Notes under the pieces: generated by a model | The model's input: the letters and a program-made list of their open reading frames with translations, nothing else | What the model was told of the DNA's origin: nothing | Database searches by the model: none | Position numbers and translations under genes: made by a program | In this document: positions 1-40,156 of the stretch, piece by piece | Position numbering within the stretch: the stretch's first letter is position 1 | Layout of the letters: each line of letters begins with the position of its first letter | Source: Jimgerdemannia flammicorona | Taxonomy: Eukaryota | Reading direction: 5' to 3' | Assembly (NCBI GenBank): GCA_003990765.1 | Contig: RBNJ01000126.1 | Location: 1 to 40,156, forward strand | DNA: 40,156 nucleotides

Positions 1-19
1 AAAAAAAAAAAAAAAAAAA
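1..19 (+). repeat. poly(A) tract, probably the tail of a non-LTR retroelement inserted in the Gypsy-A gag/pro region
   Basis: 19 A followed directly by tgctacctttggacag, which matches uninterrupted Gypsy-A copy 2 (minus strand, ~15800-15825). Confidence 0.55.
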
Positions 20-3000
20 TGCTACCTTTGGACAGCTAGTCGAAGTCTCTGCCTTCAGACAGCAGTTGAGAGTAGGACTTGCAACTACTGCCAAGAATCA
101 AGAGTACAAGATTGTAGAAGCTTACAATACACAGGAAGAATCTGAAAACTCAGATGAAGAATCTGAAGACCAGTGCAAGATATCAGCCTATACCCCATAT
201 CAGATTGAAGACTGTATCTTTGATACCATCATTGATACCAGTGTTGGAGAATGTCTTATGAGTAAGAAGACAATTGACTGCCTAGGCTGGGACATTGAAA
301 AGTCCACCAAGATAGTCTATATCACAGCAGATGGTACATGAGCTACCCCCCCTTGGCAAAATCCAAAAAGTCCCCATCAAGATAGGAGGAGCTACCATCC
401 CAGTAGATATGATTGTTACAAGCACCACCAACTATGACATCCTCATTGGCAACCAATGGCTTTACAAGGCCAAGGCCATCATTGATCTCAATGCCCAGAA
501 GATATAGATCAACTATAAAGAAAGAAAGGTATGAGTCTCTATCAATGTTCACAAAGAAGTCCTATCAGACATGGAAGAAGGAGATGAAGAAGACACAGAG
601 GTCTTCATATACTTGGTGAACAAGAACAAGAACAAGATATCCAAGCTCACAGATGAGCAGTGGTACAATAAGATCATCGATGGCTATGCTCCTCAAGGAA
701 GATGCCCCCATGGTACTAGGATGTACTGCTCTGAACACCTGAATAACTGCTGGTCCTATATCAGTAAAGTCAGGAAAATCTGCTAACAGAAACACAAGCA
801 AGAAGCCACTGAAGCAAAAAGAAAAGTTGAAGAAGATGACCAGCCCCCAGAGCTTCAAGCTGACAGTGATGATGAGGAGGAACAAGAATCAGACATTACC
901 CTCAAGGTCAAGAAGTTTCATCTTGAAGCCAAGATTCCAGAATATAAGACTGAAGGAGTCATAGGAATGGATCTTGCCAGCATTCAAGATACTACCCTTG
1001 AACCACAGACCATCACCCTACTTAGCACTAGAATTGGAGTCAAGTTACCAGAGAACTATGCTGGAATTATCAAGACTAGGAGTAGTCTGGCCAAAAGTGA
1101 AATCTCAGTTGAAGGAGGAGTAATTGACCCTGATTATACTGGCGAGATCTTTCTCATAGTTAGGAATTACAACCCTACTACCCCATTCGAAGTCAAGAAG
1201 CATGACAGGATTAGCCAGATGCTGATCCATGAAATCAAGAAGCCCAAGATTATAGAAGCCATCGAACTCATCAAGACTAAGAGAGGAGAACAAGGCTTTG
1301 GATCTACTGGAAGAGGAGCCTATGCTACCATCAAGATTACCAAACTCAAGCACAAGAAAGACAAGGACCAAAACAAGCATATATATACCATTAGAGAAAA
1401 CTTTCCTCTAGAAGAACAACTTCTCAAGATCCTGCATCAGAACAAAGAAGTACTTGCTATAGACTTTAGGAATATCCACAATCAAGAACTCAGGTACTAT
1501 TACAAAGTTGATACTAGTGATACCAAGCCCATCTACCAGAAAGCCAGACCTATACCACCTGTCTACAGAGAATGGCTGTAAGCAGAACTCAAGGAAATAG
1601 AAGAAGCTGGAATCATCAAGCAAGCTATCAGCCCCTGGACCTCACCCATTGTCCTTGCCCCAAAGAAAGGAAGTAAGCCTGGAGAGTTTGTGCCAAGACT
1701 CTATATTGACTACAGGAAGCTCAATGCCATCACCAAGAAGGATAGACAGCCCTTGCCAAATATTCAAGAAATCCTTACTATTCTTGGAAGCAAAGCCAAA
1801 TACTACACCACTTTGGATCTATTCTCAGACTTCCATCAGATTGGTCTCACTCAAGATGCCAGTGAGAAATCAGCCTACATCACACCTGACACCACCTATA
1901 TCTACCTGCAAATGCCATTTGGAATATACAATGCCCCAGCAAGTTTTCAGCAAATGATGAATAGAGTCTTTGGCAATGAGATTGGAAAATAGCTCTTTAT
2001 CTATGTTGATGATGTGATCATCTTCAGCAACACTATATGGGAATATGTCAATCACATACAACTAACCCTCAAGAAGCTTAAGGAGCATGGCCTCTACATC
2101 AAGCCCAAGAAATGTAAGTTTGCAGCTTAAGAAATCACCTATCTAGGATACCTCATCAATCAGACCGGAATCCACACAGACTCCATGAAGATTGAGACTG
2201 TTGTAGCCTACCCAAGACCCAGAACAACCACAGAAGTCCATGCCTTCCTTGGACTGGCCAGCTACTACAGAAGGTTCATTAAAGGATACTCTAACATTAC
2301 AGCACCTATCTATGAGCTACTGAAGAAGGAGACCAAATTTGAATGGACCAAGGAGTACTAAGAAATCTTCAATGAACTCAAGACCAGGTTGACCCAAGCA
2401 TCTATTCTCAGAAGACCAGATTGGAATCTAGAATTCATCCTGCAGACAGATACAAGTACTATAGGACTTGGAGCAGTCCTAGCTCAGAAGAAAGATAGAT
2501 ATGAATATGTCATCTCCTATGTAAGCTGAGGTACTCATAAAGTAGAACAGAACTATGAGTTATGTAAGCTTGAATGCTTAGCAGTAGTTTGGGCAGTAGA
2601 CAAGTTCTACTACTACCTAGCTGGGAAACACTTTACTATTCAAACAGACCATTCTGCTCTTGCCTGGCTATTCCACACTCTGAACCCCAAAGGAATATAT
2701 ACCAGATAGATCTACAGGTTGCAAGAGTATGACTGTACTGTCAAGCACTGCTCAGAAAGAACCAATACCAATACCAATACACTCTCAAGAATATCCTGAA
2801 ACACCCCTATCAAGACTATTTAACATGAATAAGGAGCTATACTATGGATTAATCAGCCACCTTGAGCAGCAGAAGATGCTCAACCACCTTGAACCCTGGA
2901 CAATCACCATCATCAACTGGACTTGGAAACAGTTTGAACTAGACAACACTATACTCAGAAAAGGAGGAAAGCTAGTAATACCTAAATATAAGAAGTATCA

Positions 3001-4072
3001 AGTAATGAAGGAAGTACACAAGCAAGGATATCTAGGAGGAACCAATACATACAACAAGGCAAGAAGAACTATATGGTGGCCCAAGATGGAAGAAGACCTG
3101 TACCAATTTGTCAAAGAGTGTAATAAGTGCCAAAAACAGAAACAAGATCAGTAAGACTAGGCACTTGGGTCATCAAGAATTGAGCCTATCCTCTTCCACC
3201 ACATTGCAATAGATATCATTGGACCACTACCAGTAACACTACCAGGAAACTGCTATATTATAGTTATTGTAGACCTCTTCACCAAATAGATAGAGGCAGG
3301 AGCATTACAAGAAGCCAATATCCTCTCTATAGCTGACTTCCTGCATCGAGAAATCATCTGCCACTACAAGACACTAAAGCAAATCACAACAGACCACGGT
3401 ACAGAATTTTTCAATAGATTACATGAGATAATGTATCAGAAATACAAGATCCAGCACATCAAGACCACCATGTACCACCCTTAAGGAAATGGACAGATAG
3501 AGAGAACCAATAAGACCCTCAAGAATATCCTAGTGAAGATCTCAGAGACATATGAGAATTGGGATAACTATCTCTCAACCACCCTCTCTGTCCTACAAGA
3601 CATATAGTCACAGAGTACACACTTCACCCCAAGGGAGCTGCTCTTCGGAGAAGAAGATTCTAATAGAACCTCAGCCACAAATATAGACCTAACTTAGAGA
3701 CAGATTGATGCAGAAATCTGGAGACTACACCAAATCAGGAAGAAGGCTGAAGATTACATCACCAAGTCACAAGCACTGATAAGGAAAAATGTGGAAAAGA
3801 ATCACAAGACCCTAGAATCCATTCGAATTGAAGAGAAGGTTCTACTATATCGAAATATGGTAGAAGCCTCATGGTCATGAAAACTGGAGCCCAAATGGGA
3901 AGGACCCTTCTACATGTAAGATATCAAGAGAACTACATTCTAGCTTAGAAAGATCTTAGGGACCATACTACCTACCATAGTACACAGAAACAGACTCAAG
4001 AAGTATCATAAACCTATATAAGAGAAGCAAAACATGATGACCACCCATAAGGTTCTAGTCTGTAAATCATAA
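20..4072 (+). pseudogene. pol: Gypsy pol polyprotein (PR-dUTPase-RT-RH-IN), inactivated by many premature stops
   Basis: ORF fragments 66-341, 571-786, 967-1581, 1690-1992 and 2729-3154 carry the motifs in Gypsy order; C-terminus HRNRLKKY...VCKS* ends at 4072. Confidence 0.93.
901..1314 (+). pseudogene. dut: trimeric dUTPase domain within pol, between PR and RT
   Basis: Motifs GMDL, TRSSLA, GGVIDPDYTGEI, DRISQ, RGEQGFGSTG. Confidence 0.93.
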
Positions 4073-4375
4073 CAGCATGTCCCATAACTAGCAGGCCATC
4101 TGTCTGGACCATTCTTTAAGAGATACAGCACTGGCAACTACTTATCCATGAGACTTTCGAAGTCAGAGGAGTTCAAACTATCAACTGATTGGTCAAGATC
4201 AGAATCAGGCCCTTGCTCTATATGAAGGGAGTGACCCTTTACCATCATACCAAAATACAAAGAGAAGATGCCAGCCTATAAACACTACTTTTTGACCCCT
4301 TGCCAGAGGTTATGGGATCAGCAAATTTTTCAGGGCTGGACCAATGAATAAGAATATTCGAGAAGATTCTTATTC

Positions 4376-4385
4376 AGGAGGAAGA
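4376..4385 (+). promoter_or_regulatory. polypurine tract
   Basis: aggaggaaga immediately 5' of the TGTAACA LTR start. Confidence 0.75.
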
Positions 4386-5964
4386 TGTAACAGTGACCTC
4401 AGAATAATGACATCAGCACAGGAGACAGTCTTTCCTTACAAGCCACCAGATTGGAGTACAAGAAGATCATATGGCATACAAGATGAGCAATAATGACCAA
4501 CTGTGAGTCATTGTGACCACAGTATGGTATCTTGAGGAATATAAAAGAAGGATCAAGGAACTACAGTAGCAGCAACCAACAAGACCCATCAATCCCAAAA
4601 TAGCTCAAAGACTTACTATAAACAAAATGCCTGCTGCCCATCAAACCTCAAGATCAAGGAACCACCAAGACACCTTAGTCAAAGAAAGGATGTTCCAAGA
4701 CATCAGAAGAGCCATGAGGACCTGCACAAGAAGAACTCCTAGTATCAACCTGGGTACTGGTGACCCTTATCACTATATCCTCTACCACTGTGAAATGGAA
4801 ACAAGGATCACCATTGCTACTGAATACCTCCAAATGTGGCAGAAATATGAAATAGGAAACCTTCTCTACTAGGAGTTCCCCCAGGCCAGCACTTAAGAGC
4901 TACAAGATATCATTTCTATGGATGTATATGAAATGAGGACAGCTAAGAAGATCCATCAGATCTTCAGATATGCACCATGGTTGATCCCCAACTTGGAGTA
5001 TATTAGAGTCTCAGATTTCAGAGACCTATCATCCTGCCATATCAATGTACTAGAAGCCAGGGTGGCTACAGAAGTCCAGTTCACTATCACTCTCAATAGT
5101 GATGAAGTAGAAGACTTCTGGCATCCTATCCTTCAGGATAACCCAGACCAATTCCTGTAAGGATTGATCTCAGTATTCTAAGACCCAAGCATCCAAGTTA
5201 GACCTCTCCAAGATTCCACATTTGTTCTCTATTTTATAGAAGAGAACTTCATAGATTAGAGAGCTCCAGATCTCCTTATTTCTGCTGCTGCCGAATATGA
5301 TGATGTCATCAGCAATAATGTCATCCTGCATGACTTTGACATATGTGAAATATGTGACCTATAAAACCTTGATGAAATGTTCACAGATCTCATCTCCTTT
5401 GAAGATATCCTGACCTCTGATGATGAGAATGAAGCTCCCATGATCCTGAATTTTCTGCTCTAAGTTCCTTGTTACACTGAATAATACCAGCACTGGCATT
5501 CTGAGGTGATACAAAATTGTTCCAGTACTGGCATTTGATGTAACACTGAATAATACTAGTACTGGTATTCTGATGTAACACCAAATTATATCAGTATCCT
5601 GAACCTATACAACCATCAGTACTGACCTTAGAACTTAGTAGTTTTTCCTATCCTGGCATCTTATTTTAGTTATTGGAATTTATATTTAGCTTTATATCTT
5701 AGCAACTATTGAATTATATTTTGTATAAATACCCCTCTTATTTCCTCTGAAATAAAGTCAGTTCCTCTCAGTACAATATACATACTTCCTTGCAAGCAAT
5801 CTAAGAGATAACAAGACAGTTTAAAGATAAGAAGTTTGAGAACTATAAGACCTTGGGAAGGTACTCCAATAAGAACTTGCTTATAACAAACTTGAGTTAG
5901 TCTAAGAGATATACCTTGAAGAGAATCTGGTATATTTGAAGAACTCAGCAATCACTATGTAACA
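4386..5964 (+). repeat. 3' LTR of Gypsy-A copy 1 (~1.58 kb, TG...CA)
   Basis: Starts tgtaacagtgacc after the PPT and ends cactatgtaaca. Homology to copy 2 starts and stops at the same points (26023 and 17155, minus strand). TATA-like gtataaatacc at ~5723; tandem ~30/59-bp repeats at 5470-5600. Confidence 0.88.
4627..5463 (+). pseudogene. LTR-encoded accessory ORF of unknown function (N-terminus may extend upstream)
   Basis: ORFs 4627-4872 and 4918-5160 and the continuation to 5463 share one frame. Homologous segments lie in the copy-2 LTR, which has CAA where this copy has TAA at ~4894. Confidence 0.75.
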
Positions 5965-6026
5965 ATAGTTAATAAAAAAAAAGTGGCTCAAAATCTCTGA
6001 ATTATATAGTTAGATAATAATCTGTT

Positions 6027-7152
6027 CTTTTTATTTTTTATTTTTATTATAGTTACTTGGACTTCTACTTTATTATCAACCAGTCTATGATATACTAATA
6101 CAGATGTATCCACCCCTCACCCAATCTTACAAAGAGCCTCCCCCCCCCTCTTCTCTTCAGAACATCACCATCTCCCTGATCATTCCAATCCTCCCCCCAC
6201 TCAGTCTACAAATCTTCTCCACAAGTCTTCTATAGAGCTCTCCTTTAGAGCTCCACCCCCACAACTAGTCATTTAAAAGATCCAGCACCAACTATTCCTA
6301 TCTTGTAATCTACAATCTAAGTACTAACTGCTGACTATCTTCAAATACATATAGCTAATATCTGGCAAGCTCAACCCAAATAGCCAGAGTCTACTTAAGA
6401 GTTAACCACTCATCACTAACTCCTTCCATCAACTTCTTTCAAAGATCACCCTACCTCTCATCCCCCCCCCTCTCACCTAGATGAGCATACTCTCATCTGA
6501 CCCTCAATAGTCCTCTAAAAGTCTTTTATAACTTCACACTCTCCCAATTAATACTCAGAGGTCTATACTATACCACTTTCTTACTTGATGTTAAGGTACT
6601 CCTTATACTCCAAAATACTCCCTTTTACCAAATATCCTAACTAATAGTTCAATATTACATTGTACTACAATAGTCTCCACTATACCACCCAGAACTTAGG
6701 GGAAATTCATCTCACCACCTGCTTACTCTAAGACCAAATACTATTTTAGTTCCACTCTTTACCTATCTCCACCTTCTGTTAAGTCTTAGACCACAAATCT
6801 CTTCTATACTTCTAAAGACATTCTATACTATCCTCTAAACTGAAATTATTCACTAATATATCTTCTAATAGAAGATAATTCTATCTCTATATCTGGGGTC
6901 TCCAGTCTATCTCCCTCTCATCATTCTATTATTAGAGATCAATTTGCCAAGCTCCATCAGCTACTCTCTATCAGAATCCCCAAAGTATATCTTCTGACTC
7001 CTCTTCAGTACTACCAGAGAGAGCAAATTATTAGATATACTACAGGGAGAGAAATATATCTCCTATATTCTCTACATAAGAAGTACCCCTCCTGGCCCCT
7101 CAGCCTCTAAAATCTGCTGAGCTACTTTTTATAACCTAGCCACCAAAATCTT
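6027..7152 (-). mobile_element. L1/Tx1-like LINE 3' fragment with internal deletion
   Basis: T-rich tail at 6027-6049, family 3' motif (atagttacttggact), decayed ORF2 C-terminus and RT piece KILVARL. Confidence 0.75.
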
Positions 7153-9822
7153 TATAACTAACTTATTATAAGTATACAACTCCTAAGCCACTGAAATTAT
7201 ATATCACTTTCTAAATAAATCTAGAAATTATATATAAGATTACAAAGCTGAGTCAACTTAAAGTTATAGAATATAAGATTTATATAAATGGAACCTTATC
7301 AATCAGAACTAAATACATATATACTGAGTACTTAGATATATTGAAATAGAGAACTACAATAAATAAAATAAATAATCACAACTCTTGAACATATATACAA
7401 CCATAACCACTGAGATCTACAACTATATCTATACTGATATTTGGAATACTATTATTAACTAAGCTCCACTCTCTCTACTCCTCATGAATATCTATAGCTT
7501 AGTACCTCTTTACTTTATAGAAGTCCAATAGAATACTCTGAACATGCTTAATGAAGTCTACCAAATTAGACAAATCTCAAGTTACTATCAGATCAGCTAT
7601 CTCCTAAAAGATATGGTCAAATATCACTATGATATAGACATTACTCAGATATCTCAATACTAGAAACTTATCATCTGCAAATACTAAGAACTCTTTTATG
7701 AATATAGTACCTTTATTCTCTATCTTTAAGTTACTACTACTGAAATAGTTATCACTCTATCCTATAGCCAAATTGATAATATAGTATAAGAACTCAATCA
7801 CAAGTATATTGAGTATATTCAAACTATAGACAGAACCTTCCTATATCCTAATGACCATATCCTACAAATGCTCCAAGTTGGATATACCATGAAGAATATC
7901 TATGATATAATTCAGTTTGATAATAATGAAGCAGAAGATAATGATCTCTCTGATACTAATATGATCTTCAGATAAGAATTCTTACTAGTTCTGATTATTC
8001 CACCAATCTTGCTGATGAACTTACAACAGTTCATAACTATCTATGAGACCTATTGGGATAATATAAGTGTACAATCTTCAAGCTACTGAAATTACACATT
8101 ACTCTCTGAATAAATCTGAAAATTATATACAAGATTATAAAGTTGAGTCAAACCAAAGTTACAGAGTACAAAGCTGAGTCAACTTGAAGTTACAGAATAC
8201 AAGATTTACATAAATAGAACCTTACTAATCAGAACTAAATATATATATATCAAGTATTAAGATGTATCAAAACAGAGAACTACAACAAATTAAACAAATA
8301 ATCCCAACTCTTAAATATATATACAAATATGACCACCAAGATCTACAACCACATCTGTACTAACATTTTGAATACTATTATCAACTGAGCCATACTCTCT
8401 CTGCTCCTCATAAATATCCATAGCCTGGTACCTCTCTATTTTGTAGAAGCCTGATAGAACACCCTGAACATACTCAGTGAAGCCCACTAAATTGAACAAA
8501 TCTCAAACTACTATTAGATTGGCTGCTTTCTAGAAGATATAGTTGAATATTACTATAATATAGACATTACCCAGATATCTCAATACTAGAAATTCATTAT
8601 TTATAAGTACTAAGAACTCTTTTATAAATATAGCACTATTATTCTCCATCTCTAAGTTACTACTACTGAAATAGTTACCACTCTATCTTATAGCCAAATC
8701 GATGATACATATGATATAAGAACTCAACTACAAGTATATCAAGTATGTTCAAACTATAGATAGAACCTTTCCATACTTTGATGACTATATCCTGCAAATA
8801 CCTCAAGTTGGATATATTATAAAGGATATCTATAATATAATTCAGTTTGATAATAATGAAGTAAAAGATAATGATCTATCTAATACTGACATGATCTCCA
8901 GCCAAGGATCTCTACCAGTTCTGATCACCCTACCAACCTTGCTAATAAACTTATAACAGTTTATAACTATCTATGAGATCTATTAGAATAATGATTACTG
9001 ATATGAGTACCAACCTACATTTACTCTCAATTACTTCAACTATAATGAAGAGACTGGAGAACACAATCTATACCTTCAGACAACTCTTGAGATTGAACTA
9101 ACAACTTTACTACCTAAGTATAAATAATACAAATAATAGCTACCAGCTTACTACAATCCAGTAATACATAGTGCCATAATCTATAGAAGATATACAGACA
9201 GTAAATCTGATAAAAGTAAAGATAATATACCTCTCTTTTACCCACCAACTCTATATCTAATATATGAGACAGATGATACTATCCTGTAGGATAGTAATGA
9301 GGTTCCAATATATTATTATCTGAGTGAATAGAGAGAAGTAATCTGAGAACTGCTCTTTTTAGATAACTACTTCATTAGAGATAATGTCATTGATGGTAAT
9401 GTCATTAAAGACTACCCAGATAGCATCTAAATCTATAGATAGCTTAGCAGTCATTAATATAGTTAAATTAGCCTTATATAATATAATTATATACTAACTC
9501 AGTAGTCAGACAATCTCTTAATATATCAGTTTACAATTATACTATATAACTGCACTCCAACTCAGCAAAATACTAAGTGCTATATCTATATTTAATATAG
9601 TCCAGATAGCCTCCTATTAGTATAAATACCCTCTCTCCCAAATCTTAGAATCTCAGACAGAAACAATTAAAACACAACTTCTGAGCATTTTTCCATAATA
9701 TTTCTTCACAACTACTCCTAGTATAGCAATATCATGAATAGTGAATAAACTTATTTAATAACCTACAAACCACTCTTAAGTAAATCTATATCTTATTAGA
9801 TTCCACTCTTAACTATATTACA
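7153..9822 (+). repeat. long LTR of Gypsy family B containing an accessory ORF relic and an ~0.9 kb tandem duplication
   Basis: Begins tataac (mutated tgtaac) and ends tattaca; TATA gtataaataccctctc at ~9620 is nearly identical to the family-A LTR TATA; followed by a leader and gag-like sequence. No second copy to confirm the ends. Confidence 0.6.
7167..8991 (+). repeat. tandem duplication, units 7167-8061 and 8062-8991
   Basis: Both units start tataagtRtacaa...ctgaaatta and end ctatgagaYctattRgRataa; differences are mostly transitions. Confidence 0.9.
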
Positions 9823-11325
9823 AAATTTCCTAATTGGGTATTGTCTATAGTGATACACTAATTCAACTAAGCTAGTCTTAGTTTCTTGAACTTCCTGAAA
9901 TATGGAAAATCCTGAATATTCAGAACTAGTCCAAATAAGGACTTTGGTTGAGACATCAACCCAATCTTAAAATCAATAAGTATAGAGGACATACTCTATA
10001 TAAAATTGATCTTAACCTTAAAGAAAATAGTCTTTCTGAATATCCAGAACTTCCAAAAAACCCTTTCAGAACTATATAATAGTTACTCTAACAAGTAACC
10101 CTCTTACAACTTGATAGCAGTAGTTTATAATCTAATTCCACTTCAAGATGCTTCCTCACTCTACTATAAATCTCTATGAGAATTCTTACAAGTTAGTATA
10201 AAGCCCAACCTCTGAACTAGAATTTATCCTGAACCATCTAACAATCTGGAGAGAATTGAATCTAATATATAAGAACAATTTGATCTCTATACTTATAATA
10301 AGTGGGACAGACTATAAAAAGAAGTACTCCAATTAAATCAGCAGATAGATGAAACTCTATATATTGAACTCTTTACTTTACACCCTGCAAGTTAAGATGA
10401 AGAAGGTCTTATAGAAGTCTTCTTTACTCTTTGCAATAAGAGTTTTATTAGCTCTACAAACACAAATAACCTAGAACAACTAGAAGCTATCTTTCTAGTC
10501 TTAGTTCCTCACAAAGCCTAAGTCTCTATAGCTAAGTGGCTCAACTCTATCAACTTTCACCATATCAGAACCAAGACTGCCTTATACTATTGCTTCCAGA
10601 ATTACAAAGCCCACTATATTCTTAAAGAAGAAGCAAGAGAAACTCTTTATTAACAACCTGACCCCAAATCAGAAACAGGTTTAGCTACCTAAAACTGTAA
10701 CTAATACTGAACCAGATTAGACTCTTGAACTAAGCCCATCTGAAATCTGATATACTACTGATACTATTTACTTTGATACTAAGTAAACTCAACTATATGG
10801 GAATCAAAGCCAAGAGGAGGAGAAGTATCTCAGTGAATTCAATTCTGAATATACTACTGAAAGAGATATATCTCTATCAGGACAGAACATACCTATATAG
10901 TAACAGACAGCTATCTATTGAGCCCTTACTCTAGACCTACAATAATTACTCCAGCAACTTATATAGACTCAAAAAACACCATTATACTCTATACCAGTAT
11001 CTCAAGTTATATCAGTAATACTATTACCAGTAGTTTAACCACCTTTAGTAAACAACATGGCAAACCAATAGATTCTAGATCTCACAGCCCAGGTAGCTAT
11101 AATGATAGCAATTATTCTTAGCTGAACAGACCTGAATAATAAAAAGTCTGAGTCTACCTATCTTCAATGATACTATATAAGAAGTTCAAAGCTTCATTAA
11201 TATAGTAGATACTAATTTCAAAGCCAACCAATAGACCAATGAATGAGTTGCTGACTGCCTTCTAACAAACAATCAAGACCATATACTGGAACAACTCTTT
11301 GCTACTACTACAGTCTATATCCATC
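9823..11325 (+). mobile_element. Gypsy-B internal 5' region: upstream coding relic and gag N-terminus (ATG 11057), truncated
   Basis: MANQ*ILDLTAQVA...VQSFINIVDTNFKANQ*TNE resembles a retrotransposon gag N-terminus; follows the putative LTR. Confidence 0.55.
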
Positions 11326-11371
11326 AAGTTGTTATATTCTTTTGAGGACTTGCCAAAGAATAGTGGTGAAC

Positions 11372-11398
11372 TTTTTTTTTTTTTTTTTTTTTTTTTTT

Positions 11399-11433
<35 letters not shown>

Positions 11434-11940
11434 GTCACTTAGACTCTGCCATTTATTACCCATCTATTAATAATTTTACAGTTCACCCTCCCACTACCCG
11501 ATCCCCATAGGAGTGCTACTCCCTCTACCTACATAAACAAAGACCACTTTCTCACCCACAACATCAACCCTCCCCCCACTCTGCCTATAGATTTGTTCTA
11601 CCAAACAATGTCTTTAACCCCCCTTCAACCCCCAACCAAGCCACCAGCCCATCAAGGTGTCTTCCATAAGGCTATGCCACCTCAGCAGCCTGACCTCAGA
11701 GCCAAGTTTCCTCCCATCCTCAAAAACAAATAACCAGTGATTGGCCAGCCCTATCCAAATGGCCAAAGTCCAACCTAATATCAGCCATTCCTTCCCCACC
11801 CCCCCCTCCAGTCTGTTCCTTAAATCCTTCCATTACCTCTGCATGTTAGCTTCCCTACACACTACTCCCAGATGATCTCCAATGTTCTGCCAAAAGGTAC
11901 TAAGTACCTCACACTCTCCTAGCCAATGTTTAGGCATCTG
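11372..11940 (-). mobile_element. L1/Tx1-like LINE 3' fragment with 59-nt poly(A) tail
   Basis: poly(T) 11372-11430, conserved 3' motif, ORF 11614-11799 similar to the C-terminus of the LINE at 39800-40000. Confidence 0.85.
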
Positions 11941-14900
11941 TAATCATGAGGCTTCTATCATATTTCAATATAGTAGGATCTTTTTTCCAATTTGAATAGG
12001 TTCTAGGATCTTGTAATTCTTTTCTACATTCTTCCTTATTAGTACTTATAACTTAATAATATAATCTTCTGTCTTTTTTCTAATTTAGTATAGTTTCTGG
12101 ATTTCTGAGTTAATCTATCACTAAGTTAGATCTAGATTTATAGCTGAGGTTCTATCAGAATCTTCTTCTCTAAAGAGCAGTTCTCTTGAGATAAAGTATA
12201 TACTTTGTAACCATATGTCTTATAAAATAGAGAGAGTAGTTGAGAGGTAGTTATCTCAATTTTTATATATATCTGAGATCTTGGCCAGGATGTTTTTGAG
12301 GGTCTTATTTATTCTTTCTTTTTATTCATTTCTTTGAGAGTGATATGTGGTAGTTTTAATATGCTAAATCTTATATTTCTGATATATTATCTCATAAAAT
12401 CTATTGACAAATTCTGTGCCATAGTCTGTGGTGATTTGTCTTAATGTCTTGTAGCAGCAGATAATTTCTCAATACAAGAAGTTAGTAATAGAGAAAGTAT
12501 TGACTTTTTGTAATACTTCTGCTTCTATCCATTTAGTAAAGAGATCTACAATAACTATAATATAGTAGTTTCCTGATAGAGTTACTGGTAGTGGTCTAAT
12601 GATATCTATTGTAATATAATAGAAGGGGATAGATTCAATTCTTAATAACCCAGATACCTGATCTTACTGATCTTTTTTCTGTTTTTGGCACTTATTACAC
12701 CTTTTAACAAATTGGTATAGATCTTCTTCTATCTTAGACCACTATATAGTTTTTCTTACCTTGTTGTATATATTAGTTTCTCCTAGATATCCTTATTTAT
12801 ACACTTTTTTCATTACTTAATACTTCTTGTATTCAGGTATGATGAGCTTTTCTTCTTTTCTGAGTAAGCCCCTCCTTCCTCATCTATGATTTAACCCTCT
12901 ACATGCTACCCCTAGTACATATGATTAATTCTCTCTTATGCAGATAATACTCAAATTGTTTCTAAGTTCAGTTGATGATAGTAATGGTCTAGGGTTCAAA
13001 GTAGTTGAATATCTTCTACTGCCCAAGATAGCTGATTAATCTATAATATAGCTTCTTATTTATATTAAATAGTCTTGATGAGAGTGTTTTGGGATATCCT
13101 TGAAAGTATATCAGCATTGATATTGGTTCTTTCTGAGCAGTGTTTAACAGTATAGTCATACTCTTACAGTCTGTAGATCTATCTACTATGTATATATTCT
13201 TTTAGAGTTCAGAGTGTAGAATAGCCAGGTGAGAGCAGAATGATCTGTTTGAATAGTAAAGTATTTTTTAGCTAGATAATAGTAAAACTTATCTACTGCT
13301 CAGACTACTGCTAAGTATTTAAGCTTATATAACTTATAGTTCTATTCTACTTCATAGATACCTTGGCTTGCATAGGAGATGATATATTTATATCTATCTT
13401 TCTTCTGAGCTAGTACTGTTCTAAGTCCTATAGTACTTACATCTGTCTATAAGATGAACTCTAGATTCCAGTCTGGTCTTCTGAGAATAGGTGCTTGAGT
13501 CAACTTGATCTTGAGTTCATTGAAGGTTTCTTGATATTTCTTGGTCTATTTAAACTTGATCTCCTTCTTCAGTAGCTTATAGATAGGTGCTGCAATGTTG
13601 GAGTATCCTTTGATAAATCTTTTATAATAAGAGGCCAGTCTGAGAAAGACATAGACTGCTGTAGTTATTCTGGGTCTTGGATAGACTACAATAGTCTCAA
13701 TCTTTATAGAGTCTATATAAATTATAGTCTAATTGATAATATGTCCTAGGTAGATAATTTTTTAAGCTACAAACTTATACTTCTTAAGCTTGATATAGAG
13801 ACTATACTCCTTGAGCTTCTTGAGGGCTAACTATATATAGTTGAAATATTTCTATACAGTGTTACTAAAGATGATCATATCATCAATATAGATAAAGAGT
13901 CATTTTTTAATTTCATTATTAAAGACTTTATTTATCATTTACTAAAAACTTGCTAAAGTATTGTACATTCCAAATGGTATTCATAGATAGACATAGGTAG
14001 CATTAGGTGTGATGAAGGCTGATTTCTTACTGGTATCTTAAGTAAGATCAATCTGATGGAAGCCTGAGAATAGATCTAAGATAGTATAGTATTTGGCTTT
14101 GCTTTTAAAGATAATAAAGATTTCTTGAATATTTAGTAAGAGCTGTCTATCCTTCTTAGTAATTACATTGAGCTTCTTGTAATCAATACAGAGTCTTGGG
14201 GCAAACTCTCCAGACTTGCTTTCTTTCTTTAGAGTGAGGATAATAGGTGAAGTCCAGAGACTAATAGCTTGCTTAATGATATCAGCTTCTTCCATTTCTT
14301 TGAGTTCTGCTTGCAGTCATTCTCTGTAGGCAAGTAGTATAGGTCTGGCTTTCTGATAGATGGGCTTAGTATCACTGGTGTCAACTTTATAGTAATACTT
14401 AGATTCTTGATTATAGATATTCCTGAAGTCTGTAATAAGTACTTCTTAATTCTGATACAAGATTTTGAGAAGTTGTCCTTCTAGAGAAAAGTTTTTTCCA
14501 ATAGTATATATGTACTTGTTCTGGTCCTTGTCTTTCTTATACTTAAGTTTAGTAATCTTAGTAGTAGCATAGGCTCCTCTTTCAGTAGATCTAAAGCCTT
14601 GGTTTTTTCTCTTAGTCTTGATGAGTTTAATGACTTCAGTGATTTTAGGCTTTTTAACTTTGAATGGAGTGGTGGAGTTGTGATTCCTAATTATAAGAAA
14701 GATCTTGCCAATGTAATTAGGATCAATAACTCCTCCTTTAATTGAGATTTTACTCTTGACCAGACTGCTTCTGATCTTGATAATTCCAGTATAGTTTTCT
14801 GATAACTTGACTCCAATTCTAGTACCAAGTAGAGTGGTGGCCTGTGGTTCAAGAATAGTATTCTGGATACTAGCAAGGTCTATTCCTATAGCTCCTTTAG

Positions 14901-17082
14901 TCTTATATTCTGAGATCTTAGCTTTGGGGTAAAACTTCTTAATCTTGAGAGTGATATCTGGTTCTTATTTCTCTATATCATCACTATCAGCTTAAAGCTC
15001 TGGAGACTAGTCATCTTCTTCAGCTTTCTTTTTTACTTCAGCTGCTTCTTGCTTGATGGATTTTTCTAACTTCACTAATATAAAATCAGTAGTCATTTAG
15101 GTATTTAGAGCAGTATATCCTAGCACCATAGGGGCATCTTCCTTAAGAGGCATAGCCATCAATGATCTTGTTGTACTACTACTCATCTGTAAGCTTGGTT
15201 GTCTTACTATTATTCTTATACACTGAGTATATAAAGACTTCTGTATCCTCTTTATCTTCTTTCTCTATATCTGATAGTACTTCTTTGTAGACATTAATAG
15301 AGGCTCATATCTTTCTTCCTCTATAGTTGATCTGCATCTTCTGGACATTGAAGTCAATAATAGCTTTGGTCTTATAAAGTCATTGATTACCAATGAGAAT
15401 GTCATAGTTGGTAGTACTTACAATTATTATATCTACTAAGATGATAGTTCTTCTAATCTTGATGAGAACTTCTCAGATCTTGCCTAGAAGAGTAGCTTAT
15501 ATATTATCTGCTGTAATATAGACCATTCTGGTGGATTCTTCAATATCTCAGCTTAGGCAGTCAATTGCCTTCTTACTTATAAGGTATTCTCTAGTACTAG
15601 TATTGATAATAGCATCAAAGATATAATCTTCAATCTGATATTAGGTATAGGCTGAGGTCTTGCACTGATCTTCAGATTCTTTGCCTGAGTCTTCTTGTTC
15701 ATCTTCTTATATATTGTGAGTTTCTATGATCTTATACTCTTGGTTCTTGATAGTAGTTACAAGTTCTGCTCTCAACTACTGTCAGAAGGTGGAGACTTCT
15801 GCTAGTTATTCAAAAGTAGTATTGATCTTTTATTTCTTGAGATCCTTATAGATATCATACTAATGGACCTTGGTCTTGCACAGCTTCTGTTCTTTCTTAC
15901 TTTCACTTTCTTCTAAGACTGGAGTAGTATCTTCAATAATTTAGTAGATAGCTTCATCTAACTTTATATTTTGATCAATCTCCTCAGATTGGGTCTTACT
16001 TTAAATAGTGATAGTTGGGGTCTTTTTTGGTCTTCTAACTAGCTTGCTATTGTCCTTCTTGTTATAGAGCTTGGACTAAGTTCTGGTATCTTTAATAATA
16101 GGGTAGAATTCAGACTCTTTATAGTATTTTTCATCATCAGTATCACTAATCTCCTTGATGACTACTGCATTGGTTTGTTCTTGAGTTCTAGTAATATTAT
16201 TTGGTTGGACTCTATACCTGGTTCAGTTATGCAATTCTTTATATAGTAGCCTTCTTCTCTATATTTGAAGTATATAATAGTATATTCTTCTATAGTAGCT
16301 ACAAACCTCTATACTGATCTCTTGTTAGTACTTTATACTTCTCTAACAACATTACCAAGGTATGCAGTCATCTTGGCAAACTGCTGAGTGAGTTCTTCTA
16401 CTGAGTTGGCTTTAGCTATCTTAGGAGTAGGTGGGGATGGTTGTCTGTTGAGAGCTGTGGTAGGTATGATACTAGTTGGCTTTAGTGACTCCATCTTGAT
16501 GCCAGTTATCCTTTCTATTGAGTGTTCAGTAGGATATCTGGCTGTTCAATATCTCTGTACAAAGACCACTTTCTGATCAAGAATCAGAGCAGCTGGAGTA
16601 GACCAGATTACTAGGGCAATTTCATAGCAAACTCTTTTTAGGAAGATTGAATCAGCTATCTATTTCTTAAGGGTATCATTGTAGTTAGCTAAGATAATCT
16701 AGTAATAGATTTAAGTATAAAATGAGTTAGAGTCTTCATTGAGTCCTTGGCAGATAGTATTGAGTTGATCTTTAAGAGCTTGCTTGATCTCTTTAGTATA
16801 GTATATAGTTTTGAGAAAGTTCTTCATATTAGTAAGTTTGGCTATACTATTGTTAACAATAGTGGCTGCATTAAACTTATCTCTGGTAGGTCCTCTGAGG
16901 CTGATAGATAGGAGTACTAATTATACTTCAACATTAAGAGCTCATATAGTGGTAAATTGTTCAAAGTCTTTAATGAAGGTCAGAATTGACTCTTTAGTAG
17001 TAAATCTATAGAATGTAGATAGATGTATTTCTATTTTGTCTTGAATTCTTACAGGGGTAACTTTTGTAGTCAGGGTAGTTAT
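11941..17082 (-). pseudogene. gag-pol of Gypsy-A copy 2
   Basis: Decayed CCHC zinc knuckle at ~16225-16280, then PR, dUTPase (42-bp deletion), RT (FAPRLCIDYKKLN), RH and IN; heavily mutated. Confidence 0.9.
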
Positions 17083-17669
17083 TGTAGTAGTTGTTTTTTA
17101 TTTAGCTTAAAAGTGAGAGATCCTAATAGTATTATTAGCTAATAAGTACTAAGTTATCATATAGTGGGTGCTGAGTTCTTTAAGTATATCAGATTCTCTT
17201 CAAGATATATCTCTTAGACCAACTATAAGTTTCTTATAAGCAAGTTCTATTAGAGTATCTTTCCAAGGTCTTATAGTCCTCAAACTTCTTATCTTTAAAC
17301 TGTTCTGTTATCCCTTAGATTTACTTGCATAGAATTAAGTAGAGGACTGGAACTTTTATACTCTTGAGTAGTTGAGTACTTGAATGCTTGAGTGTTTTAA
17401 TACTGACTTTATTTTAAAGGAAATGAGAGAGGTATTTATACAGAATATAATTTAATAATTACTAAGATATAAAGCTAAATATAAAATCCAATAATTAAAT
17501 AAGATATTTAAATATAGAAAACTTCAGATTATAAGTATAAATTCAAGTGCCCATATAATTGATTGTATAAGATCAGAATGCTGGAATAATTTCTGACAGT
17601 TATATGAGATCAGAATACTGGAATATTTAAGTATTCAAAAAAATAGTTATATAAATAAATTAGAGTAGA

Positions 17670-19186
17670 CGGGACCTTTCACTCGGACCAAACAGTTGGC
17701 TCCGTGTCTAAGCCACCAGGATGGTGAGCTTCTCAAGTTTTGGAGGCCACAAATATAGGCTCCAAGGAGTGCCAACAGGTGTACCTCATCCCTTAGGTAT
17801 AGGAGTCCTGCCTGGTCTTTTCGGCGTAGTCATAGCTTCTAGTTTCAGCAAGTTACAAGAATTTCAAGAATTTTGGGGCAAGATGGGCAAAACGACACAG
17901 GCAAGACGGGCAACATGGGCAACACGGGTAACACGGGCAACACGGGCAACATGGGCAAGACGGGCAAGATGGGCAAAATGGCAAGACAGGCGACATAGGC
18001 AAGACGGGCAAAACCGGCAAAACGACACAGGCAAACCGGCAAAATGGGCAAGATGGGCAATATGGGCAAGACGGCAAGATGGGTGACATGGGCAAGATGG
18101 GCAAAACGGGTAAAACAACAGGGCAAGACTGGCAAAGCGGGTAAGATGGGCAACACGGGCAAGACAAGACGGGCGACATGGGCAAGATGGGCAAAACGGG
18201 CAAAACGACAGGCAAGACGGGCAAGACGGGCAAGATGGGCGAGATGGGCAAGACAGGCAAGACGGGCAAGACAGGTAACATGGGCAAGACAGGCAAGATA
18301 GGCAAGATGGCAAGATGGGTGATATGGGCAAGATGGGCAAAATGGGCAAAACAATATGGGCAAGATAGACAAAATGGGCAAAATGGGCAAGACGGGCAAA
18401 ACGGGCAAGACGGGCAAAATGGGCAAAATGAGCAAGATGGGCATAATGGGCAAGATGGGCAAGATGGGCAAAACGGGCAAGATGGGCAACACGGGCAAGA
18501 CGGCAAGACGGGTGACATGGGCAAGATGGGCAAAATGGGCAAAATGACATGGGCAAGACCAGCAAAATAGGCAAGATAGGCAACACGGGCAAGACAAGAT
18601 GGGTGACATGGGCAAGACGGGCAAAACGGGCAAAACGACAAGCAAGACGGGCAAGATGGGCAAGGCGGGTAACACAGGTATGACAGGCAAGACAGGCAAG
18701 ACGGCAAGTCGGGTGACATGGGCAAGACAGGCAAAACGGGCAAAACGACATGGGCAAGACGCGGGTAACATGGGCAAGATGGGCAAGACGGGCAAGATGG
18801 CAAGACGGGCTATATGGGCAAGATGGGCAAAATGGGAAAAATGACATGGGCAACGGGCAACCGGGCAAGATGGGCAAGATGGACAAGATGGGGAGGCACT
18901 AATAGGGGTAGGCCAGGTGCACTAGATACCAAGTACTTGAGGTAGTTGGGGCTCACAACCCATACCCACTCTTGGGTGGGGCAGGCTGGATAGGAGGATC
19001 TAGTTACTCGGGCAGTGAGGTCACAACTCACATCCTAAAGGTGCTTAGATTGTTATTGGTTTGGAAATTGTAGTGTGAGAGTAGGGTGGGGTGAGATGCA
19101 GAATGTGGCTGCTGGTATGGCATGAGGATTTTAGATAGTTAATAAATGGGGCTCCAGCCTATAAAGGAAAAAAATAAAATAAAATA
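17670..19186 (+). mobile_element. non-autonomous poly(A) composite retroposon with central VNTR (SVA-like)
   Basis: Perfect 17-bp TSD aaataaattagagtaga at 17653-17669 and 19187-19203; AATAAA at 19141; A-rich (AAAAT)n tail; the host LTR resumes on both sides. Confidence 0.85.
17876..18892 (+). repeat. VNTR of ~9-bp units, consensus GGGCAARAY
   Basis: About 110 units (gggcaagat, gggcaaaac, gggcaagac, gggtgacat), with 8-bp variants and recurring higher-order blocks. Confidence 0.97.
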
Positions 19187-19526
19187 AAATAAATTAGAGT
19201 AGAATGTTCAAAATCCTGGAGGTTAGAGATAGGATATCTTTAAAGAAAATTAGATTAGTGAATGTTTCTATAAGCATTTCATTTATTTTGCATATTTCAC
19301 ATATATCAAATAACAAGATGATATGTATCTTTATTAGTGATATCATTATGTTTGATAGTGGTAAGAAAGAGATCAGGGGCTCTCTAATCTATGATGTTTT
19401 TCTTTACAAAGTAGGAGACAAAGGTGGAATCTTGAGGGGGTCTGACCTGAATACTGGGGTCTTAGAATACTGAGATTAATTCTTACAGGAATTGATAAAT
19501 TATCCTGAAGGATGGGATTTTAGAAC

Positions 19527-22500
19527 TTTTTTTTTTTTTTTTATGGTCACTTAGACTCCTTTATTACCTATATTTATCTAATACAACTATGACCCTATAC
19601 AATAACTGTGACAACTACAAAGTACAAAGAAAGGCTTATTAGTCAATACTCTCCTTTTACTACACCTCTCTATCATCAAGCACTAGGTGCTCTCGACTCC
19701 TCTGTACAATATTCTATATCTTTCTCAAGACCCCTACTACTGTCTCTTTCCCTGATACCACTACTCTTATGCCATCTCCTGGAGTAGCTACCTCCACTGC
19801 TCCACTAATTCACTAATTCCCATCCATAGATCTCACTCCAACACCCATTACTAATATACTGCTATCAGGACCTAGACTTCTAAGATATAGCCCAGACTAC
19901 TCCAGACATTCCCAGTCTCTCCCACCAGCTATCACTTGACCACCTGACTAGTGGGGCCTCCTGGTTGCCTACTCTCAGAATTTCAATAATCTTCCAATGT
20001 CTGCCAATACCTCTCTATATCTGAACAAGCTACCAAGACATGCTCTAGCATCTGAACCATCTTCTTATCTACCTCACTATACTACTTATATTCCCTACTA
20101 CCTTCTATCTTCATCCATCCTATTCAGTAGCCCAGTATCACATTCTTTTTCAAGAATTGCCACCACACAACTCAATACTTAGATAGTACAACCTTGAGCA
20201 AGGATGCCCCCCAACTCCAGACCTAACTCTACTCTCAATCTTCACCAAACCCAGCCTTCTGCCAATCTACTGGCCACCTCTCAAGTGGGCCAGTTCTGAT
20301 CTATTCCATAGCCTCAGACAGAGAGTACTCTGTCAACTAGTAGTCACTAATGTGAAGGCTCTCTAGTTACTACCATCTCTACTCAGGATCCTCCCTCTCT
20401 CTCAGCTCCAGACCTATTAAACTTATTACCAGCCAGGCCTCTACAATACCCCACCAGAACTCCTTATACCACAATCTGCTGACTCTTCCCACCTGAAGCA
20501 AACCTTATATATCCTTCCAAACCTCACCATGGAGGCAGAACCTGATCTCCCAATTATCCATAGCCAGCCTGCCCCAACCATCCTCCCCTAGTTCAGCTAA
20601 TTGACAACTCCACCAACCCCAGAGTATCTTCAACTGTCTCCTGAAGTCCACCAGCCTCAGACCTCCATTTACTGTCTACAGTACTACTATCTCTCAACTA
20701 ATCTGCAGCCACATAGCCATCCTTCCACCACTTTCTTCAGCCTCTATACTACTTATCCAGAAAAATCCAGGTGGTATCTCAAATACCACAACTTAGGTAA
20801 CCAGTATATATTTAAAACTACAATTCTTCTCATCAAGGAGAAACTCCTTTCTGACCAATCTGTCAAAGCTCCTTTCTACTTTTGTATCATACTACACCAC
20901 TACTCCATTAGCAGTACCATTACATATACTGAAAACCAGATACCCAAATATTGAACTACTTTTCCTGTGGTCACTATTTGTCCAAAATACCCATTCTCTC
21001 CCAGACCAGCTCCAAGCTCCATTGTCTCACACTTGCCCCAATTCAATTTTGCTCCTGTCAGCCTCTCATACTGTCCAACCTCTTCCTGTAGGCCTTTCAT
21101 ATCCTCTAAGCAACTGAGCCTGACCACCATGTTATCTGCAAAACCCCCAGCTTCCAGACCATATTCTCCATCTATAACCCAGTCAACTATCCCTTCAATC
21201 AAACTAACAAAGGCTCTAAGGACAAAATATAGAGCAGAGGGGAAAGAGGATCCTCCTGTAGCACACCTCTACTCAAGGCAAACTCTGGGCCACACCACCC
21301 ATTCATCAGTACTGCTGCTTGGTAGTCTTATACTAGATTCATCAATCTTCAAGCATCTACTGCACCAAATCTTGCCTTCTGCAATACTGCCTTCAAATAG
21401 TTCTACTGCACTCTATAATATACTTTTTCTTGATCCAAAAAGACCATCCACCCATCAACTTACTAGCTCCTGCAGCTCTCTAGAACATTCTGCACCCAGG
21501 CAGTACTGTCTCTAATCTGCTTCCTCTTTATGAAGCCTCACTGGTCCTCACTCACCAAACAGCCAATCCACTACTACATTCTCTCAGCCAGAATTTTAGA
21601 CACCAACTTCCTGTCCATGTTCAGTAACATAATAGGTCACTAGTTCTACCACATATATCAATCTCCTTTCTCTTTATACAGCAGAGAGATAAACCTTAAA
21701 AAACTATTGCCAATTTAGCAGCCTTCTCTCAAAATGAAGTTTGCCATTTCTACTAACTATCTACCAAACTCATCCTAGAACTCCTTCCAGAATTTCCAAG
21801 ACAGCCCATCCTCCCCAGATAATGAATCAGCCTATACATTCCTCAGCACCTCCAATACCTCTTCAAGGATCACCATGTCCATCACTATCTCATCTATCTC
21901 AGGAACTGCTACCACTGGTCAACTGTCAACTAAATTGTCATTATTCTCCTATAAGACCTCTCCCTCCATAAGCTCTCCTTCATCCTACTAGAGAGCTTAC
22001 CATTGTCCAGAGACCTCTCTAAGTATATCTGCAATTTCAGTAACCTCAATACTATTCTCCCACAGTACTGAAGTCTAGCTATATTACACTCTTCTGACCT
22101 TCAATATATCTGATAAATATTTGGTAGACCACTCTCCTTCTTCCAACTGTCTTGCCTATAGCCTTACCAACAGACCATCTACAACTCTATTCTCAGCTGT
22201 CTTTAGATCCAACTTCAACTCAGCCACCTCTATGGCCAACTGAGAGTATCTCTCTCCTGATAAGTTTTCCCCTTTCAAAAACCTCAACTACTATCACAGC
22301 CCTCACTCTACTCTCCTCTATTTATCCTTCTGCTCTTTTCCAGCTACTTCCCCAACATCATACCAATAAGTATCTGTCAAATGTTTAAATTTACCCCACC
22401 ACTGCTCTATCTGCTATCCACTCTCCTTCCACTACATCACTTTCTGCCTTATAATAGCTACAAATTGTTTCTGCTCCACCTGCCTTCTGAGTAGAGCTAT

Positions 22501-25290
22501 ATTGAGTTGCCAGTGACCTCTATCCCCACTGACTATCTGAAATCTTCCACACACCTCCACTCTCCAATGATCTGACTAAGGGCACTACTGTACCAGTATA
22601 TTGCTCTAGTATTCTGCCACCAGAATCTAATCAATTCTCATTCCCACTAGATTCTTACCAATGAGATACCACCTAGTGAAGGGCTCTGGCTTCTCTCTCT
22701 GATGCTACCAGATACTATCAATCAATCCCATATCTCTCTCAACCTGAAGCCATCATGAGAGCCCAGCTGAGATAGCTACTCCAACTCTACCATCAGGTCT
22801 ATCTAATGTCCTATCACATACTATATTAAAGTCCTCCCCCAGAATGTCCAGCCCAATCTCCTCTTGGTCTCCCTAATCTAGCCAGCCCTCCACTCATTAG
22901 TTTCACTCTCTGCCAACTGCCAGAAGATAAATAGAGTCCACAATCAGTCTATCCTTAGCTCCTCTTTTCAATCTACTCTATATCAATTGATCATTATATA
23001 ACTCCATCTCTATTAGCTCACCTCTTCCCACACTCACCAGAATGTCCACCTGTTCATTTCAACCTATACTGCCATACTACTCCTTGCTCTATTTCTCATA
23101 ATCTTGCTTACCATAGAATCAAATATCCTGAAGAAATACTACATTATATCTTCTGATCTTTAGCCAATGAAATAGATACTGCCACTTCACTCTATCTTAC
23201 AGACTATTGACATTTTATGATAAGATATACAGACTATTTATCATTATCAGTAGAAATGTTTAGAGCTCTATAGAGATTGCCACCACCTTCTCAGTCTGAC
23301 CACAGATTATTTCCTTTTGTTCCTTGCAAATAGTCCTCCAGATACAGGCTCCATTCACACTATCACAGAAAGTATCCATTCTCTCAGATACCACTTTCCT
23401 GATATCAGCCATTTGGTTCTCATCTATATTATACTCTTCATCATCTAGAAGTACTGCTACCATCACTGTTACCAACTTTGATCCCTGCATAGTAATATTG
23501 AGAAATCTCTCCCAAGCCTCCTGAGATCCATTAAACACATCCACTTCTTTGATATCTTCCTCCACAAGTTCTTCAAGCACCACTTGATACCAGCTGTTAG
23601 CTGTCATCACTAGAGGCCCAGGGGTGGCAGGTCTAGGGGTCCTACTCAACTCCTGTAGTATCTCTCTATCTGCTAAAATATTAGAGACCACATCCATCAG
23701 ATCATCCTCCTTTAGTGACCTTCTCCAGCTGTACTATCTCACCTGCCTCTGAACACTCCCAATGAACATTTGCTGCCTCTATTATATGGATGTCCTTCAA
23801 CTGAGTCTCTGGTACTATCTCAGTAATATTCTCAAAACCCCCTTCTCTCACCTCCTCCTTATCAGCCTACTTCTCCTTTACTAGTACATGAGCTGAGGTC
23901 TCCACACTACCCAGCTGCAAAAAGGATACCTTGGCTGTCTCCACCTCCTCTATCTGACTCTTGGCTGCCTCTATCCTTGCCTCTTTCTCCACTTTCAAAA
24001 TCTGGAGAACTATCTGCAGATATTCTCAGTTTGCTTTCTGCCACCTCTTCCTCCTCTCATCTGTCAGAATCCAGATTTAGTCCTTGGTGAACTTCTCCCA
24101 TCTCCTCTTTTGCAAATCATTCACAGCCTCTCTCTCCTCCAGAACAAGTAATAATTCCTCCTCCTTCTGTTCAGATCTCTTTCTTCTCCATACCTTGTAC
24201 TTCTGACCACTGATACAAATCACCTCTGGTCAGTCTATGACCTCCTTGTCCTCCAGTTGTATCATAATCTCACAGTTGTCATTCCTCAACTTAGTCCTCT
24301 CTCAGAATATGAATCTAAAATCAACTATCTCACTAAAGCCCCCTAGCACCTCTACCACAATCCCCTTAGTCTCCTGTCTCCCCAATATCAGCAACCTCTC
24401 TACCACCAGATATACAGCATACAGATTCTACCTCAAGTACTTTACTATCCCAATCTTGATATTCTTAACTACCAACTCTTTCTCCAGAGTCTTCACTATC
24501 TCCTTCTTCTCCACAAAGCCAATCTCTACTGCCTCTGCTGACAGAATAAATTTCAGAGACTCTGCAATAGTAACCTCCTCACCCACTAGCTACAAAACCT
24601 CTCTGATAGATATATTCAGCTTCAAGAAGTTCACCAAGATTGCCTACATTAATACTGATTTATAAAAGAAAGGTCACACCATCAGTTCACCAGAGTTCAC
24701 TGCCATTGTCATCTTCTTCTTATTATTTAAAACTCTGGCAGTCACCCCTTCAGCCCCTACAAGCCCACCAGTAGTTCTTCCACTAGCCACTGGCTCAACT
24801 CCAGGAATACAAGTCCTAACTATCATATCTCCAGACTCCTGTCTCCTGCTAAGCACCTGACCAGTCAACTGATCAGTTACCTGACTCCTCCCCCTATCAA
24901 TACTATGTTCTCTCTGCCCTACCCTCATGGGCCTAGCAGTAGTCCTTCTGTCCCCTACTACAGTATGCTAAGTTTCGATACCAGTAGGCCTCCCCTGACC
25001 ACCTGCTCCACCAGCAGTAGCACCAGCCCTAACTACTACTGCAAAACTCTTAGAGAGGCCCAGGCCAGGCCTCCTCCTCTCTAAATACTCAGAGCTTGAT
25101 GAATCTTGGATCACCATCAGATGAAAACTCAATGGATTTTGATGAAACTTATTGTATACTATTGTTAGACTCTTGCTACATCTGATACATCTAAGAATGT
25201 GAAGTGAAAACTTGAAAGCATATTGCTTTTCACATAAGGATGCTTGTGTGGCTTAGCTTGGTCAGTTTGATTTGAGCAAAAGAAGTCTCC
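19527..25290 (-). mobile_element. full-length L1/Tx1-like LINE (~5.8 kb), decayed
   Basis: poly(T) at 19527; TSD tgggattttagaac (19513-19526) vs tagaatttcagaac (25291-25304), 3 transitions; ORF1 ~25117-23260; ORF2 from ~23244 with APE start (ILS*NVN) and RT motifs (FADN, YLGI). Confidence 0.9.
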
Positions 25291-26407
25291 TAGAATTTCA
25301 GAACTCTTCTATCTCATTACTTTTGAGAGTAATGGTAGATTGGACTTCTGTGACCACTATGGCTTCTAGTGCATCTATGCAGCAGACTAACAATTCCTTG
25401 AAGTCTGAGACTCTGGTATACTCTAAGTTAGAGATTGATTAAGATACATAACTGAAGATCTGATAGATCTTTTTAGCTACTCTCAATTTATATATATCTA
25501 TAGAGATATCATCTTGTATCTCTTGAAGGCTGATCTGAGAGAATTCCTAGCAGAGAAGGTTTCCTATTTTATATTTCTGCTATATCTAAAGGTATTTAGT
25601 AGCAGTAGTAATCCTTATCTCTATTTCATAGCAGTAGTGGGTAAAGTGGTAAGAGTTATCAGTATCTAGGTTGAGACTAGGAATCCTTCTGGTATAGGTC
25701 CTCATAACTCTTCTGATATCTTGGAATATTCTTTCTTAGACTGAGAAGCCTTGGTGATTTCTAGACCTTGCAGTTTAGTGAGCAGTAGATATTTTATTTA
25801 TAGTAAGTCTTATTTGAGTTACTACTACTATGGTTTCTTAGTTCTTCTTTTATATTCCTTGAGATATCTATTTTGTAGTCATCATGACTTATAGTTTATT
25901 ATTATTGCTCATCTTGTAGTCTGGGTGAGTCATACTATATAATCTTCTTGTACTCTAATCTAGTGGCTTATAAGAAAAGACTGTCTCCTATAATGATATT
26001 ATCATTCTAAGGTCACTGTTACAATATATCTATTTTTACTTACTCTTTTTTCTCACTCTCTTTTATTCACCCATTATCTTCCATTTTCTGCTTCTGATAC
26101 CTTATCTAATTTCTCAATTTCTCTCTCATCTCTCTACCTCTATCTAATTATTAGTATAAGTTATATTATATATATAGCTGAGTATTATAATATAATGAGT
26201 AGTTACTCTTGATTTTTTGTCATATTCTTGTACTTTAGTTTATTATATATAAGTTAGTTTCAGCTATCACATATTGTATTATTTACTTATTCTAATTCTA
26301 AGAGATACTGCAATCTTTATTTACTTATATATACTTAGTATTTATATATATTTGCTTTATAGCTAAGTATACTTACTAAGTATGAGACTAAGTTAGATAG
26401 CAATTCT

Positions 26408-26706
26408 TAATACTCTAAATAAGTTAATTTAAATTAAATTTGAATTTGATTTATTATATAATAGTTTGATCCAAATCTTAAATCCAAAACAATTCAAATT
26501 AACTTAGATTAATCTGAATCAGTTCATCTAAATTACTCTATCTAAATTACTCTATCTAAACTACATACTCAATCCAAATCACTTAATCCAAACCACTCAA
26601 TCTGAATCATTTAATCTAAATTATTTAATCTAAATCACTCAATCTAAATCACTCAATTTAAATTATCTAATCTGAATTCTTCAATCTGAATCTTCTAATC
26701 CAAATC
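26408..26706 (+). mobile_element. decayed hAT-type terminus with 14-bp subterminal tandem repeats
   Basis: taatactctaaataagttaat equals the MITE-B TIR tagtgctctgaacaagttgat after G>A/C>T changes; about 13 copies of cactcaatcYRaat at 26510-26706. Confidence 0.55.
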
Positions 26707-26717
26707 CTCTACATAAC

Positions 26718-26841
26718 TTATATATTAGATGTATCTATATATATAATACATATATATGTAAATATATATATATAAATATATATATATATAAATACATATA
26801 TATATGCAAAAACATATATACAAATATATAAACATATATAT
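26718..26841. repeat. imperfect (TA)n microsatellite
   Basis: Interrupted tatata runs. Confidence 0.85.
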
Positions 26842-27559
26842 CAACAGATCAGTCTTCAATAGTTCATAGTACTAATGATACTTCAAGTCAAACATTCTTA
26901 ATAGTTTCATACTTTCTATACAATTCTCATTTCCAAAATCTGGCAATATTGTACTAAGACTAGAGATAATATTATTTGTAATTATTATAGATAAAAAGTT
27001 AAAAAAAGAAGATATATTTATGATATAACTAATGTTTTTATTTGATATATACATAATATTGTTTCTATCAACTCCTTTATACTAGTGTAATATAGCAGAT
27101 ACATAATTATATAAGTATATCAGATTTCTGTATCTTGAAAACTTAATCTTCTTTAACTCTGCAGAGTCCTTAGGATATAGTAATGAGTGAGTTTGAAGTG
27201 TATCTACCTATAGGTTTATTAGTTCTCTTGCTTTCTCTTTACTTTAAACTATTTAAATCTGAGATTTATTTACTCTAGATACTAGAGATATTTATATAAG
27301 TTTGCTAGCTATAAGATGGCTAAGTTATGACTATATTTCTAATGAGTTATTTTTTATAAGTATGGATTCTCTATATCTGTAAAATCTCTATAATTATAAG
27401 AATTCTATATCTGTAAAATCTCTACACTTGTAAAGTTTCTATATTTATAAAATGACTACTATTTGTAAGGTTATATTATATTTAGAAATCAGATTTAAAT
27501 ATTATGATCAAATGTCTATTCTCCTGATTTATATTTCTAATTTAGATCAACTATTATAA

Positions 27560-28050
27560 CTTTCTTCTGAATAGGTAATTTGTCTCTAAAATATCTTATT
27601 CACTCAAATTCCCAAGCTTCTATAATTTGTATCTCTTTGTACTATGTAATTTATATCATTATATTCTCTCAATAGTGTCTTCTAATTTGAGTAAAGTCTC
27701 TTGAGACTACTTCTTGAAAGTATACTAGAGCTGGCTCATCATCTTTGAATAGCTTATATGCTTTATTTAGCAATAGTGATCTGAGTATGAGAGAGCTGGT
27801 ACTCTCTAATCTAGTCTTCTTTTTCCATCTCTGACTGTGAATTCAGTAGCTATGTATCTTAACTTAAAATATTTCTGAAGCTCTATCTAGTTCTGATAGG
27901 TCTTAAAGTATGAAATTTATAATAGGTGTGTCTGTACTATACTTTGGATACTGTTAAAGAATTACTCTATTGTGAGTAGCTCAGTAGTACACTATTGTCC
28001 TTCTATGGCTCATTGCATAGTACTAGTAATCTTAAGGACTGTGGCCATAC
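27560..28050 (-). pseudogene. accessory ORF relic between integrase and PPT, homologous to the LTR ORF of families A and B
   Basis: Translates LQKYFKL...KAYKLFKDDEPALVYFQEVVSRDFTQI. Confidence 0.6.
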
Positions 28051-28824
28051 TTTATTGACTAGTCATACATAATACTTCTTAAGTTAGTTTTGATAAATAG
28101 TAGTGGGGATAATTGTGTCTGAGAGTTTTCATAGCCAAAAGGTAGTTCCTTTTATATCTTGTACTAGGTAAGGTCCTTTTCTCTTAGGCTTCAGTTTTTG
28201 TGACCATGAAGCTTCTACTATATTTTAATATACTAGAACTTTGTCTTCTATCTTGATAATCTTCAGTGGCTTATAAATCTTTTCTGTATTATTCTGTTAT
28301 AGAGTCTATACCTTTATTATCTAATTCTCAGCCTTTTTCTAATTTGATATAGTCTCTGAATCTCTATTTTTATATAGTGTCTCTATTAGATGATAAGATT
28401 TCTTGGAAACTTTCTTCTCTGAATAGTATTTTCTGAGGGGTAAAATATGTACTTTGTGATTAGATATCTTATAGAGCAGATAATACTATTGATAGATAAT
28501 AATACTAGTTTTCATAGTTATTACAAATCTTAGCAATGATATTCTTAAGAGTTTTATTAGTTCTTTCTACTTATTTATTTCCTTGAGGGTAATAGGCTAT
28601 AGTCTGAATGTTCTGGATCTTATACTTCTTATAGAGAATTTCAAAGAACAGGCTTACAAATTCTGTTCCTCTGTCTGTAGTTATTTATAGTGGAGTCTTG
28701 AATCAGTAGATAATTTCTTTATAGAAGAAATCAGCTATTGACTATATATTGACTTCTTTGAGAGGTCCTGCTTTTATCTATTTCATAAAAAGATCTACAA
28801 TAAAAATGATATATTAGTTGCTAA

Positions 28825-29363
28825 TAGTGCTCCTAATAAGTCAATTTAATCTAGATTGGATTCAGATTGATTCAGATTAAATCTCATCCAGATTAACCAT
28901 TGTTTTGATTTCCAAATTAGACAATTAAATATTTATATTAATAACTTGATGAATAATCATCCAAATTTGATAATCTTGATATCATTTGAATATCCTTAAT
29001 AAGGCCTTTATAATGATATCAAGATCATTGAAATCAGATTATATATTGCTGAGTTATTAAGGAAAACATCTGACTTGCCAATTTTGGAAATTATTCAACT
29101 TGCTGATTTTGGAAATTATATCAAAAGAATGTTTTCTTTAATATCTTAGCAACATATAATCCAATTTTAATGTTCTTAGTATTATTAGAAAGACCTTATT
29201 AAGAGCTTTTAAATGATACCAAGATAATATAAATTGGATAATTATTCATCAAGTTATTGATGTAAATATTTAATTGTCTAATTTGGAAATCAAAACAATG
29301 ATTGATTTGAATCAATCCAGATGGGATTCAAATCCCATCCAGATCAACTTGTTCAGAGCACTA
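28825..29363. mobile_element. hAT-type foldback MITE, family B (539 bp)
   Basis: TIR TAGTGCTC...GAGCACTA; 8-bp TSD gttgctaa/gttgctgg; long internal inverted arms; interrupts Gypsy-C integrase. Confidence 0.88.
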
Positions 29364-29988
29364 GTTGCTGGTTAAGATCAGAAGTAGAGAGCCAATTACA
29401 TTAATTGCTATATGGGTAAAGGGAACTAGTTCTATATATACTAATTCTGAAGTCTGATTTCATTAGTCTTATTTCTATTTTTGGTATTTGTCACAGGTTC
29501 TGCTAAATCATCTGATATTTTCCTCTATTTCTGATTACTACATTATTCTTCTTACTTTATTATAGGTATTTATTCCTTTTAAATAGTCAAATTTGTATAC
29601 TGATTTCATTACTTATATATTTCTTCTTTTATTTAGATATAACTAGTAGCTTTTCTTTCTTCAATATTTCTCTATTGGTTTCAAATTACTTTTATATCTT
29701 GTTGATAATCATTTATATCTATTCTTCCAGATGTTGGAGCATCTTTCACTATTCTAGATAAATAATAATTCTATAGTAGAGCTCTCTATTCATGATTAAT
29801 TTACTAATTGAGAGTTCTTTAGAGTGTTTATAAGAGAGTATCTCTATTGGTATTAGTTCTTCTACAATAGTATATAATGGTTACATAATAGGCTTGCAAC
29901 TTTATAATCTATCTAGTATAGATTTCTTTAGATTGTCTAGTAATTAGTAATTAGGTGAGAGCTGAATAATCTGTCTGGATGGTAAAGT

Positions 29989-30412
29989 TAGTGCTCCCAA
30001 ATGAGTCAAATCAATTCAAATAAAATCAAATTGAGGGTTAAATGAGTCGAATCAAATTGGGGATTTTTCAATTCAAATCAATTCAAATCGAATCAAAAGT
30101 CAAATTGAATTGAGGGTCTAATTCGAACCCTAATTTTCAAAATGCAATATCTCAGCGTAAACTCATCCAAATCTAACGTACTTTAGCTTGTTAGAATCAC
30201 ATTAATACAGTGAATCTAACAAGCTAAAATACGTTAAATTTGGATGAGTTTTCGTCGAGTTATTATATTTTGAAAATTAAGGTTCGAATCAAACTTTGAA
30301 TTGAATTGGACCTTTGATTTGATTTGAATTGAATTGAATTAGACCCTTGATTCAATTGAATCGAATTGAGTTTGGGCCAAATTCGATTCGATTCAATTTG
30401 TTGGGAGCACTA
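29989..30412. mobile_element. hAT-type MITE, family A copy 1 (424 bp)
   Basis: 12-bp TIR TAGTGCTCCCAA; 8-bp TSD ggtaaagt/gataaagt; central ~170-bp hairpin; interrupts Gypsy-C RNase H. Confidence 0.93.
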
Positions 30413-32475
30413 GATAAAGTATCTCTCAATAATATAGTAGTAGAACTTTTCTATAGTCTAGATAACTGTGAGATATTTCAGCCTATAGGATTTATATTCT
30501 TTTTCAGCTCTGCCGGTTCCTTGGCTAAGATATGTAATAATATACTTTACTTTGTCTTTCTTCTGGGCCAGGATTACTTCTAGTTCTTGTATACTTGCAT
30601 CTGTCTATAGAATGAATTCTTTAGTCCAGTTAGATCTTCTGAGAATAAGTACCTGGGTCAGTCTGATCTTGAGTTTACCAAATATCTTTTATTGTCTGCT
30701 GGTCTATTGAAACTTGATATCTTTCTTATTAAGTTCATAGATTAGGCTTGTAATGTTGAAGAACTCTTTGATAAATCTACAGTAGTAAGAGGTGAGTTCC
30801 ATGAAGACTTGGGCTTCAGTGATAGTTATAGATCTTAGATATACTACTATTGCTTAAATCTTAAGAGAGTCTGTATATATTCTATCTTAGTTGATAATAT
30901 GACTAAGATAGGAGATCTTGATTTTTACAAACTTATACTTCTTGAACTTAATGTATAGACTATGCTTTCTCAACTTCTCTATTATTTATTAGATTACTAT
31001 AGATGTTCTTCTGGTATCTTGTTATAGATAATTACATTATTTACATAAATCATCATCTATCTTCATATATTATAGTAGAAGATCTTATTCATTATTTACT
31101 AGAAACTTGCTAGTATAATATATTCTAAATAGTATTTATAGGTAAATATAAGTTCTATCTAAAATAATGAAGGCTGACTTCTCACTTATGCTTCTGTGAG
31201 GCCAATTTGATAAAATTCTGAATATAAGTCCAAGGTGCTATAGTACTGTACTTCATCTTCTAAGGTTATAATAATATTACTGATAAGAGGTAATAATTGG
31301 TGATTCTTCTTGATAACTAGGTTGAGCTTCTATAATTAGTGCAGAGCCTTGGGGCAAATTCTCCTAGCTTGCTTCCTTCTTTAGAGCTAGTATGACTGAT
31401 GAAGCCCAAGAACTACTGGCTTCTTTAATGATACTAGTCTCTTCTATCTGCTTAATTTCTTCTCTGAGTCATTTATAGTAGACTGGCAGAATGGATCTTG
31501 CTTTTTGATAAATTGGTTTAGTATCTCCTATATCTATATTATAATAGTAGTATGGGGTCTTTTCTTTAATATTCTTAAAATCTGTTGTCAGAATATTCTT
31601 GAATTTATAGAGTATCTTCTTGAGTTCTTTCTTAAGTGGGAATTTATTTTTAATGATATAGCTATACTTGCTTGTAGTTTCCTCCTTTTTGTAATCCAGT
31701 TTAGTGATCTTGATACTGATGAATTCCTCTTCCTGTAGATCTAAATTCTTTCCTTTCTCCCTCTATTTCCTCCAACTTCTTAACTTTTATAATCTTTAGC
31801 TGTAGAACTGGGAAGATCAACATCTGTACTAGTCAGTTCTTCTTCTTAATTGAGAATAAGATTGTAGGATTGTGATTTCTAATAATGAGTAGTATTTCTT
31901 CAATATAATCTGAATTAATGACTTCTCTTTTAATGATAATTTCACTTTTAGCCAGACTGCTTCTAGTCTTGAGAATCCCAATTTGATCTTTTGGAATGAT
32001 TATCTTCAGACTGATCACAAGTAGGGTAGTTGTCTGGAGTTTGAGTATAGTTTCTTCTACTATAGCAATATCTATTATAGCTGTATTCTCTGACTTATAT
32101 TCTGGTAGGATAGAATTAGAGTGAATTTTCTGAATCTTGATCTTAATCTCTTCTTTATCATTACTATCTTCCAGAAGAGCTGATGGATTATCATTCTCTT
32201 TCTCTACTTGTTTCTCAAGAGTCTTCTGCTTTCTCTTATAGTAAATTTTCTTGATTATACTAGTATACTGGTAGCAGTCATTAATATACTCCATGCAGTA
32301 CATTCTGATCTCATGAGAGCAGACTCTTTGTAGTACATATTCTTCTACAATTTTCTTACATCAGTTCTTTTTACTGATTTATTCAACTTTCTTTTTCTTT
32401 TTCTAAGTAATCACTATATAGGCTTCTTCTTGCTCACTTTCTTCATCTATCTTGAAGAGTACTTCTTTGTTGATT

Positions 32476-34476
32476 GGAAATCTCAAGAATATCCAATTAG
32501 CTCTCTATGAATACAAATATTGAGAATAATGTTCTTTTTCAAGTAGGAGAGAATATAATAATTCTTTATATTCTATTTTCTTTTTACTAAATTATTATCT
32601 TTTTCTTTATCATATTACTTAGTTATTTACAAAGAATCTATTTCCTAAATAGTTCTGTCAAGATTCTATTGATTACTAATTGATACTTAGTAACTCTTCA
32701 TAATATTTTATCAAGTTATACTAAGTATATATTTTTTCTTTCTATTTCTCTTATATAAATACTCTCTCAAAATGTCTCAATAAAGTTCAGTCTAGTTAGT
32801 TATTATATATTTACTTAAATCTTCTAAAGGCAATCAAACTTCTCAAGTTCTATTCCTTAAAATCTAGTTATATATTTCTATTTGAACATTTGCTGATATA
32901 TAGTCTAAGTCTTAGATCTTATCTAACTTAACTATATTGAAGTACTCTTGCATTTCAATAAGTATAATATTCTCTATAATATATATATTTATTATACATT
33001 GACTATAATTTATATTTCTTTCCATCTTACCAATATAGTAATAAATATCTGAATTTTATCAATAGTATTAAGAATATCATTCAAGAAATCAGAATAGTTA
33101 AGTTATAGATCTATTCTGATAATAAATACTATTTGTTTATCATTTTTCTTATCTGAGTAACTATGCTTATCAGTCCCAAACTAAGCCTCAAATTTTTATA
33201 TGTTTTATAAACCAAATTGCTAAGAATATAGATAGAAGATATAATATATAAACTATAATTTCATATCTCTAATAAGCCAGCTCTCAATAAAGTCTCACTA
33301 CTCCTTACCTAGAATCTGTTGGACTACTCTCTAAAGCCATATAATAATTATCTTTATGACTAGCTTTCTGTCTATATGCAGAAGTATAATTGGCCACCAG
33401 TTCTTTCAATTCTCTCTTCTACCTTTATCCTTGAAAAGTAGTACCATCAGACCAAGATTCTGCTCCCTAATCTACTTCTTAGATATGAGTATAAAATTAC
33501 AAAATACTACTATTTTCTCTAATACTCAAGAGATCTCTACTATCTTCTTTCAAAAGTTCTAGAGTAGACTATTCTCATCTGATACTATAACTAATTTTGT
33601 GGTAGCCAGAACCTATAGAACCTTCTTCTCCTCAACTAGTAGAATCAGATCTCTAAGGCCATCTATCTAGAGAGGTTGCTAATTCTCTAGAGATTACTCT
33701 AGAGTATCAGTATCAGTGTCTCTTTCTCCTCACTTTACAGATCTCTCCATCTTCTCTTCAGAGGATCTAAGATCTACTGAGTACTATATAGTGCTCCCAA
33801 ATGAGTCAAATCAATTCGAATCAAATCGAATTGAGGGTTAAACAAGTCAAATCGAATTGGGGATTTTTCAATTCGAATCAATTCGAATCAAATCAAAAGT
33901 CAAATCAAATTGAGGGTCTAATTCGAACCCTAATTTTCAAAATGCAATAACTCAGCGTAAACTCATCTAAATCTAACATACTTTAGCTTGTTAGAATCAC
34001 ATTAATACAGTGAATCTAATAAGCTAAAATACGTTGAATTTGGATGAGTTTTCATCGAGTTATTATATTTTGAAAATTAAGGTTCAAATCGAACTTCAAA
34101 TTGAATTGGACCTTTGAATTCGATTTGAATCAAATTGAATTGGACCCTTGATTCGATCGAATTGAATCAAGTTTGGGCCAAATTCGATTTGATTCGATTT
34201 GTTGGGAGCACTAGTACTATATATCAATATACTCTTGATATCCAAAACTCTGTTCTATTACTATCTTACTCTTCTTACTCAAAGAAGCCATGATAGATAC
34301 TTAGAAGACTGCTTACCCTTCTCAAGCCTCTGCCATCTCAATCTAGCTGCTATCTCCTTTATATATGTAAGTCTCCTCTCTCCCTTTCTATATTCTTTAC
34401 AACTCTACTATATATTTCCAACTAGACTTACACCAGCCTCTAATTATCCACTATTCTCACCTTTCTCTGGTACAAT
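32476..34476 (-). mobile_element. old L1/Tx1-like LINE ORF2 (RT) fragment
   Basis: Minus-strand VLLFKDKGR...KNWWPIILLHIDRKL at ~33350-33450; heavily AT-shifted. Confidence 0.8.
33789..34213. mobile_element. hAT-type MITE, family A copy 2 (425 bp)
   Basis: Same TIR; perfect TSD gtactata (33781-33788 and 34214-34221); near-identical to 29989-30412. Confidence 0.95.
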
Positions 34477-34537
34477 TCACATTACACCAACTTCAAGCAA
34501 CAGTTTTTCAACACAACTCAGGAAAGCGACTATCAAC

Positions 34538-36454
34538 ATGGATGGCAATGATCGAACTGGTGAGCATACTAGCCAGGGGGGTGATGGTGCCTTTGGCTGG
34601 CAGCAGGTGGGGAGGAGAGGAGATGGTTTGAGAATACTAGGGACCTCGATGGCTAGCCGAGGCTCTGGTGGTAGAGGGAGGGGTGGGCTAAGGCAGAGAG
34701 GAGGGGAGAGGTTGACCTTCGCTGACAAGGTCAGGATGGGGAAGATGGCTGCAGGCCTTGATGGTTGGCTGGGCCTGGGGATGGCGTCGACAGCAGCTGC
34801 TGGGGGATAGGGAGGTATACCCAGGGGAGTCTCAGATAGCAGGGGAGGAGTGGGAGTAGGGGCTGGAGATATGACTACTGATGGAGCTGTGACTGGGGAT
34901 CTGGCAAAAAATCCAGATGTGACGGCGGCTGGCAATTTGGGACTTGGAGTGGGCATGAGGCCTGGGGACCTGACTGATGGGGTGATGGATATGGTGTCAG
35001 CCCTGTTACTCAAGAAGTCAAGATCAGAATTCATGGTCATGATGTGCTTCCAGGGCTTGGCAGTGATAGCGAGGATGATTTTGGGGCTTGTGGCACAGGA
35101 GACTAAGGGAGCAGTATTGGTGAAGTTCTTGAGGGGAAAGGAAGGGGTTGAGGTGGGGTTTGAAGAGGAAGACGCCATGTTGGCAGCTATGGAGAAGGGG
35201 GTGATGGTTGGTGGGATTGTGGTCCCTATGGCCTGGTGCATGTGCTGGGACCCCCGAGTGGTGCAGTTGACAGTGTTGGACCTCCTGACTGTATCAAAGG
35301 AAAGGATCAGGGAGTTGGTGATGGAGGCAGTCAAGGAGTATGGCAAGATTGTGGATGTTGGGTTCAAGGTTTGGGAGAGCATGGAGCTTAGAACTGGTGA
35401 TGTCAATGTCAGGGTGAGGCTGGCTGAAAAGAAGAATACAGGGAAGTTGAGGGACTGGTCAGCAGCACTGTGGTGGGGACCAGTGGAGTGTAAGGTCACC
35501 AGGGTGAAGGGGACTCAGGAGGAGGAGGAGGACCTGTTGGAGGCTCTGGAGGACCTGGAAGGGGCAGTGGCGAGGAGGAGATTGGCCTGGAAGGAGTTTG
35601 AGGCCAGGACAGTGGTGGGGGAGGTGGATGGGAAGAGGGTCCAGATGGAGAAGGGGGCCTGGGAGAAGATGCAGGGGAGGAGGATCCAGAAGAAGCTGTT
35701 GGCAAAGTTGGGCAGGGGTGGGGTGGGTGGAAGCTCAGGAGAGAGAGTTGCAGGGTTGCAGGAGAGCGCTTAGGCTGAGGGGGGAGAGATGGCCCAGAGC
35801 GGGGCTCAGACTAGAGTTGAGGAGAGGAGGGAGGGCAATTTGGAGGCAGATGCCGAAATGGGTAAGGGTGTGCACCCTCAGTATAGTGTTCCAGATAGGG
35901 CAGCGGGGGAGGAGGAGCTGATGGATGTGTCAGATGAGGAGTGGGATGAGTCGGTGAGAAGGAGTGCACTGGTGGACCCTGAGGTGGATGGAGGACAAAT
36001 CGCTCAGAGGGTGGTGGAGGCGGTGGATAAGGAGAAGTGGATGTGGAAGACCTTGGAAGGGGTGGTGGCTGAAGAGCTGGGGGGTGAGGACTTCAGAGTA
36101 TTGGAGGAGAAGCATTGGGAGGAGATCCTATAGGGGGAGGAGGTGCTGAGGAAGATGAGAAATGAGATCCTGGCAGTCCTCCTGGAGTCGGTTGAATATC
36201 AAGTTAATGATCAGTGAGAGGAGGAACTTAGGAGGATTGTGAGTGATAGAGCAATTTTTTTGTGGAATTCGAGGAAGGGACTGGAGAAGTGGCATGCCAT
36301 CTGCTTAGACTACTGGGCAGATATGGAGGAAGTGGACAGGGTGGAATGTCAGGAAATCTTGGGGGCTCTGGATGCTCAGGATAATGCAGAGGGTGACTTG
36401 GAAGCTGAGCAGCACTTGGATCTGGCAGAAGATGAGATGAGCATGGAATTATAG
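34538..36454 (+). pseudogene. LINE ORF1p (Gly/Arg-rich N-terminus, RRM-like region, coiled coil, helical C-terminal domain)
   Basis: Track ORFs starting 34199, 34850, 35789 and 36239 share one frame with ATG 34538; interrupted by a few stops. Confidence 0.8.
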
Positions 36455-36485
36455 GTTGGGGCCTCTATTACAACATTTCTTCAAT

Positions 36486-39400
36486 ATGAACAGTACAACT
36501 AGGATTTTCTCATTGAACGTTAATGGGCTATGGGGGTTGGCTAGGAGGAAGTATTTATTTTGTTGGCTTAAGGGACTGGATGCGGACCTCTTCTTACTGT
36601 AGGATGTTTATTATGAGGCAGATGTGGACTTACAGGATTAGACTAAGGAATGGGGGGGTGCAGCAGTTTGGAGAGGGAAAGTGTGTATTCTCATTTGGAA
36701 AGGGATGGGGGACATTGGGAACATTGGACATTGGGGGTCTTGGGTGGTGTGGAGAGTGTGAAAGAGGCCTGGATGGGGCCTGCTGATGGTTGGGTCCTGT
36801 TACTGCCTAGCTGAGAGAGGGGAGAGGGTGGAATGGATCTGCAGACTGAAAGAGACTGGTGTGTTGGGAGAAGTTGGGTTAGACTGTATGGGGGATGACT
36901 TCAATATGGTACAGGATAAGGAGTTAGACAGAACTAATGGAGGGAGAGGCATGCGGGGTGAAAGTAGTGGATTGGGTGACTGGTTGGAGATGGAGAGGTT
37001 GTGTTCACTAGTGGACTCAGGGAGACTTTTTTGGACTGAGCGGTGGATGTATATCCACTGGGCAGCAGGACTGGGCTCCAGGATTGATTGGGTTCTAATG
37101 GCGGAGTGTTGGGGAGCAGATGTCTGGTCAGCACTGGAAGTCATATGGTGTCCGTGGTCTGATCACTGGGGGCTGCTTGGAGGGGGGAGGTTTGGGGGAA
37201 ATGTAGATGGGCCTGGACATTGGTGACTAAATTCTTCCTTGTTAGAGGATAGAGTGTTGTAGGAGGGATGGGAATCGGAGGTGGTTGGAAATATCAGCAG
37301 GTGGTGGGAACATGGACTGGAGATTGGGGACTGCTAGAGGAGGCTGAAGGCGAAGGCTCAGGAGTATTGGAGGGAAGCAGAGAAAGGAAAGTGTACCCAG
37401 CAAAGACAGTGAGTGCTGTGGGCCTCACAGCATCTGGCGGCACTCATGGAGAGATGGGCAGGTGTGCTGGAGGATGGGGCCATGGCTGATTGGCATATTG
37501 TGAGGATCCGGCTAGAAGTGGAGGAGCTCAAAGGAGTGCTACACAGGGAGGAGGAGGAGCAGTTGCAGGGAACGGCGGCCTGCCTGCAGTAGCAGGGGCT
37601 TGAGGAGGAGGAGAGGCCTACCAGGTTCTTGTTGTGGTTGTTACAAGTATGACGGACAAGGCAGTGGTGGGAGGGAGTTTTGGACGAGAATGGTGAGTTG
37701 GTGGTGGAGACTTCGGTGATTCTGGACCTACTGCGAACCCAGTGGGGGAATCTTAAGAGTGAGGAGGATGGGGGATTGGATGCCCTGGACATTGAAAGAC
37801 AGCTGGGGGATTGGCACCCAGACTCTGTGATGGGACTTGGGGCATTGGGGGACCTGGTGAGTGGTGAGGAGATTTGCAGGGTTGTGGCCTCAATGAGTAA
37901 GGGGATGGCTCCGGGAGAGGATGGGCTCCCCTGGGATTTTTGGCAAAAGATGACTGGGGTGGGTGAGGTGCTAGAGGAAATGACTGCTATGTATGATGGA
38001 GCTCTTTGGTCTGGGGTCTGGATTGGGAGACAGCGTTTAGGACTTTTCTTCTTGCTCTTTAAGGACAAGGGTAGGCAAGAGGACTGGAAGAACTGGCGGC
38101 CAATTATGCTTCTCGATATGGACTGCAAATTGGTGACAAAAATCTTGGTGATGAGGTTGCAAGGAATCACTCAGCAGGTACTTGGTGTGGAGCAACATGG
38201 GTTTGTCGGTAGTCAGTTGATTCAAGATGGGACAGCCTGGGTTCATGGAGTGATTGAAGGTGCCTGGGTGACAGGGGTGGATGGTAGATTGGTGTTTCTG
38301 GACCAAGAGAAGGCTTATGATAGAGTGCAGAGAATATGGCTGGCAGGAGTGCTGAAGCAGATTGGTATCCCCCTGGGGATCCGAAGATCATTAATCAGCC
38401 TCTTGGAGAACAGTCAGGCAGCATTGGTCATCAATGGCCACAGGGGGGTGACCTTTCCCCTGGGACGTGGGGTACTACAAGGGGACCCCTTGTCACCCAT
38501 ATTGTATGCTCTTTCTCTGGAGCTGCTACTGGACAGGATTCAGAATAAGATTGGGGGTTTGGACATTTTAGGGGTAAACTGAAAGGCAGGAGCCTTTGCT
38601 GATGATATGGTGGTTGGGCTGGACTCCTTGGGAGATGTGGGAGAGTTACAGAGGACTGTGGAATGGTATGAGCAGGGTTCTGGTGCTAAACTTAACTGGC
38701 ATAAATGTGAGACACTGGTGCTGGGCACTGGAATTGTAGGAGGTGATGTTATTGGGATGGTGGTGCCAGCAGGTGAACCAGTGCGCTACTTGGGGATCTA
38801 CTTCTTGGTGTTCAGATCTCTTCTTCCCCAGGCATGGTGGAACCATAAACTTCTGGAGTGGGGTAATGTTCTGCTGCGATAGGGAGGCCAGCATATGTCT
38901 CTTGCCGGAAGGGTGATGGTGTTGAATATGTATTGGATGCCGAAGCTGTGGTATGTTGGATATTATTTGGATTTCCCAACCTGGGTGGTCAAGGAGTTGC
39001 TGAAGATGGCAAGGTCATAGATCTGGGGAGAGCGGCAAAGCCAGGTTGGTTGGGAGGTGCTCACACTGCCCTTGGAAAGAGGTGGGCTGGGCCTAGTGGA
39101 CTTTACTAAGCGGCTTCTATGTCTGAGAGCCTGGTGGCTACAAAGGGCGAGTGAGCTCTGGGGGCGGGAGTGGGTACCACTCATGCAGAGGTTGTGGGAG
39201 GTTTGGTACTCCCCACGTGGTGGCTCTGGGGATCTGCTTGCGATGGTGGCCATGGAAGGGAGCAGGAGGATGTGGTATATGGGCTTTTGGTGGGGGGTGG
39301 TGGATGGTGCTAAGAAGATTGGACTTCGGTGGCAAGGGGATGAAGCCGAGGAGAATTGGAGACCGCGGATATGGTGGTGGGACAGGCTTCTATTGGGTGG

Positions 39401-40090
39401 TGTTCTGGTGGAGGATTTTCAGCTTAGTGAGGACCTGGAGTGTCTGCAAGGCCTAGGTAGAGACCTGTGGCCAGAAGTCTGGCAGAGGGTTGGAATTGGG
39501 GAGAAGTGGGATTGGAATGGAGTCTGGCTTTGGAGCAAACAAGTGTGGCAGTGGCTGCCCCCCAAGTTCTGGGTGGTGTAGTGGCAGATCCTATGGCAGA
39601 ATGTGATGTTGAACTATCGGTCTGGACATTTGATGGATGGTGGGGTATTCGAGTGCAAGGATTGTTTTAATGTTGGTCAGGAGGGAGGAGTGGTACAAAT
39701 GCCTGAACATTGGCTTAGTGAATGCGAGGTTTTGGGGGAGTTTTGGAGATGTATTATGGACAGAGTAGGGCTGGGTACCATGGAGGGGGAGGGAGGGGGA
39801 GATGGGGAGAGCTCTGCCAGCAACTGGTGGGGGGAGTGGGGAACAAATGGCAGACCCTTAGTTGGGCTTTGGCTATGTGGGTTGGGTTGGCTGGGCATTG
39901 GGTCTATGTATTTGAGGAAGGGTGCTGGGTCAGGGTTGGTGACAAGGTGGCCCAGTGGGAGTGGTTGCTGTTGGACATTTTGAATAGCTGGTGGCAGGGT
40001 TGGGGGATGGGTGGGGGATCCCACAGGGGTCTGGTGCAGTGTATTGCCCAGAAGAGTGGTGGGAGGGTTCGGGTAGTGGGTAATTGGGTA
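36486..40090 (+). pseudogene. LINE ORF2p: APE endonuclease, RT and C-terminal CCHC
   Basis: SLNVNGL, GDDFN, SRID, SDH; APGEDGLP, NWRPIMLL, LDQEKAYDRV, GVLQGDPLSP, FADD, YLGI, GGLGL; CKDC...EHWLSEC. Confidence 0.95.
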
Positions 40091-40156
40091 GTGCTTGGGC
40101 GGGGGGAGGTTGAGGGGGGGGGGTTGGGCCCCTGGGGCATTGGTTGGGGGTAGGGG

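Follow-up and report, generated by a model that had tools for sequence, protein, structure and literature searches.

Can the LTR of a retrotransposon hold a complete protein-coding gene of its own? The question is raised by a stretch of 40,156 nucleotides from Jimgerdemannia flammicorona, which was analyzed as a whole and is called the window here. At each retrotransposition, both LTRs receive their U3 from the 3' end of the RNA. A gene residing in U3 is therefore doubled every cycle, travels as the 3'-terminal part of the genomic RNA, and would stay behind in the solo LTRs produced by LTR-LTR recombination. An initial annotation of the window proposed an accessory gene at 4627–5463, inside the LTR of a dUTPase-bearing Gypsy element.

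Elements of the Window

Self-comparison and Pfam scans resolve the window into nested mobile elements; the other ORFs tested in it proved to be mobile-element frames or domainless. Three copies of dUTPase-bearing elements bear on the question:

1–4385, plus strand: internal region of copy 1, truncated on its 5' side by the window edge, with Pfam families RVP_2, dUTPase, RVT_1, RT_RNaseH, Integrase_H2C2 and rve
4386–5964, plus strand: 3' LTR of copy 1, 1579 nt, TG...CA, both ends being homology limits with the 5' LTR of copy 2
25291–26023, minus strand: first segment of the copy 2 5' LTR, comprising the LTR start, the leader and roughly the first 167 codons of the gene; collinear with 4386–5128
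19519–25290, minus strand: foreign insertion of 5.8 kb that splits the copy 2 gene, with a poly(A) run at its end and an imperfect direct repeat of ~14 nt at its flanks
19227–19518, minus strand: second segment of the copy 2 5' LTR, holding the remainder of the gene to its stop codon, frame-shifted; 19518–19231 is collinear with 5123–5411
17161–17505, minus strand: last segment of the copy 2 5' LTR, with TATA, AATAAA and U5, followed by gag; collinear with 5658–5958
11945–17160, minus strand: internal region of copy 2, gag to integrase, 3'-truncated
28069–32360: copy 3, a more distant element with a pol of about 66% identity

In copy 1, pol encodes protease (RVP_2 at about 364–520), dUTPase, RT, RNase H and integrase, in this order, in frames that have decayed through TAA/TAG, TGA and frame changes. 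The dUTPase domain (PF00692) is recognized in copy 1 at E = 3.8e-27 and is detected in copies 2 and 3 too. Over the part common to both, 15838–11945 of copy 2 is 80–81% identical to copy 1. Just downstream of the copy 2 LTR is a gag-like frame that retains a decayed CCHC knuckle and yields no Pfam gag match; the stretch 3' of this LTR is too decayed for a recognizable tRNA complement (primer binding site). The order of the pol domains, the TG...CA ends, the polypurine tract and the position of gag after the 5' LTR identify the element as Ty3/Gypsy (Metaviridae), and its nearest named pol relatives are 38–41% identical. A chromodomain, the mark of chromoviruses, was sought in the three frames of 3700–4385, where no Pfam family was found and where decay could hide one.

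Limits of the LTR

The LTR of copy 1 is preceded by two features:

4346–4375, plus strand: hairpin with 10-nt arms directly 5' of the polypurine tract (self inverted match 4345–4376), partly kept in copy 3
4376–4385, plus strand: polypurine tract aggaggaaga, abutting the LTR; a homologous tract lies in copy 3 at 27602–27559

The limits 4386–5964, as originally proposed, hold, with the polypurine tract, the TG..CA ends and the limits of homology with copy 2 all in agreement. TG at 4386 follows the polypurine tract immediately, and the LTR closes with ...tgtaaCA at 5964. Self-comparison and sequence reading place the onset of homology between copy 1 and the minus strand of copy 2 at 4386/26023 and its end at 5958/17161; the stretch preceding 26023 is unrelated to 4266–4385 (global alignment score 9, shuffle mean 7.3). 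The same segment thus follows pol in copy 1 and precedes gag in copy 2, with coincident ends, which makes it an LTR. Neither copy keeps both of its LTRs, the 5' one being missing from copy 1 and the 3' one from copy 2, and the window holds no element with both. Once the 5.8-kb insertion is taken out, the LTR homology of copy 2 is contiguous at 5128/5123 of copy 1; a second gap in the copy 2 LTR contains a 9-nt minisatellite of 113 units. An Rfam scan of 4000–6300 returned no match at E <= 1.

Copy 3 offers a further view of the LTR. Its homologous hairpin and polypurine tract at 27602–27559 are followed directly by a homologue of 4386–4400, and its end, ~470 nt on, aligns marginally with 5663–5964 (z = 3.5; score 64, highest shuffle score 65). 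Compared with copy 2, the copy 3 LTR scores 79 against a shuffle maximum of 75, again a marginal result, and no 5' partner for it was found in the window. Going by these marginal alignments, the copy 3 LTR seems to be 473 nt long and to lack the gene. If the short-LTR reading is right, the gene is dispensable for this group of elements, and a sister lineage has the same LTR ends and promoter part, with the gene-bearing 1.1 kb representing a gain or a loss in U3.

This short LTR also lends some weight to a different partition of copy 1, in which the frame at 4627–5463 is an ordinary third ORF between pol and a 3' LTR of ~495 nt that starts at the TGTTACA/TGTAACA repeats near 5470, and the upstream piece of copy 2 is the tail of another truncated element. 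The 35-nt repeats at 5470–5596 do open with a heptamer that also closes the LTR, and extra ORFs between pol and the 3' LTR are an arrangement often described (PMC7264820). Yet a purine tract is absent before 5470; the polypurine tract is at 4376–4385, and homology with copy 2 sets in at the very next base. Another element would have to be truncated at that base by coincidence, with nothing like 4266–4385 preceding 26023, and in copy 3, too, the homologous tract gives way at once to the homologue of 4386–4400, that is, to the LTR start. A third ORF ahead of a short LTR is thus very unlikely, and 4386 is retained as the first base of the LTR.

A Reading Frame Inside the LTR

The frame in question begins 241 nt inside the LTR and stops 501 nt short of its end:

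4627–5463, plus strand: LTR gene relic, 278 codons followed by TAA, with in-frame TAA/TAG at codons 82, 90, 178, 185, 211 and 246

All six in-frame stops are TAA or TAG and none is TGA. Across 4627–5463, the three plus-strand frames contain 7, 13 and 27 stops and the minus-strand frames 10, 14 and 28. The best of six frames has six stops or fewer in 0.96% of 5000 shuffles, so that a chance open stretch in A-rich repeat DNA could look equally open at that rate, and the coding case from the copy 1 sequence alone is only moderate. Comparisons beyond copy 1 refute this reading and leave it a negligible probability: relatives with uninterrupted frames match down to E = 6e-137 and 5e-111, 502 nt of the frame are shared with copy 2 without an indel, and dN/dS between the two copies is 0.33.

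Copy 2 retains the frame over 25792–25291, which corresponds to the first 167 codons. This 502-nt stretch shows 121 differences between the copies and no gaps, while the LTR stretches on either side contain 50 and 48 gap positions. By nucleotide, the frame is nevertheless the least conserved part of the LTR, the 121 differences in 502 nt comparing with 34 in 299 in 5658–5958. A codon-position bias of substitutions, which had been named beforehand as a test of the coding hypothesis, is present and modest, with 34, 33 and 54 differences at positions 1, 2 and 3. A dN/dS below 1, anticipated likewise, is borne out by the two window copies: the Nei-Gojobori estimate for the LTR gene is 0.33 in frame and rises to 0.87 and 0.67 when the wrong frames are read, and the same comparison for pol gives 0.235 in frame and 0.60 and 0.76 out of frame. 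Since insertion, decay has been neutral in both copies; the ratio during the earlier phase of constraint can therefore have been at most 0.33.

The initial annotation had described a single-frame coding relic of at least 279 codons. The 278 codons plus stop of 4627–5463, together with uninterrupted relatives that have the same start and end, agree with that description, and the motifs that it listed (WQKYEIG, TAKKIHQIF, IPNLE, DFRDLS, CEIC) are all read in the copy 1 frame. One of them calls for a reservation. CEIC, which had been noted as a late motif also kept in copy 2, does occur in both window copies (in copy 2 at about 19300) but is not conserved in the intact relatives; the idea that it might bind metal was rejected, as alignment shows it to be absent from them. 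The N-terminus, left unresolved in the earlier account, can be assigned. Every full-length member of the family begins with MP..R, which places the start at ATG 4627, matching the start of the intact relatives, and makes 4386–4626 an untranslated leader. The indels between the copies near 4475–4525, which had been made responsible for the uncertainty, lie within this leader and leave the N-terminus unaffected.

A search of the window by tblastn with nine family proteins matched only the two LTR copies. The gene is thus found in both LTRs (2/2) of this dUTPase-Gypsy family within the window, as well as in 12 database relatives. The position of the frame, the pol domains of the element, the intact relatives and the dN/dS of 0.33 uphold the original proposal of an accessory gene in the LTR of a dUTPase-bearing Gypsy element: 4627–5463 is a dead copy of a genuine protein-coding gene that lies wholly inside a Ty3/Gypsy LTR.

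Decay of the Window Copies

The alignment of close intact relatives contains 139 columns in which these agree, and copy 1 matches 121 of them. Read by the standard code, the 18 private changes of copy 1 are, without exception (18/18), residue pairs obtainable by a single C-to-T or G-to-A substitution. Copy 1 has an observed/expected CpG ratio of 0.06 and copy 2 one of 0.00, and between the copies C/T differences fall mostly at CpA (142/254) and G/A differences mostly at TpG (87/173). The private changes, the restriction of in-frame stops to TAA and TAG, the CpG depletion and the CpA/TpG differences identify the gene as a deamination-type relic in both window copies. In copy 2, the gene has additionally lost its ATG, undergone a frame shift and been split by the 5.8-kb insertion. 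The LTR gene is dead in both copies, and current activity is not to be read from them.

An alternative genetic code (table 6), under which the pol and LTR frames both become longer, was considered as another account of the stops and was rejected in favor of decay, because pol would still be broken by TGA and frame changes, because copy 2 contains 12–19 such codons per pol frame and 16 in the LTR frame, and because the stops fit a general C-to-T/G-to-A decay.

A Small Protein Family

Relatives of the window protein are known from protein records. A word-indexed search of 416 candidates yielded four at E <= 0.01. Five passed E <= 0.001 in a full HMMER run against 1.84 billion representatives, and with a family profile the number rose to 12 at that threshold, out of 8000 candidates scored. 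The best E-values are 6e-137 with the profile and 5e-111 with the single sequence, and several of the relatives are uninterrupted; P0006, P0007, P0114 and P0116 are among the intact ones. P0006, an uninterrupted protein of 271 aa, is 68% identical to the window protein and has the same start and C-terminal end as the window frame. More distant subfamilies are represented by P0112/P0114, at 41% and 30% identity, and by P0115/P0116/P0118, at about 30%; they have blocks in common along residues 20–215. The MP..R start occurs in five members from three subfamilies.

Searches for known domains and folds were negative. The window protein and P0006 matched no Pfam family, and among all 13 family rows the only Pfam match was ATG5_HBR, in 3 of 13 rows with a best E of 0.028. 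A profile search of PDB sequences with the family gave no match at E <= 10, and Foldseek with family models gave none at E <= 0.001 against PDB (searched twice) or BFVD; the best ESM Atlas scores, 0.83 and 0.85, fall under the lead level of 0.9. A pattern scan of prokaryotic genome contigs for relatives yielded 65 pattern matches, none of which was confirmed. The product therefore belongs to a small family of at least three subfamilies that is without a known domain and, by the Pfam, PDB and fold searches, without recognizable relatives outside itself.

Could such a protein be of host origin, encoded by a gene or a piece of one that was picked up in the LTR of a single lineage and has no role in the life cycle of the element? 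LTR elements are known to transduce host sequence (PMC7264820), and the related copy 3 seems to lack the gene. The composition of the family argues the other way. All 12 relatives (12/12) are 'ena' or 'jgi' records on contigs of 0.6–4.8 kb, nameless or annotated as "hypothetical protein", whereas the same database returns named eukaryotic proteins for pol. In addition, three subfamilies that have diverged to about 30% identity keep the start and the block structure, and the selective constraint on the gene resembles that on pol. A passive host passenger is accordingly improbable, and a gene belonging to the element is the preferred reading.

Position of the Gene Within the LTR

Motif reading detects two TATA-like boxes and a single AATAAA in the LTR, in addition to a tandem repeat:

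4540–4547, plus strand: upstream TATA-like box TATAAAAG, with 79 nt between its end and the ATG; the same ggaatataaaagaag is kept in copy 2
5470–5596, plus strand: tandem repeat of 35 nt in 3.7 copies, between the gene stop codon and the downstream TATA box
5724–5731, plus strand: downstream TATA box TATAAATA, 261 nt after the gene stop codon, within the LTR portion to which the short LTR of copy 3 gives a marginal alignment
5751–5756, plus strand: AATAAA, the sole one in the LTR, 288 nt past the gene stop codon

TATAAATA and AATAAA stand about 210–240 nt ahead of the LTR end, and genomic promoters and poly(A) signals usually sit about there, near the end of the LTR. Since both motifs lie downstream of the stop codon, at the usual promoter and poly(A) position, the gene would fall in U3, the limit of which is read here from the TATA and AATAAA motifs. 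The claim that the coding relic lies upstream of the LTR TATA box is correct in these terms, with the frame ending at 5463 and TATAAATA at 5724. On this layout, TATAAATA is taken as the probable promoter of the genomic RNA and TATAAAAG as a candidate promoter of the LTR gene. The 35-nt repeats, the stretch of which (5470–5596) has no counterpart in copy 2, are candidate enhancer repeats.

The roles of the two boxes could in principle be different. If TATAAAAG at 4540 served as the promoter of the genomic RNA, as its conservation in both copies and its end 79 nt before the ATG would allow, the frame would be the first ORF in a very long R/leader and not a U3 gene. R plus U5 would then reach about 1.4 kb, and the sole AATAAA (5751), 1.2 kb from the cap, would be expected to end the genomic RNA early; the stretch with the downstream TATA box, moreover, is the one that finds a marginal match in the LTR of copy 3, which seems to lack the gene. 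An arrangement of this kind is unlikely, and placement of the gene in U3, upstream of the genomic promoter, is favored.

Predicted Product and Proposed Function

The family product is predicted to be a soluble protein of about 271–278 aa: its N-terminus is basic, its core alpha-helical, and its tail disordered and acidic with interspersed hydrophobic residues. In P0006, residues 1–60 carry a net charge of +8 and residues 211–270 one of -14, and the top hydropathy over 19 residues is 0.74. The range of this value across the five members tested, 0.59–1.07, argues for a soluble protein, and the hydropathy profiles of these five members show no membrane or hydrophobic segment of the kind expected of an env-like third ORF. 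AlphaFold predicts helices over residues 18–185 and disorder over 217–271, and the same order of helices followed by an unstructured tail in a second member, from another subfamily; both models are poor (pLDDT 52.8 and 58.0, pTM 0.40 and 0.53). Tail sequences vary among subfamilies, yet all are acidic and include dispersed F, L, I and W.

The explanation that best accounts for the locus as a whole, with a probability of roughly 0.6, is that of a real U3 gene, expressed from its own short mRNA, whose product would be a trans-acting nuclear regulator of the element. The mRNA would start past the conserved TATAAAAG (4540) and end at AATAAA (5751); alternatively, the gene might be expressed by splicing from the genomic transcript. 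The product would then act in trans, in the nucleus, on the element that encodes it. It would most likely be transactivator-like, the basic end serving in targeting and the acidic-hydrophobic tail in activation.

Particular functions are less certain than this overall scheme. A function like that of acidic activators is suggested by composition and by analogy with a foamy-virus protein (see below), and is put forward tentatively, as a possibility rather than an expectation; an adaptor for RNA export or for a host factor would fit the same composition. More speculative is the idea of a self-contained LTR cassette, comprising TATA box, ORF and poly(A) signal, which might encode a new family of nuclear regulators that activate the element's own LTR promoter or blunt host silencing. 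Doubtful as it is, this idea would have consequences: each LTR, even a solo one, would be one of many scattered sources of a trans-acting factor, and a 'complex' regulatory layer in the style of retroviruses would have arisen independently in a Ty3/Gypsy retrotransposon.

Comparison With Known Systems

To our knowledge, conserved protein genes wholly inside an LTR have been recorded only in a few vertebrate retroviruses. In the open-access and preprint texts searched, no description was found of a protein gene inside a non-retroviral LTR, and matches to 'LTR-encoded' were retroviral. The closest parallel in position is sag of MMTV, a superantigen gene with an ORF of ~300 codons in U3 of the LTR, which encodes a type II membrane glycoprotein. 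In both cases a complete sense ORF lies within U3 and is hence duplicated in both LTRs. By contrast, Sag is anchored in the membrane and belongs to a vertebrate retrovirus, while the product described here has no hydrophobic segment or Pfam match and the element is an env-less Ty3/Gypsy retrotransposon.

Also comparable are nef of HIV and SIV and bel/tas of foamy viruses, accessory genes whose 3'-terminal position takes them partly into U3. The foamy-virus transactivator comes close to the LTR gene product in size, activates through an acidic end and has an internal promoter; it is the model for the mechanism proposed for the LTR gene. These genes, however, only overlap U3, whereas the LTR gene lies entirely within it, and their products have no sequence or fold similarity to that of the LTR gene in Pfam and Foldseek searches. 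Nef differs further in that the second residue of the family described here is P, which leaves it without a Nef-like myristoylation site.

Among retrotransposons, the nearest counterparts are the additional ORFs (aORF/ORF3) of LTR elements in plants and bdelloid rotifers (PMC7264820, PMC5408684). They are described as internal, most of them past pol and ahead of the 3' LTR, others upstream of gag; in rotifers, dUTPase-bearing elements are among their carriers. Like them, the LTR gene is an extra gene specific to one family, with an unknown or non-env function, which sits on a gag-pol element and is shared by copies of it. The location is what differs, since the ORFs in those accounts are internal and the LTR gene begins 241 nt inside the LTR. 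Fungal Gypsy elements that bear a dUTPase include PosPlaTy3-5 of Postia placenta and elements of Phanerochaete, as well as Tmt1 of Tuber (PMC2864245). In the basidiomycete element PosPlaTy3-5, as in copy 1, the dUTPase lies between protease and RT, and a figure legend in the same source names an 'add. ORF' of unknown function (PMC2864245). Copy 1 differs from these fungal elements in that a chromodomain was not detected in it.

These comparisons bear on how LTRs are viewed. If the gene is expressed from the LTR, solo LTRs are carriers of a gene and more than promoters, and annotation pipelines that mask LTRs as non-coding would overlook a protein family. A family with no known domain or modelled fold is, in turn, a clean target for asking what an element gains from such a factor. 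The parallels with retroviruses are positional and do not extend to membership in sequence or structure. The LTR gene belongs with the accessory ORFs of LTR retrotransposons, among which both its location and its protein family are new.

Decay of the elements

CpG depletion is extreme, with observed/expected ratios of 0.06 in 1-5964, 0.00 in 11945-17505 and 0.19 in 34193-40156, and transitions between copy 1 and copy 2, the two dUTPase-Gypsy elements of one family (plus and minus strand, respectively), favour CpA and TpG. Together, the depletion and the biased transitions point to methylation-linked or RIP-like deamination of the host repeats.

A more distant relative and the hairpin before the polypurine tract

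Features of copies 1 and 3
4346-4375: hairpin with perfect 10-nt arms, directly 5' of the copy 1 polypurine tract
27086-32360, minus strand: copy 3, the third dUTPase-Gypsy element and a more distant one (~66% identity with copy 1)

The copy 1 hairpin may serve as a signal, either in plus-strand priming or in the processing of the RNA 3' end. It is partially conserved in copy 3, which retains a homologous hairpin and polypurine tract at 27602-27559. The LTR of copy 3 is tentatively placed at 27558-27086; at 473 nt, it would be too short for the LTR gene, the protein-coding relic inside the copy 1 and copy 2 LTRs. A search for the partner LTR of copy 3 did not find one.

Insertions and neighboring repeats

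Other repeats and elements in the window
7164-8992: tandem duplication of ~930 nt, 80% identity, in the A+T-rich stretch separating copy 1 and copy 2
19519-25290, minus strand: 5.8-kb insertion interrupting the LTR gene of copy 2
29989-30413 and 33789-34214: two copies of a ~425-nt unit, 89-94% identical, with internal inverted repeats
34193-40156: RVT_1-bearing stretch, G+C-rich (45-56%) and G-skewed

A terminal poly(A) run and a flanking imperfect direct repeat of ~14 nt make the 5.8-kb insertion retroposon-like. On the plus strand of the window it shows a strong excess of C; each minus-strand frame holds 129-160 stops, and none of the six frames tested yields a Pfam domain. The ~425-nt units are foldback or MITE-like, and one of them breaks copy 3 pol between RNase H and integrase. 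The RVT_1-bearing stretch looks like a non-LTR retrotransposon. It has a reverse transcriptase and no integrase. Its decay is far milder than that of the Gypsy copies.

Repeats within the LTRs

Repeat arrays
5470-5596: 35-nt U3 repeat of copy 1, units starting TGTAACA or TGTTACA
17900-18892: 9-nt minisatellite within the copy 2 LTR, unit GGCAAGATG, ~113 units

Of these two heptamers, TGTAACA is found at both LTR ends as well. The minisatellite lies between the gene end and the promoter part of the LTR; in copy 1, this position is occupied by the 35-nt repeat instead.

Follow-up and report, generated by a model that had tools for sequence, protein, structure and literature searches.

The usual view of LTRs is that they are control regions without coding content: annotation pipelines mask them, and a solo LTR is regarded as a dead remnant. 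The accessory gene nef of HIV and SIV, at the 3' end, has a coding sequence that overlaps the U3 of the 3' LTR, and the Sag protein of MMTV is a type II membrane glycoprotein. To our knowledge, U3-encoded accessory genes are known only from vertebrate retroviruses such as MMTV. In the excerpts available, MMTV sag (the 'LTR ORF' in U3) is a protein-coding ORF within the LTR and thus present in both LTRs, as is the ORF described here.

Beyond gag and pol, retrotransposons may also carry an additional lineage-specific gene whose function is accessory or unknown. Those portions of PMC2864245 and PMC5408684 that were accessible describe two such cases, the env-like ORF3 of Athila/Gypsy-type elements and the captured ORFs of bdelloid rotifer elements, and place both in the internal region. 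A figure legend of PMC2864245 also labels an 'add. ORF' in some elements. Passages of PMC2864245 report a dUTPase between PR and RT in elements of Postia placenta (e.g. PosPlaTy3-5; basidiomycete Ty3/Gypsy), with no mention there of an LTR ORF in the dUTPase-bearing elements. The literature yielded no account of an LTR retrotransposon, fungal or other, with a protein ORF in its LTR, as far as the accessible parts of the sources go; the 'add. ORF' figure and Additional file 1 of PMC2864245 may bear on novelty. In those partial texts the term 'LTR ORF' refers mostly to MMTV, and a Talaromyces paper uses it for pol ORFs.

The window, i.e. the whole stretch of DNA analysed, comprises 40,156 nt of Jimgerdemannia flammicorona contig RBNJ01000126.1 (GCA_003990765.1; positions 1-40,156, forward strand). 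A first-pass annotation had proposed that one accessory domain, part of an old, selected third gene, recurs in three Gypsy families (A, B and C), and that the LTR boundary has moved across it. Is there such a common domain? Probably the three stretches are not one domain, and the A stretch instead forms the conserved middle of an accessory gene, about 271-278 codons long, which a dUTPase-bearing Ty3/Gypsy family carries wholly within its 1.58-kb LTR. The features of this family in the window are the following.

364-3481, plus strand: Ty3/Gypsy pol domains of element A, from Pfam on frames read through stops
4376-4385, plus strand: polypurine tract of element A, 10 consecutive purines directly before the TG of the LTR
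4386-5964, plus strand: 3' LTR of element A, 1579 bp, with TG start, CA end (5963-5964) and imperfect inverted termini
25291-26023, minus strand: first part of the 5' LTR of the sister element A', 74% identical to A 4386-5128
19519-25290, minus strand: non-LTR (LINE-like) retroelement in the A' LTR, between two LTR pieces (RVT_1 7.1e-8)
19231-19518, minus strand: second segment of the A' 5' LTR, with 73% identity to A 5123-5411
17161-17505, minus strand: final segment of the A' 5' LTR, with 76.7% identity to A 5658-5958

Pfam places in element A a protease (364-519; RVP_2 1.3e-5), a dUTPase (925-1311; dUTPase 1.9e-26), RT (1693-2151; RVT_1 8.9e-29), RNase H (2344-2730; RT_RNaseH_2 6.9e-30) and an integrase with its zinc domain (2978-3145; Integrase_H2C2 4.2e-14) and core (3200-3481; rve 8.1e-8); a chromodomain was not detected in this element at E<=0.01. 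The order PR-RT-RNase H-IN on the plus strand, with the dUTPase between PR and RT, is that of Ty3/Gypsy elements and recurs in A' on the minus strand. The 5' end of element A is missing, cut off by the window edge. In A', the internal region (17160 to 11945, minus strand) follows the last LTR part and is truncated at 11945; its segment 15838-11945 has 80-81% DNA identity to A 3-3873. Other Pfam scans covered 7001-17800 in six frames, 34200-40156 on the plus strand and 19519-25290 on the minus strand, and 25291-34199 was assigned by DNA similarity to A and A' rather than by Pfam.

The LTR sequence is found twice, 3' of the A pol and 5' of the gag region of A', and the similarity between the two copies begins exactly at 4386, after the purine run, and stops at 5964, with unrelated sequence on both flanks. 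The junction of purine run and LTR start is also kept in the sister family C (27568-27551). Element A thus shows a polypurine tract followed by a TG...CA LTR. There is no element with both LTRs in the window, as A' has lost its 3' end and the 5' end of A lies off it; LTR status is drawn from boundaries and context, and not from an LTR pair or a target-site duplication. Within the LTR of element A lie an ORF and several candidate signals.

4540-4547, plus strand: TATA-box-like motif (regular-expression match), the same in both copies of the LTR and 87 nt before the ATG of the ORF
4627-5463, plus strand: LTR-borne ORF of 278 codons plus stop, found by matches to intact proteins; this decayed window copy has six internal stops
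4846-5031, plus strand: the A stretch of the first-pass annotation, which is the best-conserved central block of the ORF (alignment of the ORF with seven relatives)
5724-5756, plus strand: second TATA-like motif (5724) and AATAAA hexamer (5751), regular-expression matches conserved in both LTR copies

With its start 241 nt into the LTR, past the polypurine tract, and its stop before the LTR end, the ORF is wholly contained in the repeat. All six internal stops fall at positions that are sense codons in aligned intact relatives. Stops in the ORF frame number 7 in 279 codons, including the terminal one, as against 14 in 846 for pol, 7 in 300 for the integrase, and 13 and 27 per 278 in the two off-frames of the same region. 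The window copy of the ORF has decayed at the same rate as pol. The A stretch itself is a single frame of 62 residues with two in-frame stops. Against a profile of the LTR-ORF family, the window ORF scores 558 bits over profile positions 1-275, and it has its start codon and C-terminal end in common with the family protein P0001. In A', an ORF remnant in the first LTR part (25786 to 25295) matches profile positions 3-166 with 223.5 bits and one in the second part (19494 to 19282) matches positions 175-245 with 65.8 bits, the copy having been split by insertion of the LINE-like element, whose 3' end carries a run of A. Over the three codon positions, mismatches between the two ORF copies of the window are unevenly distributed, 33/33/53 (p=0.033) and 19/6/21 (p=0.013), as they are in the pol controls, 64/39/70 (p=0.009) and 57/32/85 (p=5e-6); two non-ORF parts of the LTR have no codon periodicity (p=0.59 each). 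Codon periodicity of transitions can mirror base composition as well as selection.

What signals might serve this ORF? There is no ATG between the TATA-like motif at 4540-4547 and the ATG of the ORF, and the motif, read by pattern, is a possible promoter of the ORF itself. The TATA-like motif at 5724 and the AATAAA at 5751 both lie downstream of the stop codon; judged likewise by pattern, they are probably the promoter of the genomic RNA and its polyadenylation signal. The last 7 nt of the LTR have a perfect inverted counterpart at 5470, a second TG-start heptamer that lies 7 nt past the stop of the ORF and could mark a shorter LTR.

The protein encoded by the ORF has relatives in public protein sets. 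Three intact matches were found among 412 candidates (E 1e-110 to 5e-82; 215-271 aa); all three end at the C-terminal residues of the window ORF, and the 271-aa protein, the longest of the A type, also begins at its start codon. Among 1.84 billion representatives there were six matches at E<=0.001. One of these, the 2033-aa repeat protein P0007, matched via 14 short stretches and was set aside as spurious. A profile search gave 12 matches among 8000 scored candidates; P0004 is absent from them. The 12 relatives, each on one short contig and 10 of them single-sequence clusters, form three subfamilies, with identities of 71-80% among A-type members and of 25-47% from one subfamily to another. 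In all three, the longest member begins at the same aligned start, and a C-terminal end motif is common to those A-type members that reach the C-terminus, while P0006 has it partway through a longer tail. Since the databases hold predicted ORFs only, the finding of open copies is partly an ascertainment effect. Fused or longer forms of the protein were absent among 8000 scored candidates of 600-2000 residues, which is weak evidence. Of the first-pass picture of an old, selected third gene in the LTR, the part that concerns family A is therefore retained, and the parts that concern B and C are not: intact relatives at identities down to 25-47%, a common start and A-type end, and coding periodicity in the window copies make the gene of the A stretch look both old and selected.

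No Pfam family was detected at E<=10 in any of three LTR-ORF proteins, and a profile of eight sequences found no match at E<=10 among PDB sequences; the LTR ORF thus appears to represent a protein family without a known domain. P0001 has a pI of 4.5, with 10 K/R to 2 D/E in its first 45 residues and 3 to 17 in its last 56. Because its maximum 19-residue hydropathy is 0.74 (0.64-1.07 for the LTR-ORF proteins), it is predicted to lack a membrane segment. AlphaFold2 gave poor models, with a pLDDT of 33.7 from a single sequence and of 48.9 (pTM 0.39) from eight sequences; in the latter only residues 61-160 reach pLDDT 59-76, and the A stretch falls inside that part. The protein is predicted, with low confidence, to be mostly helical. 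Foldseek searches of the PDB with this poor model (pLDDT 48.9) gave 293 matches at E<=10 and none at E<=0.001, and the best scores in two runs against the ESM Atlas, 0.83 and 0.85, are at chance level. A helix-turn-helix or other known fold was thus not matched in Pfam, PDB sequences or Foldseek.

Do the B and C stretches carry the same domain? The regions concerned are these.

7164-8062 and 8059-8992, strand unassigned: 'B', two head-to-tail copies of an AT-rich unit of about 930 bp, 79.7% identical
28021-32140, minus strand: element C, a decayed sister family of A, its DNA 66-68% identical to A and A' in pol
27680-27875, minus strand: the C stretch of the first-pass annotation, in the spacer between the end of pol homology (~28021) and the polypurine tract/LTR start (27568-27551)

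The peptides quoted earlier for A, B and C are indeed present where they were placed. That of A is a single frame, but that of C (27875 to 27680) is pieced together across a frame hop, the first short motif being in a different reading frame from the rest. The B stretches, B1 (7580-7780; 64 residues) and B2 (8510-8705; 65 residues), contain three and four stops respectively, and stops make up 5-13% of codons in every frame of 7164-8992. The A stretch does lie inside an LTR and the C stretch upstream of a polypurine tract, as had been proposed, but the placement of B in an LTR is not demonstrable. Nor does B behave as a Gypsy family, as it shows no gag or pol domain and no similarity to Gypsy polyproteins. 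Pfam at E<=0.01 in six frames of 7001-17800 detected no families besides those of A'; at E<=10 the sole match in 7100-11370 was DUF5338 at 0.074; and tblastn of the A, A' and C sense frames against B gave two matches at E<=1, just 12 and 22 residues long. Region B (7100-11370) thus appears to be without detectable Gypsy or coding signal, and can be demonstrated neither as LTR nor as Gypsy.

The likeness of the peptides did not survive alignment. Smith-Waterman scores were 20 for A-B1 (reached by 74.1% of 2000 shuffles), 25 for A-B2 (19.4%), 22 for A-C (21.4%) and 20 for B1-C (48.4%), none above chance, whereas the positive control B1-B2 scored 229, reached by 0 of 2000 shuffles. The gap-free register said to follow the IF/LF motif cannot outscore these optima, because the best local alignments lie in other registers. 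The remark that there is no DNA similarity holds for the three stretches but not for pol, where A and C share 66-68% identity. Profile HMMs made from true relatives match family A only. Whole-frame profile searches gave no match at the B or C stretches, and tblastn gave none at E<=10 for the C stretch. In a windowed search (792 windows of 300 aa), two B2 windows in the frame of the earlier annotation were the top-scoring ones of the eight-sequence profile outside the A' LTR segment near 19500; the best B2 window, however, reached just 0.6-1.1 bits (E 9-12 over the 792 windows) in a different register. B1 windows ranked 46th or lower, and C windows 136th or lower with -2.1 bits (a 13-sequence profile, which left out P0014 at E 9.6e-4). 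Transition-blind DNA alignments gave z-scores of -1.6 to +1.7 vs 57-62 for positive controls. A single domain common to A, B and C is thus rejected, as the pairwise tests, translated searches, three profile HMMs and transition-blind DNA comparison all detect nothing in B or C, and there is no sign of an LTR boundary shifted across a shared domain. Both stretches appear to be chance look-alikes in AT-rich DNA decayed by transitions, a setting in which motif resemblance seen by eye is no evidence of homology.

Could A's domain nevertheless be present in B and C, decayed or diverged beyond detection? C, after all, is a sister family of A by its pol identity and is heavily decayed, so that a remnant could escape detection, and the rank of the B2 windows might be counted in the same direction. 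Stop density has no power on past coding in C, where pol and spacer are disrupted to a similar degree (18 stops in 443 codons of the RT-RNase H frame vs 9 in 153 in the best spacer frame), so that an extinct coding region in the spacer could go unnoticed by this measure; the C-terminal pol match is at E 1.2e-21, and palindromic insertions interrupt the pol. But the C stretch is located across the conserved polypurine tract/LTR start from that of A and includes a frame hop, B is without any Gypsy signal, and the profile scores, ranks and z-scores given above are those of background. A hidden common domain is very improbable.

The remaining alternatives concern the A ORF itself. It might be an ordinary internal third ORF in the env position, followed by a short 3' LTR of about 495 bp that starts near 5470, with the sequence upstream of A' belonging to the 3' portion of a third element of family A, which has an LTR in common with A' in a tandem array. 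The perfect inverted heptamer at 5470, a more usual LTR size and the lack of an LTR pair within the window are all in keeping with this arrangement, but the 19 nt before 5470 are pyrimidine-rich and thus offer no polypurine tract, the 10-purine run adjoins 4386 on its 5' side and, like the LTR start, is kept in family C, and the third element would need truncation exactly at the junction where similarity stops; an internal ORF is accordingly judged unlikely. Or the ORF may be real and yet useless to the element, as a captured host gene fragment or a frame that is open only in young copies. That no known domain or fold was found in Pfam, PDB or Foldseek, that there are just 12 relatives, mostly single-sequence clusters on short contigs, and that databases list open copies only, would all fit. 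It is, however, hard to explain without protein-level selection why three subfamilies at 25-47% identity have retained an aligned start together with conserved blocks; the end motif at the C-terminus persists in the A type and in P0006, and the search for longer, host-like fused forms, weak as it is as evidence, found none. An ORF of no use to its carrier thus seems decidedly improbable.

An LTR-borne accessory gene is therefore the best reading of the A ORF. As the gene lies wholly inside the LTR, a complete element would carry two copies and a solo LTR one. The ORF would be located in U3, since the conserved TATA-like motif and AATAAA follow its stop codon, and would be carried in the 3'-terminal part of the genomic RNA; it might also be expressed from a transcript of its own of roughly 1.2 kb, with the other conserved TATA-like motif, 87 nt before the ATG, as a possible promoter. 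The encoded protein would be soluble, acidic and mostly helical, its N-terminus basic and its C-terminal tail very acidic, and its putative role is most likely that of a regulatory helper of the element, e.g. in nuclear or RNA handling or in transcriptional activation. A bolder and more tentative extension is that each LTR, solo ones included, constitutes a self-contained gene with its own promoter, a 271-278-codon ORF and the LTR polyadenylation signal, and that the product, with basic N-terminus, helical core and acidic tail, is an undescribed trans-acting regulator of element transcription or RNA handling. Complex retroviruses have U3-encoded accessory genes, and this gene would then be their counterpart in a retrotransposon, old enough to have formed at least three subfamilies. 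A conserved protein gene in an LTR would have several consequences: solo LTRs could all remain sources of a transposon protein, the gene would be present in double dose in a complete element, and recombination between LTRs would leave it in place.

How does this locus compare with the described systems? The backbone of A, A' and C resembles elements of the PosPlaTy3-5 type in the order PR-dUTPase-RT-RNase H-IN, a likeness drawn by description from the accessible parts of PMC2864245. The env-like ORF3 and the rotifer ORFs are described, in the portions available, as internal, whereas the ORF here is in the repeat itself, downstream of the polypurine tract; it neither lies between pol and the 3' LTR nor has the signal or transmembrane segment of an env-like ORF3. 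The nef gene merely overlaps the LTR, the ORF here is wholly inside it, and the Pfam, PDB and Foldseek searches gave no sequence or fold similarity between the two. With MMTV sag the ORF has in common its location inside the LTR (4627-5463 in 4386-5964), the placement in U3 being read from motifs. The proteins nevertheless differ, as the one described here has no hydrophobic segment and no Pfam match at E<=10, and is not a member of the Sag family; the carriers differ as well, MMTV being a vertebrate betaretrovirus and element A a Gypsy retrotransposon. If the reading is true, U3-encoded accessory genes would extend from vertebrate retroviruses to Gypsy retrotransposons.

The window holds a cluster of nested, decayed retroelements, and the LTR of one of them, the Ty3/Gypsy family A, contains a conserved, undescribed protein gene.

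Elements in the window (coordinates, strand, description)
1 to about 5964, plus strand: element A, Ty3/Gypsy, 5' end cut by the window edge
15838 to 11945, minus strand: internal part of A', the sister copy of A, 80-81% identical to A 3-3873 and with the same domains
about 32140 to 28021, minus strand: pol of element C, a related decayed family, its DNA 66-68% identical to A and A'
19519-25290, minus strand: non-LTR element of 5.8 kb with RT and a terminal A-run, inserted into the A' 5' LTR
34200-40156, plus strand: non-LTR retroelement (RVT_1, E 2.8e-25), GC-rich (45-56%)
29989-30413 and 33789-34214: ~425-bp element in two copies with 92% identity, each internally palindromic
28886-29312: third palindromic stretch, ~430 bp

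Pfam domains of the A pol are ordered protease, dUTPase, RT, RNase H and integrase. Over 90% of the substitutions between A and A' are transitions (two pol segments have 165 transitions to 8 others and 162 to 12), and C-to-T type mutation therefore accounts for the decay of these copies. In C, and in B, the AT-rich region at 7100-11370, GC drops to 22-30%; transition excess and low GC together fit RIP-like or methyl-cytosine-driven decay. The element at 34200-40156 shows much less decay than the AT-rich sequence around it and is therefore probably a younger insertion. The three palindromic stretches look like MITE-like insertions in or beside element C. By eye, LINE 3' ends flank B: T-runs (A-runs on the minus strand) at 6020-7100 and 11370-11945 are each followed by similar C-rich sequence, and look like the 3' ends of one minus-strand non-LTR family bracketing it.

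Searching the protein collection with frame 1 of 4570-5559, read through its stops, gave matches to three intact proteins, 271, 247 and 215 residues long (E 1e-110 to 5e-82, 68-73% identity); all three end with the C-terminal residues of the window ORF, and the longest (P0001) also shares its starting methionine. The ORF runs from an ATG at 4627 to a stop at 5461-5463, 278 codons with six internal stops, every one of which aligns with a sense codon in the intact relatives, although databases list open copies only. An exhaustive phmmer search of 1.84 billion representatives gave six proteins at E<=0.001, one of which was set aside on reading as a repeat protein. A profile search gave 12 proteins, none with a Pfam domain; ten are single-sequence clusters, and each lies on one contig of 567-4848 bp. 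The relatives form three subfamilies that share 25-47% identity with one another; A-type members are 71-80% identical. In every subfamily the longest member has the same aligned start, and the A-type C-terminal end recurs outside that type only in one protein (P0006), partway through a longer tail. With the family profile, a second ORF copy is found at 25786 to 25295 (profile positions 3-166) and 19494 to 19282 (positions 175-245), split between positions 166 and 175 by the LINE at 19519-25290. Two relatives were also inspected by eye. The C-terminal third of P0011 resembles an antisense reading of the LTR region past the ORF, suggesting that its contig is hairpin-like or chimeric. Relative to P0010, the changes in P0012 are largely losses of arginine, the pattern expected where transitions have decayed a copy that is still open.

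Did this ORF once code? Its frame has stops at 7 of 279 codons (terminal stop included), compared with 14 of 846 in the pol frame and 7 of 300 in the integrase frame; the remaining two frames of the ORF contain 13 and 27 stops per 278 codons. With a stop density near that of pol and below the off-frames, the ORF has decayed as pol did and unlike non-coding DNA. By codon position, the two copies in the window mismatch at 33/33/53 (p=0.033) and 19/6/21 (p=0.013) sites in the ORF and at 64/39/70 (p=0.009) and 57/32/85 (p=5e-6) in the pol controls, with no codon periodicity in the non-ORF parts of the LTR (p=0.59 each), though base composition can also produce such periodicity.

Where does the LTR begin? 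A 4386-5128, 5123-5411 and 5658-5958 match minus-strand 26023-25291, 19518-19231 and 17505-17161, respectively, directly upstream of the A' internal region. The similarity begins exactly at a TG (4386), right after a run of ten purines (4376-4385), and stops at a CA (5964); A and A' are unrelated upstream of the first junction and their flanks differ beyond the second. Family C keeps the purine run and LTR start at 27568-27551, within otherwise unalignable sequence. The A LTR measures 1579 bp and the ORF occupies its positions 242-1078. Judged from sequence, then, the ORF lies inside the family-A LTR, neither A nor A' having both LTRs in the window. A shorter LTR that starts at 5470, after the ORF stop, would leave the gene outside, and is improbable: a heptamer at 5470 is a perfect inversion of the LTR end, but no purine tract precedes it, and such a start requires a third element truncated exactly at 4386. 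By eye, this heptamer, the basis of the shorter version, opens the first of two tandem sub-repeats of about 60 nt at 5470-5580, just past the ORF stop. Beyond the LTR that starts at 4386 and its A' counterpart, a decayed zinc-knuckle-like motif, read by eye from the translation, lies in A' in the interval 17160 to 15838, which is where gag should follow a 5' LTR. The A' LTR also holds a GC-rich 9-bp minisatellite (17850-18900, about 54% GC); the corresponding part of A is just 247 bp long (5411-5658). In each minus-strand frame the minisatellite yields stop-free 'ORFs' (318-358 codons), artefacts of the repeat.

The first-pass annotation had proposed one accessory domain in families A, B and C, with the LTR boundary moved across it. 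The peptides it quoted are present. The A stretch (4846-5031, plus strand), which is the best-conserved central block of the ORF, keeps a single frame through its 62 residues, with 2 stops. The B copies (B1, 7580-7780; B2, 8510-8705), 64 and 65 residues long, contain 3 and 4 stops and are two units of a ~930-bp head-to-tail duplication, and in the C stretch (27875 to 27680, minus strand) the first short motif is out of frame with the remainder. Smith-Waterman scores of 20 (A-B1), 25 (A-B2), 22 (A-C) and 20 (B1-C) were reached by 74%, 19%, 21% and 48% of 2000 shuffles per pair, and the control score of 229 (B1-B2) by none of 2000. The best alignments are out of the proposed register, which therefore cannot score higher; the resemblance is at chance level. 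When A 3800-6100 was compared with the C and B regions by six-frame tblastn, nothing emerged at these stretches at E<=10, the sole match being the pol C-terminus common to A and C. Profiles from 4, 8 and 13 family sequences, run over six-frame translations and 792 overlapping 300-residue windows, matched nowhere but in the LTRs of A and A'; of the B2 windows the best scored 0.6-1.1 bits (E 9-12) in another register, and B1 and C windows ranked 46th or lower and 136th or lower. Transition-blind alignments in purine/pyrimidine code gave z of -1.6 to +1.7 in eight comparisons (positive controls 57 and 62). The three-family domain is not real, these tests being negative for B and C. Of the proposed positions, two hold: the A stretch is inside the LTR, and the C stretch is in the spacer between pol end and purine tract, on the opposite side of the conserved LTR start. 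B carries no Gypsy signal: stops make up 5-13% of codons in all frames, it gives no Pfam signal, and it resembles none of the polyproteins of A, A' and C. Stop density cannot show whether the C spacer once coded, given how far C has decayed.

How might the gene be expressed? Past the ORF stop lie a TATA-like motif (5724) and an AATAAA hexamer (5751), each kept in both LTR copies. If they serve as promoter and polyadenylation signal for the genomic RNA, the ORF falls within U3 and would be carried at the 3' end of that RNA. Another TATA-like motif (4540), identical in both copies, precedes the start codon by 87 nt without another ATG in between, and could drive a separate ~1.2-kb mRNA from any LTR. 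With a pI of 4.5-4.9 the protein is acidic; it has no membrane segment and gave no match to a known family or fold. It is predicted to be helical, with pLDDT of 59-76 only at residues 61-160. In P0001 the N-terminus is basic (10 K/R vs 2 D/E in 45 residues) and the tail very acidic (3 K/R vs 17 D/E in 56). A trans-acting regulatory helper is the best guess at its role, offered with low confidence.

The A backbone matches the domain arrangement of basidiomycete Gypsy elements with a dUTPase between PR and RT, as described in the accessible text of PMC2864245. In the open-access text covered, no account was found of a retrotransposon whose LTR carries a protein gene. Extra ORFs are known in LTR retrotransposons; in the accessible parts of PMC2864245 and PMC5408684 they are in the internal region, whereas the A ORF is inside the LTR. 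The mouse-virus gene MMTV sag has neither sequence nor membrane anchoring in common with the LTR-ORF protein, but its hallmark, as far as the available part of the source goes, is the one that the A gene resembles: an ORF inside the LTR.

Follow-up and report, generated by a model that had tools for sequence, protein, structure and literature searches.

A retroposon of about 1.5 kb lies at positions 17670-19186 of the window (the whole stretch of DNA that was analysed, 40,156 nucleotides), between two copies of a perfect 17-bp target-site duplication. The element probably goes back to a single recent event, in which a polyadenylated retroposon that is non-autonomous and does not code for protein was inserted by LINE-type target-primed reverse transcription, and its repeat-plus-tail module would sit in a multi-copy family. 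Its plan is that of a unique head, a G-rich tandem array and a unique tail that includes a poly(A) signal, and it interrupts the terminal region of an old Ty3/gypsy copy.

Structure of the element and of its host site

The features of the element and of the region that it splits are the following.

17161-19518, - strand: old Ty3/gypsy terminal LTR-like region, split by the element, 73-77% identical to 5123-5958 (+ strand copy)
17653-17669, + strand: 5' target-site duplication, 17 bp, with an A-rich start and a T before it, identical to 19187-19203
17670-17875, + strand: unique head, 206 bp, without another copy in the window
17876-18892, + strand: tandem array of G-rich 9-bp units, 1017 bp (TRF and unit parsing)
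18893-19167, + strand: unique tail with poly(A) signal, 275 bp, without another copy in the window
19141-19146, + strand: AATAAA poly(A) signal, 21 nt 5' of the A-rich tail
19168-19186, + strand: A-rich tail, 19 nt, a single T interrupting the A runs (read from the sequence)
19187-19203, + strand: 3' target-site duplication, exact repeat of 17653-17669

When the 40156 bases were searched for the duplicated 17-mer with one mismatch allowed at most, two matches were found, against 0.01 expected by chance from 100 dinucleotide-preserving shuffles of the window. Read from the sequence, the duplication begins A3TA3 and has a T directly 5' of it. The original prediction had described a 17-bp duplication, a head, a VNTR of about 1 kb, a tail and an AATAAA about 21 nt from the A tail, and all of these were recovered where it had placed them. 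By self-BLAST the element is present in one copy in the 40-kb window, and neither the head nor the tail has a significant match elsewhere in it. Folding of the head and of the tail did not reveal any special RNA structure (z-scores of 0.26 and 0.06, respectively).

The array was described by TRF as a period of 9 with 113 copies and 70% matches over 17900-18892. A higher-order period of 96 bp was found by the same program at 18656-18888, and the array matched itself in self-BLAST at offsets of about 86-93 bp. TRF did not find an array within the head (17670-17875). Parsing of the array gave 103 units, 59 of which are exactly 9 bp long. Its GC content is 0.546, and it holds 80 GGG runs and not a single CCC run. 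On its + strand 13 G-quadruplex motifs that do not overlap were counted; the remaining window has six such motifs on the + strand and one on the - strand. The sole difference between the two commonest unit types is a CpG versus a TpG across the unit boundary, and the array as a whole holds 46 CpG and 60 TpG dinucleotides.

The element has no coding capacity. No RT or other real domain was found in its frames with Pfam, in agreement with the prediction that it lacks an RT. The sole Pfam match, to Collagen (+ frame, 18145-18567, E 4.3e-15), is compositional, since one register of the 9-bp unit translates as Gly-X-Y. This register undergoes 37 frame changes over the 103 units and is kept for 15 units at the longest, and the continuous Gly-X-Y reading frame of a collagen-like gene was not found. 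On the - strand all three array frames are open over 318-358 codons, as repeat composition alone would give. The single ATG of the head, at 17721, starts a 124-codon frame that extends into the array. Among proteins of 68-217 residues none was scored for this head frame, and against 1.84 billion representatives it gave only 2 spurious matches, to tandem-repeat proteins that sum weak matches. The - strand array frame gave only 2 weak low-complexity matches among proteins of near length, and the protein atlas returned only generic dUTPase and RT clusters.

Self-comparison of the window showed two old copies of Ty3/gypsy, with a divergence of about 20-27% and with dUTPase, RT and integrase domains. 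In one of these copies the region split by the element is found on the 3' side of the internal part and in the other on the 5' side, and for this reason it was read as LTR-like. The element and one copy of the duplication were removed in silico, and the flanks were then aligned to the paralogous gypsy region at about 5230-5720, which is roughly 75% identical. In this paralogue the target is single, uninterrupted and diverged.

The CpG observed/expected ratio reaches 0.69 in the array, 0.42 in the head and 0.07 in the tail, and 0.56 over the whole element, versus 0.00 in 1493 bp of flanks, which hold 0 CpG, and 0.11 for the window. The element has kept its CpGs inside a CpG-depleted LTR, as had been predicted. 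The perfect duplication and the retained CpGs mark the insertion as young compared with the sequence around it, and it is in this relative sense that the earlier description of the insertion as recent holds. The mix of CpG and TpG units in the array shows that some CpG decay has already taken place, perhaps inherited from the source copy. We also note that the genome is AT-rich and strongly CpG-depleted.

LINE copies, transcription and proposed mechanism of insertion

Several LINE copies were recognized in the window, three of which are listed here.

11372-11944, - strand: 5'-truncated LINE 3' end with a 59-nt poly(A) (TRF T run of 59), its 3' terminus as in LINE A
19527-25292, - strand: LINE copy A, degenerate, about 5.8 kb, in the same LTR as the element, ending in A16 (T16 at 19527-19542), with RT remnants
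34520-40156, + strand: LINE copy B, start approximate, running past the end of the window, RVT_1 match with E 1.6e-16

LINE A is flanked by 12-mers (19515-19526 and 25293-25304) that match at 10 of 12 positions when read against the paralogous LTR. LINE B is collinear over 36504-39746 with residues 7-1079 of P0009, a protein of 1202 residues that has APE endonuclease, RT and zf-RVT domains. Host gypsy homology picks up again at 11945, beside the truncated LINE, and a further LINE 3' fragment lies at about 6046-7100. The LINE machinery of the window is in degenerate form. The closest named RT relatives of the LINE are found in fishes and Mucoromycota fungi, at 28-37% identity.

LINE target-primed reverse transcription is recognised by such a combination of a long duplication and a poly(A) signal just before an A tail. 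The element has the make-up of a generic LINE-dependent retroposon, with a 17-bp duplication after TAT, an A-rich start of this duplication and a 3' A tail, and without an RT. A compatible LINE is present in the same window, since LINE B has the APE, RT and zf-RVT architecture and poly(A)-tailed LINE copies with a duplication were found. Passages of the paper on Sadhu elements likewise take a duplication that starts with an A run after a T as a LINE-like target pattern (PMC2848041). From the hallmarks of the element and the APE/RT LINEs of the window, LINE target-primed reverse transcription of a polyadenylated transcript is well supported. The original prediction had proposed L1-like target-primed reverse transcription, and the duplication, the A tail and the nearby APE and RT LINEs do back a retroposition of the LINE type. 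The local LINE family is a candidate for the mobiliser of the element.

To which polymerase the transcript is owed can be judged from several features. No tRNA, 7SL or 5S-like RNA was found in the element by Rfam and ARAGORN, and an Rfam scan of 17400-19500 with E up to 10 gave 3 chance-level matches, none of them to 7SL or SRP. No Pol III A or B box was found in the element at one mismatch or less from the box consensus, which bears out the prediction that a clear B box is lacking. Four T4 runs, three of them in the head (17738, 17818 and 17871) and one in the tail (19129), would stop Pol III. Given these runs, the lack of A and B boxes and an AATAAA placed 21 nt before the A tail, transcription of the element by Pol III appears unlikely. 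The template was likely a Pol II transcript, since an AATAAA is part of the element itself.

The insertion could have proceeded as follows. A transcript of about 1.5 kb, made up of the head, the 9-bp array and the tail and probably synthesized by Pol II, would be cleaved and polyadenylated about 21 nt past its own AATAAA. The endonuclease of an APE and RT LINE, for example of the family present in the window, would then nick the T-rich bottom strand at TAT/AAATAAA. The poly(A) tail would pair at this nick and the RNA would be reverse-transcribed, and a second nick 17 bp downstream would give rise to the duplication.

Variants in public runs and alternative origins

Small shares of the words of the element, between 0.05 and 0.18, were found in 9 public runs, which are soil and root metagenomes and two organism runs. 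No run with half or more of the sampled words was found, the best share being 0.18. Together with the AT-rich, CpG-depleted composition and the Mucoromycota among the RT relatives, these soil and root samples suggest, as no more than a guess, an early-diverging fungus of soil or roots as the host. Contigs of 4 of the 9 runs (X1, X2, X6 and X9) were aligned to 18850-19460 at 85% likeness; as all of the aligned runs are represented by contigs, they inform on the presence of sequence only, and not on copy number, ends or transcription. A part of 18850-19159, that is of the tail or of the repeat-tail junction, was present in all four aligned runs, at 90-99% identity and in several variants. Run X1 (soil DNA) gave 30 contigs, of which three fall in the identity class of 99% and above, 13 in that of 95-99%, 12 in that of 90-95% and two under 90%; among the matches listed, five records of this run overlap around 19003-19022. 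In run X2 (one organism; RNA by guess), a 365-nt contig joins the array end to the tail over 18854-19159 with 9 differences, and a second contig has other array sequence before the shared junction at 18892 and diverges after 19039. The metatranscriptome run X6 gave one contig of 177 nt, which differs at 4 positions over 18980-19155. In X1, X2 and X9 there are loose ends, at 19039 or 19044, and the divergent continuations at 19044 in X1 and X9 are alike. Over the 3' flank by the insertion (19165-19353) no contigs were found in the aligned runs, positions 19160-19207 being masked as repeat, and farther into the LTR, at 19369-19443, there are matches to two short contigs of X1.

These alignments are good evidence that the array-plus-tail module would be a repeated and diversified sequence, presumably not unique to this locus. 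Membership in a multi-copy family is thereby supported, as far as sequence matches can tell, for the array and tail part. The head, known from this window alone, may be a part of the family consensus. The retroposon family that had been predicted is supported in its array-plus-tail part, variants of which were present in four out of four aligned runs, but not in its head. The variants of the soil metagenomes could be orthologues from several species and not paralogues; X2, a run of a single organism, has only two variants among those listed.

Other collections were searched with short words and with proteins. One exact 20-mer of the head and one of the tail each had 0 matches in metagenome contigs and 0 in viral contigs; each of these is a single exact word and a weak probe. 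In prokaryote contigs the tail word led to 3 Bacteroidota loci, which were rejected as chance, the match being only 21-22 nt. For relatives of the gypsy proteins one distant locus (37% identity) was found in viral contigs, and for those of the LINE proteins none.

The same duplication and A tail would be expected if the element did not belong to a dedicated mobile family but were a processed retrocopy, arisen once or in few copies, of some host RNA made by Pol II (an lncRNA, for instance, or that of a degenerate repeat-bearing gene), the variants in the runs being then the parent gene, its orthologues and its paralogues. Processed pseudogenes and lncRNA retrocopies share with the element the duplication, the A tail after an own AATAAA and the lack of introns. 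The single copy in the 40-kb window is in agreement with such an origin, as are the failure to find the head elsewhere (with single exact words in metagenome and viral contigs and in the protein searches with the head frame), the lack of any run above 0.18 of the words of the element and the X2 tail contig, whose word depth of 933 is like that of an abundant cellular transcript. However, retrocopies of this kind are one-off, and the array-tail module is found in many variants across samples, which argues against a one-off event. The identity of the 30 X1 contigs is graded from under 90% to over 99%, the structural variant after 19039/19044 occurs in three runs of different studies, and X2, from a single organism, has two forms that differ in array sequence and share the same 18892 junction. 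A parent gene would run on beyond the cleavage site into sequence other than A, and none of the contigs does so, a weak argument with 19160-19207 masked. We consider a retrocopy of a host transcript unlikely.

It is also improbable that the element arose by internal deletion from a LINE of a family absent from the window, so as to consist of a 5' UTR, a UTR array and a 3' UTR, and was mobilised in a cis-like manner via a shared 3' end. What suggests it is an 18-nt block around the AATAAA, 16 of whose 18 positions agree with the 3' terminus of the truncated LINE when both are counted from the A tail in one register, the best score against 62 AATAAA-containing control 60-mers, together with a sense strand that is G-rich and C-poor like those of LINEs. 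Three of the controls reached 15/18, however, which leaves the agreement without significance; when the window was searched by BLAST with the tail, this block had an E of 0.37, the head and the remaining tail have no similarity to LINE A or B, and tblastn with the LINE proteins found nothing in the element. We see very little chance that the element was retrocopied from the mRNA of a collagen-like protein with Gly-X-Y repeats and a membrane anchor, even if the + frame at 18145-18567 is above the Pfam Collagen cut-off (E 4.3e-15) and the frame that starts at the ATG at 17721 includes a hydrophobic stretch and passes into the array in the Gly-Lys-Met/Thr register. A register kept over 15 units at most, with 37 changes in 103 units, is hard to square with a young insertion from an intact gene; moreover, the head frame is without homologue and the three - strand frames are open too, as from repeat composition alone. 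Finally, the structure might owe nothing to retroposition: the direct repeat could be there by chance, or DNA could have been inserted or duplicated as such. This is very unlikely, to the point of being negligible: the 17-mer has a chance expectation of 0.01, the AATAAA and the A tail stand exactly at the 3' junction, and the paralogous empty site backs an insertion.

Comparison with known retroposons

The retroposon that we favour, a polyadenylated LINE passenger with a tandem-repeat core, resembles in its plan the SVA, LAVA, PVA and FVA elements. Like them it is non-autonomous and non-coding, and its parts follow one another in the same way: first a unique 5' part, then a variable array, rich in G+C and about 1 kb long, and last a unique 3' part with AATAAA and poly(A). 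The L1-type duplication at an A-rich target is shared as well. As in the SVA group, the central array varies between copies beside a fixed repeat-tail junction, here at 18892 as seen in the contigs of other runs.

The differences are as follows. The (CCCTCT)n hexamer repeat of the SVA 5' end was not found in the head by direct reading or TRF, and the Alu-like, 7SL-derived region that lies 5' of the VNTR in SVA was not found here by Rfam. SVA has an LTR-derived 3' domain (SINE-R), whereas the tail of the element is without match to the gypsy copies of the window. The units of the SVA VNTR are 35-50 bp long; those of the element measure 9 bp and are grouped into a higher-order repeat of about 90-96 bp. 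The host differs too, the SVA group being that of hominoid primates and the host of the element not being a primate; according to two papers, VNTR composite retrotransposons are specific to hominoid primates (PMC4432496, PMC7353768). The mobilisation of SVA by L1 has been demonstrated experimentally, as stated in a further paper (PMC3287187). The element is an analogue of SVA and not a member, without sequence relationship to it. Of the predicted "SVA-like composite", the plan of three parts around a variable G-rich core stands; an assembly from older repeats would be conjecture, the head and the tail having no significant match elsewhere in the window.

It is possible, and we propose it only tentatively, that the element represents an independently evolved, currently mobile family of VNTR-core retroposons in a non-primate, transcribed by Pol II, copied by the resident APE-type LINE and convergent with SVA and LAVA. 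The family may be active at present. If so, the plan of a unique head, a G-rich VNTR and a tail with a poly(A) signal would arise repeatedly on L1-like LINEs. The repeat core might recruit the LINE machinery or drive expression; its role in mobilisation is a standing question for the hominoid VNTR composites, and the element would provide a second, independent system for asking what such a core contributes. A mere retrocopy of a repeat-bearing host RNA would be ordinary. No VNTR-core LINE passenger outside primates was found in the literature searched, although one could still be in print, and the papers found on "SVA-like" retrotransposons deal with mammalian or human elements.

Classical SINEs share with the element the dependence of a non-autonomous sequence on LINEs, and the last block of the tail has a non-significant likeness to the LINE 3' end. 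They differ from the element, which has no Pol III head or boxes, contains internal T4 runs, is 1.5 kb long and carries its own AATAAA. The Sadhu elements of Arabidopsis are non-coding and have a poly(A) tract, without tRNA or 5S similarity and without Pol III A/B boxes, in the passages that describe them (PMC2848041). Their duplications of 7-16 bp show A runs after a T, and the authors infer in the same passages a mobilisation by LINEs (PMC2848041). The host and the sequence are different, and a VNTR core is not reported for Sadhu in the main text, from which the term "tandem repeat" is absent (PMC2848041). What the element shares with Sadhu is the state of a non-coding, polyadenylated LINE passenger that has neither a small-RNA head nor A/B boxes.

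The 3' end of a truncated LINE

One LINE in the window is reduced to a 5'-truncated 3' end on the reverse strand, and its poly(A) is read on the forward strand as a T run:

11372-11430 (-), T run of 59 nt with one internal G, poly(A) of the 5'-truncated LINE 3' end

Because this tail is so long and pure, it suggests that LINE activity is recent. When the 18-nt block around the AATAAA of the VNTR element (19131-19148), a non-coding retroposon with a G-rich array, was compared with this LINE 3' end (11443-11460, - strand), 16 of the 18 positions were identical, and the two elements share their register relative to the A tail. This match tops the 62 controls, although the next three controls are just one match lower.

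Strand composition and CpG depletion

Sense-strand base composition revealed a strand bias in these LINE copies:

19543-25283 (-), LINE A, a degenerate copy
34520-40156 (+), LINE B, which runs off the window
6046-7100 (-), LINE 3' fragment
11431-11944 (-), truncated LINE

Genomic GC is about 30%, and the sense strand of every LINE copy in the window is strongly G-rich and C-poor. Read on the + strand in 500-base windows, GC skew ranged from -0.40 to -0.55 across 19501-25000 (LINE A, sense on the - strand) and from +0.29 to +0.60 across 34501-40000 (LINE B, +). The same sense-strand bias was seen in the VNTR element.

CpG depletion is extreme, with an observed/expected ratio of 0.11 for the whole window, 0.20 for LINE B, 0.01 for LINE A and 0.00 for the LTR surroundings of the VNTR element. 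This depletion across the window fits a picture in which repeats undergo heavy CpG methylation and deamination.

Ty3/gypsy copies, tandem arrays and palindromic repeats

Three diverged Ty3/gypsy copies in the window carry a dUTPase domain upstream of the RT (Pfam dUTPase, E 7.6e-28), and a 35-bp repeat within a gypsy terminal region has a different number of units in each of the two paralogues of that region:

787-1578, 14446-14964 and 31833-32360, dUTPase-bearing Ty3/gypsy regions
5470-5596, 35-bp tandem repeat
26510-26841, 14-bp and 42-bp tandem array, then (TA)n

The window also contains palindromes, found by self-comparison, and a further LINE fragment:

29989-30413 and 33789-34214, 426-bp repeat pair, 92% identity, about 3.8 kb apart
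33211-33498, LINE fragment between these two repeats
28886-29312, additional palindrome

Both 426-bp repeats are palindromic in themselves, with 30070-30340 and 33812-34201 lying inside them, and the arrangement may represent a foldback or TIR element.
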